From: a virus
DNA length: 64,000 bases
IMG/VR virus record: IMGVR_UViG_3300032235_000647
Location: 66,195-130,194 of that record
Reading direction: 5' to 3' (one strand)
Shown: piece after piece, positions 1 through 64,000 of the stretch
How the letters are laid out: every line of letters starts with the position of its first letter
Numbering within the stretch: position 1 is the first letter of the stretch
The notes under the pieces: generated by a model
The model's input: the letters and a program-made list of their open reading frames with translations, nothing else
What the model was told of the DNA's origin: nothing
The model's database searches: none
Translations under genes and position numbers: made by a program

Positions 1-95
1 TGAGCCTTAGGGTCTTTTTCCTTACCTTTTTCTTTATATTTACCATACCCAACGTGAGTATATTCGGCCTCTAAAAGTAAATTTTTTAATCTCAT
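1..95 (-). CDS. Partial ORF (runs off left edge), putative head-targeted internal protein
   Basis: Not in ORF track. Translates from ATG at 95 as MRLKNLLLEAEYTHVGYGKYKEKGKEKDPKA; nearly the same module (YTHIGYGRYKEKGKEKD) occurs inside the 1829-aa ORF. Confidence 0.75.
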   Translation of the reverse strand, partial: MRLKNLLLEAEYTHVGYGKYKEKGKEKDPKA

Positions 96-97
96 TC

Positions 98-295
98 TTA
101 TCTCCACTTATGGGTTGTTTCTACTTTTTTATTTGTATAAAGGTCTAATTTACCATCTTCGGTAAATTTAACTTCGTAATTTGTTTTTCTTATATCATTA
201 TGACCACCTTTGTAGGGAGTATCGCCAACTTCTTTTTGGATTTTACCAACATTGATTGTATTCTTGGCCATATAATCTTTTATATCGAATGCCAT
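98..295 (-). CDS. Small hypothetical protein in head operon
   Basis: 65-aa ORF tightly packed between the protease and the next gene. Confidence 0.7.
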   Translation of the reverse strand: MAFDIKDYMAKNTINVGKIQKEVGDTPYKGGHNDIRKTNYEVKFTEDGKLDLYTNKKVETTHKWR

Positions 296-299
296 ATAA

Positions 300-890
300 T
301 TAGTGTAATTCTGTTATAATTTCTCTCATCAAGTCTTGTGCTTTGCAGTAATCACCACAAACAACACCCTCTTGAATGTTTTTATTTACTGATTCTTGTA
401 ATGGAGTCATGAACGCACCATGAGTAGATGGATTAGAAACGAAATCCCAACCAATCAATTCAAAGTCATCACCAACTTTTACCTTACCTTCACCTATATT
501 CGTCACCGAACCCATACCACGAGATGATATTCCTAATAGAATACCAGCTCTTAATAACTCTTTAAGTATATTTCCTGATGGAGTTGGAAGTATTTCAACG
601 GTACCAACCAAATCATCACCATCCCAATGAATTTCTCTTACATTGTGAGAAACATTCTTCAAGTTGATTACAGAAGAATCAGGATGGTCTAACTCGCCCA
701 ATGCTCTTCTTTCTTTAATAAGAGTTTCGTATTTCTTAGCCTCTCTCATTAAGATTTCTCTTGGATATATTCTACCATTTTGGTTTTCTGCACCTGCTCG
801 TTGTAAAATACCCTTAACGAGAGTTCTTCCACTCGCGTCTTCGTTTATTCTACCTTCAAATAGGTTTGTTTCTATTAGTAATGATTTCAT
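300..890 (-). CDS. gp21: Prohead core protease (T4 gp21-like)
   Basis: Motifs NQNGRIYP, ALGELDHP, NVSH, TPSG, GISSRGMGS, DFVSNPS match gp21-family proteases; near the portal gene. Confidence 0.95.
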   Translation of the reverse strand: MKSLLIETNLFEGRINEDASGRTLVKGILQRAGAENQNGRIYPREILMREAKKYETLIKERRALGELDHPDSSVINLKNVSHNVREIHWDGDDLVGTVEILPTPSGNILKELLRAGILLGISSRGMGSVTNIGEGKVKVGDDFELIGWDFVSNPSTHGAFMTPLQESVNKNIQEGVVCGDYCKAQDLMREIITELH

Positions 891-898
891 TTTAATCC

Positions 899-2329
899 TT
901 ATCTTTTTAATTTTACAACTTTAATAGTTGGTTTTACTGCTTCGTTTACTGACTCATCAGCTGGATACTTGATACCAAATTTTGCTAGCGCTTTTCTTTT
1001 GTATTCTAACGCCTTTGCAGCTCTACTTAGATATTTTTTAAAAAATGCAAGCATCTCCTCTTTTGTATCAAATGCCTGTGACCCCCTAAACTGTGTATCA
1101 CTTAAATCAGTAGTCCAAAATGCGGCAGAACCTCTATCATAGTCATAGTATCCTACAATTTTACCATTTAATAATATTTTACCATCTTTAGCAATTAGAC
1201 TTTCGTTTACTGACTCTACTGCGTATTTGGTTTCCGATTCACCCAATTGTTTTCCAAATTCATCCCAAATCTGTAATGCTCTTTTTTGAACACCTTCTTT
1301 AGAATTACTTGCACCAACTGGAATAACTTTCTGAAGTTTACCACGAACTACAAACCCACCATACATGGTCTCACCCTTTGTAGTTTTGACTACTACTATT
1401 TGAATACCTTGTTCATTTTTAAGTTTACTTACAACTTTAATAGTTGGCTTTGATGCTTCGTTTACTGATTTACTTTCAGCCATACCATTATAAGTTAATA
1501 GTTTTTTATGTTTTTTAGCAAACATGGAAACTATTTTTAATACTTCGGCTTCACTCTTAATATATCTCTTTTCCTCAATGGTATCATTTTGTGTTCTTTG
1601 AACTAACACATGATATGTTCCTTCAATTTTTTTATCGCCATCAACATATCCAGGTCCTCTTCTTACTTCTATAAGATTTGAATATAAAGGACTATCACCA
1701 TGCATAGGATGGGGTAATATAAAGTAGTATTTTTCTTCTCCTATAAATCTACCACCTAATGGGGAATGGCCTACTTTAAGTTTATTAATACCCAATTCTT
1801 TTTTAATAATTACTTCTATTTTTTTAGCAAGATTTGATGGGAAATGTTCGGTTGCTTCGTTTACACCCCCTACTTCGGATTTTCCTTCCGATACATCCCA
1901 TTGTTTTTTAGTCATTATACTATGTCCACCAGGACTTTTCATGACCCATGCTTTTGCTTCACTACCTGATTTAAATGTTTTGACCAATTTTGGGCCTTTT
2001 GGAGTTTTTTCAATCCCAACCCATGCCCCAGATGCCATTGCTTCGTTTGTTTTACCAGCTCTTAATGCAGCTAAATCAGATGCCTCAATCTCACCATCAC
2101 CATCAACATCTAATTTGTGTTGATTGCCAGTCAATTCTTCGTTCTTTTCACCCTTAGCATCCCAAGCGGCATCAATTTTGTTAAAGAAAGCCTTTTTTTC
2201 TTCATCACTCATATCAGGAATAGACTTTCCAGCCTTTTCTAATGCTCTTTTAAAGAACTCTTGATACTCTGATTCATCTATCATTACTTCTCTTACGATA
2301 CCTTTGAATTGTTCTTTTGTTATTTTCAT
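899..2329 (-). CDS. Modular internal head/core protein with (S)VNE-separated cassettes
   Basis: 476 aa; linkers KTNEA, GVNEA, SVNEA, SVNES, SVNEA; EF-hand-like LDVDGDGEIEASDL motif; immediately upstream of the protease. Confidence 0.7.
   Translation of the reverse strand: MKITKEQFKGIVREVMIDESEYQEFFKRALEKAGKSIPDMSDEEKKAFFNKIDAAWDAKGEKNEELTGNQHKLDVDGDGEIEASDLAALRAGKTNEAMASGAWVGIEKTPKGPKLVKTFKSGSEAKAWVMKSPGGHSIMTKKQWDVSEGKSEVGGVNEATEHFPSNLAKKIEVIIKKELGINKLKVGHSPLGGRFIGEEKYYFILPHPMHGDSPLYSNLIEVRRGPGYVDGDKKIEGTYHVLVQRTQNDTIEEKRYIKSEAEVLKIVSMFAKKHKKLLTYNGMAESKSVNEASKPTIKVVSKLKNEQGIQIVVVKTTKGETMYGGFVVRGKLQKVIPVGASNSKEGVQKRALQIWDEFGKQLGESETKYAVESVNESLIAKDGKILLNGKIVGYYDYDRGSAAFWTTDLSDTQFRGSQAFDTKEEMLAFFKKYLSRAAKALEYKRKALAKFGIKYPADESVNEAVKPTIKVVKLKR
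913..1468. repeat. 40-bp direct repeat (913-952 and 1429-1468), 37/40 identical
   Basis: ttacaactttaatagttgg(ttttac/ctttga)tgcttcgtttactga; encodes SVNEA(S/V)KPTIKVV twice. Confidence 0.9.
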
Positions 2330-2979
2330 TTTTCTATCTCCTGAAGAGTTCTTGCTATGTTAATTAATCTTTCTTTTATTTTATAAATATGGGTGTTGGT
2401 TCTTTTCCAATAGTTATCGGAATCCAACTCATTGATGTTTTTAATCTTGTTATACCAAGAAAAAAACTTTTCAACTTCTGCCAATTGATATTTTAATTCT
2501 TTCAATCCAGTTGCCAATTTTTTATTAGCATGCATTGATGTATCATTCTTTAATTCTAACCAACGATTTTCGGTTATAGATTCATCTATTTTAAAATCCT
2601 TGAAGTTTCCTATATGAGATGCAAGAGCAGCAGAATGATATAGTTTACCACTAATTTTATTTTTAAAACTATTTGCACCGATTTTAACAAAAGGTCCATA
2701 TCCACCACCTGAAACTTTAGCCCCATTTGGTAATCCCTTTAATTGTTTTTCTCTGTCTTGAAGATTTGTTTCAGTAATATTATCTACATCATTATCAACT
2801 ACCGAATACCCTAATTGAGTTGCAATTTTCTTTCTTCTTTGGGAATCGGATTTACGTGAAAAAGCATGAGGAGTCTGATATCCATCAGTATTACCTGTCA
2901 CATTGGATTCTTCTAACTCCTTTTCAACTTCGTGAATAAGTTCGTCTATGTATTTTTTAAGAGATTCTTTTTTTAACAT
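2326..2979 (-). CDS. Putative prohead core protein
   Basis: 217 aa between portal and protease; LEE/ITE motifs; helical C-terminus. Confidence 0.6.
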   Translation of the reverse strand: MLKKESLKKYIDELIHEVEKELEESNVTGNTDGYQTPHAFSRKSDSQRRKKIATQLGYSVVDNDVDNITETNLQDREKQLKGLPNGAKVSGGGYGPFVKIGANSFKNKISGKLYHSAALASHIGNFKDFKIDESITENRWLELKNDTSMHANKKLATGLKELKYQLAEVEKFFSWYNKIKNINELDSDNYWKRTNTHIYKIKERLINIARTLQEIEK

Positions 2980-3826
2980 TTTTTATTTCCTTTACCAATT
3001 CATACGCCATCATTAAAGAAGAAACTTGTTCATCGGTAACTTTCTTACCAATTTTTTGTGTCTTTAATACATTAATAGTTTCTTTTAATTTGATTTTTGT
3101 AATTCTATCTTCCATTTTTGTATAAATGGAATGTAGTTCAGTTATTACTAGTTTTAATTGATTAGAATAATATTCACCAAATTTAGATGTATTGGTAACA
3201 TTGTTAATATATTCTCTCAATAAATTTTTCTGAACATCATTGAGATTTGAATATTTCTTATTAAATGTTTCAAGAAGGATTTTATAAGTAAGTAAACGAA
3301 GATCCTTTTCTTGTTTTTTATAATCTTCAACCAGTCTATCTTCTTTTTGCTTTAATGTAGGACTTGATGTAGATATATGTTCTACCAATGTTAATTTTGA
3401 ATCAAATATATCTTTTATATCGGAAATATCAGATTTTTTAGCCTCAAATAGTTTATGAATCGAAGCCAATACTCTATAATTTGTTACAGGTGAAGTTAAG
3501 AAATTATCAATTTCAAATGTTTCTTTAATTGCCTTTACAAGATTATATTTTTCTTTAATGAGTTTTTGTTCATCAAGTTTAGTTCTAGCCTCTAATATAG
3601 CATCAATAAACTTTTCAGCTTTAGATTCTGTATTATACTTTTCATCTATTAAAAGTTTATATAGACGAAGTTCTTTAGATAATTCAGTCCCATTACCAAA
3701 GAATTCGGCTACAATTTTTTTAGCTTTCTCAGGAGAGTTGTTTAATATCTCTAAAGTTATTTGACGGGTTAATAGTTCAAATAGAAAACCCGTATTTTTA
3801 AATTTAGAATGTTTAATTTTTTTCAT
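2957..3826 (-). CDS. Hypothetical head-cluster protein (helical)
   Basis: 289-aa ORF directly downstream of portal; preceded by the recurrent promoter-like motif. Confidence 0.7.
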   Translation of the reverse strand: MKKIKHSKFKNTGFLFELLTRQITLEILNNSPEKAKKIVAEFFGNGTELSKELRLYKLLIDEKYNTESKAEKFIDAILEARTKLDEQKLIKEKYNLVKAIKETFEIDNFLTSPVTNYRVLASIHKLFEAKKSDISDIKDIFDSKLTLVEHISTSSPTLKQKEDRLVEDYKKQEKDLRLLTYKILLETFNKKYSNLNDVQKNLLREYINNVTNTSKFGEYYSNQLKLVITELHSIYTKMEDRITKIKLKETINVLKTQKIGKKVTDEQVSSLMMAYELVKEIKNVKKRIS

Positions 3827-3867
3827 ATTTACTCAATTATTTATTTTGATATACTCAAAAACTCTTA

Positions 3868-3881
3868 TATAAATATAAATA
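3868..3881 (-). promoter_or_regulatory. Recurrent TATTTATA motif (two overlapping copies), putative late promoter
   Basis: Plus-strand tataaata at 3868 and 3874, upstream of the start at 3826. Confidence 0.6.
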
Positions 3882-3900
3882 TTTTTTTGATTTGTTATTT

Positions 3901-5637
3901 TTATTGATTATCTAGTATATTTGATTCGTCTAACATACCTTTTGTTTCATGTAGATATTTTCTCTTCGAAGAAATACCATTAATATATTTCAAGGCTTTT
4001 TGTTCGGATGTTCGATGTTTTAACACATTATTATTTTCCTTATCACCAAGAGGGTCTCTACCAAATGGTGATTTATCTTTACCATAGGTATTACCCTCTC
4101 GTGGTCTTCCACCTTTATCTTTAGTTGCTTCTAATTCAGTTTTAAGTTGATTGAGAGATTCTTCAACATCTTCAGGTTCATTCTGCATAGCAGGATCATT
4201 ACCTTGGTCTTCAATAGAACGATATCTGAATCTATCTTTAATATCATTAATAATTTTAACTCGTTGAACCTCTTGTTCACCATCTGCTAACTTAAAGATA
4301 TTCTCATAAACCCAATCTTTAGATAACATATTTAGACCAGCTATATCGGTTGCTAATCTTACCTTTTCAGACCATAGGTTTACTCGTTCTTGTTCGTAAA
4401 TAGTAGATGGGTTAATCAAATTCAATTCAAAGTTTGTCATTTCAACATCTTGAATTCCCTGAGAATATAAGTGAATGATTGCAATCTTTGATAATTCTGA
4501 TATGATTGTTCGTTGGATTCTTTCAATAGTTCTAGCAAAACGAACATCTTCTGCAGCAAGAGTAGCCTTACCATTTACATTCTCATCATATCCCAAATAT
4601 GCCTTAGGAATTTTAAGAGCAGCAAAAAGTTTATTTTTTAGATATTGAATATCTTCAGTTGCTGCATAATCCAAACCTGAAATATTTTCGATAGAAGTTC
4701 CACTATCGCCACCACGAACTGGTAAGAAGAAATCTTCTGTTAGGTTTTGCATATTATACTTCAAGTTATACTCACCACTATTTCTATCAATAAAAGGAAC
4801 TTTCTTCATCTTATTGATAATTCGTTGCATGTAGTTATCAACTTCTTGTGGTGGGATATTACCGATATCAATTTTGAACACTCTTTTCTCAGGTGCTCTC
4901 ATGATTCGGTGAATCAACATGGCATCTTCCATAAGAGATAATTGTTTCCACAATCTTCTACCATTTTCAATCATAGATTTACCGTATGGAAGCCAGTTTG
5001 TATCTGATAATAATCTAAAGTGTGCAATTTCAAAGTTATCATATTCCATTTTACCCATAGGGTCTTCGGTAATTTTAAACTTTACTGCGTTTGGATTATT
5101 TGGGTCTATAAGTTCTAATCTTTCAGTATTATAAACTGAATGTGGGGTTGCGTTTACGATACCCTTTCCTTCTGCAATTTCCAACCCAAGAAAAAAGTCA
5201 CCATACTTACACATATTTCGTGTCCATGGCCATAGGTTGAATTCAACATTTAGAATATCATAGAATAAATTCTCTAGGGATTCTTGAACTCTATTATTAT
5301 CCGAACGAATTGAAAGGATTGTTCCAAATTCGTTTTTAAGTGTAGATTCATCTGCATAAATATCTAATGCAGAAGCAATGATTGGGTCTTGGTCCATTGC
5401 ATCATAATCACGAAAAACCTCTCTACGAACTTGCTGATATGCCATTGATTGGGCACCACCAGCCTGCTCGTAAAAGGATTTCTGCAACTTAGTGTATCTG
5501 TCCCTTAACGATGATAAGTTCGTTTGTTGTCTTTCATCAGTATCAACTACCCTTCTCTTACCATCTTTATCAACCGTAACAATTGCCTTTGATGAAAAGA
5601 GTTTGGATAATCTACCGAAAAATGAAGTATCTGCCAT
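3901..5637 (-). CDS. gp20: Portal protein (T4 gp20-like)
   Basis: QLSLMEDAMLIHRIMRAPEKRVFKIDIGN, EDFFLPVRGG, DIQYLKNKLFAALKIP and EDVRFARTIERIQ parallel T4 gp20 motifs. Confidence 0.95.
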   Translation of the reverse strand: MADTSFFGRLSKLFSSKAIVTVDKDGKRRVVDTDERQQTNLSSLRDRYTKLQKSFYEQAGGAQSMAYQQVRREVFRDYDAMDQDPIIASALDIYADESTLKNEFGTILSIRSDNNRVQESLENLFYDILNVEFNLWPWTRNMCKYGDFFLGLEIAEGKGIVNATPHSVYNTERLELIDPNNPNAVKFKITEDPMGKMEYDNFEIAHFRLLSDTNWLPYGKSMIENGRRLWKQLSLMEDAMLIHRIMRAPEKRVFKIDIGNIPPQEVDNYMQRIINKMKKVPFIDRNSGEYNLKYNMQNLTEDFFLPVRGGDSGTSIENISGLDYAATEDIQYLKNKLFAALKIPKAYLGYDENVNGKATLAAEDVRFARTIERIQRTIISELSKIAIIHLYSQGIQDVEMTNFELNLINPSTIYEQERVNLWSEKVRLATDIAGLNMLSKDWVYENIFKLADGEQEVQRVKIINDIKDRFRYRSIEDQGNDPAMQNEPEDVEESLNQLKTELEATKDKGGRPREGNTYGKDKSPFGRDPLGDKENNNVLKHRTSEQKALKYINGISSKRKYLHETKGMLDESNILDNQ

Positions 5638-5678
5638 TTGTTTTCCTAATTTATATTATAACCTTTATTATTTTTATT

Positions 5679-6128
5679 TTACCACTTTCTACAACTCCAA
5701 TATCTTGCTTTATGTCTTGGTCCTGGTGATTCACAATTATGTCTTGCTCTAAAAGATTTTCTTCTTTCAGGATTGTTCTTTTTAATTTTTACACCCTTTT
5801 GTCCGAAGTTAACTTTTACAACATTTCCTTGTGGATTTTTTACATATACCTTAAATTTCTTAACATCACCTGCCATTGGTTTTCCCAACTTCACTTCTCT
5901 ACCTGGATATTCTGCTTCATAAACACAATTACAATTTGCTTCCGTAAGTTCGGTTGTGTATGATTTTAAGAAATTTAGAAAATCCTCTTCATCTTCTTCT
6001 TCAACATCAAGTTCGTCATAATCTAAAAAATTATGTTCTGCTGCATCAAATGGATAATCTTGAACATAACCATCAGTATTTTCTTTGATGGATTGTTTTT
6101 TATTTAAAATATTTTTTAACTTTATCAT
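5679..6128 (-). CDS. Putative head-targeted protein with basic C-terminal module (RRKSFRARHNC...ARYWSC)
   Basis: N-terminus MIKLKNIL..IKE, acidic linker, then a basic Cys/His module recognisable from T4-like phages. Confidence 0.7.
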   Translation of the reverse strand: MIKLKNILNKKQSIKENTDGYVQDYPFDAAEHNFLDYDELDVEEEDEEDFLNFLKSYTTELTEANCNCVYEAEYPGREVKLGKPMAGDVKKFKVYVKNPQGNVVKVNFGQKGVKIKKNNPERRKSFRARHNCESPGPRHKARYWSCRKW

Positions 6129-6146
6129 AATAGGGTCTCCTTATAC

Positions 6147-6154
6147 TATAAATA
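6147..6154 (-). promoter_or_regulatory. Recurrent TATTTATA motif
   Basis: About 19 nt upstream of the start at 6128. Confidence 0.6.
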
Positions 6155-6180
6155 TATACTTCTAATAATAACCTATTATT

Positions 6181-7758
6181 TTAAATTAACCAAGTTAGGT
6201 CTTCATCTTGATTACCAACTTTCATTGACCACGGATTTGTATCAACCGATGAATTGCCACCAAACCCATCTAATGTAAATGAGTGTTGCTGTATACCACC
6301 AAGCGTTCGTTTAGTTAAATCAACACCTTCTTGTCTCAAACGAAGTGCTGTATCTCTAACCCAAAGAGCAATTCCTAATGCCATTACAAGGTCATCATTG
6401 TATCCTCTCATTGCTTCTGCACGATTTCCCGTCCATATAAAAGTAAATAATTCATCTATCAAACGAGTAGAACGAATTGTCACGTCTTTTTCTCTAATGT
6501 ATTGTTCTAACTTGGAAACAATAAGTGGACGAGTTTTCATTGTAGTTGAAAATCCAGCAACCATACCTCTTTCTTCTGCTCTGAATTTATTATGTAGTTG
6601 ATGTTGGACATCTACATATTTTAAATCCTTACTCATGTAGAATAGATTTGAATAACCCCTATCGATTACTTGTTGAATTACTGCCCAACCAATGTTTGCG
6701 TTTTCAATTACTAATAGGGCCTCATTATAATCAGTAGAAAGGGATACTAAGAAATTTCCAAAATCCTTTGTATCCATTTTTCCTTTGTATTCAGCCACTT
6801 GTGTTGCAGTTTCCACATCAAATACATGACACGCAGAGTAATCCGCACCATCACCCCTAGCAACGTCAGCTACAACCATGTATCCTTTGTTGTAATCAGG
6901 GTATTCCCATCTCCATAGATTATGGTCTATCCAAGTTTTTTCAATAGGGTCTTGGCAATATGATTCTTTGTAGAATTGTAATAATTGTGGGTCAATAACC
7001 GTGTCACCAGAAGAAACGAAGTCACAATCACATTCTTGTGCTGCACCTTTCGGTCCTAATAATCGTTCTTGTTCATCTCTCCATGCTTGTCCTCGTTCTG
7101 GGTGAACTGACCAATGTAGTCGGATTGTATTAAATCCGTTTGTTTCATCTTCTGCACCTACCCATGTTTTATGGAAAAAATTACCTACACCATTTGGAGT
7201 AGAAAGTATAATTGCATTACCACCCGTTGAAAGGGTAGATTGTGCAGATATCCAAATCTCTTCAATTTTATCAATGAAAGCAGCCTCATCAAATACCAAT
7301 AGGGATAGTGCTTCGGAACGGCCGGCGTCTCCTGCAGCAGAAGTTGCTTTGATTTGAGAACCATTCGAATATCGTAGAGATAATTTATTGTCTTCTACGG
7401 TAGTTTGTTTTAACCAACTCGGTAGGTATTGATTCATAACTCGAACCTTCGTTACAAGGTTCTTTGCCACCTCTTGCTTGGTTGCAATTACCAACACATT
7501 AAAGTCTTGGTTGAATAACATCTTCCAAAGTGAAAATCCTGCTACAAGAGTAGATATACCAGTCTGACGGGATTTTAGAACGATATTATATCTATGGTCT
7601 TTAAATTCGGTGAGAGTTCGTTCTTGGAACGGGTATAAGTGAAAAGGAATTTTGCCACGAACAGGATGTTGAATCATACAATACTTCTTCATAAAGTAAA
7701 TTGGATCCGAAGCACATTTTTGATACTCTAACTTTATTATTTCCTTTAAACTCGGCAT
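6181..7758 (-). CDS. terL: Terminase large subunit (T4 gp17-like)
   Basis: Walker A-like KSRQTGIST, Walker B LLVFDEAAF, ILSTPNG, nuclease ADVARGDGADYS and YNDDLVMA. No intein visible. Confidence 0.96.
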   Translation of the reverse strand: MPSLKEIIKLEYQKCASDPIYFMKKYCMIQHPVRGKIPFHLYPFQERTLTEFKDHRYNIVLKSRQTGISTLVAGFSLWKMLFNQDFNVLVIATKQEVAKNLVTKVRVMNQYLPSWLKQTTVEDNKLSLRYSNGSQIKATSAAGDAGRSEALSLLVFDEAAFIDKIEEIWISAQSTLSTGGNAIILSTPNGVGNFFHKTWVGAEDETNGFNTIRLHWSVHPERGQAWRDEQERLLGPKGAAQECDCDFVSSGDTVIDPQLLQFYKESYCQDPIEKTWIDHNLWRWEYPDYNKGYMVVADVARGDGADYSACHVFDVETATQVAEYKGKMDTKDFGNFLVSLSTDYNEALLVIENANIGWAVIQQVIDRGYSNLFYMSKDLKYVDVQHQLHNKFRAEERGMVAGFSTTMKTRPLIVSKLEQYIREKDVTIRSTRLIDELFTFIWTGNRAEAMRGYNDDLVMALGIALWVRDTALRLRQEGVDLTKRTLGGIQQHSFTLDGFGGNSSVDTNPWSMKVGNQDEDLTWLI

Positions 7759-7763
7759 TATTT

Positions 7764-8183
7764 TTAGTTTACAAGTAATACACCAACTGCTATAACACCA
7801 ACAATTGTTCCCACCTTATATAAAAAAGTTTTTCTCTTTTCTGATTTCAATTCCTTTAATAGGGATTCGGATTTTTCTCGTTCTAACTTAAATTGCTCAT
7901 CTTTCTGTGTGATGATATAATCCAAATTAGTAATTTTAGAATTGAGAGTCAAAATTATTTCATCTTTAAGTACTAATTTTTGATTTGTTAATGAAAGAAC
8001 TTTTTTAGTTTCTTCTAACTCAATGAGTGCACCATCCCCTTTAATTAAATCTTTGATGATTAATTTTGCAGTAGGAATTTTTAGTGCTACAATAGTATCA
8101 GTTTGAGTCTGATTCGTAACGGTCTGTGAAAAACTTGTTAAGGTCACTAAAATTAAACTTATTAACAGAATTAACTTTTTCAT
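7764..8183 (-). CDS. Membrane coiled-coil protein, possible spanin-like component
   Basis: Signal peptide ending SFS-Q, coiled coil, C-terminal hydrophobic helix; overlaps the upstream gene by 86 nt. Confidence 0.5.
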   Translation of the reverse strand: MKKLILLISLILVTLTSFSQTVTNQTQTDTIVALKIPTAKLIIKDLIKGDGALIELEETKKVLSLTNQKLVLKDEIILTLNSKITNLDYIITQKDEQFKLEREKSESLLKELKSEKRKTFLYKVGTIVGVIAVGVLLVN

Positions 8184-8445
8184 TTGTATTTACCTTTATA
8201 TTTCTTATGTTTGTATTAACTGATGTAATATCAGTATCTAATAACCCAATTTCGGAAGATATGCTATCTATTTTTAAATCTAAATTTTTATTTACAAGTA
8301 CAACCGAATCTATATTGTGTTGAATACTATCGATTTTTTGGTTATACATTTCTATATCCGTTTTTAGTTGTTTAGTAGAATAAATACTATATGCCAATAA
8401 ACATATTAAAACCAATAATAGAAACGATACATTTCCATTTTTCAT
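8098..8445 (-). CDS. N-terminal TM coiled-coil protein, possible inner-membrane spanin (Rz-like)
   Basis: Hydrophobic N-terminal anchor followed by heptad-like repeats; overlapping gene pair. Confidence 0.5.
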   Translation of the reverse strand: MKNGNVSFLLLVLICLLAYSIYSTKQLKTDIEMYNQKIDSIQHNIDSVVLVNKNLDLKIDSISSEIGLLDTDITSVNTNIRNIKVNTNEKVNSVNKFNFSDLNKFFTDRYESDSN

Positions 8446-8460
8446 AAAAAAACTCCTTTA

Positions 8461-9117
8461 CTATAAATAGTGTTCTAATTTGTGTTCTTTTATAACCTCG
8501 AAAGCTTCATTTCGTTTTTCTACAACTTCTTTTAATTCAATTTCACCATTATCAATAATTTCTTGAATTTCAATCTTTACTTCATCGATTGGTTTTGGTA
8601 AACTCCATTTTTCAACCGTTCCATCTTCATTAATAAATTCATAATAAGGTTTTAATTCAGTTAATGAGTGTTTTAATTCTTCTAATTTCATTTTACCTTC
8701 TACAATCATACGAGTGTAAATTCGAAAATCTTCATATTCTTTCCAAATTCCAGCCCCTCTGAAATTATGTTCGATATCTGCCAAACAATTAATACAATAT
8801 CCAGTTTTTTGTATTAATTTTTCATCATTTTTAGTTTTTTTAATCTTTTTACAACTTGGATTACTACATTCCTTTTTAAGATTTAAATAATTACGAATTT
8901 CTTGTAAGGCTTCGTGATTTTTTCCAGTTTTAATGGTATAACCTTCCTTTTTTTCGTATCTGTAAAATTCATCCTCCCAAATATCACCAACATTTCGTTG
9001 TTCTTCGGTTTTTGTCCAACCAATTTGAGTATTATTATCATACTCACCAGTTTGAATCATATCTACCAACTTTCTACGAGTTGGGTGCATATATTTTCGT
9101 TGAAATTCTTTACTCAT
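8461..9117 (-). CDS. Hypothetical protein with Cys cluster
   Basis: 218 aa; CSNPSC...CINC putative Zn site. Confidence 0.7.
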   Translation of the reverse strand: MSKEFQRKYMHPTRRKLVDMIQTGEYDNNTQIGWTKTEEQRNVGDIWEDEFYRYEKKEGYTIKTGKNHEALQEIRNYLNLKKECSNPSCKKIKKTKNDEKLIQKTGYCINCLADIEHNFRGAGIWKEYEDFRIYTRMIVEGKMKLEELKHSLTELKPYYEFINEDGTVEKWSLPKPIDEVKIEIQEIIDNGEIELKEVVEKRNEAFEVIKEHKLEHYL

Positions 9118-9143
9118 TGTTATACATTAGGTTATACATTATA

Positions 9144-9151
9144 TATAAATA
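9144..9151 (-). promoter_or_regulatory. Recurrent TATTTATA motif
   Basis: About 27 nt upstream of the start at 9117. Confidence 0.6.
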
Positions 9152-9175
9152 TATAAAAATGAATAAAGTGATATT

Positions 9176-12100
9176 TTAAGCGTAAAATATACCTAAAATC
9201 TGATTTAATGAGGCAAATGCACCAGTTAATTTGAAAGTTTTACCTTGATATGTAAAAACTATACCTTCGTTTGGAACAATTTTATCAGCCCCACCGATTG
9301 CTTGTAATCTTCTCAACTCTAATTTCAATTTTTCAATCTTTTTAGGGTCTCCTGATTTCTCAACTTCCTTAATTGTTTGGTCTAATCTCTTTTTCATGTC
9401 TCGAATTGCTGCATCAGGGTTTACAGTCAATACTGATGATGTGAATTGTAGAACTTCTGCTCCAACTCCCAAGAAAATATCCTCAAATTTCATTAGGTTT
9501 TGTTTTGTGATTTTAGCTTGGTCTTCTTTATCAGTTGTTAATGCCCAATTTAACACTTTTTCATCAGTTATGTTCTTACTATCAATTCGAAACCCTTTGT
9601 CACCAAATGCCCATCTCTTGACCAATCCCATTTTGGTTTTATTATCCAACATTGATGGTGATTTTTTGTTAATATAATCATTCCACCATGCTTGATGATA
9701 CTCAGCAACACCATCAGTATCTTTCAAACCGAATTCTTTTTGTAATTTTGAGATTTTAGCAGTATATTTTCCTTTTTTAGATGAAAGGTCTTGTGATTTT
9801 GGTAAAAAAAGAACAGGAGGTCCTTGAATTGTGTAATTATCTTGAACATCTTTGTTTATTTGTTTAATCATACCCGCAAGGATTTTTGCTGCTCCTTGAT
9901 TTTCACCTATTGCATTACCTTCATCATCATATTCCATCGTTCCATGGAACACTAATAGTGGTTGTCCGTAAGGAATTACATTGACTGATGTTGGATATAT
10001 CACTTCAAGATTCATAAAACAAGCACCATCCTTAAAAATTTTAAATCGTTGGGCTTCTGAAAGTGATTTTATAGCATCGGTGAGGTCTTTCATTGCAAAA
10101 TTATACGCTTTTTCCAATTCACCTCTGCCAGTAAACTTATCTGCCACACCTTTTATGTCTAAAGCACCAGCACCTTTGTTTTTCAAGTGTCCTTTATTAC
10201 GAGCGGCAACTAATCTTCCACCTACCCATGAGATTGCAAGGGCTTGACCATCAGTTTTTTCTCGTGCAAGTTCTAAATTTCCATCCAATGCACGATTAAC
10301 AATATCTTTTAGTTGTCCAAAAGTTAAATTGATTTCGGTATCAAATGGATGATTCATGTGTCCATACGCACCACCTTCTTTTAAAAGGGATTCTTTAACG
10401 GATTGGTATTTTTTATTCCATACATATTGGAATAACTCACCCCATATAGGTCCATCAATTTTACCATCCCACTCGTAATTATATATAGGTTTACTATTAA
10501 ATGATTTGCCAGTTTTATTAAGAGCAGTTCTTCCCAACCCTTTTACATTAGTAGATTTTGGTTTTACTAATTTTTTACCACCCCAAGTTTTTTCGAGTCG
10601 TTTCTCATCTTTGTAATGTAAAAATAACTGATAACCTCTATTTACATCTTTAACCTTATCCACAATTTTCTGCATGAAATCTTCTACTTTTGGATATTTT
10701 TTTAAAAATGCTTCAACTCTTCTTGGGTCTATATATCTAGCAACTTCTTCTTTTAATTCATAAGTTTTTTTATGAATAGTATCAAGTTGTTTTCTCAACT
10801 TTTTCATTTCCTTCTCATGATTATCCATCCACGCTTGGTCAGGATATCCATGAGGTGCTAATTCATCTATTTTTTTATTTATTTTTCTGAATTTATCCAA
10901 TTCTATTTCACGAAGTTGTTTTAATGCTTCCTCATAAGTTTCATGGGTACCTAATTTTTCACCACCAGTTTTACGATATACCACCCACTTATTATCTACT
11001 TTTTGAATTGTTTCTTCTATCTTTTTAAGTTTCGTATAATATTTTGGGTCTTCAAATAGGTGGTCCATTGCTATTTCTTTTGCAATATCAGTATCAGTAG
11101 TATGTTCCCTTTCTACTTTATACCCCTTTTTGAATTCATCCATCAATTCTGAAACTGGGATATTGTGTTTTTTAGCAATATCAGATAAACTCATACCTTG
11201 TGATAATCCACCTGGTATTTTAGATTCCTTTTTAATTGATTTCGTACTATTCATAAATTCTTGTGGTGATTTAAAATGAGCTTTTAATATACGATTGTAT
11301 TTAGATGTTTTGTTTCCATCACCATGTACCATTAGAGGTATTCCTTGGTCTACTGCTCTTCCTAATTCAAATTTTGATGGAACTTCGTGAACTAATTCAA
11401 AACCAGGTAGGCTTCCTAAATAATATTCTTGGGTATCGTACTCTTCCCAAGAATGATTGTACATATAGCCAGTAGCTCCTGCAGCATCGTTAGGAGTCAT
11501 TGAACCCCTGACCCCATCATAAAAACCACTATTGACTTCATCTATTAAATTTTCCGATTCAAAGGATAGAATAGGATCAGATGATTTAAAATCATCCTTT
11601 CGCATCACCGTTTTTGCAATGGCCTGATTTGCTTGTTTAACAAAAGGAATGTTTATATCATATCTTTTATCTCTAACAACTATTTCTTTATATTTCTCTA
11701 AAAATTCTTTAAATTTATTTTTTATTCTTGATAATCTTTTAAAGAATCCTGTTAATTCAGCATCAGAAATCGGTTTACCATTTCTTGGATCATTTACTCT
11801 ATCAAAGAAATGTTGAGTAAACTCAATATCTTGTGGTGATAATTGTTTTTCTGCATATCTCTCAACACCTCTTAATTGAGACATACTCATTTCATTTGTT
11901 GGAGTATCAAAAGTTAAATTACTTGGATATTGGTTAACCGATTTGAATCTATCTGCTTCCTTTTGCTTTAATGCAGGAAGGAATCTAAATTTGGCAAGTT
12001 TAACAATTTTTCTTTTCTTTTTTTGAACCATTTGAGATACTCTAGTCTTTTGTGGTAAAGAGAGTTCATTATAAGGAGTCATTCCAAATAATCGTTGAGT

Positions 12101-14665
12101 CCATTCTTTCCTTACATACAAGTAAGCAAGTTTGTATGCTCTTTTATATAAAACTGAATATGGTTTTTTACGAATTTGTGTTCGTTGTTTTTTAATGTTG
12201 ATTAGTTTTTTATTTTTTGCAAAACTCCATCTCCTTGCAGCTCTTTGTGCTTGAGTTAAAGCCTCATCCAAACTTTCTTCATCTTCCCACTCTTCTAATT
12301 CTGCAAAATCATACTCTTGTTGCTGAGAATCCCAACCACAAGTGTGACATAAATATGGATGTTCATCTTTTACTTCAAGTTCCCATTCATGTTCACATAT
12401 TTCACATTTAATAGAAGTTCCAGCAATGGATTCCATCATAATTGGATCAGAACCCATCCACTCATTTTTCATCATATTGTCTACTAACTCAACATGAGAT
12501 TCACCAGCTAATACAATAGGAATTTTACCTTGTGAAGATAATTCTTTTGTTTTTCTTAACAAATTTACATCTCTGAATTTATTAAAAGATTCTTGTGCAG
12601 CATGTATTTTTGTTTTCTTATCACCATAATCATCTGCAAAAGATAATCTATATAGAGTATCAACATCTTCTTCAGTTGGATTTGAATCCCATGTATTCGA
12701 TAAAGGTAGATTTGCTTCTTGTGCTGATTGTTTTAAAAGTTCTTTACCTTTATCGGTTAAGTAATCTTCAGGTGACATATCTTCTACACTATCACCTTGT
12801 CCTATCATACTTGCCCAATTGGCAGCCATGACTTCTTCATTACTTAATCCAGTTTCTTGTTCTTGGTATTTGTATAGTGGAGATTCATTATCAAATACAC
12901 TTGTCTCGTCACCATCCCATGTATCAATTCCTGCACCAATTTTTTGGAATTTCTTTGCAGCATAATCCATTTCGCCACCAAATTCCAACTCACCCTCATC
13001 ATTACCCATTCCACCTTCACCTACAAACACAACGTCTTTCCATCTATCTTGTGGTATAGTTGATTTTACTTTATCAAGTATATCATCAACCATTTTTTTA
13101 TTTCCATGAACGGTTCCAAATACTTGCCCACCACCTTCAAGTTCGGTTGTTTGAATTTCCTTACCTGATTTAGCTCCTTGAAATGTATTTACACCTGATT
13201 TAGGTTGTTGTTTTTTAGCAGGATCACTTGATGGTAGTGAATCCTTATATCCACTATCTTTTGAAAAAATATTTTGTTTTGGTTTATTTTCAGGTGTAGA
13301 ATCACCACTCTCTATTGGAGTGTATTTACCACTATCATCTTTTTTAAAAATAGGAGCAGAAGAATCTTTTTCTTTACCTTTTTCCTTATATCTACCATAC
13401 CCAATATGGGTATATTTTTCATCTTCTTTATCGGCCTCAAAGAAAACTTGCTTTCCTTCCTTAACCAATCTGAATGTGACAACTTTTTTGCCATTTATAG
13501 TTGGCATCCCGTGTTCGTCTTTACCGATTGTTTTTACAACTACTTTTTTATTTTTGAATTTACCCATCAATAGAGTATCTCCAATTTCAACTGGTAACGT
13601 GATTGATTCCTTAACAACCTTTTTATCAGATTCTTTTGAAAGTTCTCTAGCACCTTTAGCAAGTTGTGTTGAAAGTTTATCATCAACATTTAATGCTTTA
13701 TCAACTACTGAATAACCAACTAATGATGCAGTACGAGTCACGTGTTTATACCACTTATCATAAGCACCATTTACCATTACATCAAATTCACCCATTGGGT
13801 CTTTTTTACCAATAGCACCTCTTGGAAAAAATGTAACTCTACCACTTGGTCCTTCTGGGTATGTAATATAATCATCCATTGAATCATCCATAACCATATT
13901 GATTATTTCCCATCCAATTTGTTGAGCTCTTTCGCCGTTGATGACTTTAAACGAATTATAGTCCGGTAAGAAAATAACAGGACCATCATCAACCATATCT
14001 TGGCCAAATCCAGATGATACTTCTATGAGTAAATCTTCAAGTTGTGTTTTAGATAATCTGATACAAGATTCTTGTAACTTATTTGTAATAAGGTTGAATA
14101 TTGTTTTGTTGAATTTAGAATATGCTCTATCTACAAAAAAGTTCTTTTTTTGTTCTTCACTTCCACTTCCCAATCCAATTCTTACTTCGGTTCCACTTAC
14201 TCCTCCGCCACCCTCAGGTGCCACATAAATATATCCCTTATCTTTATATCCTTCGGTTGGGTTACCATCCCACTTTGCAAAATATTTACCACCCAATCTA
14301 CTTGCATCTTTTTGGCCAACTACGGTTACAAAAGCAGTAGTTTTTTCATCAAACTTTTTTAGGATTTCGGTAGGTGCATAAGGATTCTTGACCTCGTATA
14401 TTTTGTTTGATGGAACACCAAACATCGTGGTCATAATTTGTTTTTTCTCCTTAAAATTAAATGGAGATTTTGGTTTTTCTACTTTATCAGAAGTTCCTAT
14501 AAATACATTATCTTTTCCGAACTTACTAACTAAATGTGAATAAGTTGCATAATGACCTTTATGAAAAGGTTGAAATCTACCTGCATAAATGACTACTGTC
14601 TTTTTTATGGGGGTAGATTCCTCTAATAATATTTGTTCTACTAAATATCTTGAAAGTTCGTTCAT
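9176..14665 (-). CDS. 1829-aa multi-domain protein: HxGH nucleotidyltransferase, TraB/Tiki-like, Zn ribbon, BECR-like, DUF5661-like and ligase-like domains
   Basis: YAGRFQPFHKGH; FGTVHG..GEGG..FRD..AGESHV; CEIC..CHTC; FTQHFFDR..KTVMRK; KVEREHT..AKEIAMDHL.E.P.YY; EKTDGQ..EGIVF..FKLTG. Confidence 0.75.
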   Translation of the reverse strand: MNELSRYLVEQILLEESTPIKKTVVIYAGRFQPFHKGHYATYSHLVSKFGKDNVFIGTSDKVEKPKSPFNFKEKKQIMTTMFGVPSNKIYEVKNPYAPTEILKKFDEKTTAFVTVVGQKDASRLGGKYFAKWDGNPTEGYKDKGYIYVAPEGGGGVSGTEVRIGLGSGSEEQKKNFFVDRAYSKFNKTIFNLITNKLQESCIRLSKTQLEDLLIEVSSGFGQDMVDDGPVIFLPDYNSFKVINGERAQQIGWEIINMVMDDSMDDYITYPEGPSGRVTFFPRGAIGKKDPMGEFDVMVNGAYDKWYKHVTRTASLVGYSVVDKALNVDDKLSTQLAKGARELSKESDKKVVKESITLPVEIGDTLLMGKFKNKKVVVKTIGKDEHGMPTINGKKVVTFRLVKEGKQVFFEADKEDEKYTHIGYGRYKEKGKEKDSSAPIFKKDDSGKYTPIESGDSTPENKPKQNIFSKDSGYKDSLPSSDPAKKQQPKSGVNTFQGAKSGKEIQTTELEGGGQVFGTVHGNKKMVDDILDKVKSTIPQDRWKDVVFVGEGGMGNDEGELEFGGEMDYAAKKFQKIGAGIDTWDGDETSVFDNESPLYKYQEQETGLSNEEVMAANWASMIGQGDSVEDMSPEDYLTDKGKELLKQSAQEANLPLSNTWDSNPTEEDVDTLYRLSFADDYGDKKTKIHAAQESFNKFRDVNLLRKTKELSSQGKIPIVLAGESHVELVDNMMKNEWMGSDPIMMESIAGTSIKCEICEHEWELEVKDEHPYLCHTCGWDSQQQEYDFAELEEWEDEESLDEALTQAQRAARRWSFAKNKKLINIKKQRTQIRKKPYSVLYKRAYKLAYLYVRKEWTQRLFGMTPYNELSLPQKTRVSQMVQKKKRKIVKLAKFRFLPALKQKEADRFKSVNQYPSNLTFDTPTNEMSMSQLRGVERYAEKQLSPQDIEFTQHFFDRVNDPRNGKPISDAELTGFFKRLSRIKNKFKEFLEKYKEIVVRDKRYDINIPFVKQANQAIAKTVMRKDDFKSSDPILSFESENLIDEVNSGFYDGVRGSMTPNDAAGATGYMYNHSWEEYDTQEYYLGSLPGFELVHEVPSKFELGRAVDQGIPLMVHGDGNKTSKYNRILKAHFKSPQEFMNSTKSIKKESKIPGGLSQGMSLSDIAKKHNIPVSELMDEFKKGYKVEREHTTDTDIAKEIAMDHLFEDPKYYTKLKKIEETIQKVDNKWVVYRKTGGEKLGTHETYEEALKQLREIELDKFRKINKKIDELAPHGYPDQAWMDNHEKEMKKLRKQLDTIHKKTYELKEEVARYIDPRRVEAFLKKYPKVEDFMQKIVDKVKDVNRGYQLFLHYKDEKRLEKTWGGKKLVKPKSTNVKGLGRTALNKTGKSFNSKPIYNYEWDGKIDGPIWGELFQYVWNKKYQSVKESLLKEGGAYGHMNHPFDTEINLTFGQLKDIVNRALDGNLELAREKTDGQALAISWVGGRLVAARNKGHLKNKGAGALDIKGVADKFTGRGELEKAYNFAMKDLTDAIKSLSEAQRFKIFKDGACFMNLEVIYPTSVNVIPYGQPLLVFHGTMEYDDEGNAIGENQGAAKILAGMIKQINKDVQDNYTIQGPPVLFLPKSQDLSSKKGKYTAKISKLQKEFGLKDTDGVAEYHQAWWNDYINKKSPSMLDNKTKMGLVKRWAFGDKGFRIDSKNITDEKVLNWALTTDKEDQAKITKQNLMKFEDIFLGVGAEVLQFTSSVLTVNPDAAIRDMKKRLDQTIKEVEKSGDPKKIEKLKLELRRLQAIGGADKIVPNEGIVFTYQGKTFKLTGAFASLNQILGIFYA

Positions 14666-14671
14666 AATATG

Positions 14672-14705
14672 ATATACTTCATCAGTATATAAATATGAAG
14701 TATAT
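14672..14705 (-). promoter_or_regulatory. TATTTATA motif within the spacer of an 11-bp inverted repeat
   Basis: atatacttcat (14672-14682) / atgaagtatat (14695-14705) flank the motif at 14688-14695, upstream of the 1829-aa gene. Confidence 0.65.
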
Positions 14706-14710
14706 AAAGT

Positions 14711-14839
14711 TTAGTGATTTTTATATACAAACGGATCTCGTTTACGAAGTTCTTCTAATTTTTTCTTGTAGATTTCTTGTCTTTTTTTCTCTTCTCGCTT
14801 ATTTTTAAAATAAGCTATAATTTTCTTGATTGGGTTCAT
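14711..14839 (-). CDS. Small basic protein (42 aa)
   Basis: Below ORF-track cutoff: MNPIKKIIAYFKNKREEKKRQEIYKKKLEELRKRDPFVYKNH; fills the gap after the glycan block. Confidence 0.65.
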   Translation of the reverse strand: MNPIKKIIAYFKNKREEKKRQEIYKKKLEELRKRDPFVYKNH

Positions 14840-16271
14840 TTTCTAATAATTTATTAAGGTTATTAACATAAGTATCTGAAATATATTCTTCACTCATTGA
14901 AAGTAAATGATTTCTATTGTATTCTAATATCGGATATAATTTTTCATATAATTCATCCCATTCTTCATTTGTTTTTTCTACTAATGATTTTACTACTTCA
15001 TATACTTTTATAATCCTTTCAGAATTATTTTGTATAGTATCATAAGATTCATCCCAAAACTCTGAAAAAGTTTTGAATCCCCATTTTTGTAGTTGATTTA
15101 TTATACCTGGCTTACCCAATATTACAAATGGATGTAAGTGAGCAATTCCTTTAAATGTTTTTTCCGAAATATAATGTCCATGTTCGTAAAATAAAGTTTC
15201 GGTTATTAAACTAAAATATGTGTTTAAGTATGGTTCTTTCTGTTCAAATCCAAATCCCCAAACTTTTCCAATATTATCATAATCAATTATATTCTTTGGA
15301 TTTTTACTTAATTTAAAATACCCACCAATCATTTTAGATTTATATTGTTTATTTTGAATATATGAAACACCATCATAATCGGTACCATTTGCCAATTCTA
15401 ATCCCATATCGTCAAGACCATAATCCCATAATGTCAAATCAATCGAGTACTCACATTCTTTTAACAAACCATCAGTTTGAAGTAAACTTAAAATAATTAC
15501 TCTATGTGGTGCAACTCTTCTATTATATATTAAACATTTTTTTGGTTTATTTTTTGTATTCTTTAATTCATTTAGATTCATTAAAGAACATTCATTTGCA
15601 TTTCCATTAAATTCAAATACTGAATCTGTACTTAACAAATGTTCGGTCTCTTTTTTCTTAGCAGTTACTGACCAGCAATAATACGCAGTATAAAATTGTT
15701 CTGATTCTAAATTATTTTTTAAATACTCTTCGTAAATATCACGAGTATTCATTGATGAAGATATTACAATAACTTTTTTTGGTGGTATATCTAATTCTTT
15801 ACATTTTTTATGCAAATTTTCAAATAAAGAGTTTCTTATATCACCTTCACTACTATAATCCACAACTAAATAAAAATTAGTAGCATTTCTTAAATATTTT
15901 TTAGCAATTTCAGATATAAAATCAAATGAATGTGTATGTTCATGATAATTTGTATTTTTACCAGTACAAGTATCAATACTACCATACGGATGAACTGTCA
16001 TTAAAAATAATGATTTATCCATTGAGTTTTCAAGAATTTTTTCATTCTCATCATATCTTACATCTGATATGTGTAAATCATTTAAACTCAATGGTAAATT
16101 CAAATTACATTCATATACAGGTACTTGAACGTATTTTGAATTAAAAGTTTCTATAAAATTGTGATTAATCACAAAATTATTATTCCAAATATCATCAGTA
16201 AAATTCCAATTCCACCCAGTAGGAACAAATCCAGCAGGTCCCACTACATCAAATAATCTTTTAATTTTCAT
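14805..16271 (-). CDS. Putative glycosyltransferase, GT10-like C-terminal domain (paralog 1)
   Basis: FSLITET..ISEKTFK..HPFVILG..GFKTFSEFWDESYD, resembling the GT10 donor-binding (Y/I)xSEK motif. Confidence 0.65.
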   Translation of the reverse strand: MKIKRLFDVVGPAGFVPTGWNWNFTDDIWNNNFVINHNFIETFNSKYVQVPVYECNLNLPLSLNDLHISDVRYDENEKILENSMDKSLFLMTVHPYGSIDTCTGKNTNYHEHTHSFDFISEIAKKYLRNATNFYLVVDYSSEGDIRNSLFENLHKKCKELDIPPKKVIVISSSMNTRDIYEEYLKNNLESEQFYTAYYCWSVTAKKKETEHLLSTDSVFEFNGNANECSLMNLNELKNTKNKPKKCLIYNRRVAPHRVIILSLLQTDGLLKECEYSIDLTLWDYGLDDMGLELANGTDYDGVSYIQNKQYKSKMIGGYFKLSKNPKNIIDYDNIGKVWGFGFEQKEPYLNTYFSLITETLFYEHGHYISEKTFKGIAHLHPFVILGKPGIINQLQKWGFKTFSEFWDESYDTIQNNSERIIKVYEVVKSLVEKTNEEWDELYEKLYPILEYNRNHLLSMSEEYISDTYVNNLNKLLENEPNQENYSLF

Positions 16272-16809
16272 AATATAATTCAGGATATTCTACTAAAATA
16301 ATTGGTCCATTTGATGATAATGCTTTTTTATATGCAGGAAGAATTTTATCAGCTGAATCCAATTTTATAATGGGAATATGTTTTAACATTGAAGAAAATT
16401 CATCAGAATAATCTGCCTTATGTTGATGGCCAGGATCCAATGGTTTATCAGAACCCTTTCCTACTCTAATGATTACATTTGGAATAAATTGACCATCTGA
16501 CATTGATTCAAGTTTATCCAAATGATTTATTAATTGGTTTGATGCACAAATAAGAAAATCCCATCTTGGATAAAATGATACTACACGATGACCTGTCATG
16601 GCCAACCCAATACTCATACCCATCTGAGTTTCCTCCATTACTGGAGTTTCAATCATTCGTTCTTTTGGTAACCCTTCAATAGTTTTACTCATTGGGTTTC
16701 CATAATATACAATTTGTTGGCCAATAAAAATTGTGGAAGGGTCTTCCATGCACAATTTCATTGATTCTGTCAATGCATCTAAATACGGTGTATATTGTGG
16801 TGAACTCAT
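16261..16809 (-). CDS. TPP-dependent enzyme, E1-beta/transketolase pyrimidine-binding domain only
   Basis: ETPVMEETQMGMSIGLAMTG, DFLICASNQLIN, GHQH; 182 aa, lacks the E1-beta C-terminal domain. Confidence 0.85.
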   Translation of the reverse strand: MSSPQYTPYLDALTESMKLCMEDPSTIFIGQQIVYYGNPMSKTIEGLPKERMIETPVMEETQMGMSIGLAMTGHRVVSFYPRWDFLICASNQLINHLDKLESMSDGQFIPNVIIRVGKGSDKPLDPGHQHKADYSDEFSSMLKHIPIIKLDSADKILPAYKKALSSNGPIILVEYPELYYEN

Positions 16810-17801
16810 TATGGTCTTGAATTTGGATTATACTGATGTTTGTTTTCTTTATACCACTCAAGTGTTTCTTTAAGTGCCTGTTTCAAATCTCTTTTAGGTT
16901 TCCAACCTGCTGTATTTATTTTCTTTGATGATAATAAACGAATCGGAATCATTGGTGCCTTATTATTTACATAAGAAATAGGATTATCATTTCCTTCTAT
17001 TTCTTTAATCCATCCCAACACTTCATTTACACTAAATCCTTCACCATACGCAACATTAAAGATATTATATGTATCGTTGTTTTCGGCAACCCAAATGAAC
17101 CCATCTGCCATATCTTCAACATGAAGTAAATCTCTAACTTCAGAGCCATCACCCCATACTGGAATTGGATTTAATCCATCAGCAACTTTACGAATATTTG
17201 CAGGAGTAACATGACATTTTTCGAAATCAAATTTATCGTTTGGTCCAAATGCATTTGAAGGTCTAACAATCAAACACTGCATTGGATTGTGAATTTGGTG
17301 TGAAAAATAATCACAAAGTAATTCACCATATCGTTTCATATTACCAACTGCTCCATAAATTGGAAAAGTTGGAGTTGCGTGAATGTTTATATCTTCGGTA
17401 CAAAACTCATCCTTCATATCAGGATAAACGGTATTAGATGAAATGAATAGAAATTTCTTTACTCCATTTCTCCAACTTTGTTCCATAAGATTTACATTCA
17501 TTTCAACATTAGGTGTTACATGAAGTAATGGATTTTCTTTTGTATCTAATGCGTTAGATGTATTTGCTGCACAATGAAATACAACATCTACATCCTTTGT
17601 AACATTTTCACAAAAAAACTTTGTCTGCAAATCACCTTGAAAATGGTGTACTGATTCCCATCCATCAAAATCACCTCTTAAATCTCTTGAAAAAGAAGTT
17701 GATCTTAAATTTCTATAACCTTTTTCCCAAAGTAATCGCAGTAAATGTGAACCAATGAATCCACTTGCACCCGTAACTAAAATAGTATCTGTTTTTTTCA
17801 T
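16809..17801 (-). CDS. NDP-sugar epimerase/reductase (GDP-fucose synthase-like extended SDR)
   Basis: TGASGFIG, RPSNAFGPNDKFD..HV.PA.I, VWGDGSEVRDLLHVED. Confidence 0.85.
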   Translation of the reverse strand: MKKTDTILVTGASGFIGSHLLRLLWEKGYRNLRSTSFSRDLRGDFDGWESVHHFQGDLQTKFFCENVTKDVDVVFHCAANTSNALDTKENPLLHVTPNVEMNVNLMEQSWRNGVKKFLFISSNTVYPDMKDEFCTEDINIHATPTFPIYGAVGNMKRYGELLCDYFSHQIHNPMQCLIVRPSNAFGPNDKFDFEKCHVTPANIRKVADGLNPIPVWGDGSEVRDLLHVEDMADGFIWVAENNDTYNIFNVAYGEGFSVNEVLGWIKEIEGNDNPISYVNNKAPMIPIRLLSSKKINTAGWKPKRDLKQALKETLEWYKENKHQYNPNSRP

Positions 17802-17804
17802 AAC

Positions 17805-18770
17805 TTATTTTTTATACTCATTTAAATAATAATCAATTGTTTGTTTTAATCCTTCTTTAAGGGATACTTGTTGAATAATACCAAATGATTCTGCTCTTTC
17901 GGTACTCATCAATCTTTTTGTATCGCCGTTTGGTTTTGTTGGGTCCCACTCAATATCCACTTTAACTCCATACATTTCTTCGTAGATTTCTACAAGAGTT
18001 TCTGCAAGTTCTTTGATTGTTACACCAGTTCCACTACCCAAATTAATTGGTTGTGTTAATTTTTGTTCGTACGCCTTAATAATTCCATCGGCAATATCAC
18101 CTGCATAGATAAAATCTCTAATAGGTGAACCATCTCCCCAACATACCAATGGATGTTCTTTTTCACCAAACAATCTTTTAATAAGTGATGCAATTACGGT
18201 TGATTCAGGTCCAAAATTATCGTGTCTACCATAAATGTTAGCAGGTCTTACAATTGACGCCTTATTCCAGTCATAAGATACTGAATAAACTTCTGCTTGT
18301 AATTCACCTAGTCTCTTTGCCCATCCAGCATATTTATCTTTTTCCGATGGGAAAGTTTTCCAAACATCATCTTCATAAAATACTTCTGCTGGTTGATAAA
18401 CTCCAACCGTTGAAGTGTATACATACCATTCAACATCTTCCAATCTTGCTGCTTCCATCATATTGGTGTTGAATTGTAACATTGGTACAAAATAATCTGC
18501 AGGTTGCTCCATTGCTCTTTTCGGAGAACCCTTTACACCTGCAATATGAAAAATTATTTCTTGTCCTTTTACAACTTGTTTACACGAATCAAATTCTCTC
18601 AAATCTGCCTTGATAAACTGATAATTACCATCTTTATACTTTTCAACTTGATTCATTGGTTCGTGGATATCCACTGCTGTTACAAGTGCACCTTTATCGA
18701 TACACTTTTGAACCATATAATTACCAACTAATCCATTGGCACCTGTTATTAAAACCTTTTTACCTTCCAT
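17805..18770 (-). CDS. NDP-sugar epimerase/reductase (GDP-fucose synthase-like extended SDR)
   Basis: TGANGLVG, RPANIYGRHDNF, WGDGSPIRDFIY, INLGSG, WDPTKPNG. Confidence 0.85.
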   Translation of the reverse strand: MEGKKVLITGANGLVGNYMVQKCIDKGALVTAVDIHEPMNQVEKYKDGNYQFIKADLREFDSCKQVVKGQEIIFHIAGVKGSPKRAMEQPADYFVPMLQFNTNMMEAARLEDVEWYVYTSTVGVYQPAEVFYEDDVWKTFPSEKDKYAGWAKRLGELQAEVYSVSYDWNKASIVRPANIYGRHDNFGPESTVIASLIKRLFGEKEHPLVCWGDGSPIRDFIYAGDIADGIIKAYEQKLTQPINLGSGTGVTIKELAETLVEIYEEMYGVKVDIEWDPTKPNGDTKRLMSTERAESFGIIQQVSLKEGLKQTIDYYLNEYKK

Positions 18771-18805
18771 TTTCTTATTTTATATATACATATATGTTTT
18801 TATTT

Positions 18806-19930
18806 TTATATTGGTTTCCTACCATCGTTTTTAATTAAATCAGTAAAATTTGATTGAATATAAATTTTATTAAATTTATATAAACGATTTACTTCATCAA
18901 CAAAATTATGATATTCATTATGCTCCTCCATCCAAACTGCTTTACGTGTAAATGATTCATAATCCATGTGAGTCCATTGATATATTTTACCAAAATAAAC
19001 AAGAGTTGCTTCGGAGTATTGTTGTTTCTGAATTCTATTTTCAAATTTTTTGTAAATCAATTCAGCAAACTCCCTCATTTCTTTGTAATTATCTAATTGA
19101 GTAACAAATGAACATCTTAAATTTTGTATAGTCGGTATAGTACTAATAAAATCTAAATTCTCCATTAAAACTTCCCAATTACCACCAATTCTTGTTTTAT
19201 TTTCGTAGGTATCTTTTGTAGCAGCATCTATTGATATTTCTACTGATTTAACATACGGATGTGCCTTTTCTATCCTCTTCCAATTCTTTTCATTAAATAA
19301 ATTGGCATTAGTTGTCAAATAAATATCATCCAAATTTGGCCATAATTTTGGGTCAAATTCAAATAAAAATTTTCTAAATGATTTTGATGCCCAAGGGTCA
19401 CCACTACCTGTTATTGCTAATTTTCTTGCTTCTTTTGAATAGTTATTTTTTATAAAATCAGTTATATTATCAATTTTTATAATTTCATTTGGTTTTGCCA
19501 TTATAACGTGTAATCTACATGATGGACATTTTAAATTACAACTATCATCATAAGTAAAATTAATTGAACCAGGTCCTGAACTTATATTTTTGTCATCTAC
19601 TACAAATCCATCATGCATTTTAAATGGTAATTTTTCTTTTTCTACAAAAAATCCACTTGCTTTTTGAGTGTTTATCAATGTACTTAAATGAGGACAGGCA
19701 GTTTTATGACAATGTGAATACGAACCATCTAAAACAGATTCTCTGATTTTATTTGCAGTTTCAGATTTCCAAACATCGTAATTTAATGTACCATCTTCAT
19801 TTTTACCATACCATAATTTTGTTTCCAACCAAGTTGGACAACATAATGTTGCATGGTCTTCAAAAAATTCTATATGTTTGAATGGTTGAATACAAATATA
19901 TTTTTTAAGAATGTCTTCTTTATTTTTCAT
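18806..19930 (-). CDS. Radical SAM protein with N-terminal SPASM/Twitch-like Cys domain
   Basis: CNLKCPSC; N-terminal C..P..CC..C...CP cluster; GSGDPW. Confidence 0.85.
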   Translation of the reverse strand: MKNKEDILKKYICIQPFKHIEFFEDHATLCCPTWLETKLWYGKNEDGTLNYDVWKSETANKIRESVLDGSYSHCHKTACPHLSTLINTQKASGFFVEKEKLPFKMHDGFVVDDKNISSGPGSINFTYDDSCNLKCPSCRLHVIMAKPNEIIKIDNITDFIKNNYSKEARKLAITGSGDPWASKSFRKFLFEFDPKLWPNLDDIYLTTNANLFNEKNWKRIEKAHPYVKSVEISIDAATKDTYENKTRIGGNWEVLMENLDFISTIPTIQNLRCSFVTQLDNYKEMREFAELIYKKFENRIQKQQYSEATLVYFGKIYQWTHMDYESFTRKAVWMEEHNEYHNFVDEVNRLYKFNKIYIQSNFTDLIKNDGRKPI

Positions 19931-19931
19931 G

Positions 19932-21053
19932 TTACAGATTTTTAAAAAACAAACTTATACCATCCATTTTCATTTGATTAAAATGATTTTTATTATATAT
20001 ACAAATTTCTTTTGTTTGCTGGTATAGTTCATTTAGTTTATTTATATCATATGAATTTAATTTTAAAACCACTTCAGAAATTTTAAAATATCTTTCTCTA
20101 GGCTCAAATATTGTATCATATGATTCATCCCAAAATTTTGAAAAGGTTTTAAATCCCAATCTTTTTAACTCTTTAAGATAGTTACAAGGCCCAAAAACTA
20201 TAAATGGTTGATAATTTAAAATCGGTTTTAAAATCTTTTCTGATATAAACAATTCGTTATTTACATACGATGATTCAGTTACCAAATGAATACACGAATT
20301 TAAAAATAAATCTTTCCGCATAGTATTGTTAACAGTAAAATTAAAATTTTTATTTGTATCCAACTCTATCGGAATATGTTTTATATATTCTTCTACTTGT
20401 AATTTCTGTTCTTGAAAAGGAAAACAATGTATTCCTTCAAATGTTAAAAAACTAAAATACGAATCACTAAAATCATTTGTTAAATAATCATGTAATAATG
20501 AATATCTGTGTTCTTTATCTACCGTTCTATTAAACGATAAAAATTTTTTACTTCTAAATTTATTTAGTTCATCTAATGATATCTCTTCACTTTTGTATCC
20601 CAAATCAGTTTTAACATTAAAAAATGAATTTTTATGATTGATTGCATCTTCAAGAAAAAAATGATAAGAATATACATTTCTTTCTTGCAAATTTACATTA
20701 CTAGTTAAGAATATACATCTATGTAAAATTCCATGCTTTTTTAATTTTAAAGCTAATTTTCTATATCTTTCAAACGGTGGTGCGTCTGCAATAGAACATA
20801 ATATTATTTTTAAATCATGTTCTTCTATAAATTTTTTAATATCTACTTTTCGTAAAATAGCATCAATTCTCTTTTCAAGAGCATGATACATTTCAGTAGG
20901 CTCTATCAATATGTAATTTTTATAATCTGTTTTAATATTTGGAAATTGTGTACACGAATATTCATTTATGACCTTTTGAGTCATAGGTCCTTCGAAACAC
21001 CACTTTCCATAATTTGATTCAGGTGGTAAAATAAAATTTAAAAAACTACCCAT
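19932..21053 (-). CDS. Putative glycosyltransferase, GT10-like (paralog 2)
   Basis: KKFLSFNR..HR, LVTES..FISEKILKPI..QPFIVFG..GFKTFSKFWDESYD. Confidence 0.65.
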   Translation of the reverse strand: MGSFLNFILPPESNYGKWCFEGPMTQKVINEYSCTQFPNIKTDYKNYILIEPTEMYHALEKRIDAILRKVDIKKFIEEHDLKIILCSIADAPPFERYRKLALKLKKHGILHRCIFLTSNVNLQERNVYSYHFFLEDAINHKNSFFNVKTDLGYKSEEISLDELNKFRSKKFLSFNRTVDKEHRYSLLHDYLTNDFSDSYFSFLTFEGIHCFPFQEQKLQVEEYIKHIPIELDTNKNFNFTVNNTMRKDLFLNSCIHLVTESSYVNNELFISEKILKPILNYQPFIVFGPCNYLKELKRLGFKTFSKFWDESYDTIFEPRERYFKISEVVLKLNSYDINKLNELYQQTKEICIYNKNHFNQMKMDGISLFFKNL

Positions 21054-21676
21054 TTTCCCGTCCCATAATGTGGGTATTTAGATTTATATTTATAATAAAT
21101 TACATCACTTGGTATTTCTCTCTGAATGCCACCCCATGTATATGATGTTGGTGTATTGGTTGAAACTTCGTTATCTTCTACTACAAAATATAGTGGTAAA
21201 TTGAAATTTCTTGCGTATTTATGAACTTCATAAAAGAATCCAGTTTCAAAAGTCATGTCACCAATAAAACACCAAACTTTTTCATCACTACCTTTTAGTT
21301 TTATTGATTTTGCAACTCCAAGTGCAATAGGTAATGTACCTGTTACAATTGCAGACGAATAAAAATTAGATTCTTTATCTACGATAGTTATTGATTTTCC
21401 ATCAAGAATTTTTTCTTTTAATGTAGATGGTTTAACTCCGTGAAGAAGTGCATGATAATGAGATCTCCAAGTTGAAAATACCCAATCGGTTGGCGATATT
21501 TTTTTGAATACTTCAATAAGTTGTTCTTCATTTCCATTTGATAAATGAATAGGTCCTTTTATTTCTCCTTTTTCCCAATGAGAAATAATATCATCTTCAA
21601 AATGAATAAGTTCTTCCTTATTCCAGTTACCATCCAACCATCGGTCTTCATGATAATTTAAATTTTTAATTTCCAT
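21038..21676 (-). CDS. TPP-dependent E1-alpha-like subunit
   Basis: GPIHLSNGNE, STWRSHYH, TPP motif GDM(x)nEDN. Confidence 0.85.
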   Translation of the reverse strand: MEIKNLNYHEDRWLDGNWNKEELIHFEDDIISHWEKGEIKGPIHLSNGNEEQLIEVFKKISPTDWVFSTWRSHYHALLHGVKPSTLKEKILDGKSITIVDKESNFYSSAIVTGTLPIALGVAKSIKLKGSDEKVWCFIGDMTFETGFFYEVHKYARNFNLPLYFVVEDNEVSTNTPTSYTWGGIQREIPSDVIYYKYKSKYPHYGTGKWVVF

Positions 21677-22250
21677 TTTTATCTCTTTTTGACAAGATTG
21701 GGTTTTCGGTTGGCCAATCTATATTAAATCTTGAATCGTTCCATACAATAGTATGTTGTTTATTTTCATCATTATATTCACCCTCGTATGCCATTTTATA
21801 TGAGAAAATGGAATCATCTTCCATTACAAAATGTCCATTTGCAAAATAAGGCGGAACAAGAACTTGAGTTCCAGTTTCAGGTGAGAGAATAAATGATTCC
21901 CATTTACCAAAATCAGGTGTTTTTTCTCTTACATCTAAAACTACTAAATAAATTCTACCGTGTGGACACGAAACTAATTTCCAAGTTTTTTCATCCCAAT
22001 GTAAACCTCTAAGAACACCTTTTTTAGATTTAGAATATCTATCATGTTTAAATGCTAACCCATCATTTCTATCGGCTGCTGGTAGTAATCTATCGTAATA
22101 GTCTGAATGATAGGTTGTTGATATTGAACCACGAATTTCGTGATAAATTGATGGTTGTACAATTTTTACTTGTGGTAAAACCGACCCATTATAAAAATGA
22201 AAATCGTTCCAACTTCTTTCTTTATAAAATATACTACGTCCTTGTGCCAT
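21666..22250 (-). CDS. rmlC: dTDP-4-dehydrorhamnose 3,5-epimerase family
   Basis: SKKGVLRGLH, KLVSC..G.I..V.LDVR..PDFGKW, VPPYFANG, WND..FNIDWP, ILSKRD. Confidence 0.9.
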   Translation of the reverse strand: MAQGRSIFYKERSWNDFHFYNGSVLPQVKIVQPSIYHEIRGSISTTYHSDYYDRLLPAADRNDGLAFKHDRYSKSKKGVLRGLHWDEKTWKLVSCPHGRIYLVVLDVREKTPDFGKWESFILSPETGTQVLVPPYFANGHFVMEDDSIFSYKMAYEGEYNDENKQHTIVWNDSRFNIDWPTENPILSKRDKNGN

Positions 22251-23202
22251 AACCTAATGGAAATCCATTTCTATATTTTGATGATAAATCTTGTATTAAA
22301 ATTGTGTAAGTTTTTATAAGTTCGTCAATACCATCATCTAAACTCCAATCAGGATTCCATCCAGTAGATTCTAGTTTGGCATTTGAAACTAAATAATCTC
22401 GTTTATCAGGGTCTTGGTAAAAATCAGAATAAGTGATTGCAAAATCAGGAACAAATTCTTTAATTTTTTCTACCAATTGAGCTTTTGTTAAATTTGCAGA
22501 TGTCAACCCTACATTAAATACTTCACCTTGAAATTTTTCGTAATTTTCTATCATATATTCAAATGTTTTTGCAACATCTCGGATATGAATGTAATTTCTT
22601 TGAAAATTTTTCTCAAAAATAGTGATGTATTTATCAGTTAATGCTTTGTAAACAAATTCGTTTACCAACAAATCCATTCTCATTCTTGGAGATGAACCAA
22701 ATACGGTGGCAAGTCTTATTGAAATGCCACCGATATTAAGAACCTCTCTCTCGGCTTTAACTTTGGTCACTCCATAGTGTGATATAGGGTTAAGTGGACT
22801 TTCTTCAGTACACTCACCATTCTCGCCTATCCCATACCCACTATTTGTATTTGGATATATTACTTTTATATCAGTACCTCTAACTAAATCACAAATGGTT
22901 TTTACATGAGTATAATTTACTGCAGTTGCTAAATCTCTATCTCTATCACATGCAGGAAATCCTACAATTGCAGCTAATGGAATTATAACATTAAAAGTTG
23001 GTACTAGTTTTTCTAATAAACTAGTATCTCTAACATCACCATAAATAAAATGGAATCTTTTATTATAAGAGTAATGAATTAGGGATGTTTGATTATACAT
23101 CAAATTATCTAATACGGTAACTTCGTGACCACTATCAAGTAGTCTATCTACCAACACCGAACCGAGGTATCCTGCCCCTCCTGTAATTAGTACTTGTTTC
23201 AT
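22234..23202 (-). CDS. NAD-dependent NDP-sugar epimerase/dehydratase (extended SDR)
   Basis: TGGAGYLGS, YGVTK (YxxxK), RLATVFGSSPRMRMDLLVN. Confidence 0.9.
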   Translation of the reverse strand: MKQVLITGGAGYLGSVLVDRLLDSGHEVTVLDNLMYNQTSLIHYSYNKRFHFIYGDVRDTSLLEKLVPTFNVIIPLAAIVGFPACDRDRDLATAVNYTHVKTICDLVRGTDIKVIYPNTNSGYGIGENGECTEESPLNPISHYGVTKVKAEREVLNIGGISIRLATVFGSSPRMRMDLLVNEFVYKALTDKYITIFEKNFQRNYIHIRDVAKTFEYMIENYEKFQGEVFNVGLTSANLTKAQLVEKIKEFVPDFAITYSDFYQDPDKRDYLVSNAKLESTGWNPDWSLDDGIDELIKTYTILIQDLSSKYRNGFPLGYGTRT

Positions 23203-24635
23203 AATATATGGGTTTCGTGTAATATATTTTCAAAGAAATTTTTAATTTCTCTTTTTTCGGTGGATAATTTATGTAATAACTTTTGATTATGTATTAATAT
23301 TTCTTGCATCTCTTCTAATAATACAATCCATTCATCATCGGTTTTATTACACAAACTAATTACTAAATTTAATAGTAAATCTGTTCTAGTTTTAAAATCT
23401 TTGATGTTATCATACGATTCATCCCACCATTTATCAAAAGTTTTAAATCCATGTGATTTTAAAACATCTAATGTATTTGGATTACCCAACACTACAAATG
23501 GATGAAGATTCATTATTGGTTTAATTGTTTTTTCAGTTAAAAATGAATACGGAGATTCTGCATTAGTTTCTGAAATTATTGTAAAATATGAATTTTCATA
23601 TTCATCTTTTCTACTAAGAAAATTATGATATTCTGCTACTCTGTCTGGATTATCATCATCGATTACTAAAGGATAATAATTTTTGTAATTCTTTTTTATA
23701 TCTAATGTGTCCTCTTGTGTTAAACCCAATGGTGGATATTCCTTTTCTTCATTTAAAAATTTTACAAAATGTGAATTTTCTAAAAAAGAGATAAATCCTT
23801 TATCCAATAAATTATTTTTATATAGTAAATTTAGAAAATAAGCTCTATGCATCCTTTCCGAATTTCTATTATACATTAAGAACTTTTTTTGTTTTTTATT
23901 AAATTTTAATTCAGTTTGAAATGAATAATCATAGCCATCTTGCTGTATTAAGTGAGTTGACCCACTTCGTAGTATACTCATAAATCTACCAGCAGATGTT
24001 ATCAAATAATTATTTGGAAATACACTAATTTGATTTTTAAATTTTGGAAATTTTTTAGAATGTTTTAACTTTATAATATTATTGTTGTTGGTAGAAATAT
24101 AAACTTTATCCGTATGATTTATATCATTTCTTTCTAAAAATTTATGTATTTTTTCTAAAAAACTTATATTATGCATATACGCCCCTTCACCAGAATCTAC
24201 AAAAACTATTTTAAAATTTGTATTATTTTTTATTAGATTTAATAAATCTGGTGAAATCATATCTTCTATTACTATCTTATCGGAAGAATAGTATTCAAAC
24301 ATATTATTAACATTCAGGCTTTCAAAAACTACCAAATATAAATTATTAGATTTTATATTATCTTTAATATCTTTTGTTAAAACAAATTCAGTATTTTTTG
24401 TATATTGTGTAACATAATTTGAAAATTCAGAACTTGTATTATAAAAAAAATGAGTAGGGTCATGAACCGATGCGTAATAACCAGTAAATTGTTTATCATT
24501 TGGATTTTGCAATTTGTATTGCATCATAATTGGTAGTGTATATTTTGTATACCCTAATGGTATGTATCCACCTGGCCCTTTAAAATCTAAAACAAAATAA
24601 GTTTTTGGAATTTTATTTAAATTGAATCCATCCAT
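23199..24635 (-). CDS. Putative glycosyltransferase, GT10-like (paralog 3)
   Basis: FTIISET..LTEKTIKPI..HPFVVLG..GFKTFDKWWDESYD; N-terminus DFKGPGGYIPLGY resembles paralog 1 DVVGPAGFVPTGW. Confidence 0.65.
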   Translation of the reverse strand: MDGFNLNKIPKTYFVLDFKGPGGYIPLGYTKYTLPIMMQYKLQNPNDKQFTGYYASVHDPTHFFYNTSSEFSNYVTQYTKNTEFVLTKDIKDNIKSNNLYLVVFESLNVNNMFEYYSSDKIVIEDMISPDLLNLIKNNTNFKIVFVDSGEGAYMHNISFLEKIHKFLERNDINHTDKVYISTNNNNIIKLKHSKKFPKFKNQISVFPNNYLITSAGRFMSILRSGSTHLIQQDGYDYSFQTELKFNKKQKKFLMYNRNSERMHRAYFLNLLYKNNLLDKGFISFLENSHFVKFLNEEKEYPPLGLTQEDTLDIKKNYKNYYPLVIDDDNPDRVAEYHNFLSRKDEYENSYFTIISETNAESPYSFLTEKTIKPIMNLHPFVVLGNPNTLDVLKSHGFKTFDKWWDESYDNIKDFKTRTDLLLNLVISLCNKTDDEWIVLLEEMQEILIHNQKLLHKLSTEKREIKNFFENILHETHIL

Positions 24636-25384
24636 GATTTATCAAACTTAATTAAATTATTACCTACGTGTGTTATATCTAATATTTTATATGGAGTTTG
24701 TTTTTGAAAATTAAAAGCGGCAGCTGGTTTTAATCTTTTTGAAATTGTATCAGGGTTATTATACACTTCATCAATTTCTTCTCTATTTAAAAACTTAGAA
24801 CATATTGCCGCATAAAACATTTCTCCGTTAAAAAATTGTCTAAAATCAGTTGGACAACTATCTAATGGGTTAGATGCACCAAACCACATCCATGCATTAG
24901 AATAATCAATCAATGAACCTTCAAATTTTTTACTATGCCATGTTCCATTACAATAAATGGAAAATTCTTTCTCATTTTTTTTAAATGAAAATCCTATTTT
25001 ATATTTTTTTAATTCGTCTCCTGGTTCCCAATTTACTTTTACCAAAATATCAAAATTTTTAAGATTTGAAGTTGAGTAAGTTTCCCATAGGTTTGTTGTA
25101 TCAGTAGTTGGTATTATATCAGATGTCCAAATTGTTCCTTTTATATAACAATGGTCTTCGTTTGGTTTTACAACACTTAATCCCATGTGTAATCCATTTT
25201 TAATTATAATACCACCTTCACGAGTTAAATCATTAGGATTCATTTTATCCCAATTAACAGTTATTTCAGTTAAAAATGAAAAATCATTTTCAGTAATATT
25301 TTTCATTGCATAGGTTGATAATCCATATTTGTTATCAGGAGTTACAAACCAAGCAGATCTTCCATCAAATTTTAAACTATTCAT
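24617..25384 (-). CDS. Stand-alone LamG/concanavalin-like domain protein
   Basis: LKFDG start, WFGAS..FFNGEM..L...EI pattern shared with the LamG inserts of the neighbouring GT7 genes. Confidence 0.6.
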   Translation of the reverse strand: MNSLKFDGRSAWFVTPDNKYGLSTYAMKNITENDFSFLTEITVNWDKMNPNDLTREGGIIIKNGLHMGLSVVKPNEDHCYIKGTIWTSDIIPTTDTTNLWETYSTSNLKNFDILVKVNWEPGDELKKYKIGFSFKKNEKEFSIYCNGTWHSKKFEGSLIDYSNAWMWFGASNPLDSCPTDFRQFFNGEMFYAAICSKFLNREEIDEVYNNPDTISKRLKPAAAFNFQKQTPYKILDITHVGNNLIKFDKSWMDSI

Positions 25385-26838
25385 ATTTTAATTGTTTTTG
25401 TCCATTCAAAAAATTCTTCTAATTCAGGAAATACTTTTTTGAAGTTGGTTCCTCGTCTATCATCATGTGCTTGAAAATACTTACCAAAGTTGTATTGTTT
25501 TCTAAGTAATTCTTCATCTTGTTTTACCGATTTCATCCAATCATACGTTCTTTTGATTTTTTGAATTTCTATATCCGAATACCCTATGTATTTGTTTTCA
25601 AAAAGAGGAACTGCTAAGAAATCGGAAAGTTGTGCTTGTTTGTAAATATTTTCTGCCCATTGTTGTGGTAATACTTGAACTGTTTGATGGGTCGGGTATC
25701 TCAAATAAGAAGTATCCAAAAATGCTGCAGATGCCCAATATCTATCGGTTGAACCATATTCCTTTTTAAGTTGATAAACACCTTCTATAAGTTTATCATA
25801 ATTTGGAACTGATAATGCATTATATGTAGACATAAAAGTTAGATTGACTCTTGGACAACTTCTCATTAATTTATTTACATTGTCCCAAAATTGATTAAAT
25901 ACCAATCCATTTCTAATATATTCTGCTTGATCTCCCCATGTATCACACGAGGTAAATACTATAAATTCATTTACTCTATTTTCTTCAGTTATTCGTTTTA
26001 TTTTTTCAATAAATTTATCAACTAATTTATCAGGAACGCCAAGATTTGAATTGATTGCAAGATTCAATCCTCTATTTGGATTTGGATTATCAATAATATA
26101 ATCCAATACATCCCATGTATCCTTTGACATTAGTGGTTCACCACCTGTAATTCTGAATGTATGTAAATCATTATATAAATCTGGCCACCATTTCCAAAAT
26201 GCCTCTACATAAGGATTATATTCGGTTTGTCTGAATGGTTTTTTATTTTCCTCTTCTAAATAACGAGTATCATTGAATCTATCAGTAGTAGGATATGCTC
26301 CATGCTTTTCTATCTCTTCCATCCATTTTGATGAAAAAGCAGGTCCACAATAAGAACATTTAAAATTACAAGCATTTGAAAAAGCAACCTCTACATATTT
26401 TGGGTTGTAATCAGCTCTCCAATTTAATTCAGTAATTTCTTTATAATGAGGTAAAGACCATGATTCTGATGATTTGAATGTTCTATCCGAAAATCTATCT
26501 GAATTATCTTCAACATTCCAACAATAATCACATTCTTCAGGTCTACTACCTTCCAACATTTCTTTTCTTCTTCGTTTTTTATACGCAGTGTTATGTAATG
26601 CCGAAGGATTTCTTTTTATTTCAGATTGAGATATTGGATGTGTTCGTGGGTGGTGACAGGAATGAGTATGACCGAGTTGTAAATGCATGGTGACTTGTGT
26701 CCATTTTGCTAGACACATACCTGGACCTATTTTATTCAAATCATCTCTTACACCGAGATAAAATGGATTATCGCCTGCAAATGTTTTTTTAAGTTTTTTA
26801 TTTTCTTCTTTTTGAAATTCTATATTTTCCTCAGCCAT
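25381..26838 (-). CDS. Radical SAM protein with N-terminal Twitch-like domain
   Basis: CNFKCSYC, ITGGEPL, N-terminal C.AKW..SCHH..CDYCW. Confidence 0.88.
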   Translation of the reverse strand: MAEENIEFQKEENKKLKKTFAGDNPFYLGVRDDLNKIGPGMCLAKWTQVTMHLQLGHTHSCHHPRTHPISQSEIKRNPSALHNTAYKKRRRKEMLEGSRPEECDYCWNVEDNSDRFSDRTFKSSESWSLPHYKEITELNWRADYNPKYVEVAFSNACNFKCSYCGPAFSSKWMEEIEKHGAYPTTDRFNDTRYLEEENKKPFRQTEYNPYVEAFWKWWPDLYNDLHTFRITGGEPLMSKDTWDVLDYIIDNPNPNRGLNLAINSNLGVPDKLVDKFIEKIKRITEENRVNEFIVFTSCDTWGDQAEYIRNGLVFNQFWDNVNKLMRSCPRVNLTFMSTYNALSVPNYDKLIEGVYQLKKEYGSTDRYWASAAFLDTSYLRYPTHQTVQVLPQQWAENIYKQAQLSDFLAVPLFENKYIGYSDIEIQKIKRTYDWMKSVKQDEELLRKQYNFGKYFQAHDDRRGTNFKKVFPELEEFFEWTKTIKI

Positions 26839-26861
26839 AACTTCTTATTTATTAATATATA

Positions 26862-28328
26862 TTAGAGTTTTACATTTATCATTTTTGCCCTAGATGTCAA
26901 TTCATCAATACTAACTAATTCATATTTTAACGAATTAATACCATCTGTTTTATAGTCCCAATTACCTTGTTGCATTTGTAAAACATATCGTCTTTCGTTT
27001 CGTGCAGTAGTTTCACCCTTTGCCCACTTATCAACACCCCCAACTTTGATTAACCCTTCATCTTGATGTGGTAGACATCTCAATCTACCCAGTCTTCTAT
27101 GTGGAATTATTGTATACGGAATTCTAATTTTTTCTTTTTGTTCTTCACAACAATGGATTGCCCCATGGGTTTCATTTCCACTTAAATCAATTGCTGTATA
27201 TGAAGAATTTTGTTGCCGGGGATTATTAAAATCATAATGTAATTTCAATCCTTCATTTGGTAGTTCTTTATGTAGATTTTGGATTTCATCAGATGAAAGA
27301 GAACGATTCCAAATCATAACCTTTGATATATCTCCCTTAAACCACCGATTTACTTCTTTCTTACCTACCGAAGTTGTTGTTCCGATATACCAATCATCTA
27401 ACCCATAACTCTTCAGTCTACCTTCATAATGAAGTGGTGAGGGTGTCCCAGTTCCCCAGCGAGAATCCGATTCTTTTCCATTTAAATAGAAGTGAATGTT
27501 TTGGTTTGATGTATCAACTGAAAGAGTTACCCAAGACCATTGATTCTCATATCGTTTCATCCACTGGTATAAATGGGTTTGTTCCGAGTCCCATAATTGT
27601 GCGGTATACGCACGAGAGTTATTATACGATATTCCATAATCATATCCAGGTCTTCGTATAATTGGATACTCACAAAATCTTCTTTCAGTATCACCAACTA
27701 ACCAAATTGGAACTTTTTCTTCTTGTTGATTTGCACGAACTAAAACTGAAATTGTATGAGAACGAGATGTTACATTTCGTAATTCTGAATGTTTATCAAT
27801 TTTTATATGTGAATTGTGGCCATCAAAGTGTAAGTAGGTTTCTTCATGTGTTGGATAATCCATATAAGAATTATTTACATATCCTTCTAAATTACATCTC
27901 CAAAAAAGATCATCATCTTCCATGCCCCAATCCCAATAGTCATTTGAATACCCATTAGTTTTTTGGACGTGTTCTTTTGAAAAAATAACAGCACCACCAA
28001 AGTATTCTTCATACTTCAGTTCGTAGTTCATTTGCGAGATATTAGTTGCAATATGAACAGGATTTTCATTAGGAAATGAATAATCACATCCTTCTTCAGG
28101 TATCATATCAATATCATGCCAAACTATATAATCACAGCCATCTTCAAATGCATGTTTTGCAGCAATATTTTTCATTGCACCACGATTAAAAAGTTTATCA
28201 TCTACTTGATGACCAAAATACATTTGATAATCTATACCTCTGTCTTCAAGATATTTTCCAACAAGAGGTATGAATTCTTTTAAATGAGCCTCTCTATTTC
28301 TATATGGTATACAAACTCCTAATTTCAT
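26862..28328 (-). CDS. GT7 (beta-1,4-galactosyltransferase-like) with internal LamG domain
   Basis: IPYRNRE.HL, FNRGAMKN, HDIDMIP, YFGG, NGYSN.YWDWGMEDDD, then LamG, then C-terminal DGINSLKY. Confidence 0.88.
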   Translation of the reverse strand: MKLGVCIPYRNREAHLKEFIPLVGKYLEDRGIDYQMYFGHQVDDKLFNRGAMKNIAAKHAFEDGCDYIVWHDIDMIPEEGCDYSFPNENPVHIATNISQMNYELKYEEYFGGAVIFSKEHVQKTNGYSNDYWDWGMEDDDLFWRCNLEGYVNNSYMDYPTHEETYLHFDGHNSHIKIDKHSELRNVTSRSHTISVLVRANQQEEKVPIWLVGDTERRFCEYPIIRRPGYDYGISYNNSRAYTAQLWDSEQTHLYQWMKRYENQWSWVTLSVDTSNQNIHFYLNGKESDSRWGTGTPSPLHYEGRLKSYGLDDWYIGTTTSVGKKEVNRWFKGDISKVMIWNRSLSSDEIQNLHKELPNEGLKLHYDFNNPRQQNSSYTAIDLSGNETHGAIHCCEEQKEKIRIPYTIIPHRRLGRLRCLPHQDEGLIKVGGVDKWAKGETTARNERRYVLQMQQGNWDYKTDGINSLKYELVSIDELTSRAKMINVKL

Positions 28329-29620
28329 ATTCCAACATTTAAATGTATTATATTTTTTTCTTTAATTTTGCCATATAAAGTATAATCTAAACAAGTTGAT
28401 AATCCATCTTCAATATTATCTCTATATCCATTCTGTACTTCGTTATTGTATCTCAACTGGTTCCATCTACTATTATCATCTTTCCATCTACCATTATTAA
28501 AACCACAATCATCATGATTTAATTTTAATAATTTACTATTTCTTCTAAATGGAATATATGAATAATAATTTGTAAATGGTTTAAAATTATCTAAATATAC
28601 ATTGAATAATTCACCATGATTTTTATTACCAGAAATATCTTTTAGTCGATATTCTTCTATATTGTGATTTTTGTAATGTATTTTTACTTCACCATTTTGT
28701 TCTATTAAAAATTCATTTATACTTCCTTTGAAAAAATTTTCTAATTCATTATCTGAACCAAGTATTATATTATTATGGGAATAGTTGTATATGTAATTTG
28801 AAATATTAATATTACTCAATTTATCATTTACTGAAAAATTTATTATTTTATTATTTTTATTGTATTCAATTTTTATTTTATTATGAGATGTTGTTACGAT
28901 ATCAGAATGTACATCGTAATATGCACCAGTCTTATCAAAAACTTGTAAATAAAATCTATTAAATGAATTATAAAATAATTTAAAATCGAATCCGTGTATT
29001 GTTAATATAGGAAATATATCAAATTGTTTATTTACATCATATACAACTCTATCCAAATTAATATCAAGTTCTATATTAAAATTTCTATTGTAGTTTATTA
29101 CATTCGGAATTTTTGCATATGCATCAACTCCGTTAAAAATAGGTAACACATCTTGACTAATATATTCTGTTATGTGATTTGAAAATGGTATATTATTTTT
29201 TACACACCTATATCGTAAATCATCATCTTCAAATCCCCAGCCCCAGTATAAATTAGAAAATCCATTTATTTCTTTAAAAATGGTTGATGGAAATAATGTC
29301 ATTCCACCAAAATAAGATTCAAATGGAATATTATCTGTTGCTAAATGAATTGGTGTATTTGAGTAAGAATAATCAACATCCACAGGAATCATATCCACAT
29401 CGTGGATTACTACATAATCACATTTGTTTTTATGTGATTCTATAAATCCAATGTTACATAACATCCCACGATTAAATAATTTTGCATCATCTTGCTCAAC
29501 AATTATAACTACATAGTTTTGATATGAATTTGAATCAAGATATTCAATTATTGATTTTTTGAATTTTTCAAGATGTTCGTAACGATTTCGGTAAGGAACA
29601 ATAATTCCTAACTTTTCCAT
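28325..29620 (-). CDS. GT7 (beta-1,4-galactosyltransferase-like) with internal LamG domain, paralog
   Basis: VPYRNR..HL, FNRGMLCNIGF, HDVDMIP, NGFSNLYWGWGFEDDD, LamG-like insert, DGLS. Confidence 0.88.
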   Translation of the reverse strand: MEKLGIIVPYRNRYEHLEKFKKSIIEYLDSNSYQNYVVIIVEQDDAKLFNRGMLCNIGFIESHKNKCDYVVIHDVDMIPVDVDYSYSNTPIHLATDNIPFESYFGGMTLFPSTIFKEINGFSNLYWGWGFEDDDLRYRCVKNNIPFSNHITEYISQDVLPIFNGVDAYAKIPNVINYNRNFNIELDINLDRVVYDVNKQFDIFPILTIHGFDFKLFYNSFNRFYLQVFDKTGAYYDVHSDIVTTSHNKIKIEYNKNNKIINFSVNDKLSNINISNYIYNYSHNNIILGSDNELENFFKGSINEFLIEQNGEVKIHYKNHNIEEYRLKDISGNKNHGELFNVYLDNFKPFTNYYSYIPFRRNSKLLKLNHDDCGFNNGRWKDDNSRWNQLRYNNEVQNGYRDNIEDGLSTCLDYTLYGKIKEKNIIHLNVGI

Positions 29621-29624
29621 CTAT

Positions 29625-29828
29625 TTATTTTTTATCACCTTCATCGATGTATTTTTCTTTCCAAAGGGATAAATACCATTCAATTCTTGGTCCCCATGTA
29701 TCCTTATCAATCTCTTCAAACCAAATGGTTAATGCGTCAAGAGAGTTGGCAATTTTTTCTAATGCCTTAACTTTTCTCTCTTCAAGAATTTGTTGATTTT
29801 CGTTTGTTTCAGTTGTTTTTGTAGCCAT
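29625..29828 (-). CDS. Small hypothetical protein
   Basis: 67 aa, preceded by the recurrent promoter-like motif. Confidence 0.65.
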   Translation of the reverse strand: MATKTTETNENQQILEERKVKALEKIANSLDALTIWFEEIDKDTWGPRIEWYLSLWKEKYIDEGDKK

Positions 29829-29850
29829 AACTTTTATTTTAATTCGTATA

Positions 29851-29858
29851 TATAAATA
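29851..29858 (-). promoter_or_regulatory. Recurrent TATTTATA motif
   Basis: About 23 nt upstream of the start at 29828. Confidence 0.6.
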
Positions 29859-29866
29859 TATTATTT

Positions 29867-30718
29867 TTAGATAATTACAATTTTTTTACTCAATTTATTC
29901 CACTTTGAATAATCCCAATGATTGTTAGTATTCATCCTCTCAAACATGAATCCAGGGTTGTTTATATCAATCTTCCAATCAAACATTTCAATACTTTTAT
30001 ACATTTTTAAATACTCTTGCCAGTAGGTATAGTCTTCTTTTGTTTCTGAAACTTCTTTCAATCTTTCCAAAACCGTTGAATCCCATTTAAAGTGATGTAC
30101 TTGAACCAATCCCTCGCCTCTACCAATTGGATATCTTTTTGGATGTTTAATATTATCCTTACCCCACGAGTTTTTATCATCACCAAAATCTACATAATGT
30201 TGGCCAGATGTTACATTTATATAACCCTTCATAACACACACTTTATTTGGGCAAGCCCCACTCATAGGATATCTAAAGAAACCTGCAAGTGGGAACTCAC
30301 TCCAAACATCAGTTAGGCTACTAACTTCAGGAAATGTTCCATTCTCTCCTATTCTATCTACAAATCCACCAGTGATAAACTCCCATCCATTTTCTTCACA
30401 TTCAGAAATCATTTCTCTAATTGGTTTTGGATAAATGTGAAATTCATCATCATCTGATACAATCCACCATTCGTTTGGTTTCGTAGATTTCACTTCATTA
30501 TATAATTGGGTTACTCTTTCCCAATTAAATTTTGATTCGGTTACTATTTTAAAAGGTTTTATTCCAAGATTAATTACATCTTCTAAAATACCATCTAGTT
30601 CATGTTGTCTATATACCACAACATAAATTTCATCTACAACATCTTTGTAGTGTTTTAACATATGTGGTAATAAAGTTGTATTGTGTCCTACAACGGTAAC
30701 TAAATTTAGTTTTTGCAT
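29867..30718 (-). CDS. GT-A fold glycosyltransferase (GT2-related)
   Basis: L.HMLKHY..VDEIY, W.IVSDDDEF (DxD-type), GQH, HHFKW. Confidence 0.7.
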   Translation of the reverse strand: MQKLNLVTVVGHNTTLLPHMLKHYKDVVDEIYVVVYRQHELDGILEDVINLGIKPFKIVTESKFNWERVTQLYNEVKSTKPNEWWIVSDDDEFHIYPKPIREMISECEENGWEFITGGFVDRIGENGTFPEVSSLTDVWSEFPLAGFFRYPMSGACPNKVCVMKGYINVTSGQHYVDFGDDKNSWGKDNIKHPKRYPIGRGEGLVQVHHFKWDSTVLERLKEVSETKEDYTYWQEYLKMYKSIEMFDWKIDINNPGFMFERMNTNNHWDYSKWNKLSKKIVII

Positions 30719-31488
30719 TTTTGAATAAAAGTTAAACCAGTAGATGCTGGTTTTGTTCTAAGTATTCCATTATTGAAAAAATTAAATACTTCCCAATCTG
30801 AACTTTGTTTTAATTCTTTTATAAACCGAGAAGGTCCATTTGCATATTCTTGATAATTTTCTGATTTTACATCATGTGTAACTATATGCTCTTTTTCATA
30901 AGATGTATCAGTATCATGAATTGAAATTATACCAGACGGGTTTAAAAGTTTAGAATATAGTTCAAAATCTTGTTTTACATTTTCATAAGAATGTCCTGCA
31001 TCAATATGTAAATAGTCGATTTTAATATCCTCTTTTACAAAATAATTGTAAAATGCATTTTCAGTTGTGTCTAGAATAATTCTACAAGGAAAATGTTTTC
31101 TAAAAAATGAATCTTCATCTACCCAATCAGTTTCACCATTAATTTTATTATTGGCATCTACTAAAATAGTTGTTCCAATATTACCCCATTCAAGTTGTCT
31201 ATCTCCTTCGAAAATTCGTTGGTCATGTAAATCTAATCTTGCTTGAGACATGATTCTCGGAATAAATCCACCTCCACTTCCAAGACAAACACAAGTTTTG
31301 GCTCGCATGTATTGAATAGTAGAATAAATTAATATACCATCACCTAAGTGTAAATCAGTGGCACCATGAGTCCAACGATATTTTACAGGAGTTAGTTCTA
31401 AAAAAGATTCTCCGTTTACAGATTCTTTTTGTATTTGGTTATTCGTAAAAAAATCTTTTACAATATTAAAATTTATAATGCTACCCAT
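30706..31488 (-). CDS. Class I SAM-dependent methyltransferase (Methyltransf_24-like)
   Basis: CLGSGGG, IDYLHIDAGHSYE, LNPSGIISIHD. Confidence 0.85.
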   Translation of the reverse strand: MGSIINFNIVKDFFTNNQIQKESVNGESFLELTPVKYRWTHGATDLHLGDGILIYSTIQYMRAKTCVCLGSGGGFIPRIMSQARLDLHDQRIFEGDRQLEWGNIGTTILVDANNKINGETDWVDEDSFFRKHFPCRIILDTTENAFYNYFVKEDIKIDYLHIDAGHSYENVKQDFELYSKLLNPSGIISIHDTDTSYEKEHIVTHDVKSENYQEYANGPSRFIKELKQSSDWEVFNFFNNGILRTKPASTGLTFIQKCKN

Positions 31489-31530
31489 AGTATATTAGTT
31501 AAGAGTACTTACTACTATTTTAATTCTATT

Positions 31531-31571
31531 TAACTGATCAGTTATTATAGTGATCTACCCCCCTACCCCCC
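31531..31571. repeat. 14-bp palindrome plus tandem TACCCCCC repeat in intergenic region
   Basis: taactgatcagtta (31531-31544) is self-complementary; tacccccc occurs twice in tandem at 31556-31571. Confidence 0.85.
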
Positions 31572-31635
31572 TTTAAGGATAAATATAAGAGTTTTCACCA
31601 AACGATATATATTTATATAAAAATATACAAAAAAA

Positions 31636-32835
31636 TTATCTCAAAACAGCATTTCGAACATCATCAATCCATTTACTTAAATTGGTAAATTTAAGCATAT
31701 ATTCCTTTAATTTCATAAAATTTTCTAAACGAGTTTCATACGAATCTTTTAATATTGTTTTAACACATTTATCAAATTCCATTTTTGTTGAAGCACGATA
31801 TTTGTATGATATCTCTGGAGCCCAGTCATGATTTAAAATTGGTAATTTACCATAATCAACTGCCTGAAAAATAGAATATCCAAATGGTTCTTTAAAATAT
31901 GCACCATGAAAAATTCCCCAATTTTTTAACATAAATTGATGATGAATACCAGGGTCCCATTGGTATATATCGATATCCCTTAATGTATATGTACTTGTAT
32001 CTCTTAAATTTTTAATATCATATTGTGAAGTTAATGCATATCCATGATGGCCATTAAGCCAATGTATACACTTACGAGTTTCTGCCCTAGATGCGAATCC
32101 TATTTTACCATTATCAATATGAGTTGTTAATGATAAATTATGATTAAACTGATACATATTTGGAATTATATAAGTATAATTTGGAAACTCGTCTAAAAAT
32201 GAAGAATGATTATTACCAATCCATATACGCTTTTTAAATGTTGATAAATACTCTTCATAAAATTTTGCATCTATATTCGTTTGTGTTTGTATTTGATTTA
32301 GCTCGGGTATTTTATTTAAAACATTTATGATTTCCTTAGCATATGCATGTACAAAAACCGTTTTGAATTTATCTTCGTGGTGCCAGATATGCTCTCTTTT
32401 ATGATAATGTGGATGAAGAACATGAATTTCTTGTGAATTTTTTAACCACTCTTCCGTTATCTTTGGATTATCACCATGAAAATGATATGTTATACCTTTG
32501 GGTAATGAATTTGCATTAAAATTTAAAGGTCTCTTTGAATCAATAAGAAGTTTCCAAGTTTTTCTTAAAGGCAAGGTAGGCCACACGTATTTTAAAAAAT
32601 CATTAACCCACATATCTGCACCACCAACTATGGTATTACCTGCTCCAGTACAAATCAAGATTTTATGAATACCTTTTCGTAAACTATCATGTGTATATAA
32701 TTTATCCTCATCATCAGTCCATTCATTTAGAATTTCTGCAATATGATTGGTATCGATTTCAGTATCATACTGTAAAAAGTATTCTTTCAGAGATTCATGT
32801 AATTTTATTAAATCTTTACCCGAAACTTTTGTCAT
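31636..32835 (-). CDS. GT-B fold glycosyltransferase (GT4-like)
   Basis: VGGADMW N-terminal loop, IGFASRAETRK, EPFGYSIFQAVDYGKLPI (ExFG..EA..G.P-like). Confidence 0.75.
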   Translation of the reverse strand: MTKVSGKDLIKLHESLKEYFLQYDTEIDTNHIAEILNEWTDDEDKLYTHDSLRKGIHKILICTGAGNTIVGGADMWVNDFLKYVWPTLPLRKTWKLLIDSKRPLNFNANSLPKGITYHFHGDNPKITEEWLKNSQEIHVLHPHYHKREHIWHHEDKFKTVFVHAYAKEIINVLNKIPELNQIQTQTNIDAKFYEEYLSTFKKRIWIGNNHSSFLDEFPNYTYIIPNMYQFNHNLSLTTHIDNGKIGFASRAETRKCIHWLNGHHGYALTSQYDIKNLRDTSTYTLRDIDIYQWDPGIHHQFMLKNWGIFHGAYFKEPFGYSIFQAVDYGKLPILNHDWAPEISYKYRASTKMEFDKCVKTILKDSYETRLENFMKLKEYMLKFTNLSKWIDDVRNAVLR

Positions 32836-32865
32836 TTTAGTTATTAATTTTATATAATTATTTAA

Positions 32866-33936
32866 TTATTCAAAAAGTGCTGAAGCACATGACCTACATA
32901 TCGTATCGTATGATTCTTGTACTTTTTGTTGATGCTCGTCCTTTCCCCAAAAATCTTTTAATTCTTGAGTTTTAAAATCTCCAAACTGAATTTCCATATC
33001 ATAATCATTACAACACAAAAATACCTTACCAGCTGCATTTACATGAATCCACCCAACGGGCCGGCCACCAACCTCTCTACCATTACCACACCCAATAACT
33101 TTTTTAGTTTCATCACCTCGTTGTAAATTTCTTTTTATTGCCTCTTTGTTAGTCATTATATGGTCTAATAATCCAGCTCTATCAATTAACGATGGTACAT
33201 CAAATACTTGTAAACCAGGAAATAATTCTCTAGCTTTATTTGTTTGAGTTGCAAGTTCTCCAGTAGTTGGTTCCAAATCCATATCGATTGGGAAGTCGGG
33301 TCCTTTATCTAGCCAACCACCTCTGTCACCAAAAGAATTGTAATTAGACCCGTTTACTTGAATTGAGAATGATTTATTTATAACCATATCGGGTAGTTTT
33401 TCTATAGCATAATTAACATTAGAAATTAATTTATCAAATTGTTTTATGTTTATACCACTTCGTAAACTCCAAATTTCGGGTTCAAATGCTGGTATATTCA
33501 AACATATACCATTTACAACTCCTTTGTATTTTATAATCAAATCTACTTTCTCAGGTGTTAAAGGAATACCATTTGATAAGACCATAAAACATAATCTATA
33601 TTTCTGACAAATTTGTAATAGTTCTTCAAAATGTGGATATAAAAGAATTTCATTGTAATGTGCTGTATAGAATCCACCAAAATGTTTATGTACTAACCCA
33701 TCTTCTTTGTCTCTTTCATCTATTAAATTTTTAATTATTTTTTCTAATAATTCAACACTCATTACTTCTTTACCATTTGTCGGATTACCTCTGTACTTAA
33801 CGGGACAAAACCAACATTTTGCATTACAGACCCCAAACGGGTCTAATTGCATTTGATGAATTTTATAAGTTTGGAATTGTTCTTTTATTGTCATACCAAT
33901 ACTGATTTTTTTGCTGTATTTTGTATTAGTTTCCAA
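32866..33936 (-). CDS. Radical SAM protein with C-terminal SPASM-like domain
   Basis: CNAKCWFC; GKVFLCCNDY..G......W..CRSC. True start may be the later Met (MTIKEQF). Confidence 0.85.
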   Translation of the reverse strand: METNTKYSKKISIGMTIKEQFQTYKIHQMQLDPFGVCNAKCWFCPVKYRGNPTNGKEVMSVELLEKIIKNLIDERDKEDGLVHKHFGGFYTAHYNEILLYPHFEELLQICQKYRLCFMVLSNGIPLTPEKVDLIIKYKGVVNGICLNIPAFEPEIWSLRSGINIKQFDKLISNVNYAIEKLPDMVINKSFSIQVNGSNYNSFGDRGGWLDKGPDFPIDMDLEPTTGELATQTNKARELFPGLQVFDVPSLIDRAGLLDHIMTNKEAIKRNLQRGDETKKVIGCGNGREVGGRPVGWIHVNAAGKVFLCCNDYDMEIQFGDFKTQELKDFWGKDEHQQKVQESYDTICRSCASALFE

Positions 33937-34835
33937 TACTCATACGAGGTGGTTCCTTCTTTAATATCTAACACTTCATTGTATGGTAATTTGTTCATAT
34001 ATTCTGCTTTAAAAAATAATCCAGTTGTTGCATTTACAACTCCTGCATTATGAAATATGTTGCAACTATTCCATAAATTACCAGACGATGTAGCCCAACT
34101 AAATTCCATATTTGGATGGCATATTGTATTTTTGTTCATTTTCCATCCATTCCACAAAACTGCCCACATATCAGCACACCATATTTGAATTTCATGATAT
34201 TCTGGGTTATTAATTTTTTTAATTCTATTTAGTTCGGTTATATTTGTAAATAATTTTTCACAATCATTTTCAACATTTTCCCAAAATTTTGATGTTATAC
34301 CTTTCATTAGATATTGTGCACCAATTCCGTTTAATTCGTTTTGTTCAACAACAGATTCATCAATATCTGCAATAGAGCACATAGCTTTTAATATATCATC
34401 TCCTTTTGATTTTATATAAGAATGAGATATATACCATCTACAATCTGAACCATACCAATTATCGTCATTTATCATGTCATTGGTAATCCACTCACTAATT
34501 GGTTTTGTAAAAGCAATATCACAATCGTGATAAAAAATTACATCACTATGTATTTCAGGTCTAGCTTCCCAATGTTGTTTTAATATATTAGGTCTTATTG
34601 AAGATGTATACCCTTTTTTTATTCTAGTATCGTTATAAAAGAAAAATCTAACATAATTGTATTTTTTTGCTAATTTACTCCATTGTTCCGGTATAATTCC
34701 ATTTTCTACATAACATACCACATCCATATTATTTGGATTAACACCCATTTCAATAAAGTTGTGTATCATCACTTCAACTTGCCAAGTATAGTATGGGATG
34801 GCAGGTTGGGCACATACAAATCGTAAATTTTTCAT
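33891..34835 (-). CDS. Putative peptide O-glycosyltransferase (plant HPAT GT95 / SERGT1 GT96-like)
   Basis: YYTWQVEVMIHNF, SIRPNILKQHW, YHDCDI (DxD) and WCADMWA echo the YxxWQ, N(R/K)P, DxD and WxxEMY motifs of HPAT/SERGT1. Confidence 0.6.
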   Translation of the reverse strand: MKNLRFVCAQPAIPYYTWQVEVMIHNFIEMGVNPNNMDVVCYVENGIIPEQWSKLAKKYNYVRFFFYNDTRIKKGYTSSIRPNILKQHWEARPEIHSDVIFYHDCDIAFTKPISEWITNDMINDDNWYGSDCRWYISHSYIKSKGDDILKAMCSIADIDESVVEQNELNGIGAQYLMKGITSKFWENVENDCEKLFTNITELNRIKKINNPEYHEIQIWCADMWAVLWNGWKMNKNTICHPNMEFSWATSSGNLWNSCNIFHNAGVVNATTGLFFKAEYMNKLPYNEVLDIKEGTTSYEYWKLIQNTAKKSVLV

Positions 34836-34848
34836 AACATATTATTAA

Positions 34849-36285
34849 TTAAATACAAGTAAATGGACCACTCATAGAACTACCATTCCATAAATAATAT
34901 CCACCATCACCTTGTAAATATATAGAATTAGGCCACAGACCACCATTACAATTGCTAACAGATGTACTTGGACCATAATATAAAGTATTGGTATTAACAC
35001 TTGTTGTACTAAAATATCCATTTAATGTTCTTGGATTGTTACATACTTGAGTTGTTGTTGTACCTGACCCAATTGTCAATAAGAAACATGGTGGTAATGT
35101 AGTTGTTGTAGTAGTTGTAGTTGTAGTTGTTGTTGGTGGATCAGTTGTTGTTGTAGTTGTAGTTGGTGCTGCAGTTGTAGTAGTAGTTGTAGGTGCTGCA
35201 GTTGTTGTTGTAGTTGTTGTAGTAGTTGTAGTCGTGGTACAATTAACTACCACTGGCGTATTTTGTATAGAAACTGTTCCTACTGAATCCATCACTGCAA
35301 TATACCAAGATCCATTCGGTATATTACTCCAAGAATATGGATTTGATGAAACAGAATATCTTGTTCCACCAAGACCATTAATTGCTTGGATAGCATTAAA
35401 TTGTGAATTTTCTATGGCAATATAGCTATAAGTTCCACTACCACCTGAAATAGTTGATGTGAATGAGCCAACATTACCAAAGCAAGTTACTCCACTATTT
35501 GTTATGGTTAATGGAGGTAAAGTTGTAGTTGTAGTTGTTGTAGTTGTAGTACAATTAAATGTTACTTGACCGATATAAATCTCATTTGAATAAGATGTAT
35601 CGGTTACATATACATTATATGTATCAAATGAACCTAATCCAGTAAACACATTAAATGATTGAATTGTATTCGTACCATCCGATGTTCTTGTAATTCTATA
35701 ACTATAATTACCACTACCACCTGTTGCAGTAATATTAATAGTTCCTACACCATTACTATCACAGCTACTTGCAAATGTTCCGGCCAATGCAGGTAAACAA
35801 TCAATTACAATTGGATTTGAACTATATGTATAAATTATATTATCAGTTACGCTTTTTACTTTTATGTTATAATTTCCATCATTTAAGTTATTAAATGTAA
35901 ATGTATTTGAGGAAGTGGTTGAAGTAAAACTAGCACCATTATCATAACTATATTGATACTGCCCACTTCCACCTGAAACGGTGATTACAATTCTACCACT
36001 TCCTTCGTACATGACACAGCTACCAACCACACTTGTAAATGTAATTGGTGAAAAAGTTGTAGTGGTTGTAGTTGTGGTGGTTGTAGTTGTAGTTGTAGTT
36101 GTAGTTGTTGTGGTTAAACTCTTACCATAAAACTCATCCATACCCAGCTGATTAGTACCATCAGTTGTATAAGAAACCGAATAAACATTACCAGCTGAAG
36201 CCAAATCAATTTGAGTACCAGATGAGATTCCTCTATCGGTATTCATATCATTCATACTAATTTGACCTGAACTTGGTAATGGCAT
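34849..36285 (-). CDS. Mucin-like fibre/adhesin protein: poly-Thr tracts and SprB-like repeats
   Basis: N-terminal MPLPSSGQISM motif typical of genes following S74 fibres; three Thr tracts; repeats VSGGSGQYQYS, ATGGSGNYSY, ISGGSGTYSY with Cys. Confidence 0.8.
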   Translation of the reverse strand: MPLPSSGQISMNDMNTDRGISSGTQIDLASAGNVYSVSYTTDGTNQLGMDEFYGKSLTTTTTTTTTTTTTTTTTTTTFSPITFTSVVGSCVMYEGSGRIVITVSGGSGQYQYSYDNGASFTSTTSSNTFTFNNLNDGNYNIKVKSVTDNIIYTYSSNPIVIDCLPALAGTFASSCDSNGVGTINITATGGSGNYSYRITRTSDGTNTIQSFNVFTGLGSFDTYNVYVTDTSYSNEIYIGQVTFNCTTTTTTTTTTLPPLTITNSGVTCFGNVGSFTSTISGGSGTYSYIAIENSQFNAIQAINGLGGTRYSVSSNPYSWSNIPNGSWYIAVMDSVGTVSIQNTPVVVNCTTTTTTTTTTTTTAAPTTTTTTAAPTTTTTTTDPPTTTTTTTTTTTTLPPCFLLTIGSGTTTTQVCNNPRTLNGYFSTTSVNTNTLYYGPSTSVSNCNGGLWPNSIYLQGDGGYYLWNGSSMSGPFTCI

Positions 36286-39200
36286 TATTTATTCTTTTTT
36301 AATTCTTCAATTTCTAATTTTAATTCTTTTATACACTCTACCAAAAGTGGAACTACTTTACTATAATCAATAGTTAAATAGTCTTCACCTGTTACCGAAC
36401 CTCCCTTACCATCTTTATCAAATGGTGCTATACTTACAACTTCTGGCAAAATTTCTTTTACTTCTTGAGCAATTAATCCAACTTGTTTATTATCATTTTT
36501 TTCATATCCAAATCTTTCAGCTACTTCACTTTGTGTGTAATAAACTCCATTTAATTTTTGGATTTTATCTAATGGATTTTCAATTTTTCCAATAATATTT
36601 TTTAATCTTTTATCGGAATAATATGCAATTACGTTTCCATAACATTGTATTTCTTTTAGTACTTGAACATTACCATCCGTATCAATTCTAAATCGTAGTG
36701 GTCTTATAACACTACTATAAGTAGCATCATTTACGGGAGTACCGGTATGTACTCTAAAAGTACTTGTACCAATTGTTATACCACCACCATCTTTTAATAC
36801 TCCTTGATTTTCAGATAATGAACCATTTGAATATGATATACCTGGTCTATCATAAATCATAGCCTCTTGAGTTCTCGGTAACCATTGACTCGATTGTAAC
36901 GAATCATTTTCATCAGTACTACCAGTTGGAAATTTGAAAAAATCGGTAGATTGTAATGGTGTATTGAAAAATAATCCATCAGTACGAAATCCACCTTTAG
37001 AATCATTAAATACAATAGATTTTCCAGCCAAAGCAATAGGCATACCACCTGCAGTATTATGTCTAAAGAATCTTTCATTATCAGTACTTACAACGAAACC
37101 ATTATTATTAATTGTTGTAGTTCTATAAAGACTAGAATCTACTCCAGGATCAGTTGTTCCACTTGTAGATACTTGAAATCTCGTATTACTTCCTTCTAAT
37201 AATTCAATTTTATTAGCTGATGAATTTAATCGAATTGTACTACCAGACTGAGTTTTAAAAATACCAGTACTATTAACACTCCATCCACCAATCGTAGCTG
37301 AAGTTGCAGTAACATTTCCTGCAGAATCTACACTAAATAATGGAGACGATGCGTTTGGTACATTTATAGTACCACCTACGATAGCTCCACCTTGAACTGT
37401 ACCTGTAAAGGTACCACTACCACTTACAACTAAGTTACTACCATCCCAAAATAATCCTCCACCTGAACCAACTAATGACATTATACCGCTTGTTCCATTA
37501 CTTCCTATAAAGACACCATTGTTTCCGTATGCCTTTGTAGATTGTCCAATCGATATATAAGGTGATGTTGTACCCCCCGCAATTGTTATATTAGCGTTAC
37601 CACTTGTGTTCGTACCAACATTTATTGTATTTTGTACAAATGATTCTCTAAATATTGCAATTTCTGCAGCCACAAAGAATGAATCAGTACCGAGAGATTC
37701 CCAGAATGTACCAGTATTCAAATCTGGTCTTTTATTTAAGTTTGTAGTTGCATTCGGTAAAGTTGCATAATAAGTTCCACTATATAATACAGCATCTCTA
37801 CGAGTAGGTACATCATCGGTATCAAAATAAGTTACTGATGCACTCCAAGGCCCTCTGAAAACTATACCTGGTCCATCTGCTCCATCTGAACCCGAAGCAC
37901 CAGTTGAGCCAGATGGACCTGAATCACCAATCCCAGTAACACCAACTTCAAAATTTATTACATTTCCGGTAAATTGAGTTCCTTCTGAATTTCTATATGA
38001 TAAGGTAACCACCCCATTTGTTCCATTTAAATTGTTAGGAGTTGTTGGTGTAATAAAAGTGTTAGGAGCAGTATGTGAACCACTTGTTACATTTGTTATA
38101 TTAAATGTACTCGGGCCACTTGTGTTATAGGTATAATTCGAACCACCTTCATTTACAATTATTGAAATGGTTGATGGAGTACCTATACCAACAAGAGACC
38201 CACTTATTACAGTTTGAGATTGTGGATTTGCAGAAATAGTAACAACTGGGGCAGAACTCCGTACTCGTGAAACTGATGCTACCACATTTTTAGTACCACT
38301 AACACCCTCACTATCGGTAAAATTTACAGGTATAGTTACGGTGCCTGTGTCCGAAGTCATACTTGATGCATTACTTGAAAATACGAAGGTATTTGAAACA
38401 TTACTTCCATTTAAACCATTTGTAAAAGTTGGAGTCCCAAGAGAACTAAATCTATTAGTACCACCTTCTAATGCAGTTATGGTCAAAGTTTGTGGAGTAG
38501 CTGAACCACTACCACGAGAATTGGATTGAATCGATTGAGCAGTTGGAGAAACTGCAACTTCTATGTTCGGTGTTGCTGCCTTTGATTTGCTATATGATAC
38601 GGTTTTGGAAATATCGGTTGTATCACCTGCTCCATCTTTATATCTAACAATTACATTTATTGAACCAGAATCTACTCCATTGAGTGAAGTAATTCCGTAT
38701 TGGTTGATTGTTGGATTTGATGAATTAACGGTAATGCCCGTACTACCACTAACTGATATAATAGCAAATGTATTATTTCCTTGCCCATCACCCTCATCAT
38801 CAAATATAATAGTTTCATTACCAACCTTTACATCTACCGAGCCACTTGTTAATATAAATGAACCACTTTGTACAAAACCAGTAGACCTTGCAGGTAAGGA
38901 CGCGTTTTCATTTGTTAAAGTTACAGATAAACCATCGAGAATTTTAATCGGTGTAATTTTTATGGTATCATGGTAATCAATATCATAGGTATCAGATGCA
39001 GTAAAAAAATATGTGGCAGAACCAGACCTAAAATTAAAATTAGAACCGGATAAGAAGTAAGTTGCTACTCCAGTTGTTGGGTCATCAAACAACAATGATA
39101 ATGGTGCAGCAGTTCCAAATTCACTACCAGAGTTGATAATAATTGGTTCACCAGACGTACCTAAATTCTTTCTTCGTACATCAAAAGTTATTACCTGACT

Positions 39201-41288
39201 TGATGGATTTAATGTTAAATCCGTTGCCTTATAAATAAATTGATTTGCAGTTGATGAAGCAAATATCCCTGGGGCATTATCACCATCTTCCAATCTATAA
39301 ATTGTTTCGAAGTCTTCTAATCCTTCTGCAGATGCTGTATAAACAATAAATCCAACTCTAAATGTACTAGTTGTTGAAGTATCTAATGAACCACTAAATT
39401 CGTCTATTTGTACAACAAAACCGGCAGAAGAAGATGCATGTAATCTACCAGGATATTCTAATCCACCTAATGAAAGATATTCGGCCTCACTAATATAACT
39501 ACCAGTTATGTCAAAAACTGATCTTCCATATACAACATCACTCACGATGTTTTGACGAGTTGTACTAAATCCAATTTGTTGAAATGGTGGATTTGCAAAT
39601 GAACCAGTTACAAATCTAAATGCATTTCTATCAGAATTAATTGTTAATATTTTTGTTGATGTTGGAAAATCATTACCACCATCAAAAGTACCAACAGCTG
39701 TTACATCAACTGGAATATAATTGTTATTTATATCATAAAACTCAAATCTGAAATCAAATGTTTCAATTGGTAATTTTCTAGGTATATCCTGAACTAATAT
39801 AAACTCATCTGGAGAAAAGGATGTTTCTTGTGCATTTTTCAAAGAAACATTTGATATATACCAATCCGAACCACTAATCTCAAATACCAATTTTGCATTA
39901 GAAGCAGATATAGGATTTGCAATAATATTTTGAGTAACGATTTGCCTAGTTTTGTATATATCCGACCCACTTATAGTTAAAAAAGTTTGCTGGTATCCAT
40001 CGGATGATGAGAGGTATCCCTTGAGGTATTCTGACCCATTTAGGGAACCACTAATTAATGTTTTGAATGTTAGGGTATATTCTACGTCTTTGGAAATAAC
40101 AAATGATTCCGATGTAATAAGGTGTTGAACACCACCGGCAGAAAAGTTATAATCAGTTTTAATAGATGATTGAAGAACATCCACATTTACCGATAAAGGG
40201 TGGTCATTTGATGAAGATAACCAATACGTAGATAAATTGAATTGCGAAAAATTTCCATAAGAAATTTCAGTATCAGTTGATACGGTTATATCTCTCAATA
40301 ATTCTGATGCTTCTAATTTTGATTCTTGGACGAACTGGAAATCAGTTACCTCATTTCTTGATTTTCGGAATACTTTTACTCTTGCAACATCACCAACAAA
40401 TGTTTTAAGATTTGATATTTGAATCCTTGCAAATGAACCAGTAAGTGTAGATTCACTAACAGTTTGTCCTTCTAAAAATTCAAATGTGGTTTGATATAAA
40501 GATGATGTAAAATTTTGTACTATGTTATTAACTGAATATGGTACATCAACTAATACTTCTTTGTTATTTAAAACCTCACGAACAACAGGCGAATACCCTA
40601 ACGATGGAATCGATATAGTATTTTCATCTACCGAAGAAGTCCAATTAGTCCCATCGATAATTTTTAATTTATATATAGTTCCAGCAGTCCATGTGGAAAG
40701 ATTAGAACCAAGTGATGGTTGTAACGCAATACCCTCTAATGAACCAGTTTGAGTTATACTCGGAATTGTTTTAGAAAAAATAGGTTTAACTAATTCTGTG
40801 ATAGATACCAACGGCCTTCTATAAAAACGAACAGTATCTTCATTAGAGATGTTTCTGTTGATTTTAAAGGTCCTTTCCCACTTTACATTATAAACCCCCT
40901 TCCATTCATCAGGAACCGGTAAGCGAGTCCCATTTTCGTTTATATACTCTTTTAATTCACCAAGTATAGTTATCTTACCAATTCCAATTGGAGTATCGGG
41001 ATAAACATGAACGGATACCAAACTTGATAATCCTTCGTAATAATCGGGAGTTCCTTTACCTGGTTCAAAATAAACTGGGTTTCCCTCAACATCAAGTATT
41101 TCTATTTTTACTTCAGTTGTTTCTTTTAAGAACTCTGAACCCTCTATTAAGAATCCATTCTTACCACCACTAAAAGCTTCTTTGAATTCGGTAACTCTAA
41201 AAAAATCTGAATTGGGGTTTCTATCAACTATGAAAGTTGAAAAGTTAGAAAGATTCTGAAAAGGTGAAAACGATTTTATTATGGCCAT
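36285..41288 (-). CDS. Large tail fibre with C-terminal intramolecular chaperone (peptidase S74-like)
   Basis: AYYSDKRLKN..L.KI..LNGVYY..QVGLIAQEV..ILPEVV..DYSKVVPLLVECIKEL; short GXY collagen-like stretch. Confidence 0.88.
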   Translation of the reverse strand: MAIIKSFSPFQNLSNFSTFIVDRNPNSDFFRVTEFKEAFSGGKNGFLIEGSEFLKETTEVKIEILDVEGNPVYFEPGKGTPDYYEGLSSLVSVHVYPDTPIGIGKITILGELKEYINENGTRLPVPDEWKGVYNVKWERTFKINRNISNEDTVRFYRRPLVSITELVKPIFSKTIPSITQTGSLEGIALQPSLGSNLSTWTAGTIYKLKIIDGTNWTSSVDENTISIPSLGYSPVVREVLNNKEVLVDVPYSVNNIVQNFTSSLYQTTFEFLEGQTVSESTLTGSFARIQISNLKTFVGDVARVKVFRKSRNEVTDFQFVQESKLEASELLRDITVSTDTEISYGNFSQFNLSTYWLSSSNDHPLSVNVDVLQSSIKTDYNFSAGGVQHLITSESFVISKDVEYTLTFKTLISGSLNGSEYLKGYLSSSDGYQQTFLTISGSDIYKTRQIVTQNIIANPISASNAKLVFEISGSDWYISNVSLKNAQETSFSPDEFILVQDIPRKLPIETFDFRFEFYDINNNYIPVDVTAVGTFDGGNDFPTSTKILTINSDRNAFRFVTGSFANPPFQQIGFSTTRQNIVSDVVYGRSVFDITGSYISEAEYLSLGGLEYPGRLHASSSAGFVVQIDEFSGSLDTSTTSTFRVGFIVYTASAEGLEDFETIYRLEDGDNAPGIFASSTANQFIYKATDLTLNPSSQVITFDVRRKNLGTSGEPIIINSGSEFGTAAPLSLLFDDPTTGVATYFLSGSNFNFRSGSATYFFTASDTYDIDYHDTIKITPIKILDGLSVTLTNENASLPARSTGFVQSGSFILTSGSVDVKVGNETIIFDDEGDGQGNNTFAIISVSGSTGITVNSSNPTINQYGITSLNGVDSGSINVIVRYKDGAGDTTDISKTVSYSKSKAATPNIEVAVSPTAQSIQSNSRGSGSATPQTLTITALEGGTNRFSSLGTPTFTNGLNGSNVSNTFVFSSNASSMTSDTGTVTIPVNFTDSEGVSGTKNVVASVSRVRSSAPVVTISANPQSQTVISGSLVGIGTPSTISIIVNEGGSNYTYNTSGPSTFNITNVTSGSHTAPNTFITPTTPNNLNGTNGVVTLSYRNSEGTQFTGNVINFEVGVTGIGDSGPSGSTGASGSDGADGPGIVFRGPWSASVTYFDTDDVPTRRDAVLYSGTYYATLPNATTNLNKRPDLNTGTFWESLGTDSFFVAAEIAIFRESFVQNTINVGTNTSGNANITIAGGTTSPYISIGQSTKAYGNNGVFIGSNGTSGIMSLVGSGGGLFWDGSNLVVSGSGTFTGTVQGGAIVGGTINVPNASSPLFSVDSAGNVTATSATIGGWSVNSTGIFKTQSGSTIRLNSSANKIELLEGSNTRFQVSTSGTTDPGVDSSLYRTTTINNNGFVVSTDNERFFRHNTAGGMPIALAGKSIVFNDSKGGFRTDGLFFNTPLQSTDFFKFPTGSTDENDSLQSSQWLPRTQEAMIYDRPGISYSNGSLSENQGVLKDGGGITIGTSTFRVHTGTPVNDATYSSVIRPLRFRIDTDGNVQVLKEIQCYGNVIAYYSDKRLKNIIGKIENPLDKIQKLNGVYYTQSEVAERFGYEKNDNKQVGLIAQEVKEILPEVVSIAPFDKDGKGGSVTGEDYLTIDYSKVVPLLVECIKELKLEIEELKKNK

Positions 41289-41306
41289 AAATTACTCCTA
41301 TACCAA

Positions 41307-41314
41307 TATAAATA
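41307..41314 (-). promoter_or_regulatory. Recurrent TATTTATA motif
   Basis: About 19 nt upstream of the tail fibre start. Confidence 0.6.
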
Positions 41315-41375
41315 TGGAGTTTTTTTATACTTATTAAAAACATATATAGAAATATATAGAAATCTATAATTCAAA

Positions 41376-41543
41376 ATGGATAAACAAAAATATACAACAC
41401 TGCAAATAAAAAAAGAAACCCATGAACTTCTCAAACATTATTGCGAAGAACATGGGCATAAATTAAGTGGATTGGTTGAATCTATGATTAAACAAAGAAT
41501 TCAACAACCAAAACCAACAAATGTATTACGAGTTAAAACTTAA
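41376..41543 (+). CDS. Ribbon-helix-helix DNA-binding protein (55 aa)
   Basis: Not in ORF track: MDKQKYTTLQIKKETHELLKHYCEEHGHKLSGLVESMIKQRI...; beta-strand plus two helices; only convincing plus-strand gene. Confidence 0.75.
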   Translation: MDKQKYTTLQIKKETHELLKHYCEEHGHKLSGLVESMIKQRIQQPKPTNVLRVKT

Positions 41544-44500
41544 CTTTTGAGAATCCATTTACCTTTTTAATCTCTACTAAATTATCTACTACATCTCTCA
41601 TAGAATCAATGTGAGAAATAATCATTACAAAATCAAATTGTGTTTTTAGGTAGGTGAATAACATAAATAGTGATTGTAAGTTCTCACTATCCAATGTTCC
41701 GAATCCTTCATCAATCACAAGGAAATTAGGTCTCGGTAGGTTACACACATTGATTAGAGCGACTCGGATTGCTAATCCACTAATGAATCTCTCCATGCCA
41801 CTACACATCTCTAAGCTCCATCTTTGGTCTCCATATACAAGATATGCATTGATGTTCTTACCATCCATCTCTAACTGCATTCCAAACTCTACAATCTGAC
41901 CGAGAATGTTATTTACTTCACCTTCAATCATTGGAAGAGCCTTTTCAATCAATTCATAAGAAACACCATCTTTACCAAGAGCATTCAAATAATACTCAAA
42001 TAACTTGGATTGTTCTTCTAAACTTCGGACTTCTTTGATTCGCTCTTCAATGGTTTCTTTTTGATTTTGTAGAGCAGAAATCCTACCATTCAGTTTTAAA
42101 ACCTCTGAATTCACTTTTTTCAAATCTTCCTTATTCTGGTTCAATTGACTACGAACTTGAGTTATTTCCTCTCGAATTTCTTTGTTTTTTTTGATTTGTT
42201 CTTCGTTCTTGTAATATTCACTAATCAGTTGTTCTTGCTGTTGAAGTTGAGTTTCCAACCTAACTTCTTCGGTTTCTTTTGTAGAAAGTTGATTATGGAG
42301 TTGAATAATTTCCCTATCCAATTTATCTTCTTTTTCTTTGGCTTCTTGTAATTTGTCCCATTCTTCCTTAACTGATGTCAATGAATCAATAAGAAATAAA
42401 AGAGATAATTTTTGTGATGTGACATCTGAATAATTATCTTCTGCAGTATCAATACGAGAATCTACCTCTGCCTTCTGGTCTCTAATAGATTGGGAGTTCT
42501 GCATACAAATCTCACAATTTTCGTTATATTTATGAGATTCCAAGTGTTTTTTTCTATCGTAGTAAGAATCCAAACCAACTTTGATTTTTTCAATTTCAGA
42601 TTCTACTTTACTTAAACTTTGCCTAGCAGTGGATAATTTATCAATAGATTCTTTTAATTCATCCTCATCATACGAATCGATGATTTCTTCCAATGTCACT
42701 TGTAATTCTTCTCTATGTGTGATTCTTTCTTGAATTGAACCTTTTGAATTTTGTACCTCTTCAATTTTATCTTTAAGGATTTGCAATCGTTTCTCTAACT
42801 CTTCAATAGAAACACCACTATCTGAATTCAGTTTTACAATACGTTCATTTAACTTATTGATTTTCTTGTTTAACTCGTCTTCTTCGGTTTTTAATACCGT
42901 TTGGTTCATTTCCAACAACTTGAACTCATTTTTATCGGTTTTAAGTTTAGTTTGAATTTCTGCCAACTTTGTAGTAAAATCATCCGATTTGAATTTTCTG
43001 ATAAGTGTTGCAGTATCTCGATTCTCATCTGATGCTATATTATACAACTTATCGAATATATCCACCCCAATGAATTGAGAAAGAATTTCCTTTCTTTCAC
43101 TTTGTGACTTGTCAATGAATAGAGCATTGTTTCCTTGAAGGGAAAGTGTAGTAAGAACAAAATCTTCAAACTTACCCAAGTATTTTTCAATGTTATCGTT
43201 GGTTTCTCTTCTTTGTTCTCCATTCAGAGAGATTTCGATACCATCCTCTACTTTCCAAAAATTTACATCAACTTTAACTGCAGTTTGTTTTCGAACAAAC
43301 TTTGCACTTCGTTCGATGAAATAATCAACACCATCAATTTCAAAGTTAAACTTACAATAAAAGAAGTCCTTTTGGTTATTTAGGATATTTTTAGCAGAAT
43401 TGGTACGAGAAGTTTTATCAAAGATACAAAATGAGAGAACATCAAAAAGAGAGGACTTACCACTTGCATTAGGGGCAAAGATACCCATGATACCCTGAGC
43501 CCTATCAAACCTAACCAAGTTATCTTCTCCGTATGAGAACATATTAGAGAACTCTAAACTCTTTGGGGTCCATAAAATGTTCTCTGTCAAATCATCTGAA
43601 TTGATTTTGGTATTTAGTTCTTTATTTATCTCGGCAATCTTATCTAGTTCTGAATCATCCAATAGGTATTGTCTTTCTAAATAATCTCGGATAAGAGAAT
43701 TCTGAAAAGTTTCATCTTTAACATTACCAACAATGTTCTTATTTAATTTGGTATTGGTTTTAAGTTGTCCGATTGTATCAGTTCTAGTTACGGTTACCTC
43801 ATCTACCTTAAACAACTTTTTAAGTTCCGAAATACAAATTTTCATTTGTGCAGCTTCGGTATTGGTGAATCGTAATCTCAATCTTGGATGGGTTGGTAGT
43901 TTAGTATTCAACTCGTCATATACCCATTGTGGAATTTTACCACTCACTACATCTATGGTTAGGAATCCATAATCATTATATAGGTGATGTTCGGTAAATG
44001 TTCTGCTTGGGACATCCCATAGTAGATAACCATGATTCTCCAACATCTCACCATGATTTTGCTGAACCATTGAACCTGCGTACGCAACCCATTCATACCC
44101 TTCACCAAAAGTTTGTCTCTTGTGAATATCACCCAACATTGCCATATCAAACCCATCAAACATATCCACTTGGAATGAATTGGATGATACGGTATAGCCA
44201 ATATCAGTTTGTGCTTTATTTACGGGCCCATGAAAAAGACAGATTTTGTTTTCTCCTGTTACATCGCTTCCTTTTGGCCAATTCTTCTTATCATCTAAAA
44301 TAGAATAGACAACAAAAGTTAAATTATGGATATTATAGATTCCAGTATCTCGGAGGTAATGGATTCGAGGATTGTTTAGATTTTCTACAATTGGAGTAAG
44401 AACATCCAATCTATGTGAGTTATTTAGATTACAATCATGATTACCTGTAATCAAAATAGTTTCTCTTAATTTCGAACATTCAGTTAGGAACCACGAAATT

Positions 44501-44691
44501 TCTTGTACTAATTCAGGAGACATTTCAGTTTTAGCATGGGCAATATCCCCTGCTATATAAATTACCGAATCATTGATTCCATCTGTTTTTACTTGTTTTA
44601 GGAATTGTTCAAATACCAAACGATACTCTTTGTGTCTTTGCAGATTTCGAATGTGTAAATCTGCTAAGTGGTAGATTTTATTTATAACCAT
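41533..44691 (-). CDS. Fused Mre11/SbcD-like nuclease and Rad50/SbcC-like ATPase (gp47-gp46 fusion)
   Basis: ADLH, AGDIAH, TGNHD, FHG, GDIH; Walker A NASGKS; coiled coil with CEIC hook; signature CSGME; Walker B VIDEGFGTLD; IISH. Confidence 0.93.
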   Translation of the reverse strand: MVINKIYHLADLHIRNLQRHKEYRLVFEQFLKQVKTDGINDSVIYIAGDIAHAKTEMSPELVQEISWFLTECSKLRETILITGNHDCNLNNSHRLDVLTPIVENLNNPRIHYLRDTGIYNIHNLTFVVYSILDDKKNWPKGSDVTGENKICLFHGPVNKAQTDIGYTVSSNSFQVDMFDGFDMAMLGDIHKRQTFGEGYEWVAYAGSMVQQNHGEMLENHGYLLWDVPSRTFTEHHLYNDYGFLTIDVVSGKIPQWVYDELNTKLPTHPRLRLRFTNTEAAQMKICISELKKLFKVDEVTVTRTDTIGQLKTNTKLNKNIVGNVKDETFQNSLIRDYLERQYLLDDSELDKIAEINKELNTKINSDDLTENILWTPKSLEFSNMFSYGEDNLVRFDRAQGIMGIFAPNASGKSSLFDVLSFCIFDKTSRTNSAKNILNNQKDFFYCKFNFEIDGVDYFIERSAKFVRKQTAVKVDVNFWKVEDGIEISLNGEQRRETNDNIEKYLGKFEDFVLTTLSLQGNNALFIDKSQSERKEILSQFIGVDIFDKLYNIASDENRDTATLIRKFKSDDFTTKLAEIQTKLKTDKNEFKLLEMNQTVLKTEEDELNKKINKLNERIVKLNSDSGVSIEELEKRLQILKDKIEEVQNSKGSIQERITHREELQVTLEEIIDSYDEDELKESIDKLSTARQSLSKVESEIEKIKVGLDSYYDRKKHLESHKYNENCEICMQNSQSIRDQKAEVDSRIDTAEDNYSDVTSQKLSLLFLIDSLTSVKEEWDKLQEAKEKEDKLDREIIQLHNQLSTKETEEVRLETQLQQQEQLISEYYKNEEQIKKNKEIREEITQVRSQLNQNKEDLKKVNSEVLKLNGRISALQNQKETIEERIKEVRSLEEQSKLFEYYLNALGKDGVSYELIEKALPMIEGEVNNILGQIVEFGMQLEMDGKNINAYLVYGDQRWSLEMCSGMERFISGLAIRVALINVCNLPRPNFLVIDEGFGTLDSENLQSLFMLFTYLKTQFDFVMIISHIDSMRDVVDNLVEIKKVNGFSKVKF

Positions 44692-45782
44692 TATTTGTAA
44701 TTGTTTCTATCAAATATAAATTTTTGTTTCATTAAAATATCAAAATTTCTTGTTATATTATTCATATTTTTCACAAAATAATTATTCAATTCAGAATAAG
44801 TCATTTTATTAATAATATCTAAATTTGATTTAAATTGATTAAGTATTTCAGTTCTACTATCTTTAGGTGTTATATCAAATAAATCACCGGCCATCCAAAA
44901 CCCAAGTTCTTTAAGATAATTATTTAAATACTTAGAACCCAAAATAAGTGGAATATTATGTGATATAAATGGATTCCATGATTTTTCACTTAAATGTATT
45001 TCAGTATCGTCCATCACCATAGTTTCACATATACAACTTACATAGGAATTTAAACACAGGGGAAATGGTGGAAATTCTACATTTACTGCACCATCCAAAC
45101 TTCTTTCAAATGGAACATCCAATATAATCGGAAGTGTATTATTTCTAAATTCAATTAATTTATCAGATAATTCATCATCGGAATATGCCTGATTAAATCC
45201 ACTATACCCAACATATCCATCTTTATATAAACCAGTATTGTAAATGTGTTTTAGTGATGTTAATCGTTCTATTTTATCTACACCTACTATAAAGTTAAAT
45301 TTTTTCTGTCTAATATTGGATAAAAATGGGTTAATTAATTCACTCAAGTTATTAGTCCAAGTATGATGTGGAGTTCTGTATCTGAAATAATTAAAATTAT
45401 TTCTGCAGTTTAATACACTAAATCTATTTGAAAAATATGTAAACTTTTCATTATCAGAATGTTCATATTGATTATCATCATCAACTATAAAAAACTTACA
45501 TTTATATTTTTCCCAATGTTTATTTACATTGGTAATAAATTCATGAAGGTTTCCATGATTTGAAAAATAACGCTTATCAACGAAAACTGAATCACCACTT
45601 TTAACATTTAGATTATTTAAAATCTCATCTAAAAATATCGTATTATCTTCTTGTTGTAAATTGCGTTCTATATTAATATCATCGTATCCTTGTAAAATGT
45701 TTACATCCTCGGTGAAGTGTATTAGTTTGTACCAAGCTGGCCAAGAACCTTTATTTATATGATGTGGAATTAAATGAATCAT
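44691..45782 (-). CDS. Putative glycosyltransferase, GT10-like (paralog 4, divergent)
   Basis: YVSCICET..HLSEKSWNPF..IPLILG..L.ELGF. Confidence 0.55.
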   Translation of the reverse strand: MIHLIPHHINKGSWPAWYKLIHFTEDVNILQGYDDINIERNLQQEDNTIFLDEILNNLNVKSGDSVFVDKRYFSNHGNLHEFITNVNKHWEKYKCKFFIVDDDNQYEHSDNEKFTYFSNRFSVLNCRNNFNYFRYRTPHHTWTNNLSELINPFLSNIRQKKFNFIVGVDKIERLTSLKHIYNTGLYKDGYVGYSGFNQAYSDDELSDKLIEFRNNTLPIILDVPFERSLDGAVNVEFPPFPLCLNSYVSCICETMVMDDTEIHLSEKSWNPFISHNIPLILGSKYLNNYLKELGFWMAGDLFDITPKDSRTEILNQFKSNLDIINKMTYSELNNYFVKNMNNITRNFDILMKQKFIFDRNNYK

Positions 45783-46720
45783 AACCCAAATAGTTTTTGT
45801 TTTATTACATCATCGAAACTGGTTTCTTTCGATTCTTTCAAAATTCTATTCACTTTTGAAAAACCCATTTCACCTGCATCTTTATCCGATGGAATTATAT
45901 TTCGTGTGGTTATTCCTTGATTTTGGAATTGTACTGTATAATATAGAGCAATTTCTTGAGCATCTTTATCTAATAAGATATTGATATTTTTCACTCCCTT
46001 ATCATATATATTTTCAATTAATTTTTTTGGAATAAATTTACCAAGTATAGGAATCGAGTTTCGTTTTACTGCCATGGAGTCAAAAACTCCCTCTACCAAA
46101 GTTATTGGTTCATTCCAATTAATTTGGTTCTCAAACATGATTACATTTTTTGATACTGGTGGATTTTTGTATTTAAACTTTTCTTCCTCAAATACTGAAC
46201 GGGCGATGAAGTAGTTGAGTTTGTTATTAAAATCATAGGAAGGAATAATAATCCTACCAGAATAAATACCACTATCAACATAACCAATGTTATACCTGAT
46301 AATATCTTCAGTAGTAATTCCACGAGAATCTGCATAATGCTTTGCCTTTTTATATGTAGGATTTAATCCTTTTGGTTTGTGTAATAGGGATTTAAATTCA
46401 CTTGGTAATCTGAGCTCTATCGTCTCCTCTTCGGAATCATTAGAATAGACCACATAATCGTCTCCATAGATTTCATAAAGTTTTTGTAGTTTCTTTGAAT
46501 CCACATGGAGTTTTCTTAATAGTGATACAATTCTTTTACCTTTTGAATCACATACCCAACAATGCCATTGCTGAGTTTCTAAATTAACTTGGAGTTTCTT
46601 TTTATGGTGATGGCAAAATGGGCAATGATGTGCCTGTTCATTTCCTTTCATGGAAGTTCCAGCACCTAACACTTCATCGAGTATATTTATTACAACAGAT
46701 TTATCTCTTATGGAGAGCAT
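45779..46720 (-). CDS. DNA primase (Zn finger + TOPRIM)
   Basis: CPFC...WHCWVC, RIIIP, KYKNP, LVEGVFD, LLDKDA. Confidence 0.9.
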   Translation of the reverse strand: MLSIRDKSVVINILDEVLGAGTSMKGNEQAHHCPFCHHHKKKLQVNLETQQWHCWVCDSKGKRIVSLLRKLHVDSKKLQKLYEIYGDDYVVYSNDSEEETIELRLPSEFKSLLHKPKGLNPTYKKAKHYADSRGITTEDIIRYNIGYVDSGIYSGRIIIPSYDFNNKLNYFIARSVFEEEKFKYKNPPVSKNVIMFENQINWNEPITLVEGVFDSMAVKRNSIPILGKFIPKKLIENIYDKGVKNINILLDKDAQEIALYYTVQFQNQGITTRNIIPSDKDAGEMGFSKVNRILKESKETSFDDVIKQKLFGL

Positions 46721-46760
46721 ATAGTTTTATTTGTACAACAAAGATACTAAAAAAATGTCA

Positions 46761-47219
46761 CTATTCCAAATCTTTTCGAAAAAACTTTCCAAGTAGATTA
46801 TCATTTAGTGCTCGTTTATCACCAAGAACATCGTGAGAAAATTGTTCTTGTAATTCATAATAAGTAAGTGATTTGGTTGAAGAACAAAAACGAAGTATTC
46901 GTAATTCTAATTGGTCATTTTCTTTATCTTTGAACCATTCTTGCACTTGTTTATTTGAAGAACGGTATGATTTCCAATCCGATTCACTAGTAATCATCTC
47001 GTATGTTTTTAACCTTTTATCAGTTAATAAAGCAATTTCTTTTTTACCGAATTTTCTTTTTCTAGTTGATAAAACATTTTTCTTTCCAATGTAATACTCA
47101 CCAGTTTTTCCATTAGTAATTTTATAAATGAAACCAACTGTTCCTTCTGGCATATCATTTAATTCAGTTATAAAACTTCCGTTATATATCCAAGTCATAG
47201 TTAAAAATCGTGAAATCAT
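46761..47219 (-). CDS. GIY-YIG-like protein
   Basis: GFIYKITN..TGEYYIGKK, W.SY.SS, conserved E and N. Probable start at MTWIYNG. Confidence 0.7.
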   Translation of the reverse strand: MISRFLTMTWIYNGSFITELNDMPEGTVGFIYKITNGKTGEYYIGKKNVLSTRKRKFGKKEIALLTDKRLKTYEMITSESDWKSYRSSNKQVQEWFKDKENDQLELRILRFCSSTKSLTYYELQEQFSHDVLGDKRALNDNLLGKFFRKDLE

Positions 47220-47754
47220 TTTTATATTTGTTTCGTACCCATTCTTTTATCCACTCTTCGTTGTAGTATTGTTTGTATAATTTATGGGTGTTTAAATTTG
47301 GATGTTTTTCCCAATATACATTTCGGTTTAAGTGTGGGATTTCAGTTAGTGATATTCCTATTTGTTTTGATATGTAAGTTAAATCATTATTAAAATTCTC
47401 ATACTTACCAACAAAAGAAACTTTTTTATTTGATGTTTGCCCGTGATGTAAATAATATTCTTGTGAAAAAAATAAGAAATCCAATGGTTCTATTGATTCT
47501 ACAAAACTTGAAAATAATTGAATATTTCCTTCTCTTTTTTTGTGCTCATACCATGATGCAAGACGAGTAAATGGATTTCTCACAAATGAAAAAATAAAAA
47601 AATCCTCAACATTCATTAATTGATTAAGTGTACCATGAACCATTATTTGTTCTGAATCAGGTACACTTAATAAAATTTTAGATATAGAATTACCACCTGT
47701 CTTAGGTATATGAATGAACGCCCACTTTTGTGTACGATTAATAATTAATCCCAC
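47182..47754 (-). CDS. Sulfotransferase (Sulfotransfer_2 family)
   Basis: 5'-PSB FIHIPKTGGNSI, 3'-PB VRNPFTRLASWY, FVGKYE, Y..DF..F.Y. Confidence 0.85.
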   Translation of the reverse strand: MGLIINRTQKWAFIHIPKTGGNSISKILLSVPDSEQIMVHGTLNQLMNVEDFFIFSFVRNPFTRLASWYEHKKREGNIQLFSSFVESIEPLDFLFFSQEYYLHHGQTSNKKVSFVGKYENFNNDLTYISKQIGISLTEIPHLNRNVYWEKHPNLNTHKLYKQYYNEEWIKEWVRNKYKNDFTIFNYDLDI

Positions 47755-47767
47755 TTTTAAAGTTTAT

Positions 47768-47980
47768 TTATTTTCTATCAGTTACGTCTGAATATTTTTT
47801 AGTATTAGTAAACCCACCTGTAAGATTTCCTAACTTACCTCCTCGTGATTTTTCAATTTGTTGCTCACCAATTTGAAGATCAGAACCATCAAAGTCTTTT
47901 GCAGAAATTGGAGTTCTATCTTTTTTTAACGGAAGTTTAGCAAACTCAGTTTTTTTGTATAATTCTTCTATTGATGCCAT
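47768..47980 (-). CDS. Small hypothetical protein
   Basis: 70-aa ORF, tightly packed. Confidence 0.6.
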   Translation of the reverse strand: MASIEELYKKTEFAKLPLKKDRTPISAKDFDGSDLQIGEQQIEKSRGGKLGNLTGGFTNTKKYSDVTDRK

Positions 47981-47981
47981 A

Positions 47982-48188
47982 TTATTCTGATATTAGTTTA
48001 TATACTCTAAAATTACAAAATTCTTTTTCAGCGTCATCATATTGATGTTTTGATAAAAAATCTTCATACACATTTTCACCCCATTGAAACACATTAAATT
48101 CATCAGATTCAATCATTAAATTTAATTCATCTTGAGATACTGATTCATTTAATACTTCTCCCTTATAATTAAAAATCGTGTAATTCAT
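47982..48188 (-). CDS. Small acidic hypothetical protein
   Basis: 68-aa ORF preceded by the recurrent motif. Confidence 0.55.
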   Translation of the reverse strand: MNYTIFNYKGEVLNESVSQDELNLMIESDEFNVFQWGENVYEDFLSKHQYDDAEKEFCNFRVYKLISE

Positions 48189-48233
48189 TTTATTTTTTTC
48201 CTTTTTTTTTATGTGTAGTTAATATAACTCTTA

Positions 48234-48241
48234 TATAAATA
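48234..48241 (-). promoter_or_regulatory. Recurrent TATTTATA motif
   Basis: Upstream of the start at 48188. Confidence 0.55.
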
Positions 48242-48244
48242 TCA

Positions 48245-49327
48245 TTAAGTATCAAAACGAATTAAAAAGTTCAAATCGTAATCAGGTAAATTCTTAATTG
48301 GTTGTGGTAATTTTGCAACTGCTACCATATCTCCATTATCGTCATACAATCCAATCGTTGTAATATATGGTGCTAAGTAAGAACCAGTTGGGTCTACTGA
48401 TGATGAATTGTAATAATCATTCCATGTACCAACTTTAGTAGAATCGATAGAGCCAGAATAGAATCTTCTTTGTTCTATATCTAAAATTTCTTTTATTTTT
48501 ACATTCTTAGCAGGAGATACATTTAGAATTGGTGTTGTTTCAAAATAATAAGAACCACTAAGAGTAACATCAACTGCAGATGGATTTTGTGAATAATTAA
48601 ATTCTCCTGCTTTTACCGAAACAAGAATTTCTGTTTCATAAATAGTTTGAGTAGAACGATATTCCAATTCATAAGAAGATAAATCCATATCGCCTCTAAT
48701 AACAATTACACCATCCGAATAAAAAACATTACCATAAGAAAGTGATTGTATTGCAATATTTTCAAAATCTAACTCATAGGTAAATACTATTATACCTGTT
48801 TCAAAATTTATACTAACAACAAAATATGTTTCTGCATCTCCGTCATCTAATAATACAATACCACCTGATTGTAAATCAAATGTTACAACATCTATGTCAT
48901 ATTCTACTGAATTTTGTTCTATTGTTAAAATACCAAGTTCTGCATCAAATTTTGTGAAGTTATAAGTTGGGATTGGATTTATAAGTTTACCAAATCCATC
49001 ATCCGTATACTCATCACCATTTGCAGTTCTTAGTCTTACGGATTTTTTACGTATGAGTTCACCAAACTTATTTCTATCAATATCAATTACATAGATAGTA
49101 TCTGAAAGTTGCCTTTCTTCAGAAATTTGTGCTATATTTTTATATGACCCAAATGTATTGAAAACATTACCATCTAAATTAGAATAGTACTTTGAACGAA
49201 TTGAACGATATAGTGGATTAGAACCACTTATCAATTCAGCTGGATAAGTACCCTGACTTGCATTCCAAAGTTTATAAACCTGGAACTTCCTTTTAGTAAT
49301 ACTTGATTTTGGTATTGATTTTAACAT
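48245..49327 (-). CDS. Virion structural protein (baseplate/tail-collar-like C-terminus)
   Basis: EFNYSQNPS...YITTIGLYDDNGDMVAVAKLPQPIK...IRFD; paralogous to the next gene. Confidence 0.7.
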   Translation of the reverse strand: MLKSIPKSSITKRKFQVYKLWNASQGTYPAELISGSNPLYRSIRSKYYSNLDGNVFNTFGSYKNIAQISEERQLSDTIYVIDIDRNKFGELIRKKSVRLRTANGDEYTDDGFGKLINPIPTYNFTKFDAELGILTIEQNSVEYDIDVVTFDLQSGGIVLLDDGDAETYFVVSINFETGIIVFTYELDFENIAIQSLSYGNVFYSDGVIVIRGDMDLSSYELEYRSTQTIYETEILVSVKAGEFNYSQNPSAVDVTLSGSYYFETTPILNVSPAKNVKIKEILDIEQRRFYSGSIDSTKVGTWNDYYNSSSVDPTGSYLAPYITTIGLYDDNGDMVAVAKLPQPIKNLPDYDLNFLIRFDT

Positions 49328-49344
49328 AATATATTCCTACTTTA

Positions 49345-49352
49345 TATAAATA
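49345..49352 (-). promoter_or_regulatory. Recurrent TATTTATA motif
   Basis: About 18 nt upstream of 49327, directly after a terminator. Confidence 0.65.
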
Positions 49353-49361
49353 TACCAAAAG

Positions 49362-49387
49362 AAAAAACCCCATATTACTATGGGGTT
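49362..49387 (-). terminator. Rho-independent terminator
   Basis: 9-bp stem aaccccata/tatggggtt, GTAA loop on minus strand, followed by a U-run. Confidence 0.8.
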
Positions 49388-49438
49388 GAAACTCCTACGA
49401 GTCGGTCCTACGCTTCTAACATAGGAGGGGTACTATTT

Positions 49439-50644
49439 TTAGAAATCAAGTTTTACTTTGATTAACACTTCTTTATCAAATGATTTTGGAATTGGTTGAG
49501 ATGTTTTAGCAACTGCAATCATTTCGTTAGCATCATTGTATAAACCAACGGTTGTAATGAAAGTTTTAGGGTCTCTTTCGAAAGTTGCTTCTGTAAATGA
49601 ACCATCAGACCCGGTTGCAAATGTTGGATTGTTTGAGAAGTTAAATTCTCTATTAGTTGCTCTTACAAAGTAGTGTGATGTTGAAACATTTTCAGTTCTT
49701 CTAGCATCAAACTCAGCACCTAATTTTATTGAATTAAATAATCTAATGTGATTCTTTTGTTCAGCAACCGTAGATAATGAACCAGTTAATTCGGAACCTA
49801 CTACCGAACCAATTGCAGCTGGATTTAGTACTAACAAACCTTGATCAGGATAAAATAATCCAAATCCTTGTCCATTAGAACCTGTTGTAGAAACAACAGT
49901 TGCTTCTGCATCAAATCCTAAGTTTAGAGAACCTGATGCTACAAAAAATACTCTACCTGCTTTTCCAACGGTATCGGAAAACTTTTTACCTGAATCATCT
50001 ATAAATGTAAACAATCCATTTGAACCGCTCAAAGATAACTCCCAGTTTCCGGCATCCATTTTTTCTTTGTATCTGGCACGAGATACATTAATTACATAGA
50101 TTGCCGAAGAATCTACTCCGCCCACTTCGGTTCCATCGGTAAATGTAAAGAATTCATCATCTTGTTCTAGTAAGATAGAACGATATTGAGCATAAGTTGC
50201 CTTAGTTGCTAAAGTAGAGAATTGGTTATTATCTAAACTTACAGACCCACTACCGAATTTATGTCCATACGCTACTGCAAATTGAACTTCTGCAGATGAT
50301 GTTGCATTGATATCGGTATTATATACATTTATATAATAATTTGATGAGCTTGCTGCAGCTTGTGTGGATGATGTAAAGAAGGTGTTCAATTCACCACTAT
50401 CACCACTCCAAAGTCCAGTAGTAACAATTTCTACTTTACCAGTTACTTGGTCAAATTCACCAAATCTTTTGTAGATACCCGTGTTGATGTTTCCACCTTG
50501 AGCACCCAATTTATCACCACCAGTTAAGTATTGGTTAATAATTGTTGATAATTGCTCAGATGTTAAACTCCCTTGTTGTGCGTTTAAATACGCAGCCAAT
50601 TCTTGGGTTAAGTTAACTCCGGCTTGTCCTGTAATTTGTGCCAT
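49439..50644 (-). CDS. Virion structural protein (paralog of 48245-49327)
   Basis: EFNFSNNPT...FITTVGLYNDANEMIAVAKTSQPIPK...VKLDF. Confidence 0.7.
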   Translation of the reverse strand: MAQITGQAGVNLTQELAAYLNAQQGSLTSEQLSTIINQYLTGGDKLGAQGGNINTGIYKRFGEFDQVTGKVEIVTTGLWSGDSGELNTFFTSSTQAAASSSNYYINVYNTDINATSSAEVQFAVAYGHKFGSGSVSLDNNQFSTLATKATYAQYRSILLEQDDEFFTFTDGTEVGGVDSSAIYVINVSRARYKEKMDAGNWELSLSGSNGLFTFIDDSGKKFSDTVGKAGRVFFVASGSLNLGFDAEATVVSTTGSNGQGFGLFYPDQGLLVLNPAAIGSVVGSELTGSLSTVAEQKNHIRLFNSIKLGAEFDARRTENVSTSHYFVRATNREFNFSNNPTFATGSDGSFTEATFERDPKTFITTVGLYNDANEMIAVAKTSQPIPKSFDKEVLIKVKLDF

Positions 50645-50666
50645 ATCTTTTTAATTCCTCGTTTTA

Positions 50667-51296
50667 TTATCTTGGTTGTACATAGGATACTGTTACTGGA
50701 ATTGATTGAGAACCTCCAGTTTCGTTACCATATACGGTTAAAGTTGTCTTAATTGTTGTAGTGATATTAGGATTTGGAATGAAAGTAAATGCCAATCCTC
50801 TTTCTACTGCAGCTGTTGTAGTAATTTCATCACCCAAGAATACTGGTATGGTACCACTGCCTGCAGCTAAACCCGAACCAACAATCGAACCTGCATTTTT
50901 GTTAGCAAGAACCAAAGTATATCCCGCTTGGGTGTTTCCACTTGGAGATGTTGTTGGAGTAAGAGAAACTTGACCTGAATTCTGATTTACAGAAATAGAT
51001 GGTACACCGAATTCAACTTTAGGTATTTTAGTTGTACCCTTTGGAAGAGTTACTAATTTATATCTCAACACTTGAGTTTCATCAGGTGAAGCTTCAGTAA
51101 TAGGAATTGCTCTAATTGCTGAATCATAGTAAGCAGAACCAAGTGGATGGTCTGGTGCATATAAGGTGTAATCAATTTCATCGTCACCCAATGCAAATTT
51201 TGTAATGTTTAATCCTTCACCAGTTGCTAATTTCTCTCTACCCTTTTTGGTAAGAATTGCATCAACGGTAATCTCGGTATTATCTAAATAAGCCAT
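50667..51296 (-). CDS. Virion structural protein, tail-collar-fibre-like N-terminus
   Basis: AILTKKGREKLA.G..L.ITKFALGD resembles the N-terminus of P2 gpH-type collar domains. Confidence 0.65.
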   Translation of the reverse strand: MAYLDNTEITVDAILTKKGREKLATGEGLNITKFALGDDEIDYTLYAPDHPLGSAYYDSAIRAIPITEASPDETQVLRYKLVTLPKGTTKIPKVEFGVPSISVNQNSGQVSLTPTTSPSGNTQAGYTLVLANKNAGSIVGSGLAAGSGTIPVFLGDEITTTAAVERGLAFTFIPNPNITTTIKTTLTVYGNETGGSQSIPVTVSYVQPR

Positions 51297-51323
51297 AGTT
51301 TTTTTTCCTTTTTACTTTCAATA

Positions 51324-51331
51324 TATAAATA
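51324..51331 (-). promoter_or_regulatory. Recurrent TATTTATA motif
   Basis: About 28 nt upstream of 51296. Confidence 0.6.
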
Positions 51332-51362
51332 TAAGTATTTTTTAATTTTGTAATAATAATTA

Positions 51363-54300
51363 TTACTCTACAATCAATATTGGTTCTCCACTACCTCTAC
51401 CAGTATCAGAAACTCTTAATGTATTAGGGTTAGTAGTAAATGTTACAACAGGTGAACCACCATCAAGAGTAGTAAGTTGAGTTTGTTTAGAACCTCTGAA
51501 ATAACTATTTTCAAGACCAGTTGTTAAATCACCAACATTTCGGTAGTGAGTCGGGAAGTAACCATTCAATGGAGTTGCCGAAACAATATTACCACCACTT
51601 GGAGTAGGGGATTCTAATCCATTAGAACCAGTAAATGGTAGTATTGTTACTTTGTTTCTAAATAGTGTTTGTTTAACAAATTCTTTACCTAAAGATTCAT
51701 CATTTGGATTTATATTTTGTGGTATGTCAATTTGATAACTTTCTTTTATTTGAAATATTTTTACTCTTTCTTTTACCACATTACCAGATACATCTAAATA
51801 AGTTCTAATAGAATGAGAACCACTACCAAATACTCCAAATCCAGCAACAGAAATAGAATCTTTATCCATTCCAATTTGGGTAAATGCAGTTGATTCATAT
51901 TCACGTGTTAATGATGAACCAAGTTCGGCATCAATATTAAATACAATACCACCCATATCAGACCCTGAATTAATGGTCATAAAACCAGATAAAGATTGGT
52001 TTTCAGTATTTTTATAAATACCTTCGTAATCATTTTTTTCAGCACTCAAAGATGACACATCGGTATCAGTAATTATACCTTCATATTGTGGATTCGTTAC
52101 ATCAAATACTACATCTTGAACTACTGATAGAGTAACTTCTTTTCCTTCATTTGTACTGATTATATTAGTTTCTTCTTGGGTATTAATACTTGCCTCATAG
52201 TCACTCTTTTCAGAAGTTGGTTTTTTCCATTGTACCTTACTTCTTTCTAAAATATGTGGTTCAATTAATAATCCAGATGAAACTTTTGCTCTTGCAGGAA
52301 CTAACGATTCCAAAGTATCAAATAAAGATTTATCAATATAACGAACTAGTTGAATATATTCGTTAAAGTTTAAATCAAATCGTTCAAAATAGTAATTTCT
52401 TAATCTATCTAAATCAGTATATTTATCGTTATATTCATCTTGTGGATTTCCAATATAATCATCAATATTAAAATTACCTAATGATTTTAGGATATCCATA
52501 TTGATTTCCTTTATTGGAGAAAAGAATAAACCTAATCTATCAGTATCAATTGGTGCAGTATCAAATGATTTCTTAGTTGCACGAGATTTATAATCAAGAT
52601 TAACACCATTTATTGATTCTGAATTTATTTCATTTCCTTCAAAATCAAATTGAGTTTCAAATCTAAACTTGTTTCCAAAGTTAAATCCAGTTTGAGGAAC
52701 GGTTGCAGTTACATCTCTATCGTATGGAATATAATTATATGGGTAGTTAGTTATAGACGGGAATCCACTTGCAACTGAAGATGTTTGGTAAGATTGAATA
52801 TACGCAACATTTTTGACATCTACTTCAATGCCACGGTTTTTTGGATATTCAAAATCATTTCTAAAAATCAAATCAACCGTAGATGCAGAAATATGATTTC
52901 CATCTATACCATCTGGTATTAAAGTGTGATTTTCAATTCTTGATTCAGAAAGTGCAGTTGTCCATAATCTAAATTCATCAATAGAGCCGGTAAAGTATGG
53001 TTGAGTTCCACCAATTGTTAATTCAGAGCCACTCTTCCACGATGTTGACCCAGTTAATAATAATAAATTAGATGAAGACTGGTTTCTAATTCTACCATTG
53101 AAACTTTCTTTAATATAAACATTAAATAGTTCATTGCTACCACTTATAGTTTTATTTAATGCAATATGATAATAATCTTCATAATACACAGGAACATAAT
53201 CAGTATAACTACTTGTTTCAGTACCACTACCACTTATGGTAAATTTAATTCGTCCTAAATAATTTGAACCACTTTCTATTTCAAGTTTCCAACCATCAGT
53301 TTGTGCAATTACCTGATTTTGTTTTTGAGTTGTATTAATTCTAAATTCCACGGAATTTGGGTAATCACCATTAAACTCTTTCCAATCTACTGAAAGTTGA
53401 GATGTTCCACTTAAATTTAATGCAGCAGTTCTATCTTCAAATGTAAACTTGGTTGTAGCATTTAATTGAGGGTCTTGAGGTCCACCAAATTCCATTATAG
53501 TTAATAATGAAGCAGGTATACCATAACAAGCCATGGCTGCATGTAATGCTCGTTTAGTACCTTTATGTTTGTTTAAATATGGTAAGTTATTAAGTAATCT
53601 TCTCCAAATTTCTTGTTGTCTGTCTTTACCACTCATTGTGGAGATTTCAGTTCCATCCGAGTGCTTACCAAATGCATATTCCCATAAGAATTGAGATTTA
53701 ACTCCCATATCAGCATCCCAGCCAAGAGATTCTAACATATGATAAATCAATTCATCTTTAATACCAATTTCGTACTTGTGTTCTAATTTTTTAGATTGTT
53801 GTAATCCTTTAGTATATGACCAAATAATATCAAAATGCTGACCAATCATATTAAAGAACAAAATAAAATCTTGTCCTGCATCATCATCTTGAATATGCTG
53901 AGGTAAATTATTTATAAGATTAGATGTGTTGTAATAATCATAATCATCGGCAGATCTTGTAATTGTATCATACCAATCTAAAACAACTGTAGCAGTAGAT
54001 GCAGACAATTGAGTACCTCCTGCACCTGGATATGTTAATCCATCTTCCGATGAAGAAAAATATAAGAATTTTTCAAATGAATCAAAATCATTTTTTACTT
54101 TTGAAATCTTATTGGTATACAAATTAGCTTCATTCACAACGGTAAGAGAAGCAGTCCAATCAGTTCCAGTTGTTAAATTTTGATATTTTTCATTATAAAA
54201 TTCTATAAGTTTTATTTTATAAATAAAATTTTCTATTCGTTCTTTAGCAGAAGAATACTTTACAAAATTTTCCCATCCCCAAGTATTATCACTCTCAACT

Positions 54301-55979
54301 AATATAGAACCAGATTCTATTTTAGTTGTAGATACGAATTTTATATTTAAATCTTCTAATGAAAATTCAGATGATGATACGAACTGACTTATCAAATCAG
54401 TAGATGTAGTTGACCCACTTGATATTAATTCATCAAGAATTTGATATCCAATATCATCACCTAAATCAACACTAAAGTTTGGAGTTAAGGGAGTACAATT
54501 ATTTGCTATATCACCAATAATAGAAATTTGCTCAATCATTGGTATTGATTGTACTTTAGAAATCCAAACCGTTTGATTTTCTTCTATTGATGTTGGTAGT
54601 GGTTCGTATAATTTTAATACTAAAGATTTTGGTTGATTTAGTTTTCGTTTAAATGCATTTCCTTCTGAATCAAATCCTTCTTCGTATTCTGAAAAAGTTT
54701 CAGTATCAACACCCCATGTTGCTATTAATTTATTATCACCGTTTCCAAAATGTATATAATGAGTTAATAAATTAGAAATCTCATCTTTGAATATCGTGGT
54801 ATTAAAATGTCTATTAAACGCCTCTCTAATATCGGAAACTACATTACCTCTTCGTAATCGTAAATCACTTTTATCAAAAAGTATTTCAATTTCTTCAACA
54901 ACACCTTCGGTTAATTCATCACTTTCAATATTTGTTGGTACTAATAAAAGTTTAAATTGTATTTTATCAGTATTCTCATTATAATTTGATTTGGATTTTT
55001 TTAATACTTTATCTACATTAAAAGTTGCCTTACCCGATGGTGAGAATCTACCTAATACAAATTCAGAATCTTTTTTACTTACATAGATGTCTACATAGTT
55101 TGTGTTTATAGATGCCCAAGTAATATCAAAATCAACATTAAAACCAACAAAATCCTTACCCTTTATCATTTCAGGATAAGTTATATTTGTGATATCAGGG
55201 CCAGGTAAGAAAGACTTACTTAATACATTTATAGAAATAGTTTGTAATGGCCCTATTCCAGCTTTAATAGAAACTGGTTGTAGGTATAATGTATGTTGAC
55301 CTATGTATTGTAACTCTGTTTTTGATAATTTTAATTCACCCCTTGCAGGTAATCGTCTTTGAATTTTACCCAAAGACATCTGAACGTAATCATCTACTCC
55401 GGCAAATTCTCGTAAAGCAGCTAAATTATCATACGATAATTCGTATGGAATACTTAATGGTAATGAATCATTTATATTCCATGTATACCCATTCGTAACA
55501 AGATTTACTTTGGGTGTACTTGGTGCAGAAGGAACATTATTTTTAGTAGTGATTACACCAATTAACAAACTACCACCTGATAAATCAATTTGTAAGTCTT
55601 GGTCTACAAATGGTGTTTGATTTGCAAATCGTGGGTCATTTAAGTTTGCAGAACCTTTTAGTACTTTAATTTCACTTCTATATTGTGTTCCGATGTTTTG
55701 TCTTTCGAATTTAATCCATCTAGAATCGGTTCTAAAATTAAATGTATCCGAAATTAATCCACTCTCAAATTCGGTAATATATTTTATAGATGTGCCGCTA
55801 AATACATCAACATCGAACCTGATATCAGTTCCCCCAACAGGTTGTGTTGAATTATCTTGTGTAGGGGAGAATGTAAATTGTATTGATGTTTCAGGAGAAT
55901 CAGTTGGGTTAATAACACGCACCACTCCCTCATTTTCTTTAAAGATAGTTGTTTTATATGAAGTGGTAATTATAGCCAT
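51363..55979 (-). CDS. Large baseplate wedge-type protein with P2 gpI-like and LamG-like regions
   Basis: NLPQHI..D..F..MIGQHFD..W, YLNKHKGTKRAL..MACYG; FTGSIDEFRLW..ALS LamG end motif. Confidence 0.7.
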   Translation of the reverse strand: MAIITTSYKTTIFKENEGVVRVINPTDSPETSIQFTFSPTQDNSTQPVGGTDIRFDVDVFSGTSIKYITEFESGLISDTFNFRTDSRWIKFERQNIGTQYRSEIKVLKGSANLNDPRFANQTPFVDQDLQIDLSGGSLLIGVITTKNNVPSAPSTPKVNLVTNGYTWNINDSLPLSIPYELSYDNLAALREFAGVDDYVQMSLGKIQRRLPARGELKLSKTELQYIGQHTLYLQPVSIKAGIGPLQTISINVLSKSFLPGPDITNITYPEMIKGKDFVGFNVDFDITWASINTNYVDIYVSKKDSEFVLGRFSPSGKATFNVDKVLKKSKSNYNENTDKIQFKLLLVPTNIESDELTEGVVEEIEILFDKSDLRLRRGNVVSDIREAFNRHFNTTIFKDEISNLLTHYIHFGNGDNKLIATWGVDTETFSEYEEGFDSEGNAFKRKLNQPKSLVLKLYEPLPTSIEENQTVWISKVQSIPMIEQISIIGDIANNCTPLTPNFSVDLGDDIGYQILDELISSGSTTSTDLISQFVSSSEFSLEDLNIKFVSTTKIESGSILVESDNTWGWENFVKYSSAKERIENFIYKIKLIEFYNEKYQNLTTGTDWTASLTVVNEANLYTNKISKVKNDFDSFEKFLYFSSSEDGLTYPGAGGTQLSASTATVVLDWYDTITRSADDYDYYNTSNLINNLPQHIQDDDAGQDFILFFNMIGQHFDIIWSYTKGLQQSKKLEHKYEIGIKDELIYHMLESLGWDADMGVKSQFLWEYAFGKHSDGTEISTMSGKDRQQEIWRRLLNNLPYLNKHKGTKRALHAAMACYGIPASLLTIMEFGGPQDPQLNATTKFTFEDRTAALNLSGTSQLSVDWKEFNGDYPNSVEFRINTTQKQNQVIAQTDGWKLEIESGSNYLGRIKFTISGSGTETSSYTDYVPVYYEDYYHIALNKTISGSNELFNVYIKESFNGRIRNQSSSNLLLLTGSTSWKSGSELTIGGTQPYFTGSIDEFRLWTTALSESRIENHTLIPDGIDGNHISASTVDLIFRNDFEYPKNRGIEVDVKNVAYIQSYQTSSVASGFPSITNYPYNYIPYDRDVTATVPQTGFNFGNKFRFETQFDFEGNEINSESINGVNLDYKSRATKKSFDTAPIDTDRLGLFFSPIKEINMDILKSLGNFNIDDYIGNPQDEYNDKYTDLDRLRNYYFERFDLNFNEYIQLVRYIDKSLFDTLESLVPARAKVSSGLLIEPHILERSKVQWKKPTSEKSDYEASINTQEETNIISTNEGKEVTLSVVQDVVFDVTNPQYEGIITDTDVSSLSAEKNDYEGIYKNTENQSLSGFMTINSGSDMGGIVFNIDAELGSSLTREYESTAFTQIGMDKDSISVAGFGVFGSGSHSIRTYLDVSGNVVKERVKIFQIKESYQIDIPQNINPNDESLGKEFVKQTLFRNKVTILPFTGSNGLESPTPSGGNIVSATPLNGYFPTHYRNVGDLTTGLENSYFRGSKQTQLTTLDGGSPVVTFTTNPNTLRVSDTGRGSGEPILIVE

Positions 55980-55992
55980 TTATTAATGTATT

Positions 55993-56550
55993 TTATCGTT
56001 GTGCATTGTTTCTATTCATTGAAGTACCAGCTACTGCAAATTCAGGTCCTCTAAATTGACTAGAATTTGAATCAGAACCACCAGTTCCATTCGCTAATGT
56101 TTGTCCACTTCCACCACCTGCGGTAGCTCCAACTACATTGGTTACCACTTCAGATGAAATAATATAAGTTTCCAATGATGAATTCGTACCATTAATTACT
56201 GAAATTATTTTTGGTGTTAATAATTCAGTTTCTTGAAAATTCATAACATGAGGTGTGGTAAATTTAGTATCAACTCCATCAAGTAAAATACTTGCACCAA
56301 TCGGAGATGAAGTTATAGTAAAAGAAATAGTTCTACTAATAGGCACACTTGAAACTGCACCTGAAGTGTTGGTTACGGTGGTGGTAGTGGTTTCTCCAGT
56401 TTGTCCAGTTCCAGCTCCTCCATTACTTTCTGCAAGACTTGCTGCATCTTGTTGAGTAGCCGCAAGTGGATTGTTGGGATCAAATTGCCCTATGCCGCCA
56501 CCACTACGAACATCACCTATACCAATATTTGAAACATCTACTACAGCCAT
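55993..56550 (-). CDS. Gly/Thr-rich protein with PEGA-like domain
   Basis: ITSSPIGASILLDG..T..TTP PEGA motif flanked by low-complexity segments. Confidence 0.6.
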   Translation of the reverse strand: MAVVDVSNIGIGDVRSGGGIGQFDPNNPLAATQQDAASLAESNGGAGTGQTGETTTTTVTNTSGAVSSVPISRTISFTITSSPIGASILLDGVDTKFTTPHVMNFQETELLTPKIISVINGTNSSLETYIISSEVVTNVVGATAGGGSGQTLANGTGGSDSNSSQFRGPEFAVAGTSMNRNNAQR

Positions 56551-56579
56551 TATTTAAATTCTAAATTTATTGTATCCTA

Positions 56580-56587
56580 TATAAATA
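56580..56587 (-). promoter_or_regulatory. Recurrent TATTTATA motif
   Basis: About 30 nt upstream of 56550. Confidence 0.6.
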
Positions 56588-56600
56588 TTTTAATATTATT

Positions 56601-58082
56601 TTATTGTTGAGCATTTCTTGTAGGTCTAGCTCCTGCAGCAATTCCATAATTAAATTGACCAGTCTGTCCTCTAGTATCTTCACTAAATCCTTCTCCTGCT
56701 GTAGTAGTAGGGCCACTGGCACCACCACCAGTTGTGGTATTAGTTGTTGTATTATTTGCAGATTCATTACTTTTATCAACAGAAGTTTTAGGTACATCTC
56801 TAACATCTCCACCTGCTGAAATGTCAACCGACCCTTCGTAGTATGTTAATTTAAATTCGTCAAATTCATTAAATGTTTGCATACTTCCACCATTTTCAGA
56901 TAAATATTTAACCTTAGAACCATCTTTCCATCCGTACCAAGTTTTTGTTACCAAATTACCTCTAGTTGAAGTTCGTGGAATCTGTCCATCATTTGTACCT
57001 CTCTCAAAAACACAACTACCATCATCTTCAGTTGCAAGTGGATTGTAATTTTTTGCAGTTGGATTAGTACACCCTCTTACTACAGCCGGTTGATTTACGA
57101 ATAAATCAGTATCGTATTTTGTACCTGAAGTTACTGTTTTTAAAAGTTGTTTTACTTCATCTAATGTTATTTGTTCATCTAAAGTTAAAATATTTTCTTC
57201 TTGATATGTTCGTTGTGGTAAGTATTTATCTATTACTTTTATTAGAATTGAATTTAAAGTTTCTACAATTTTTTCTACTGATAATTCTAAATCTCTTGGA
57301 GTAGAAAGTGGTTTACCATAATTGTTAGATGAAATATTCCAATCTTTATTATCAACAAAATATTGAGCACCTTCAATCAGTTTTTCTCTGATTTGATTTA
57401 TGAATAAATCCCAGCTTTGAATTTTAAATTCTGCTTGAATTAGTTTTACATAATTTTCACCTGAAACTACACTGCCATTCAATGTTAAAAATGTTTTTAA
57501 TACATCATCAACCTTAATAGATTCAACCATCGATTTTACAAAATAAATGGTATCATCTCTAAAATTTCTACCATTTAATAAAATGTTTAATCTTTTTTGT
57601 AAATCATCATATACTAATTCATTTTCATCTTCCATAGGAAGAACACGAATTTCAGTACGAGATGGTGATATTTCATGAATCCATAATTTATCTTTATCTA
57701 TTGTTTCCGAACCAACTCGTCTGTTTAATAAGGAAACTTGACTTTTAAAAATACCATTAGAATAACCAGCCTCGGTAATAAGTTTTTCTATATCAATAAT
57801 ATACTCATCTGCCCCATTCATTTTCATGTTTGAGGGATTTTGAGTAATTAAGAAGTATTTTCTAATATTTTCTAAATCCAAAGGAATGTATCTTACTAAT
57901 TGGCCAGAATCCCCTTGTGGTAATTGATTATCATTTGAATCATAAACAATAAATTCAATCATATCGGATATACCAAGACCAAAGTATGATTTACCAATTT
58001 CTCTTTCGAAAATGGCTCTATCTTTGGCGTTCACCTTGAACCCTTTTTTATCTACTATTTCTTTGAATCCTCTTATTGCCAT
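56601..58082 (-). CDS. Putative virion structural protein
   Basis: IHEISPSRTEIR motif; GCTNPTAKNYNPLATEDDGSC Cys motif; Thr/Gly-rich tail. Confidence 0.65.
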   Translation of the reverse strand: MAIRGFKEIVDKKGFKVNAKDRAIFEREIGKSYFGLGISDMIEFIVYDSNDNQLPQGDSGQLVRYIPLDLENIRKYFLITQNPSNMKMNGADEYIIDIEKLITEAGYSNGIFKSQVSLLNRRVGSETIDKDKLWIHEISPSRTEIRVLPMEDENELVYDDLQKRLNILLNGRNFRDDTIYFVKSMVESIKVDDVLKTFLTLNGSVVSGENYVKLIQAEFKIQSWDLFINQIREKLIEGAQYFVDNKDWNISSNNYGKPLSTPRDLELSVEKIVETLNSILIKVIDKYLPQRTYQEENILTLDEQITLDEVKQLLKTVTSGTKYDTDLFVNQPAVVRGCTNPTAKNYNPLATEDDGSCVFERGTNDGQIPRTSTRGNLVTKTWYGWKDGSKVKYLSENGGSMQTFNEFDEFKLTYYEGSVDISAGGDVRDVPKTSVDKSNESANNTTTNTTTGGGASGPTTTAGEGFSEDTRGQTGQFNYGIAAGARPTRNAQQ

Positions 58083-59116
58083 GATACTTGCTTATTCTTA
58101 TTTGCAAAGACTTTATATACTAAAATTGAAAACTTCTCACCAAATTTATGTAAGAATTTTCCTTTATAATTTTGTTTTGGTAAAACACCCATTTCATATG
58201 CCATGTATTCAGACCAATCTTTAACAAAATAATTGTAAACAAATTTAGAAAAAGATTTAGATGTTTTAAGTTTATCAACAATTGGTTGAGCCCATATCCA
58301 ATATCCATACATGATTTCTGGATTTTTTTGAAGTACAATATCACCAAACTTGGAATCCATATCATAAATAAATTGAGGCATGAATCCTTGATTATACATT
58401 TCAGTACAAATGATAGTACCTCTTCCTTCACTATTTCTTTCATTAAGTGCATTAGCAGCATCTGCAAAATTATTTTGTGCAGCTACTAAATTATCTTGAA
58501 TTGTTGCAATGGTGTTGTTAGCTCTTTCCAATGAACTCTTCGCATCTTCTTGAAGTGCTATAAATGCTTCTTTTTCGGCAAGTAAACCTTGTAATGATGC
58601 TTCTCGTGATACTCTTTCTATTGCTTCTTTAACGCCCTTAGAAAGTGCAGATTGTAAATCTAAAGTTACGGTTTGCAGTACTTGATTTGTAGCGTCTCTT
58701 TCATTTTCAGCAGATGCCTTTAGTAGTTTTTGTAAATCAATATCAACTTCTAATTGTTCTATATCACTTCTAAGACCTTCATTTTCTACAAGTAGGGTAT
58801 CAACTTCTTGTTGTAAATTTTGTATATCACTAAGAGCCTGATTATACAATCTTCGTAAATCATCGTATATTGTTTTTAATACAACAGCAGGGGCCTCTCT
58901 TTGTGGTGGACCTATTAATTCATCAACAACCGTATCAACTGCTTTAACAAGCTGTTCATTATTATAAACGGGTCTTTCAACATAACCAAAAGTAGAACCA
59001 TCAGTATCTATTCGAGTATCTGATATAATGGTTCCATCATCAGTAAATTCCCGTTTTAATGCAGCTGAACCACTTTTTATAAGTTCTGATAATATAAATT
59101 CGTTACCTAATGCCAT
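58073..59116 (-). CDS. Coiled-coil protein with C-terminal IICT...GYxxWA module
   Basis: Long heptad region, then GTIICTEMYNQG...GYWIWAQPIV. Confidence 0.6.
   Translation of the reverse strand: MALGNEFILSELIKSGSAALKREFTDDGTIISDTRIDTDGSTFGYVERPVYNNEQLVKAVDTVVDELIGPPQREAPAVVLKTIYDDLRRLYNQALSDIQNLQQEVDTLLVENEGLRSDIEQLEVDIDLQKLLKASAENERDATNQVLQTVTLDLQSALSKGVKEAIERVSREASLQGLLAEKEAFIALQEDAKSSLERANNTIATIQDNLVAAQNNFADAANALNERNSEGRGTIICTEMYNQGFMPQFIYDMDSKFGDIVLQKNPEIMYGYWIWAQPIVDKLKTSKSFSKFVYNYFVKDWSEYMAYEMGVLPKQNYKGKFLHKFGEKFSILVYKVFANKNKQVSWQ

Positions 59117-64000: not shown

Follow-up and report, generated by a model that had tools for sequence, protein, structure and literature searches.

In phage T4, the gp21 site is L/I-x-E with cleavage at a Glu-Ala bond, and gp67 and gp68 are cut into several fragments by gp21, as described in PMC9026906. 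The T-even internal proteins are described as diverse proteins that have only a packaging leader in common and act as injected restriction inhibitors (PMC3012670, PMC12373910), an injected anti-restriction role having been proposed for them and shown for Ip1-3 (PMC3012670, PMC9026906, PMC12373910). According to Iyer et al. (2017, PMC5512222), the polyvalent proteins of phages and conjugative elements contain 2-15 domains and are encoded with portal/terminase-type head genes; their packaging and delivery are predicted, and they are mosaic and in some cases proteolytically processed. The inner-body and ejection proteins of phiKZ, 201phi2-1 and SPN3US receive several cuts behind Glu from a diverged gp21 homologue, at redundant sites, according to PMC9026906. 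Finally, PeSLs in T4-like phages have been presented as short conserved sequences beside unrelated genes that serve as points of exchange (Comeau et al. 2014, PMC4122927).

We analysed a window of 64,000 nucleotides (the whole stretch of virus DNA studied here), in which a 476-aa gene has a T4-type portal block on one side and, on the other, an S77 (gp21-like) prohead protease (Table 1). Its ORF overlaps the end of the upstream gene by 4 nt, its stop lies 8 nt from ORF 300-890, and it belongs to a co-oriented head operon in which ORFs overlap or abut. The T4 gene order is 20-67-68-21-22-23, and the cassette gene occupies the slot of 67/68. Among 25 viral loci, the portal gene, p289 and p217 precede the homologue in 24, and the S77 protease follows it in 22. 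The identification of the adjoining gene as gp21-like was borne out, as ORF 300-890 matched Peptidase_S77 (PF03420, E 2.6e-27, 96 bits against a cut-off of 27), PHROG 207 (1.3e-50) and the T4 gp21 structure 5JBL (E 2.6e-18). His69 (GELDHP) and Ser122/123 (GISSRG) are invariant across T4 gp21, immuto and Mel-JY01, and we take these columns to be the catalytic residues of Peptidase S77. The C-terminal region of the protease contains LQE↓S (the arrow marks the position behind Glu), which aligns with T4 ITE↓S, and LLDE↓A of the capsid protein shares an alignment column with T4 FLTE↓A and with IVSE↓A of phage immuto. A ParB-like identity considered for the 933-aa downstream protein was dropped because Pfam found no family.

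Table 1. Features of the cassette locus, in window coordinates
Feature	Position	Strand	Residues	Remarks
S77 (T4 gp21-like) prohead protease	300..890	(-)	196 aa	presumed processing enzyme; Pfam, PHROG, PDB
Cassette gene (putative precursor)	899..2329	(-)	476 aa	N-terminal domain, 4 modules and remnant; ORF, homologues and architectures
Remnant of second module-4 copy and stop codon	899..940	(-)	12 aa	VKPTIKVVKLKR
Linker 5, SVNEA	938..952	(-)	aa 460-464	contains GTAAACGAA at 941-949
Module 5, 'SLIAKDGK...'	941..1201	(-)	aa 377-463	cluster Ag, 29 segments
Linker 4, SVNES	1199..1213	(-)	aa 373-377	contains GTAAACGAA at 1202-1210
Module 4, 'KPTIKVV...'	1202..1456	(-)	aa 292-376	cluster Ad, 53 segments; common cargo module (putative)
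Linker 3, SVNEA	1454..1468	(-)	aa 288-292	contains GTAAACGAA at 1457-1465
Module 3	1457..1855	(-)	aa 159-291	cluster Bb; rare; predicted independent fold of helix, sheet, helices
Linker 2, GVNEA	1853..1867	(-)	aa 155-159	contains GTAAACGAA at 1856-1864
Module 2, 'MASGAWVG...'	1856..2041	(-)	aa 97-158	cluster Ab, 78 segments
Linker 1, KTNEA	2039..2053	(-)	aa 93-97	Thr at P3
Conserved N-terminal domain	2042..2329	(-)	aa 1-96	constant part of the family
Second cassette carrier	2326..2979	(-)	217 aa	conserved ends, one variable module here

The 476-aa protein (53 kDa) consists of a 96-aa domain, four modules measuring 62, 133, 85 and 87 aa, and a remnant of 12 aa, connected throughout by x[V/T]NE↓[A/S] linkers. 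An earlier note on this DNA had described it as a string of unrelated linker-joined modules. The absence of mutual similarity was upheld by BLASTP among the five modules (best E 0.25), and the five linkers KTNEA, GVNEA, SVNEA, SVNES and SVNEA were found at their places on translation; the description required correction at both ends, as the first part is a conserved domain and the last is only a short remnant. No Pfam or PHROGs family scored above threshold for the protein, the best match in a PDB sequence search had an E value of only 0.77, and no match at E<=1e-3 was obtained when the full-length protein was compared by tblastn with a collection of 50,697 phage records, T4 included. The clade is thus one without a cultured member. 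Three observations go beyond the earlier note, namely the conserved N-terminal domain as a putative anchor, a cassette system in the 217-aa neighbour and a 3′ truncation. In relatives of the 217-aa gene, one to four modules lie between ES[VI]NE/ESISE linkers in differing order.

The N-terminal domain opens with the leader-like MKITKEQFKGIVRE, a short leader terminating in V-R-E, and contains a single DxDxDG loop, DVDGDGEIEASDL. It comes first in 216 of the 240 relatives examined, at 70-94% identity. With its single loop, the window protein stayed below the curated Pfam cut-off for EF-hand_7 (17.6 bits against 30); Dockerin_1 exceeded its cut-off in only seven of 51 relatives, and in those seven the loop is duplicated. 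When used to scan species-representative genomes, the domain gave three weak matches (38-45% identity, E ~6e-5), which are no basis for naming a host, and an ESM Atlas search returned nothing beyond unnamed viral clusters. Relatives infect Flavobacterium. The dockerin/EF-hand-like loop, together with the lack of homology to known head proteins, would suit a gene with no part in the head, coding perhaps for a multidomain protein that is secreted or sits on a surface and located among the head genes only fortuitously. We regard this as very improbable, since the position is kept in nearly all of the viral loci compared, within a co-oriented late head operon, and the modules are common to other genes of the head block.

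As to the modules themselves, a search of 1.84 billion representatives at E<=1e-3 gave only eight relatives for module 3, and a scan of viral contigs gave none; the contig scan with module 5 gave three loci. Module 4 is preceded by [VI]NEA in all 54 of its occurrences, and it ends in a scar, 'SETKYAVE', like the tail of an Ab-type module. In seven relatives the order is inverted, with module 5 ahead of module 4. The 12-aa remnant is a truncated repeat of the start of module 4, visible as a 40-nt direct repeat (913-952 and 1429-1468, 93% identity). As the DNA from 914 downward matches the intergenic spacer of three close relatives (L003-L005), the usual C-terminal module is missing. This copy of the gene is thus 3′-truncated and could be a decaying variant.

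We then examined the linkers at the DNA level. A DNA core common to four of them had been claimed, and it was recovered as GTAAACGAA, starting at 941, 1202, 1457 and 1856. The window holds six copies of this core against 0.57 expected, a number reached in 0 of 100 shuffles. In a genome-wide count covering 130,194 nt, 125 ORFs and 41,611 aa, [VI]NE[AS] occurred six times, and four of these occurrences were in the 476-aa gene, although it contributes just 1.1% of all residues counted (binomial p 2.5e-7). The linker DNA, TCA GTA AAC GAA GCA, is kept beyond what the amino acids require: GTA was used in 32/32 cases (background 44%), AAC in 28/35 (40%) and TCA in 26/31 (28%), although these codon counts, like the architecture counts given below, were drawn from related sequences and their events are not independent.

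At the protein level, a Glu lies at most four residues upstream in 210 of 210 starts of eight module families, compared with ~30% by chance. In 107 unique junction contexts, P3 was V in 84, I in 8 and T in 8 (V/I/T in 100), P2 was N in 75, E in 14 and D in 11, and P1′ was A in 73 and S in 21 (A/S in 94). A junction logo built from regex-defined cuts was discarded as evidence on the grounds of circularity. In a motif-blind comparison, 16% of ungapped HSP ends were no more than 3 aa away from [VI]NE, compared with 4% of random positions; this end-point test is weakly informative, because divergence inside modules adds ends that dilute the signal.

Judged by its residues, the linker has the form of a T4 gp21 site, an aliphatic-x-Glu followed by a small residue. 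Against a gp21-type site, Val predominates at P3 in these sequences, where Leu/Ile is on record in T4, and linker 1 has Thr there; in addition, Ser in P4 and Asn in P2 are conserved more strictly than such a site needs, which homogenisation of the DNA alone could produce. The strictness at P4 and P2 speaks for a second reading, in which the protein is an uncleaved, head-associated set of beads on a string, the linker is only a flexible spacer whose DNA promotes shuffling, and any resemblance to a protease site is fortuitous. The codons fixed beyond amino-acid needs fit it, as does the finding that some linker-joined modules occur away from a protease gene (L006 and P0249 lack the N-terminal domain and have no protease next to them). 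On the other side, the P1 Glu is never lost and V/I/T is retained at P3 while P2 varies in amino acid, a pattern suggesting a protease site rather than a pure DNA signal. Synteny with the S77 protease is tight, and the capsid protein carries a site of the same form. We consider this second reading quite unlikely.

Whether or not cleavage takes place, the linkers are sites of cassette exchange. The family comprises 661 + 1035 database clusters, from which 240 proteins were examined, and these contained at least 74 recurring module families that varied in number and order. There were 125 architectures among the 216 proteins starting with the N-terminal module, and 62 module pairs were found in both orders across all 240. 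The window protein counts five modules, and its relatives 1-12. The flanking DNA of L003, L004 and L005 is 97.4%, 97.1% and 92.7% identical to that of the window; the modules differ nonetheless. Near linker 2, DNA homology ends at aa 151 (L003/L004) or aa 160 (L005); it resumes at aa 285-287, near linker 3, and stops again at aa 368, near linker 4, with another break at window position 914. Module 3 is absent from L003-L005 and from the X7 contig, in which 1466 is joined in frame to 1878. The X4 contig has other sequence in place of 915-1235 and a loose end at 1469, and the X4 and X19 joints are both at 1236, near linker 4. Contigs of independent metagenomes are thus joined, or carry substituted sequence, at these same linker sites. 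As a separate observation, X19 contigs from an RNA library cover parts of the protease and cassette genes, a coverage that does not demonstrate transcription.

The proposal that the linker acts as a recombination anchor was therefore substantiated: relatives have gained, lost, swapped and reordered modules, homology breaks at the linkers, and the linker codons are fixed. Likewise, the suggested alignment of orthologues revealed modules that change at the linkers, and not collinear genes. As the linker DNA flanks every module, modules are exchanged in frame and close relatives carry different putative payloads. With cleavage or without it, modular evolution at the domain level is clearly exemplified here, since phages whose flanks agree to 97% have recombined at one standard in-frame linker. 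PeSLs differ in being intergenic promoter/terminator stem-loops through which whole genes are swapped; here, a coding linker of 12-15 nt swaps modules in frame.

Modules were also met outside such arrays. Module Bh, embedded in relatives, is a free-standing 83-aa gene here (88% identity) with the leader MKSTRLTSILKE, and near-stand-alone forms of module 3 bear leaders ending in ...LNE↓ or IIREE. A self-made leader regex matched seven of the 125 ORFs, five of them within the 10-ORF head block (p 2e-5).

Next, structures were modelled for two sub-queries, module 3 and modules 4+5. Aligning the full-length proteins of 90 relatives with MAFFT placed shuffled modules under the wrong query modules (modules 3 and 5 aligned at 15-19% identity), and this alignment was left out of the folding. 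The module 3 model had a pLDDT of 79.4 and a pTM of 0.77, with the last nine residues, which belong to the linker, below 50. Module 4 reached a pLDDT of 75-83, with the linker behind it again below 50, and module 5 was of low confidence (pLDDT 50-64). The per-module prediction proposed in the earlier note thus yielded a confidently folded model for module 3, a fairly confident one for module 4 and a low-confidence one for module 5, and the linkers, with their low scores, are predicted to be disordered.

None of the folds modelled (modules 3 and 4+5) resembled a known effector or inhibitor above background scores. For module 3, the best Foldseek E values were 0.1 in PDB and 3.8e-3 in BFVD, the latter to unnamed proteins. 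The wide VIA search with this module gave its best Z, 9.7, for the C-terminal part of Mediator Med17 (rmsd 4.4 over 102 residues), which is near background, as were TriTu immunity protein (7.2), AcrIIA11 (5.6) and PsiB (5.1). For modules 4+5, the best Z was 5.8, for hibernation-factor/dsRBD-like alpha-beta folds, a background value in a search that barely probed module 5. Pfam found only DUF3008 (five) and Dockerin/EF-hand (eight) on 51 relatives.

On the basis of gene position, linker form and exchange pattern, we consider it fairly probable that the 476-aa protein is a prohead-core precursor whose linkers are cut by the S77 protease, whose modules are packaged and ejected, and whose linker DNA also recombines the modules. 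In this scheme, the N-terminal domain, with its leader and calcium-loop dockerin-like motif, would direct the precursor to the scaffold core during its assembly. After closure of the shell, the adjacent S77 protease would cut behind the Glu of each exposed E-S-[V/I]-N-E↓[A/S/G], freeing four small proteins of ~7-15 kDa that may fold independently. By analogy with T4 internal proteins, the released modules would remain with the DNA in the capsid and enter the host upon infection. Recombination at the fixed 12-15-nt linker inserts, deletes, swaps and reorders modules in frame. We infer the cleavage at linkers, the packaging, the ejection and any anti-host role.

The T-even internal proteins are similar in being small and mutually unrelated, in their hypervariable locus, in the aliphatic-x-Glu site that links them to the gp21-type protease and in sharing only a short constant sequence, as far as they are described in PMC3012670, PMC9026906 and PMC12373910, and the cassette gene shows the same hypervariable content between close relatives. 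In contrast, they are separate genes with their own leaders, whereas here several modules are concatenated in one reading frame behind the 96-aa domain, and what stays constant is a linker inside the protein, ahead of every module, instead of a leader for each gene. Polyvalent proteins also combine many domains per polypeptide in a head/packaging gene context. Their domains are large and recognisably enzymatic or antirestriction, with a proposed in-built MPTase, whereas the modules found here are small and without Pfam families, each is preceded by a standard linker, and the candidate enzyme is a separate prohead protease. The giant-phage (phiKZ-type) protease site, S/A/G-x-E, is unlike the linker motif, and to our knowledge cassette shuffling has not been described at giant-phage cleavage sites.

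T4 gp67 and gp68 occupy the same slot between portal and protease, and the gp68 sequence contains S-I-N-E. With 80 and 141 aa, both T4 proteins are short; BLASTP of the 476-aa protein against them gave no alignment at E<=10. We know of no report of modularity or variability in gp67/gp68. Nevertheless, the shared slot suggests that the gene could encode an analogous core or scaffold accessory that is cleaved, with fragments expelled or degraded and modules that are filler or determinants of size or assembly instead of effectors. An effector fold is not recognisable in any of the modules searched, and core-protein fragments mostly exit the head (as given in PMC9026906). Three observations make this account unlikely: the modules appear to be folded domains of 60-130 aa, unlike the short peptides of a scaffold, and there is no reason to expect filler either to be exchanged where the surrounding DNA is still 97% identical or to be retained as free-standing, leader-bearing genes.

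If the linkers of such a packaged precursor are cut, a single gene supplies several independent proteins, and one short sequence accounts for release and reshuffling alike. The T4 internal-protein concept would then also cover polyproteins, in environmental phages that are abundant, and a simple sequence rule, ES[V/I]NE flanks beside an S77 protease, would pick out of metagenomes hundreds of candidates for delivery by the capsid. It would also be a natural design for multi-cargo loading of T4-type capsids. More tentatively, and with rather less confidence than an even chance, we propose that in this freshwater T4-type clade one 15-nt/5-residue element is both the cutting and the recombination site of an in-frame array for capsid-delivered proteins, through which dozens of small payload modules are inserted, deleted and reordered. 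Modules would then also move between polyproteins and free-standing leader-bearing genes, making the system functionally integron-like at the level of domains, and phage lineages could quickly re-arm their injected anti-defence repertoire.

Every ORF of at least 90 aa lying outside a longer ORF in the window was on the minus strand, and the viral record that contains it is 130,194 nt long with 32% G+C. The 476-aa target lies between a T4-type portal block and a prohead protease. Past the protease, outside the window, come several small ORFs, a ribosomal-protein-S21 homolog, a 400-aa acidic scaffold-like protein and a gp23-type capsid protein. Since the gene order in T4 is 20-67-68-21-22-23, the target occupies the slot of the prohead core genes 67 and 68. 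This setting was largely kept among the 25 viral-contig loci: the portal/p289/p217 block precedes the homolog in 24, and the protease comes next in 22, with two loci ending earlier and one (L006) having a different context. An annotated RpsU (the S21 homolog) is also present in the same region of the Microcystis phage Mel-JY01.

Features of the head-gene region and of related ORFs; the first seven are given in order as read along the minus strand (G000:C1, whole record; L029, region of the same genome; other positions, window)
Feature	Position	Strand	Place	Database match
Large terminase	6181-7758	minus	first in local order	
149-aa ORF		minus	between large terminase and portal	
T4-type portal	3901-5637	minus		Pfam Portal_T4, 2.8e-67
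289-aa ORF (p289)		minus	between portal and 217-aa ORF	
217-aa ORF (p217)	2326-2979	minus	between 289-aa ORF and target	
476-aa target	899-2329	minus	between 217-aa ORF and S77 protease	
196-aa S77 prohead protease	300-890	minus		Pfam, 2.6e-27; PHROG 'head maturation protease', 1.3e-50
82-aa ribosomal protein S21 homolog	L029:7752-8000	minus	inside head-gene cluster, between protease block and scaffold gene	Pfam, 1.4e-12
83-aa ORF	G000:C1:63236-63487 (L029:9237-9488)	minus	~2.7 kb left of window, downstream of protease	
933-aa ORF	window 1-107 and G000:C1:63500-66301 (L029:9501-12302)	minus	directly downstream of protease operon	no Pfam family found
1829-aa ORF	9176-14665	minus		

The five linkers reported in the earlier note, KTNEA, GVNEA, SVNEA, SVNES and SVNEA, were all found in the target (residues 93-97, 155-159, 288-292, 373-377 and 460-464), separating pieces of 96, 62, 133, 85, 87 and 12 aa. 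These pieces had no BLASTP similarity to one another, in agreement with the claim that the modules are unrelated. The DNA core said to be shared by the linkers, GTAAACGAA, was confirmed in four copies within the gene, out of six in the window against 0.57 expected. In the whole genome, four of the six [VI]NE[AS] motifs fall in the target, which makes up 1.1% of residues (p 2.5e-7). The final 12 residues repeat the beginning of module 4 in truncated form; in the DNA this is a 40-nt direct repeat whose copies lie 516 nt apart, so that the reading frame is kept. A second direct repeat (52 nt, 77% identity; window 1202-1253 and 1856-1907) spans linkers 4 and 2 with their preceding residues. Ahead of linker 4, 'SETKYAVE' looks like the tail of a module of the module 2 type ('...EAKYAVESVNE' in relatives) and is probably a scar: module 5 would have brought along the final residues of its earlier neighbour. 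In AlphaFold models, module 3 was confidently folded (pLDDT 79.4, pTM 0.77), and pLDDT was 75-83 for module 4, only 50-64 for module 5 and below 50 for the linker stretches and the tail.

Database searches returned 661 protein relatives of 261-833 aa and 1035 of 30-260 aa, and the best 120 of each were examined (n=240). These were 70-94% identical to the target in the first ~96 residues, with widely varying coverage beyond. When the proteins were cut at the motif, the same modules recurred in differing number and order, the joints being nearly always E-S-[V/I]-N-E followed by A, S, G, D or E. Splitting at a linker regex of our own making and clustering the segments of at least 20 aa grouped 981 segments into 132 clusters, of which 74 held two or more members and 36 held five or more. 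The N-terminal module opened 216 of the 240 proteins, and these 216 showed 125 distinct architectures of 1-12 modules each. Both orders were seen for 62 module pairs, and the window's order of module 4 before module 5 was reversed in seven relatives. The smallest members (157-159 aa) have only a 57-aa C-terminal module joined to the N-terminal domain by a single linker. Because the cluster cuts were defined by the regex itself, we also located the starts of eight module families, picked by eye from the 74, by their own sequence. A Glu lay at most four residues upstream in all 210 module starts, where ~30% was predicted from composition. In the 107 unique contexts, P3 was V in 84, I in 8 and T in 8; P2 was N in 75, E in 14, D in 11 and S in 4; and P1' was A in 73 and S in 21.

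Three loci on viral contigs, L003, L004 and L005, allowed the exchange to be followed in DNA. The portal and protease fragments of L003 and L004 are 100% identical to those of the window, and the flanking DNA is 97.4%, 97.1% and 92.7% identical in L003, L004 and L005 respectively, with cassette genes that hold other modules. Coming from upstream, blastn homology ends at linker 2 (codon 151 in L003 and L004, codon 160 in L005), resumes at linker 3 (codons 285-287), is lost once more at codon 368, just short of linker 4, and is back only at window 914, which is intergenic spacer in those loci. Modules 3 and 5 are therefore cassettes specific to the version in the window, from which the usual C-terminal module has been lost. 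The same pattern was seen in contigs from metagenomes of other studies. In one of run X7, 1466 is joined directly to 1878: the 411 nt left out correspond precisely to module 3, between two linkers, and the reading frame is kept; together with the breaks against L003-L005, this bears out the proposal that the linker serves as a recombination anchor. A contig of run X4 has 915-1235 replaced by 329 other letters, and one of run X2 has modules 3 and 4 contiguous. When sampled words of the stretch were compared with 20 runs from 13 studies, the probable source run alone held all of them, 17 other DNA runs held 30-36% and two RNA-library runs 5-9%; the share in the DNA runs fits shared flanks with different cassettes. 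Contigs of a lake metatranscriptome (X19) match window 340-620, 853-898 joined to 1236-1330, 1320-1566, 1801-1863 and 2945-3093 at 90-99% identity, presence in an RNA library not being proof of transcription; in one X19 variant the stop region of the gene follows the end of module 4 after 10 other letters.

Codons were counted in 35 linkers from 19 distinct genes (the window and 18 loci, with six duplicate loci and L006 left out). Linker Val was GTA in 32 of 32 (44% elsewhere in the same genes; p 3e-12), Asn was AAC in 28 of 35 (40%; p 2e-6) and Ser was TCA in 26 of 31 (28%; p 1e-10); since these are related genes, the p values assume more independence than is warranted. By codon usage, the linker is conserved as DNA as well as peptide. 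Taken together, we are highly confident that the target family undergoes modular cassette exchange.

According to a review of T4 head assembly (PMC9026906, sections 2.5-2.6), gp21 cuts after Glu in L/I-x-E, a cut originally observed at a Glu-Ala bond; gp22, gp67 and gp68 are cut into several fragments, and the first 10 residues are enough for IPIII packaging. Like the gp21 site, the linker here is an aliphatic residue, any residue, Glu and then a small residue, varying with P2 free and P1 and P3 kept. In the capsid-protein alignment, the T4 column FLTE/AEIGG (the slash marking a known or putative cut), where the T4 protein is cut, reads LLDE/ATATG here and IVSE/ANVTG in Flavobacterium phage immuto. 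The neighbouring protease matches the solved T4 gp21 structure 5JBL (2.6e-18) and keeps its His and Ser columns, which are the catalytic residues. Its C-terminal region has LQE/S in the column of T4 ITE/S and immuto LNE/G; this may be a self-processing site. It reads ...PLQE/SVNKNIQE, an aliphatic-x-Glu site followed by a linker-like SVNK. The motif form, the aligned capsid and protease sites and the low-pLDDT linkers are what would be expected of a substrate of this protease, and cleavage at the linkers seems to us fairly probable.

The neighbouring p217 is a second cassette carrier, with a ~70-aa N-end and a ~85-aa C-end ('NRWLELKND...') conserved. Its relatives (L012:2389, L017:3436, L019:3718 and L026:2691) have one to four variable modules between these ends, joined by ESVNE, ESINE or ESISE linkers, and the order of two modules in L019 is the reverse of that in L017 and L012. 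These conserved ends are all that p217 shares with phages Mel-JY01 (179 aa) and immuto (74 aa).

Modules also occur as free genes. The 83-aa ORF is 88% identical to module Bh, which in relatives P0043, P0069, P0080 and L006 is the last polyprotein module, after ...ADESVNE; the free-standing gene begins with the leader MKSTRLTSILKE/T. Module 3 had only eight relatives among 1.84 billion representatives, and in three of them (142-263 aa) it follows a short leader, MKLTKSQLREIIREE..., ...RGELNE/A or ...LKLELNE/N. A leader pattern that we devised ourselves (M, K/R, 3-11 residues, two aliphatic residues, x, E) matched seven of 125 ORFs, five of them in the 10-ORF head block (p 2e-5). Short MK...[IL]L[KQ]E-type leaders, resembling T4-type packaging leaders, stand at the N-termini of the target and of the 113-, 215- and 83-aa ORFs (G000:C1:62043-70020, partly window 1-3826). 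Modules Ac and An of the cassette family recur in the 215-aa and 933-aa genes of this block. The C-terminal 290 aa of the 933-aa protein are proline-rich repeats 89% identical to An, and its N-terminus ...RLKNLLLE/AEYTHVGYGKYKEKGK and internal ...STRLTSILKE/ASEDDKYTHIGYGRYKEKGK have this leader-plus-start in common, so that this protein too looks like a concatenate.

Linker-joined modules were further found away from a protease in proteins lacking the N-terminal domain (L006, P0249), and the system is therefore wider than the target gene. In L006 (2500-8924), several neighbouring genes carry such modules: one encodes a 491-aa protein that lacks the N-terminal domain, another a 381-aa protein led by DUF3008, in which the linkers read KESTNE and AESVNE. 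Within L006 2500-8500 these genes do not adjoin a protease, and tblastn with the window's protease found none in the whole locus. The 1829-aa protein, possibly a polyvalent-type protein of the classical kind, carries DUF5661 and, at its N-terminus, a cytidylyltransferase-like domain; its aa 1317-1417 are 35% identical to module Bj, and ESVNE-type linkers are absent.

Pfam recognised almost nothing in 51 relatives: a DUF3008 N-terminal add-on in five, and Dockerin/EF-hand in eight (Dockerin_1 above its cut-off in seven), accompanied by a duplicated DxDxDG loop. Fold searches with module 3 and modules 4+5 gave background-level matches only, and the nearest Atlas clusters of the N-terminal domain are unnamed viral proteins. 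According to PMC3012670 and PMC12373910, T-even internal proteins are diverse with only a packaging leader in common, and Ip1-3 are injected inhibitors of type IV restriction enzymes. By analogy the modules could be delivered effectors, a reading we hold tentatively. The cassette system resembles a fusion of four known themes: T4 internal proteins with a targeting leader, the processing of core proteins gp67 and gp68 by gp21, polyvalent proteins (PMC5512222) and PeSL-type recombination anchors (PMC4122927); in sequence searches the target was a member of none of them. A keyword search of the open-access literature found no published description of such an arrangement, which is not proof of absence. 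What is new is the arrangement, many small unrelated modules in one frame with one standard linker before each; both the peptide of this linker, which has the form of a protease site, and its DNA sequence are conserved, and the linker is a demonstrated site of recombination.

What the first reader, a model, noticed from the sequence alone, without database searches (positions are those of the whole stretch)
9176..14665. 1829-aa multi-domain protein with about a dozen modules separated by protease-like sites
Seen: domain boundaries coincide with LQE|S, LIE|V, VKE|S, FFE|A, MME|S, LDE|A, TNE|M, IDE|V, IEE|T, LKE|E and LKE|G. Modules recognised by eye: HxGH nucleotidyltransferase, KOW/SH3-like, TraB-like, Zn ribbon, a very basic helical module, BECR-like, DUF5661-like and ligase-like. 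Established: large 'polyvalent' phage proteins combine conflict domains for early delivery. Inference: a packaged, protease-processed toolkit against host defence.
Basis: partly seen in the sequence, partly recalled or inferred. Interest (0 to 1): 0.85.

Follow-up and report, generated by a model that had tools for sequence, protein, structure and literature searches.

The report
Head-loaded phage enzyme polyprotein
A large T4-like water phage joins about a dozen small proteins, including an undescribed RNA-ligase-like enzyme, into one 1829-residue chain whose joints look like cutting sites for the phage's own head protease, so the pieces are probably loaded into the head and delivered with the DNA.

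Summary
The 1829-aa ORF (window 9176-14665, minus strand) is real and all 11 named Glu sites exist. The motif is not enriched: [LI]xE occurs 19 times against 18.3±3.8 in shuffles. Position is what matters. Homology breakpoints against relatives fall at the same places. Across 271 relatives each module keeps Glu at the joint whatever its neighbour: 34/34, 26/26, 24/24, 16/16 and 64/72 distinct contexts. P3 is L/I/V/M in 74% of sites against 22% background.

The phage encodes a T4 gp21-type S77 prohead protease and a T4-type portal in the same cluster. In 7 close relatives the ligase is a separate gene with a 15-residue leader ending LNE-VLLKE before GGAYGHM. Some distant homologues start at M-GGAYGH.

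The C-terminal domain folds as an RNA-ligase adenylyltransferase with invariant KxDG. The N-terminal domain is an HxGH nucleotidyltransferase.

Best reading (0.68): a head-targeted cargo polyprotein cut by the prohead protease. Cleavage, packaging and anti-defence roles are inferred, not shown. Three module labels (KOW, BECR, TraB) stay unverified.

The scan noted the same kind of protein earlier on other DNA (e1-5993291, e1-5391711, e1-5391723).

The parts
14618..14665 (-). aa 1-16, N-terminal leader MNELSRYLVEQILLEE with three hydrophobic-x-E sites (E10, E15, E16); candidate capsid-targeting propeptide
   Evidence: Sequence. Conserved in most of the 166 relatives that start with the nucleotidyltransferase, but absent in some (P0240, P0218, P0166, P0132).
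14069..14617 (-). aa 17-199, HxGH (cytidylyl/adenylyl) nucleotidyltransferase; ends KLQE|
   Evidence: Pfam PF01467, E 8.1e-6, 26.5 bits (cut-off 21). PDB NadM NMN adenylyltransferase 2qjt, E 4e-4. NCBIfam NMNAT models all far below their cut-offs. BLAST ends cluster at 197.
14021..14068 (-). aa 200-215, short spacer peptide between two sites (LQE| ... LLIE|)
   Evidence: In relatives the second site reads LINE|S, LISE|S or LIEV.
13607..14020 (-). aa 216-353, module with the DDGP motif, function unknown; ends VVKE|
   Evidence: Glu precedes this module in 20 of 23 distinct contexts. No Pfam or PHROG match. AF2 confidence low.
   Evidence: Glu directly before it in 34 of 34 distinct upstream contexts. 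In relatives it is found behind the N-domain, behind the DDGP module and before the ligase. No Pfam match.
13169..13435 (-). aa 411-499, basic, mostly disordered stretch that opens with the EDEKYTHIGYGRYKEKGKEKD motif
   Evidence: The same motif occurs twice in the 933-aa ORF after the protease, both times just after an LxE site. AF2 shows small strands at pLDDT about 74.
12431..13168 (-). aa 500-745, folded alpha/beta domain (about aa 490-730), possibly ChaN/TraB-like; ends IMME|
12263..12430 (-). aa 746-801, zinc ribbon (C-x2-C-x17-C-x2-C); ends SLDE|
   Evidence: Sequence. Weak Pfam zinc-ribbon hits, E 0.045-0.67. Glu before it in 8 of 9 contexts.
11891..12262 (-). aa 802-925, very basic helical module (pI 10.9); ends PTNE|
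   Evidence: pI. AF2 helices at pLDDT 85-90 for aa 840-899. PHROG 23027, E 1.9e-4.
   Evidence: Glu before it in 26 of 26 and at its end in 24 of 24 distinct contexts. PHROG 23027 and 14518, function unknown. Stand-alone in phage Melnitz, where the gene stops at this joint.
11537..11557 (-). aa 1037-1043, spacer SENLIDE| (second site of a double site)
11225..11536 (-). aa 1044-1147, module of unknown function; ends SIKKE|
   Evidence: BLAST starts and ends cluster at 1141-1154. No family match.
11012..11224 (-). aa 1148-1218, DUF5661 module; ends KIEE|
   Evidence: Pfam PF18905, E 3e-15. Glu at its end in 16 of 16 contexts and before it in 8 of 12. AF2 pLDDT 72-90.
10862..11011 (-). aa 1219-1268, small beta-hairpin plus helix module; ends KIDE|
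   Evidence: AF2 strands at model residues 1021-1042 followed by a helix. PHROG 3684, E 1.4e-8.
10748..10861 (-). aa 1269-1306, LAPHGYPDQ helical module; ends ELKE|
   Evidence: Glu before it in 8 of 8 contexts. In close relatives the upstream ORF stops just after this module (L006, L007).
10391..10747 (-). aa 1307-1425, module of unknown function; ends SVKE|
   Evidence: In relatives L008 and L009 the upstream ORF stops at about this point.
10376..10390 (-). aa 1426-1430, spacer SLLKE| directly before the ligase-like domain
   Evidence: Glu before GGAYGHM in 64 of 72 distinct contexts (4 Cys, 3 Met, 1 Asn).
9176..10375 (-). aa 1431-1829 plus stop codon, RNA-ligase-like covalent nucleotidyltransferase that starts GGAYGHMNHPFD; motif I K1470-T-D-G
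300..890 (-). Prohead protease, T4 gp21 type (Peptidase_S77): the proposed processing enzyme
   Evidence: Pfam PF03420, E 2.6e-27, 96 bits. PHROG 207 head maturation protease, E 1.3e-50.

Best explanation
The ORF encodes a 208-kDa precursor: a string of independent cargo proteins for the phage head.

Proposed course:
1. It is made late, together with the head genes.
2. Its short amphipathic leader takes it into the scaffolding core of the prohead (inferred).
3. The phage's T4 gp21-type serine protease cuts after Glu in hydrophobic-x-Glu sites at about 15 joints (inferred from comparison).
4. This releases some 13 proteins of 4-44 kDa and a few short spacer peptides.
5. The larger pieces stay with the DNA and enter the next host with it (inferred by analogy with the T4 internal proteins and Alt).

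The two constant pieces are an HxGH nucleotidyltransferase and a new RNA-ligase-like enzyme. The ligase's mature N-terminus is the conserved GGAYGHM. The pieces between them are a fast-changing set.

In relatives that set includes a CCA-adding enzyme, an HD phosphohydrolase and a P-loop kinase. The most likely task is therefore immediate RNA or tRNA repair, plus other counter-measures at the start of infection (inferred).
For: 1. Protease and head context. An S77 prohead protease, a T4-type portal and the large terminase lie in the same co-oriented cluster. The order p218 then TerL downstream of the polyprotein is kept in 11 of 11 related loci examined.

2. Joints. In 271 relatives, counting only contexts no more than 50% identical, Glu sits at the joint in:
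- KOW-like start: 34/34
- 'BECR-like' start: 26/26, and end: 24/24
- DUF5661 end: 16/16
- HGYPD module start: 8/8
- Zn ribbon start: 8/9
- DDGP start: 20/23
- Ligase start: 64/72
Over 243 pooled sites, P3 is L87, I56, V25, M13, which is 74% against 22% background. That is the L/I-X-E rule of T4 gp21 (PMC9026906, passages).

3. The rule also holds for modules absent from this protein: 16 of 16 internal CCA-adding modules and 4 of 4 P-loop kinase modules.

4. A test blind to the motif. Glu makes up 16.9% of residues at internal BLAST HSP ends against 6.5% background, while Asp stays flat.

5. Natural split forms. In L006-L011, L010 and L014 (7 loci printed) the ligase is its own ORF. It starts MIRLxK(I/L)LNE-VLLKE and then GGAYGHM. 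In L017, L021 and L026 it is fused in frame. Stand-alone homologues carry 14-30-residue leaders ending hydrophobic-x-E, or start at M-GGAYGH (P0252, P0259).

6. Leaders. Starts of the form M...hydrophobic-hydrophobic-x-E occur in 10 of 20 head-cluster ORFs against 12 of 98 elsewhere (Fisher p 4e-4). The leader of one small ORF (KSTRLTSILKE) recurs as an internal joint in the 933-aa neighbour.

7. Cultured relatives use the same scheme. A 252-aa protein of Flavobacterium phage immuto reads leader-IIKE|, DUF5661, IEE|, module, IALE|. The stand-alone module of phage Melnitz stops at the joint.

8. Structure. 11 of 12 sites inside the 1200-residue model lie in segments with pLDDT below 50, against 617/1200 residues overall.

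9. DNA. The joints share nothing beyond the Glu codon, so the signal is at the protein level.
Against: - No experiment: nothing here shows cleavage, presence in virions or ejection.
- The motif is not enriched in the protein, and 8 of its 19 [LI]xE sites lie inside modules. A motif-only rule would therefore cut within domains, so some further determinant must be assumed.
- Several joints in this protein do not have L/I at P3: FFE, MME, TNE, SFE and KKE.
- Three fixed-offset counts gave Glu in only 14/37 (N-domain end), 21/37 (KOW end) and 0/6 (YTH-motif start) contexts. By eye the Glu lies at a variable distance there. I did not recount them.
- DUF5661 start: only 8/12.
- In 8 of 72 contexts the ligase is preceded by Cys, Met or Asn, not Glu.
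- Some relatives lack the N-terminal leader.
- The AF2 model of the middle is poor (mean pLDDT 55.8), so low confidence at a site need not mean a linker. Site 1218 lies in a confident stretch.
- The HSP-based conservation test is noisy: joint Glu mean 0.67 against 0.43, p 0.006, and site 745 scores 0 through a one-residue offset.
- The protease was found in only 1 of 4 related records searched. The other three are fragments.
Confidence: 0.68

Rival explanations
1. An uncleaved, cytoplasmic multi-domain enzyme. On this reading it is a large RNA-repair or nucleotide-handling protein that works as one chain, as fungal Trl1 does. The Glu-ended joints would only be a preferred linker style.
For: - The two end domains are conserved together in the 639-aa short form of phage Mel-JY01 and in many relatives, which could mean they cooperate in one chain.
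- Relatives add kinase, HD and CCA modules, as in single-chain heal-and-seal enzymes.
- No experiment shows cleavage.
Against: - The ligase is a separate gene in 7 close relatives, and there it carries a leader ending in the same motif.
- Some homologues begin exactly at GGAYGH.
- More than ten unrelated modules all keep Glu at the joint, with L/I/V/M at P3. No linker requirement explains that.
- The gene sits in the head cluster, next to an S77 protease.
Confidence: 0.12
2. Cleaved in the prohead but not delivered. The chain would serve as part of the scaffolding core, or to fill and organise the head, and most fragments would leave the head before DNA packaging, as T4 gp22 and gp67 fragments do.
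For: - In T4 the core proteins are cut into several fragments that mostly leave the head (PMC9026906, passages).
- Many pieces here are small, 4-15 kDa.
- The YTHIGYG motif is shared with the 933-aa neighbour that follows the protease.
Against: - Two pieces are conserved enzymes with intact catalytic motifs: HxGH, and KxDG with a confident ligase fold. A pure scaffold has no need of them.
- A separate acidic scaffold-like protein is present (362-aa ORF).
- The rapid turnover of modules between phages whose terminases are 97-99% identical looks like an arms race, not an assembly constraint.
Confidence: 0.1
3. The joint motif marks sites of cassette exchange, as a recombination signal or a scar of gene fusion, and is not a protease site.
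For: - Modules are gained, lost and reordered exactly at these joints.
- In the neighbouring 476-aa protein the joints read (S/G)VNE repeatedly.
Against: - In this ORF the 16 joints share no DNA beyond the Glu codon.
- The conserved features are amino-acid positions P1 and P3, which match the known specificity of the protease family encoded nearby.
- The two readings do not exclude each other.
Confidence: 0.06

Closest known systems
T4 internal proteins IPI, IPII, IPIII and Alt: capsid targeting sequence, cut by gp21 at L/I-X-E, ejected with the DNA (PMC9026906 and PMC3012670, passages read)
   Same: - A T4-type S77 protease is present.
- A short N-terminal leader ends in hydrophobic-x-Glu.
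- Glu at P1 and L/I/V at P3.
- The gene lies among head genes.
- The cargo is diverse and changes fast.
   Different: - Here about 13 cargo proteins are strung in one 1829-aa precursor with a site at every joint. In T4 each protein has its own gene and leader.
- The cargo includes enzymes of 20 and 44 kDa that T4 does not package.
- Nothing has been tested by experiment.
Head and ejection proteins of giant phages phiKZ, 201phi2-1 and SPN3US, cut by a diverged gp21 homologue at S/A-X-E (PMC9026906 passages; PMC5694885, PMC7411985 and PMC10052503 seen as search listings and abstracts only)
   Same: - Large head proteins are cut after Glu at several sites.
- Redundant double sites occur.
- A mass of proteins is ejected with the DNA.
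   Different: - P3 preference is L/I/V here, not S/A/G.
- The phage is a distant T4 relative of about 214 kb in one complete related record, not a phiKZ-like phage.
- The modules are exchangeable enzyme units set between two conserved ends.
Polyvalent proteins of phages and conjugative elements (Iyer et al. 2017, PMC5512222, passages read)
   Same: - Many unrelated domains in one polypeptide.
- Predicted to be packaged and to act early.
- Extensive shuffling of domains.
   Different: - In that scheme domains are freed by embedded peptidases and are tied to MuF or portal domains. Pfam finds no such domain here, and release would come from the prohead protease acting in trans.
- Their supplementary lists were not available to me and might include this family.
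T4 RNA ligase 1 with Pnkp, and fungal Trl1: tRNA heal-and-seal
   Same: - It has an invariant KxDG.
- Relatives add P-loop kinase, HD and CCA-adding modules.
   Different: - Only 10-15% identity.
- No Pfam, NCBIfam or PHROG model matches.
- A long helical insert separates motifs that I assign by eye.
- This protein itself has no kinase, HD or CCA module.
- Activity is untested.

Membership tests
T4-type head cargo (CTS leader, gp21 processing) | The phage encodes a gp21-type (Peptidase_S77) prohead protease | tested here: met
   Window 300-890: PF03420, E 2.6e-27, 96 bits against cut-off 27. It was also found in the one complete related record of the 4 searched.
T4-type head cargo (CTS leader, gp21 processing) | Cleavage motif L/I-X-E at the ends of the mature pieces | tested here: met
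   Glu at the joints in 8/8 to 34/34 distinct contexts for most modules. P3 is L/I/V/M in 181 of 243 sites. Some joints in this protein deviate: FFE, MME, TNE, SFE, KKE.
T4-type head cargo (CTS leader, gp21 processing) | Short N-terminal propeptide (10-19 residues in T4) that targets the protein to the core | tested here: inconclusive
   A 16-residue leader ending LLEE is present and conserved. Split ligase genes carry a 15-residue leader. Leader-like starts are enriched in the head cluster, 10/20 against 12/98. Targeting itself cannot be tested here, and some relatives lack the leader.
T4-type head cargo (CTS leader, gp21 processing) | Protein found processed in virions and ejected into the host | not testable with these tools
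   Needs virion mass spectrometry. No proteome of a relative turned up in the literature searches.
Polyvalent proteins (Iyer et al. 2017) | 2-15 unrelated domains in one polypeptide of a phage or plasmid | tested here: met
   About 13 modules, defined by homology breakpoints.
Polyvalent proteins (Iyer et al. 2017) | Embedded peptidase (such as MPTase) or fusion to MuF or portal, for release and packaging | tested here: inconclusive
   Pfam finds no such domain in the protein or its pieces. Several modules have no assignable fold, so a hidden peptidase is not excluded.
ATP-dependent RNA ligases (covalent lysyl-nucleotidyltransferases) | Adenylyltransferase fold | tested here: met
   [not shown]
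ATP-dependent RNA ligases (covalent lysyl-nucleotidyltransferases) | Motif I KxDG with the catalytic lysine | tested here: met
   K40, D42 and G43 of the domain (K1470-T-D-G) are invariant in 25 sequences and in 33 distant full-length relatives.
ATP-dependent RNA ligases (covalent lysyl-nucleotidyltransferases) | Motifs III, IIIa, IV and V | tested here: inconclusive
   Invariant E124, H144, E370 and nearly invariant G371, K382 fit NLEVIY, VFHG, EGIVF and KLTG. I made this assignment by eye and did not check it against a structural superposition.
ATP-dependent RNA ligases (covalent lysyl-nucleotidyltransferases) | Match to a curated ligase family model | tested here: not met
   0 Pfam, 0 PHROG and 0 NCBIfam families for the domain. 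The profile search of PDB sequences found no ligase.
Cytidylyltransferase-like HxGH nucleotidyltransferases (PF01467) | Pfam model above its gathering score, with the HxGH motif | tested here: met
   26.5 bits against cut-off 21; FHKGH at residues 34-38.
NMN adenylyltransferase (NadM/NadR type) | Score above the curated equivalog cut-off | tested here: not met
   The best NCBIfam hit scores 33.5 bits against a cut-off of 449, and the NMNAT subfamily model 29.4 against 127. Only the first 60 residues or so align. PDB 2qjt, E 4e-4.
   [not shown]
   No Pfam match at E<=5 for aa 926-1043. The PHROG families that match have unknown function. The AF2 model is under pLDDT 50 in this region, and the Atlas look-up was uninformative.

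The most novel reading that the evidence does not exclude
T4-like phages of this clade use a general loading grammar. Any protein unit placed behind a hydrophobic-x-Glu site, as its own gene with a short leader or inside a chain, is carried into the prohead and set free by the S77 protease. On that grammar, a family of more than 1,700 sequence clusters has built a hypervariable, injected arsenal around two constant enzymes. One of them is a new RNA ligase family whose active form needs the protease-made N-terminus GGAYGHM. The kit would repair tRNA or other RNA, and blunt host defences, before any phage gene is expressed.
Probability: 0.4. Interest if true: 0.8.

Novelty: new variant of a known kind. 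Interest (0 to 1): 0.68.

Why it matters
- If the joints are cut as predicted, this extends the T4 internal-protein principle from single small proteins to whole enzyme sets encoded as one precursor.
- It gives a simple, readable rule for predicting which proteins of uncultured T4-like phages travel with the DNA.
- It marks out a very large, unmodelled family of RNA-ligase-like enzymes (1789 representative clusters) and a pool of small unknown modules. Their fast exchange between near-identical phages suggests a role in phage-host conflict.
- The same rule could be used to load chosen proteins into phage heads, as the T4 targeting sequence already is.
- Cultured relatives exist (Flavobacterium phage immuto, Microcystis phage Mel-JY01), so the prediction can be tested directly.

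Tried and rejected
Steps that led nowhere:
- Motif enrichment in the protein: none.
- Pfam, PHROG and NCBIfam on the single modules: no usable names for the DDGP, KOW-like, 411-745, 802-925, 926-1043, 1044-1147 and 1307-1430 pieces, nor for the ligase domain.
- PDB sequence searches. With the whole protein, only weak NMNAT hits. With the ligase profile, only a spurious eS6 match in a low-complexity helical stretch, and no ligase.
- AF2 of aa 200-1399 with 60 relatives: poor, mean pLDDT 55.8, and only three stretches confident.
- Foldseek on that model: nothing at E<=0.001.
- VIA-align wide on that model: tested only the aa 490-740 domain and gave tied middling matches.
- Two Atlas look-ups, aa 500-745 and 926-1043: only unnamed viral clusters.
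- HSP-based conservation of each Glu: noisy at HSP edges.
- Three fixed-offset regex counts (N-domain end, KOW end, YTH start) did not hit the Glu column. I did not redo them.
- S77 co-occurrence: only 1 of 4 records was informative, and one further locus was not held.
- DNA-level linker in this ORF: none found.

Literature. Searches of the held library found no description of this family:
- prohead protease / polyprotein / internal proteins
- capsid targeting sequence / cargo / cleavage motif
- polyvalent protein / prohead protease
- RNA ligase / packaged / tRNA repair
- cargo proteins / maturation protease / polyprotein
- Mel-JY01 (0 papers)
- DUF5661 (0 papers)
- immuto (no proteome seen in the listings)
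Subscription journals are not covered. Supplements were closed and I did not request them; the lists behind PMC5512222 could hold this family.

Considered and rejected:
- Assembly chimera: the same architecture recurs in many independent contigs.
- Intein or homing insertion between the two end domains: no such domain was found, and the modules occur alone elsewhere.

I did not use complex prediction, because an enzyme with its substrate is not a suitable job for it. I also did not use the look-up of sequencing runs or read laying.


Full report
THE OBJECT

Window 9176-14665 (minus strand) is one open frame of 1829 aa from an ATG. The window is the last 64 kb of a 130-kb viral contig of about 30% G+C, with every gene on the minus strand.

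In the direction of transcription the order is:
- sugar-nucleotide enzymes and a 488-aa protein
- this ORF
- three small ORFs (218, 115 and 139 aa)
- large terminase
- a 149-aa ORF
- a T4-type portal (PF07230, E 2.8e-67)
- three ORFs without a family
- a T4 gp21-type prohead protease (PF03420, E 2.6e-27)

Just past the window's edge come a 933-aa ORF, several small ORFs, an acidic scaffold-like protein and the major capsid protein.

The nearest cultured phages by portal are Microcystis phage Mel-JY01 (52%) and Flavobacterium phage immuto (48%). One complete related record is 213.6 kb long and also has the S77 protease.

CHECKING THE OBSERVATION

Their number means nothing by itself. [LI]xE occurs 19 times against 18.3±3.8 in shuffles, and the wider patterns are also at chance.

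The real question is whether the sites sit at module borders that are defined without them. BLAST of the protein against 120 relatives gives recurrent ends of similarity. Against a set thinned to 171 sequences, ends cluster near 197, 403, 1036, 1219 and 1303, and starts near 348, 747, 924, 1145/1154 and 1427. The observation therefore holds.

Of the module names, five are supported and three are not:
- HxGH nucleotidyltransferase: supported
- DUF5661: supported
- Zinc ribbon: supported by the four Cys, with only weak Pfam hits
- Basic helical module: supported
- Ligase-like domain: supported (see below)
- KOW/SH3-like and BECR-like: no Pfam match and only a low-confidence model

A VERY LARGE FAMILY WITH CONSTANT ENDS AND A VARIABLE MIDDLE

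The word-based search found 1194 relatives of 1005-3201 aa among the 8000 candidates scored. An exhaustive search with the last 410 residues found 1789 representative clusters at E<=1e-3 and 566 at E<=1e-30. Lengths range from about 400 to 1930 aa, and the domain is almost always at the C-terminus.

The N-terminal nucleotidyltransferase and the C-terminal domain are conserved; the C-terminal domain is 74-83% identical in the top 120. The middle differs in content and order.

Pfam families found in 33 distant long relatives:

| Family | Members out of 33 |
|---|---|
| CTP_transf_like | 26 |
| DUF5661 | 8 |
| PolyA_pol with its RNA-binding domain | 5 |
| AAA_33 / Zeta_toxin-type P-loop kinase | 4 |
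| HD | 4 |
| SprT-like | 1 |

In 11 of 11 related loci the neighbours p218 and TerL are conserved. Phages whose terminases are 97-99% identical to this one still differ in which modules they carry.

THE JOINTS

When the same module is viewed in different proteins, it begins right after a Glu whatever lies upstream.

- The small xITLPVEIGD module follows KLNE|, VVKE|, SLKE|, IVDE| and others.
- The zinc ribbon follows YIAE| or FVTE|.
- The ligase domain follows LLKE|, LLME| or MISE|, often with a second site five residues earlier.

I counted only contexts that are no more than 50% identical to each other. Glu at the joint:

| Joint | Contexts with Glu |
|---|---|
| KOW-like module start | 34/34 |
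| 'BECR-like' module start | 26/26 |
| 'BECR-like' module end | 24/24 |
| DUF5661 end | 16/16 |
| HGYPD module start | 8/8 |
| Zn ribbon start | 8/9 |
| DDGP module start | 20/23 |
| DUF5661 start | 8/12 |
| Ligase domain start | 64/72 |

Three further counts with a fixed offset missed the Glu column: 14/37, 21/37 and 0/6. There the Glu lies at a variable distance, and I did not recount them.

Over 243 pooled sites, P3 is Leu 87, Ile 56, Val 25 and Met 13. That is 74% against 22% in the background. P2 is often Asn (58).

The rule also holds for modules that this protein lacks: 16 of 16 internal CCA-adding modules and 4 of 4 P-loop kinase modules.

A test that is blind to the motif agrees. Glu makes up 16.9% of residues at internal HSP ends against 6.5% in the background, and Asp shows no rise.

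At the DNA level the 16 joints of this ORF share nothing beyond the Glu codon.

WHY THE PROHEAD PROTEASE

T4 gp21 cuts after Glu in L/I-X-E. The T4 internal proteins carry 10-19-residue propeptides that target them to the core and are removed at such a site. In phiKZ, propeptide regions contain several redundant sites (PMC9026906, passages read). The phage studied here encodes a protease of that family in the same gene cluster.

Three comparisons give the reading weight.

1. Natural split forms. In seven loci of close relatives the ligase is a separate ORF in another frame. It starts with a 15-residue leader (MIRLxK(I/L)LNE-VLLKE) and then GGAYGHM. In three more distant loci it is fused in frame, as it is here.

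2. Stand-alone homologues. Distant stand-alone forms have 14-30-residue leaders that end in hydrophobic-x-E, or they begin at M-GGAYGH (P0252, P0259). The predicted mature N-terminus is thus the real N-terminus in some phages.

3. Leaders in the head cluster. Similar leaders start 10 of 20 ORFs of the head cluster against 12 of 98 elsewhere (p 4e-4). One such leader (KSTRLTSILKE) is also an internal joint of the 933-aa neighbour.

Cultured phages show the same scheme. A 252-aa protein of phage immuto reads leader-IIKE|, DUF5661, IEE|, module, IALE|. In phage Melnitz the stand-alone module stops one residue after the place of the joint.

STRUCTURE

The ligase domain folds with high confidence (pLDDT 93.4). 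Foldseek gave only weak hits, all RNA ligases at the top. In VIA-align all 50 rows shown are polynucleotide ligases:

The 1200-residue model of the middle is poor (mean pLDDT 55.8). Still, 11 of the 12 joints inside it fall in segments under pLDDT 50, against 51% of all residues. No confident domain spans a named site, except that site 1218 lies at a helix-to-strand transition.

MECHANISM

Shown:
- the ORF and its modules
- the conserved Glu/P3 pattern at the joints
- the protease gene
- the split and leader-bearing forms
- the ligase fold and the HxGH domain

Inferred:
- the leader takes the precursor into the prohead core
- the S77 protease cuts it into about 13 proteins of 4-44 kDa and short spacers
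- the larger pieces stay in the head and enter the host

Inferred more loosely: the kit serves RNA or tRNA repair and other early counter-measures. That rests on the ligase fold and on the kinase, HD and CCA modules of relatives. This protein holds none of those three, and no known anti-defence domain.

Against the reading:
- There is no experimental evidence.
- 8 of the 19 [LI]xE sites lie inside modules.
- Several joints are atypical (FFE, MME, TNE, SFE, KKE).
- 8 of 72 ligase contexts have Cys, Met or Asn in place of Glu.
- Some relatives lack the leader.

COMPARISON AND NOVELTY

It works like the T4 internal proteins and Alt, and like the processed head proteins of phiKZ-type phages. It resembles the polyvalent proteins in being a chain of unrelated domains. 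It differs from all three in combining many exchangeable units, enzymes included, in one precursor with a trans-acting prohead-protease site at each joint.

I found no description of the family in eight literature searches. Subscription journals and supplements were not covered.

Earlier notes of this scan describe the same kind of protein in other genomes (e1-5993291, e1-5391711, e1-5391723). They are AI notes and not independent evidence.

I class it as a new variant of a known kind, with interest 0.68.

Noticed in passing
L005 5501-8302 (-), = G000:C1 63500-66302; its start reaches window 1-95: The 933-aa ORF right after the prohead protease begins MRLKNLLLE followed by AEYTHVGYGKYKEKGKEKD. 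It repeats that motif after an internal KSTRLTSILKE joint. It has a ParB/Srx-like DGHHRW motif and ends in a Pro-rich tail of about 300 residues with runs of 9-12 Pro. It is probably a second head polyprotein.
   Followed up: partly
window 899-2329 (-): The 476-aa ORF just upstream of the protease has joints that read GVNE|A, SVNE|A, SVNE|S and SVNE|A, and a leader with IVRE and IDE. I did not check the DNA-level repeat reported there.
   Followed up: partly
G000:C1 60440-69173 (window up to 2979): Ten of 20 head-cluster ORFs start with a short leader ending hydrophobic-hydrophobic-x-E (MKLTKLLKE, MKLNQILQE, MKSTRLTSILKE, MANSKLLKE, MKSLLIE and others), against 12 of 98 ORFs elsewhere in the contig.
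   Followed up: yes
relatives P0134, P0137, P0164, P0176, P0206, P0232 and P0177, P0180, P0184, P0194: In some distant relatives the residue before GGAYGHM is Cys (LLLC|GG) or Met (ELLLM|GG), not Glu. The Met could be an internal start. The Cys form might go with a different protease or another way of release.
   Followed up: no
window 13169-13435 (-), aa 411-499: The motif (E/D)xKYTH(I/V)GYGxYKxKGKEKD...FKKxDxGKY appears three times in this genome, each time just after a predicted cleavage site. AF2 gives it small strands at pLDDT about 74. Its role is unknown. It might anchor cargo to DNA or to the core.
   Followed up: partly
L006-L011 compared with the window: Phages with terminases 97-99% identical to this one differ in which modules their polyprotein holds and in whether the ligase is fused or split. 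That is very fast turnover at a fixed genomic place.
   Followed up: yes
window 16809-23202 (-): Several nucleotide-sugar epimerase/dehydratase-like genes and a dTDP-4-dehydrorhamnose epimerase-like gene lie upstream of the polyprotein. Another note of the scan reads the region as a glycosylation system for tail fibres.
   Followed up: no

What the first reader, a model, noticed from the sequence alone, without database searches (positions are those of the whole stretch)
9176..10380. C-terminal domain carries ligase-type nucleotidyltransferase motifs
Seen: REKTDGQ (motif I KxDG), VAARN (Ia), NLEVIY (III), LVFHG (IIIa), NEGIVF (IV) and FKLTG (V) in the expected order. Established: these define the covalent Lys-AMP RNA/DNA ligase and capping superfamily. 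Inference: an RNA repair or AMP-transfer enzyme on the same chain as a NadM-like GRFQPFHKGH adenylyltransferase, perhaps countering tRNA cleavage or NAD depletion.
Basis: partly seen in the sequence, partly recalled or inferred. Interest (0 to 1): 0.7.

Follow-up and report, generated by a model that had tools for sequence, protein, structure and literature searches.

The report
Ligase-like enzyme ending a phage polyprotein
The last 400 residues of a giant phage protein are a previously unmodelled enzyme with the fold and catalytic residues of RNA ligases, probably one of several enzymes that the phage loads into its head and injects to protect its infection.

Summary
Observation confirmed. 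Window 9176-14665 (minus strand) is one 1829-residue ORF. Its last 399 residues carry all six motifs at the stated places. These hold 13 of the 25 invariant columns of a 33-sequence family alignment (P about 2e-9). The motif I lysine is kept in 145 of 150 family representatives.

An AlphaFold model (pLDDT 91) matches only ligases. All 50 rows of the second-look structural ranking are ligases, with RNA ligases on top (Z 7.5-9.2) and DNA ligases lower. No Pfam, PHROG or PDB sequence model recognises the domain.

Three features are unusual: a conserved GGxxGHxxHPFD start, a roughly 200-residue helical insert between motifs IIIa and IV, and a single lysine in motif V.

The domain ends 145 of 150 representatives, which are 277-1930 residues long. 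Most begin with the same NMNAT-like HxGH enzyme. The gene always lies just upstream of the terminase and portal genes. A conserved (L/I)-x-E precedes the domain, and T4-style leaders are enriched in this phage's head gene cluster.

I read it as a head-packaged, protease-released cargo enzyme, most likely an RNA end-joiner. Substrate and packaging are inferred. This scan reported the same family earlier on other DNA.

The parts
9176..14665 (-). Whole ORF, 1829 aa (P0001): modular polyprotein
   Evidence: module map from BLAST coverage against 266 family proteins
14672..14705 (-). Hairpin just upstream of the start codon. It has an 11-bp perfect stem. Its 12-nt loop holds the recurrent intergenic motif CATATTTATATAC (14685-14697), a candidate promoter.
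   Evidence: 18 matches against 8.75 expected, 0 of 100 shuffles reach 18; dG -9.4 kcal/mol, z -2.64
14618..14665 (-). N-terminal leader MNELSRYLVEQILLEE (residues 1-16) with LVE and LLE sites. Candidate capsid-targeting and propeptide segment.
   Evidence: The same leader type heads polyproteins in related loci listed. Leader pattern enriched in head-cluster ORFs (Fisher P 8e-5).
14051..14611 (-). HxGH (HIGH-type) nucleotidyltransferase, NMNAT-like, residues about 19-205. GRFQPFHKGH at 29-38; a VSGTEVR second signature is read directly from the sequence.
   Evidence: Pfam CTP_transf_like 26.5 bits against cut-off 21; phrog_395 and phrog_3041; PDB NadM 2qjt E 1e-5; NCBIfam NadM models far below cut-off
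13436..14050 (-). Module 2, residues about 206-410, unknown function. Shared with about 40-65 of 266 family proteins.
13259..13453 (-). Basic YTHIGYGRYKEKGKEKD module, residues 405-469. It also occurs twice in the neighbouring 929-aa head-cluster ORF.
   Evidence: BLASTP 59% and 51% identity
12332..12406 (-). CxxC...CxxC zinc-ribbon-like motif, residues 754-778
   Evidence: read from the sequence only
11567..11887 (-). phrog_23027-like module, residues 927-1033, unknown function
   Evidence: E 3.6e-15
11012..11182 (-). DUF5661 module, residues 1162-1218
   Evidence: E 3e-15; present in 8 of 45 representatives
10376..10405 (-). Junction QSVKESLLKE (residues 1421-1430) with two h-x-E sites (VKE, LKE) directly before GGAYGHM. 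Candidate prohead-protease cleavage site.
   Evidence: E at -1 in 208/240 family proteins, L or I at -3 in 232, E at -6 in 130. Residues 1-19 of the model are disordered.
9179..10375 (-). Ligase-like covalent nucleotidyltransferase domain, residues 1431-1829
   Evidence: Model pLDDT 91.4; fold searches; conservation
10244..10264 (-). Motif I REKTDGQ. K1470 is the predicted AMP-accepting lysine.
   Evidence: K 145/150
9281..9892 (-). Helical insert between motifs IIIa and IV, residues about 1592-1795
   Evidence: helices 178-381 of the domain
9221..9271 (-). Motif IV NEGIVF and motif V FKLTG (single lysine), 14 residues from the C-terminus
8461..9117 (-). 218-aa downstream gene, always linked to the ligase-domain gene. 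Function unknown; Cys-rich.
   Evidence: a homolog starts about 40-150 nt after the ligase gene in the 40 loci printed. It lies downstream on the same strand in 67 of 67 loci that have at least 3.5 kb downstream. No PHROG hit.

Best explanation
Residues 1431-1829 form an active enzyme of the covalent lysine-nucleotidyltransferase (ligase/capping) superfamily. It is closest in fold to ATP-dependent RNA ligases but belongs to a family that no Pfam, PHROG or NCBIfam model searched here describes.

Proposed mechanism:
1. K1470 takes AMP from ATP.
2. The AMP passes to a 5'-phosphate end.
3. A 3'-OH attacks and seals the break.

The helical insert, and possibly the GGxxGHxxHPFD start, would stand in for the missing OB or C-terminal substrate-binding domains.

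The enzyme is made late as the fixed C-terminal module of a variable polyprotein. That polyprotein starts with a T4-like targeting leader and an NMNAT-like enzyme. I propose that it is carried into the prohead and cut at (L/I)-x-E sites by the phage's head protease, which would free a ligase beginning with Gly-Gly. The pieces would then be injected with the DNA, so that broken host or phage RNA (most plausibly tRNAs cut by defence nucleases) can be rejoined from the first minutes of infection.

Shown here: motifs, their conservation, the fold, the architecture, synteny and leader enrichment. Inferred: catalysis, RNA as substrate, packaging, cleavage and biological role. The confidence of 0.5 is for the whole chain of claims. 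Taken separately I put an active ligase-superfamily enzyme at about 0.85, RNA as substrate at about 0.55, and packaging with cleavage at about 0.5.
For: Fold:
- Model pLDDT 91.4, pTM 0.87.
- VIA-align against 48,161 chains: the top 10 are all ligases. NgrRnl 5cot Z 8.8 (189 aligned, rmsd 4.1), REL1 8.6, Trl1 8.4, Rnl2 8.0, Rnl1 7.9. DNA ligases score 5.5-7.5 and capping enzymes 5.2.
- pdb_via: all 50 rows are ligases, with RNA ligases at ranks 1-26.
- Foldseek pdb: the top 14 listed rows are RNA ligases or a putative ligase, at E 0.0045-0.023.
- BFVD: after family members come viral RNA ligases.

Catalytic set: see the counts and P 1.8e-9.

Architecture:
- The domain ends within 10 aa of the C-terminus in 145/150 representatives. 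127/150 have more than 100 aa in front of it.
- The NMNAT-like domain is in the same ORF in 43 of 51 loci with a complete ORF. Pfam CTP_transf_like is found in 27 of 45 long representatives.

RNA theme among co-fused modules (of 45): CCA-adding type PolyA_pol 3, P-loop kinase AAA_33/Zeta 2, HD 2.

Late/head context:
- TerL and the 218-aa gene lie downstream in 67/67 loci, and portal in 66/67.
- This genome has a head maturation protease (phrog_207, E 1.3e-50) and a major head protein (phrog_138, E 1e-72).

Processing signals:
- E at -1 in 208/240 and L/I at -3 in 232, in a segment the model leaves disordered.
- Stand-alone forms keep a 15-residue leader of the type MIRLxKILNEVLLKE (33 of 59 short-leader forms).
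- The leader pattern occurs in 16 of 122 ORFs against 6.4 +/- 2.3 in shuffles, and in 9 of 20 head-cluster ORFs against 7 of 102 elsewhere (P 8e-5).

Precedent:
- T4 internal proteins share only a capsid-targeting sequence, and gp21 removes their propeptides (passages read in PMC3012670 and PMC5694885).
- A cyanophage 'cytidylyltransferase' was detected in purified virions (PMC9146016, passages and table). Its N-terminus is 28% identical to this NMNAT-like domain (E 2e-6).
Against: - The case rests on Z plus motif coincidence plus the uniformity of the hit list.
- No sequence model of any ligase family matches. Pfam at E up to 10 gives nothing for the window's domain. Among 33 family members there is one weak RNA_ligase hit (E 0.037) and two weak DNA_ligase_aden hits (best E 0.034).
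- Motif V has one lysine instead of two, and no OB or Rnl1/Rnl2-type C-terminal domain is present.
- Nothing here separates RNA from DNA ends except the fold ranking.
- h-x-E sites are not enriched in the protein as a whole: 30 observed against 30.5 expected. Their coincidence with module borders is not statistically secure.
- No healing enzyme (kinase, phosphatase, cyclic phosphodiesterase) was recognised in this particular polyprotein.
- The RNA-related co-modules are each found in only 2-3 of 45 relatives.
- The virion proteomics concern a distant homolog of the N-terminal module only. The ligase profile found nothing in that phage.
Confidence: 0.5

Rival explanations
1. It is the phage's DNA ligase. 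It would seal nicks in replicating, recombining or freshly injected phage DNA rather than RNA.
For: - It has the same superfamily fold, and DNA ligases also match (Pmar-Lig Z 7.4-7.5, ASFV ligase 6.7-7.2).
- No canonical ligase (PF01068, PF01653, PF09414, PF09511) was found in the 130-kb record that holds the window.
- Of 4 large relatives, 3 of them at least 95% complete, only 1 has PF01068 and none has PF01653.
Against: - RNA ligases outrank DNA ligases by more than 1 Z unit and fill ranks 1-26.
- There is no OB domain.
- The gene sits in the late head cluster behind a leader, not among the replication genes.
- One relative (G002) carries a canonical DNA ligase, an Rnl2-type RNA ligase and this domain together, so this domain is not a simple substitute.
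- The window's record is only 65% complete, so absence of a canonical ligase is weak evidence.
Confidence: 0.15
2. The ligase-fold module and the NMNAT-like module work as a pair on a nucleotide-linked chemistry other than plain ATP-dependent sealing. Examples: NAD+ as the AMP donor, with NAD+ regenerated on the same chain, or 5'-end adenylylation or NAD-type capping of RNA without sealing.
For: - The two modules bracket the chain in 43 of 51 complete ORFs.
- They make up the whole 639-aa protein of phage Mel-JY01.
- Motif V departs from the K-x-K form I recall for characterised ligases; here it is K-x-T.
- A 2021 review states that no post-transcriptional NAD-capping enzyme is known and proposes NMNATs and RNA ligases as candidates (PMC8131947, passages read).
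Against: - No evidence for NAD binding. There is no LigA-type Ia domain.
- Stand-alone ligase genes with their own leader exist (5 of 51 complete ORFs are 399-414 aa; 59 of 240 have a short leader).
- If the modules are cut apart, the fusion would reflect shared delivery rather than shared chemistry.
- The same review reports that E. coli NadD and NadR showed no capping activity.
Confidence: 0.1
3. It is an active ligase-like enzyme that stays in the cytoplasm late in infection and is neither packaged nor cleaved. The conserved LLxE-GG and the N-terminal leaders would serve folding, interaction or translation instead.
For: - No proteomic or cleavage data exist for this family.
- h-x-E sites are not enriched overall.
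- The conserved junction could be a structural element that AlphaFold fails to place.
Against: - The junction motif is kept whatever lies upstream: 153 of 181 fused and 54 of 59 short-leader forms.
- Leader-bearing ORFs cluster with portal, protease, scaffold-position and capsid genes.
- The neighbouring 929-aa ORF shows the same leader and a shared module preceded by LLLE or ILKE.
Confidence: 0.2
4. It is a catalytically dead ligase-fold domain used as a structural or nucleic-acid-binding part of the head or packaging machinery.
For: It sits next to the terminase genes in every locus examined. It lacks the second motif V lysine.
Against: Near-total conservation of the nucleotidyl-transfer residues across 150 representatives of 50%-identity clusters is what selection on catalysis predicts.
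Confidence: 0.03

Closest known systems
ATP-dependent RNA ligases: Naegleria NgrRnl (Rnl5; 5cot, 6vt3), Trypanosoma REL1 and T4 Rnl2 (Rnl2), T4 Rnl1 and fungal Trl1-LIG (Rnl1)
   Same: - Nucleotidyltransferase core fold: Z 7.9-9.2 over 184-208 aligned residues.
- Motifs I, Ia, III, IIIa, IV and V occur in the same order, with K, R, E, E-G and K conserved.
- As in the NgrRnl match, whose aligned range runs to the end of the chain (residues 143-339 of about 340), the core ends at the C-terminus.
   Different: - No sequence model of these families matches.
- The Rnl1, Rnl2 and Rnl5 groups tie within 1 Z unit, so no family can be assigned.
- A helical insert of about 200 residues lies between motifs IIIa and IV, in place of a separate N- or C-terminal domain.
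- Motif V is K-x-T-G.
- The domain has a GGxxGHxxHPFD opening segment.
- It is a module of a polyprotein behind a protease-type site.
Pfam DUF6267 (PF19782). The instance examined here is SSZBM1_141 of the T4-like cyanophage S-SZBM1.
   Same: - Read by eye, the same order of invariant motifs: HxxHxxD, KxDG, a basic motif about 20 residues later, an acidic hhY motif, VFH(T/G), a long helical stretch, PEG(F/I)V, then K-L-(V/T) with a single lysine.
- Similar length (397 aa).
- Encoded next to a 'cytidylyltransferase' gene.
- The nearest ESM Atlas cluster to the window's domain has PF19782 on 24% of its members.
   Different: - Homology was not demonstrated here.
- The PF19782 model does not hit the window's genome, or Mel-JY01's genome, which holds a 38%-identical family member. 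At E up to 1 it does not appear among the 25 families shown for the 33 family members.
- hhalign between the two family alignments gives probability 0.2.
- My DUF6267 model was mediocre (pLDDT 72, motif IV-V region under 50) and gave no significant ligase match.
- Gene order is reversed: the ligase-like gene lies upstream of the transferase gene in S-SZBM1.
T4 internal proteins IPI-III and Alt (capsid-targeting sequence, gp21 processing, ejection with the DNA)
   Same: - A short N-terminal leader ending in hydrophobic-x-Glu.
- Location in the head gene cluster with a head maturation protease.
- Variable cargo behind a conserved tag (T4 facts from passages of PMC3012670 and PMC5694885).
- The (L/I)-x-E rule for gp21 is recalled, not read here.
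   Different: The cargo is a chain of up to about ten modules rather than one small protein. The candidate cuts are internal as well as N-terminal. No experiment has been done on this phage group.
Polyvalent proteins of phages and conjugative elements (Iyer et al. 2017, PMC5512222)
   Same: - Many unrelated enzymatic domains on one chain, encoded beside virion genes and predicted to be injected (abstract and passages read).
- Relatives carry a SprT-like domain (1 of 45).
- The neighbouring 929-aa ORF has a DGHHRW string that I read as ParB-like; this was not tested.
   Different: In the passages read, that paper reports never seeing RNA ligases associated with the 2H domains of polyvalent proteins. 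The terms ligase and cytidylyltransferase gave no mention of a ligase-fold or HxGH module. Its supplementary tables were not seen.
T4 Pnkp plus Rnl1 'heal and seal' of tRNA cut by the PrrC anticodon nuclease
   Same: A phage-encoded ligase-fold enzyme. In some relatives it shares a chain with end-healing type modules: P-loop kinase 2/45, HD 2/45, CCA-adding 3/45.
   Different: - T4's enzymes are separate cytoplasmic proteins (recalled).
- No kinase or phosphatase module was recognised in this window's protein.
- No tRNA gene lies in the window.
- The link to tRNA repair is inference.
Phage NadM-type NMN adenylyltransferases (NAD+ salvage against NADase defences)
   Same: - HxGH motif GRFQPFHKGH and a second SGTxxR signature.
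- Best PDB sequence hits are NadM and archaeal NMNATs.
- The nearest cultured-phage hits beyond two close relatives are mostly annotated as NadM-type or as cytidyltransferase.
   Different: - Similarity covers mainly the first 60-140 residues at 24-40% identity.
- Scores are far below the NadM equivalog cut-offs.
- No Nudix domain was detected. Whether a NadV partner exists was not examined.
- The substrate is unknown.

Membership tests
Covalent nucleotidyltransferase superfamily (ATP/NAD ligases, capping enzymes) | Motif I KxDG with the nucleotide-accepting lysine | tested here: met
   EKTDGQ at residues 1469-1474. K in 145/150, D in 146/150 and G in 146/150 representatives.
Covalent nucleotidyltransferase superfamily (ATP/NAD ligases, capping enzymes) | Motifs Ia, III, IIIa, IV and V in order, with conserved R, E, aromatic, E-G and K-x-K | tested here: inconclusive
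   Order and R75, E140, F159/H160, E386-G387 and K398 are conserved. Motif V is K-x-T, lacking one lysine (T in 144/150).
Covalent nucleotidyltransferase superfamily (ATP/NAD ligases, capping enzymes) | Nucleotidyltransferase core fold | tested here: met
   Model pLDDT 91.4. The top 10 of 48,161 chains are all ligases, Z 7.2-8.8. All 50 pdb_via rows are ligases. Foldseek E-values are only 0.0045 and weaker.
Covalent nucleotidyltransferase superfamily (ATP/NAD ligases, capping enzymes) | [quoted passage not shown] | not testable with these tools
   Needs a labelling assay with a K1470 mutant.
Rnl1 family (T4 Rnl1, Trl1-LIG; PF09511) | Match to the family sequence model | tested here: not met
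   No Pfam hit at E up to 10 for the domain. PF09511 found nothing in the record that holds the window, though that search's controls did not ring.
Rnl1 family (T4 Rnl1, Trl1-LIG; PF09511) | All-helical substrate-binding domain following motif V | tested here: not met
   The chain ends 14 residues after motif V. The helical part is inserted between motifs IIIa and IV.
Rnl2 family (T4 Rnl2, REL1; PF09414) | Match to the family sequence model | tested here: not met
   No hit for the window's domain. One of 33 family members has a sub-threshold hit at E 0.037.
Rnl5 family (NgrRnl, DraRnl) | N-terminal OB-like domain in front of a C-terminal nucleotidyltransferase domain | tested here: inconclusive
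   The core is C-terminal as in NgrRnl, where chain residues 143-339 are aligned. No folded domain precedes it within the cleavage-defined unit. Upstream modules of the polyprotein were not folded.
ATP-dependent DNA ligases (PF01068) | Family sequence model, and an OB domain with motif VI after the core | tested here: not met
   No Pfam hit. PF01068 is absent from the record. No residues remain after motif V for an OB domain.
Pfam DUF6267 (PF19782) | Match to the family model or profile-profile homology | tested here: not met
   No hit at E up to 10. Not among the 25 families shown for the 33 family members at E up to 1. hhalign probability 0.2. The only links are ESM features (24% of the nearest cluster) and motif order read by eye.
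NadM/archaeal-type NMN adenylyltransferase (N-terminal module) | H/TxGH and ISxTxxR-type signatures of the HIGH nucleotidyltransferase fold | tested here: met
   GRFQPFHKGH and VSGTEVR, read. Pfam CTP_transf_like 26.5 bits against cut-off 21.
NadM/archaeal-type NMN adenylyltransferase (N-terminal module) | Score above the curated NMNAT/NadM equivalog cut-offs; fused Nudix domain in NadM | tested here: not met
   Best 29.6 bits against a cut-off of 449. No Nudix family in the Pfam scan.
T4-type head cargo (capsid-targeting leader plus prohead-protease processing) | N-terminal leader ending in hydrophobic-x-Glu, and a T4-type head protease in the genome | tested here: met
   Leader MNELSRYLVEQILLEE. 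Pattern enriched in the head cluster, 9/20 against 7/102. Protease phrog_207 E 1.3e-50.
T4-type head cargo (capsid-targeting leader plus prohead-protease processing) | Presence in virions and cleavage at the predicted sites | not testable with these tools
   The only data are proteomics for a distant homolog of the N-terminal module in cyanophage S-SZBM1 (PMC9146016).

The most novel reading that the evidence does not exclude
The ligase-fold module and the NMNAT-like module are a functional pair. They bracket the chain in 43 of 51 complete ORFs. Delivered by the virion, they would carry out NAD+-coupled chemistry on nucleic-acid ends. That could be an RNA ligase that draws AMP from NAD+ regenerated on the spot, or a post-transcriptional NAD/ADP-type capping of 5' ends. 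By the 2021 review read here (PMC8131947), no enzyme of the latter kind has been described.
Probability: 0.07. Interest if true: 0.9.

Novelty: new variant of a known kind. Interest (0 to 1): 0.62.

Why it matters
If the reading holds, a very large and strongly conserved family of aquatic phage proteins is a new branch of the RNA-ligase superfamily with its own architecture. The family has 2028 clusters at 50% identity with E up to 0.001 and carries no functional annotation.

It would also be a case where a nucleic-acid repair enzyme is pre-loaded into the capsid and injected, rather than made after infection. That would extend the T4 internal-protein idea from small inhibitors to whole enzyme kits. 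It would also give a testable route by which phages could pre-empt tRNA-cutting and NAD-depleting defences.

The modular chain is in addition a natural catalogue of candidate counter-defence enzymes joined at recognisable seams.

Tried and rejected
- **Sequence searches of the domain.** Pfam (E up to 10), PHROGs (E up to 10) and PDB sequences found nothing relevant. The family profile against PDB sequences found no ligase, only eS6 ribosomal proteins at E 1e-4 to 2e-3 over the helical insert. I treat this as unexplained, possibly compositional.
- **Whole protein against PDB sequences.** This added nothing beyond NMNAT.
- **DUF6267 link.** The PF19782 model, hhalign with one sequence and with a 20-sequence alignment, and fold searches of a DUF6267 model all failed to establish homology. 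VIA-align gave only helical bundles. Foldseek's best row was T4 Rnl1 at E 0.16, which is not significant.
- **SSZBM1_139.** This is the other virion-detected neighbour in cyanophage S-SZBM1. It is unrelated to the ligase profile.
- **Ligase profile in S-SZBM1.** It found nothing.
- **h-x-E sites.** Global enrichment in the polyprotein is absent, 30 against 30.5 expected. The overlap of BLAST module borders with such sites is suggestive only.
- **T4 late promoter TATAAATA.** 26 matches against 16.9 expected, and 5 of 100 shuffles reach 26. Matches upstream of genes lie on the non-coding strand, so I did not call them T4-type late promoters.
- **Leader regular expressions.** The first two were too narrow. 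The third, reported one was chosen after looking at the leaders, so its shuffle control is somewhat optimistic.
- **Literature.** The held library has no paper with the terms DUF5661, DUF6267 or Mel-JY01. One paper holds both 'capsid targeting sequence' and 'RNA ligase', and it is unrelated. Supplementary files of the polyvalent-protein and proteomics papers could not be seen and might list this domain or its peptides.


Full report
**What is there.** All long ORFs in the window lie on the minus strand.

**Is it more than chance?** The C-terminal 415 residues (P0002) found 1383 proteins in the 5.8-billion-protein collection. The best 120 are 69-95% identical, and none carries a functional name. 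A profile of 18 of them found 2028 representatives of 50%-identity clusters at E up to 0.001, and 773 at E up to 1e-30.
- In a 33-sequence alignment reaching 38% identity, 25 of 415 columns are invariant.
- In the 150 listed representatives the predicted AMP-accepting lysine is K in 145. The remaining five are four gaps and one N. The motif III Glu is kept in 149, motif IV E-G in 148 and 149, and the motif V Lys in 148.
- Motif V reads K-x-T-G (T in 144), so one of the two lysines that I recall as usual in ligases is missing.
- The family also has an almost invariant GGxxGHxxHPFD opening.

**Fold.** An AlphaFold2 model built on that alignment has mean pLDDT 91.4 and pTM 0.87. Only the first 19 residues are disordered.
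- Foldseek against the PDB gives no match at E 0.001 or better. Its top 14 listed rows are RNA ligases or a putative ligase: Trl1, T4 Rnl1, archaeal Rnl3 types and the Aquifex protein, at E 0.0045-0.023.
- VIA-align against 48,161 representative chains puts ten ligases on top: NgrRnl Z 8.8 (189 residues, rmsd 4.1), REL1 8.6, Trl1 8.4, Rnl2 8.0 and Rnl1 7.9. DNA ligases score 5.5-7.5 and capping enzymes about 5.2. The other rows are helical hairpins that match the last helices.
- In the second look at Foldseek's best 1000 chains, all 50 rows shown are ligases. RNA ligases hold ranks 1-26 (Z 7.5-9.2).
- The tool's own note warns that Z of 7-8 is common for unrelated models. The fold assignment therefore rests on three things together: the Z values, the uniformity of the list, and the coincidence of invariant residues with ligase motifs.
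- About 185-205 residues align, which is the whole core once the helical insert (domain residues about 178-381) is set aside.
- Rnl1, Rnl2 and Rnl5 types tie, so no RNA-ligase family can be assigned. No sequence model of any of them matches.

**Architecture of the family.**
- The domain ends within 10 residues of the C-terminus in 145 of 150 representatives. 127 have more than 100 residues in front of it, up to 1511.
- I took every second representative of at least 600 residues, 45 of the 146 that were new. Of these, 27 carry Pfam CTP_transf_like, 8 DUF5661, 3 the CCA-adding type PolyA_pol head with its RNA-binding part, 2 a Zeta/AAA_33 P-loop kinase, 2 HD, 1 SprT-like and 1 ROS/MucR.
- Among 80 related viral contigs, 51 hold the ORF with a complete 5' end. 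It is 399-1917 residues long. In 43 of the 51 the NMNAT-like domain lies in the same ORF, directly after a conserved leader of the type MNELSxFLVEsILLE.
- The two enzymes are thus the fixed ends of a chain whose middle varies. BLAST coverage along the window's protein shows the same: residues 1-205 are shared with about 105 of 266 family proteins, and residues 1411-1829 with nearly all. The middle is shared with between 1 and 65.

**The N-terminal enzyme.**
- It passes Pfam's cytidylyltransferase-like threshold (26.5 bits against 21).
- Its best solved relatives by sequence are Francisella NadM (E 1e-5) and the archaeal NMNAT MJ0541 (E 4e-4).
- In cultured phages its nearest hits, after Mel-JY01 and one uncultured phage, are mostly annotated as NadM-type or as cytidyltransferase, at 24-40% identity over part of the domain.
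- It is far below the NadM equivalog cut-offs, and no Nudix part was detected.
- 'NMNAT-like' is a fair description. 'NMNAT' is not shown.

**Genomic setting.** The record that holds the window is a 130-kb virus contig, estimated 65% complete.
- Downstream of the polyprotein, in order, come a 218-aa gene, two small hydrophobic ORFs and the large terminase. These are followed by a 149-aa ORF, the portal and three unassigned ORFs, then a head maturation protease (phrog_207, E 1.3e-50).
- Beyond the window's edge lie a 929-aa ORF, several small ORFs, a 362-aa ORF and the major head protein (phrog_138, E 1e-72).
- In 67 of 67 related loci with at least 3.5 kb downstream, the 218-aa gene and the terminase follow on the same strand. 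The portal follows in 66.
- These loci are 67-97% identical at the ligase domain, so the synteny describes one phage lineage.
- The 38%-identical two-domain protein of Microcystis phage Mel-JY01 also lies about 2.6 kb upstream of its terminase.

**Signals of processing and delivery.** I took this lead from earlier notes of this scan and then tested it on this genome.
- In 240 family proteins with the opening motif, the residue just before it is Glu in 208. The residue at -3 is Leu or Ile in 232. A second Glu sits at -6 in 130. This holds whether a long chain (153 of 181) or only a short leader (54 of 59) precedes the motif.
- The window has QSVKE-SLLKE-GGAYGHM. The model leaves this segment disordered.
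- Stand-alone genes keep a 15-residue leader, MIRLxKILNEVLLKE (33 of the 59), which resembles the polyprotein's own start.
- Across the 122 minus-strand ORFs of the record, an N-terminal 'M, 2-12 residues, two aliphatics, x, Glu' pattern occurs in 16. Shuffles give 6.4 +/- 2.3 with a maximum of 13. It occurs in 9 of the 20 ORFs of the head cluster and in 7 of 102 elsewhere (Fisher P = 8e-5). I chose this pattern after seeing the leaders, so the control flatters it somewhat.
- The 929-aa neighbour starts MRLKNLLLE. It carries two copies of the basic module found at residues 405-469 of the polyprotein, each preceded by LLLE or ILKE.
- Against this reading, h-x-E sites are not enriched in the polyprotein as a whole (30 against 30.5 expected).
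- In T4, internal proteins share only a capsid-targeting sequence, and gp21 removes propeptides, often at several sites (passages of PMC3012670 and PMC5694885). That gp21 cuts after (L/I)-x-E is my recollection.
- One experimental hint exists. Virion proteomics of cyanophage S-SZBM1 detected a 'cytidylyltransferase' (PMC9146016, text and table). Its N-terminus is 28% identical to the window's N-terminal domain (E 2e-6).

**Most likely working.** The domain is an active lysine-adenylyltransferase that joins nucleic-acid ends, more likely RNA than DNA. It would be delivered as cargo: made late, targeted to the prohead by the leader, cut out at LLKE|GG and injected.
- The RNA preference rests on the fold ranking and on the RNA-end enzymes fused in some relatives. 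Both are indirect.
- The DNA-ligase rival stays open. No canonical ligase family was found in this record. Only 1 of 4 large relatives has an ATP-dependent DNA ligase, and none has an NAD-dependent one.
- That one relative also has an Rnl2-type ligase and still keeps this domain.

**Relation to known families.**
- The polyvalent-protein paper does not, in the passages I searched, describe a ligase-fold or HxGH module. It states that RNA ligases were never seen associated with the 2H domains of polyvalent proteins.
- The ESM Atlas places the domain next to clusters of viral hypothetical proteins, one of which has Pfam DUF6267 on 24% of its members.
- DUF6267 matches SSZBM1_141, a 397-residue protein encoded directly upstream of that phage's cytidylyltransferase gene. 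A word-filtered search with it gave 7995 proteins at E up to 1e-5 among 8000 candidates scored.
- Its invariant residues follow the same motif order when read by eye.
- I could not demonstrate homology. HMM and profile-profile comparisons fail. A mediocre DUF6267 model (pLDDT 72) gave no significant ligase match.
- Earlier notes of this scan assert that DUF6267 has the ligase fold. My test neither confirms nor refutes that.

**Verdict.** The family is undescribed in the searches I could make. This scan has, however, already reported it on other genomes. Substrate, partnership with the NMNAT-like module and virion delivery remain inferences with clear experimental tests.

Noticed in passing
window 14672-14705 (minus strand), and motif sites such as 3865, 9141, 29848, 41304, 48231, 49342, 51321, 56577, 63265: An 11-bp perfect hairpin ends 7 nt before the polyprotein's start codon. 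Its loop holds CATATTTATATAC. Variants of this motif recur in intergenic gaps upstream of many minus-strand genes (18 matches against 8.75 expected). It could be this phage's late promoter, and the hairpin could gate translation on read-through transcripts.
   Followed up: partly
record G000:C1:63500-66289 (L084:7501-10290, minus strand; overlaps window 1-95): A 929-aa head-cluster ORF with several notable features: a leader MRLKNLLLE, two copies of the YTHxGYGxYKEKGKEKD module also found in the polyprotein, a DGHHRW string that I read as ParB-like, and a very long proline-rich repeat tail. It looks like a second cargo polyprotein.
   Followed up: partly
window 899-2329 (minus strand): A 476-aa ORF between portal and protease with leader MKITKEQFKGIVREVMIDE. 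It has repeated ..SVNEA(S/V)KPTIKVV.. segments that look like repeated protease sites flanking repeated modules. No PHROG match.
   Followed up: no
window 8461-9117 (minus strand): A 218-aa Cys-rich protein follows the ligase-domain gene in 67 of 67 related loci, ahead of the large terminase. It may be the small terminase or a partner of the ligase. No PHROG match.
   Followed up: partly
domain residues about 147-293 (window about 9545-9985): The family profile matches eukaryotic ribosomal protein eS6 from seven PDB sequences (E 1e-4 to 2e-3) across the first part of the helical insert. This could be chance composition or a shared RNA-binding helical element. It is unexplained.
   Followed up: no
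window 16809-18770 (minus strand): Two tandem paralogous nucleotide-sugar epimerase genes (phrog_540, E 2.6e-58 and 3.4e-51) lie about 2 kb upstream of the polyprotein, with two ORFs in between.
   Followed up: no
L003 (Synechococcus phage S-SZBM1, OL473597.1 80389-82670): In this cultured cyanophage the DUF6267 gene (SSZBM1_141) abuts the virion-detected 'cytidylyltransferase' gene (SSZBM1_140). This is the same pairing as in the window but in the opposite order and unfused.
   Followed up: partly
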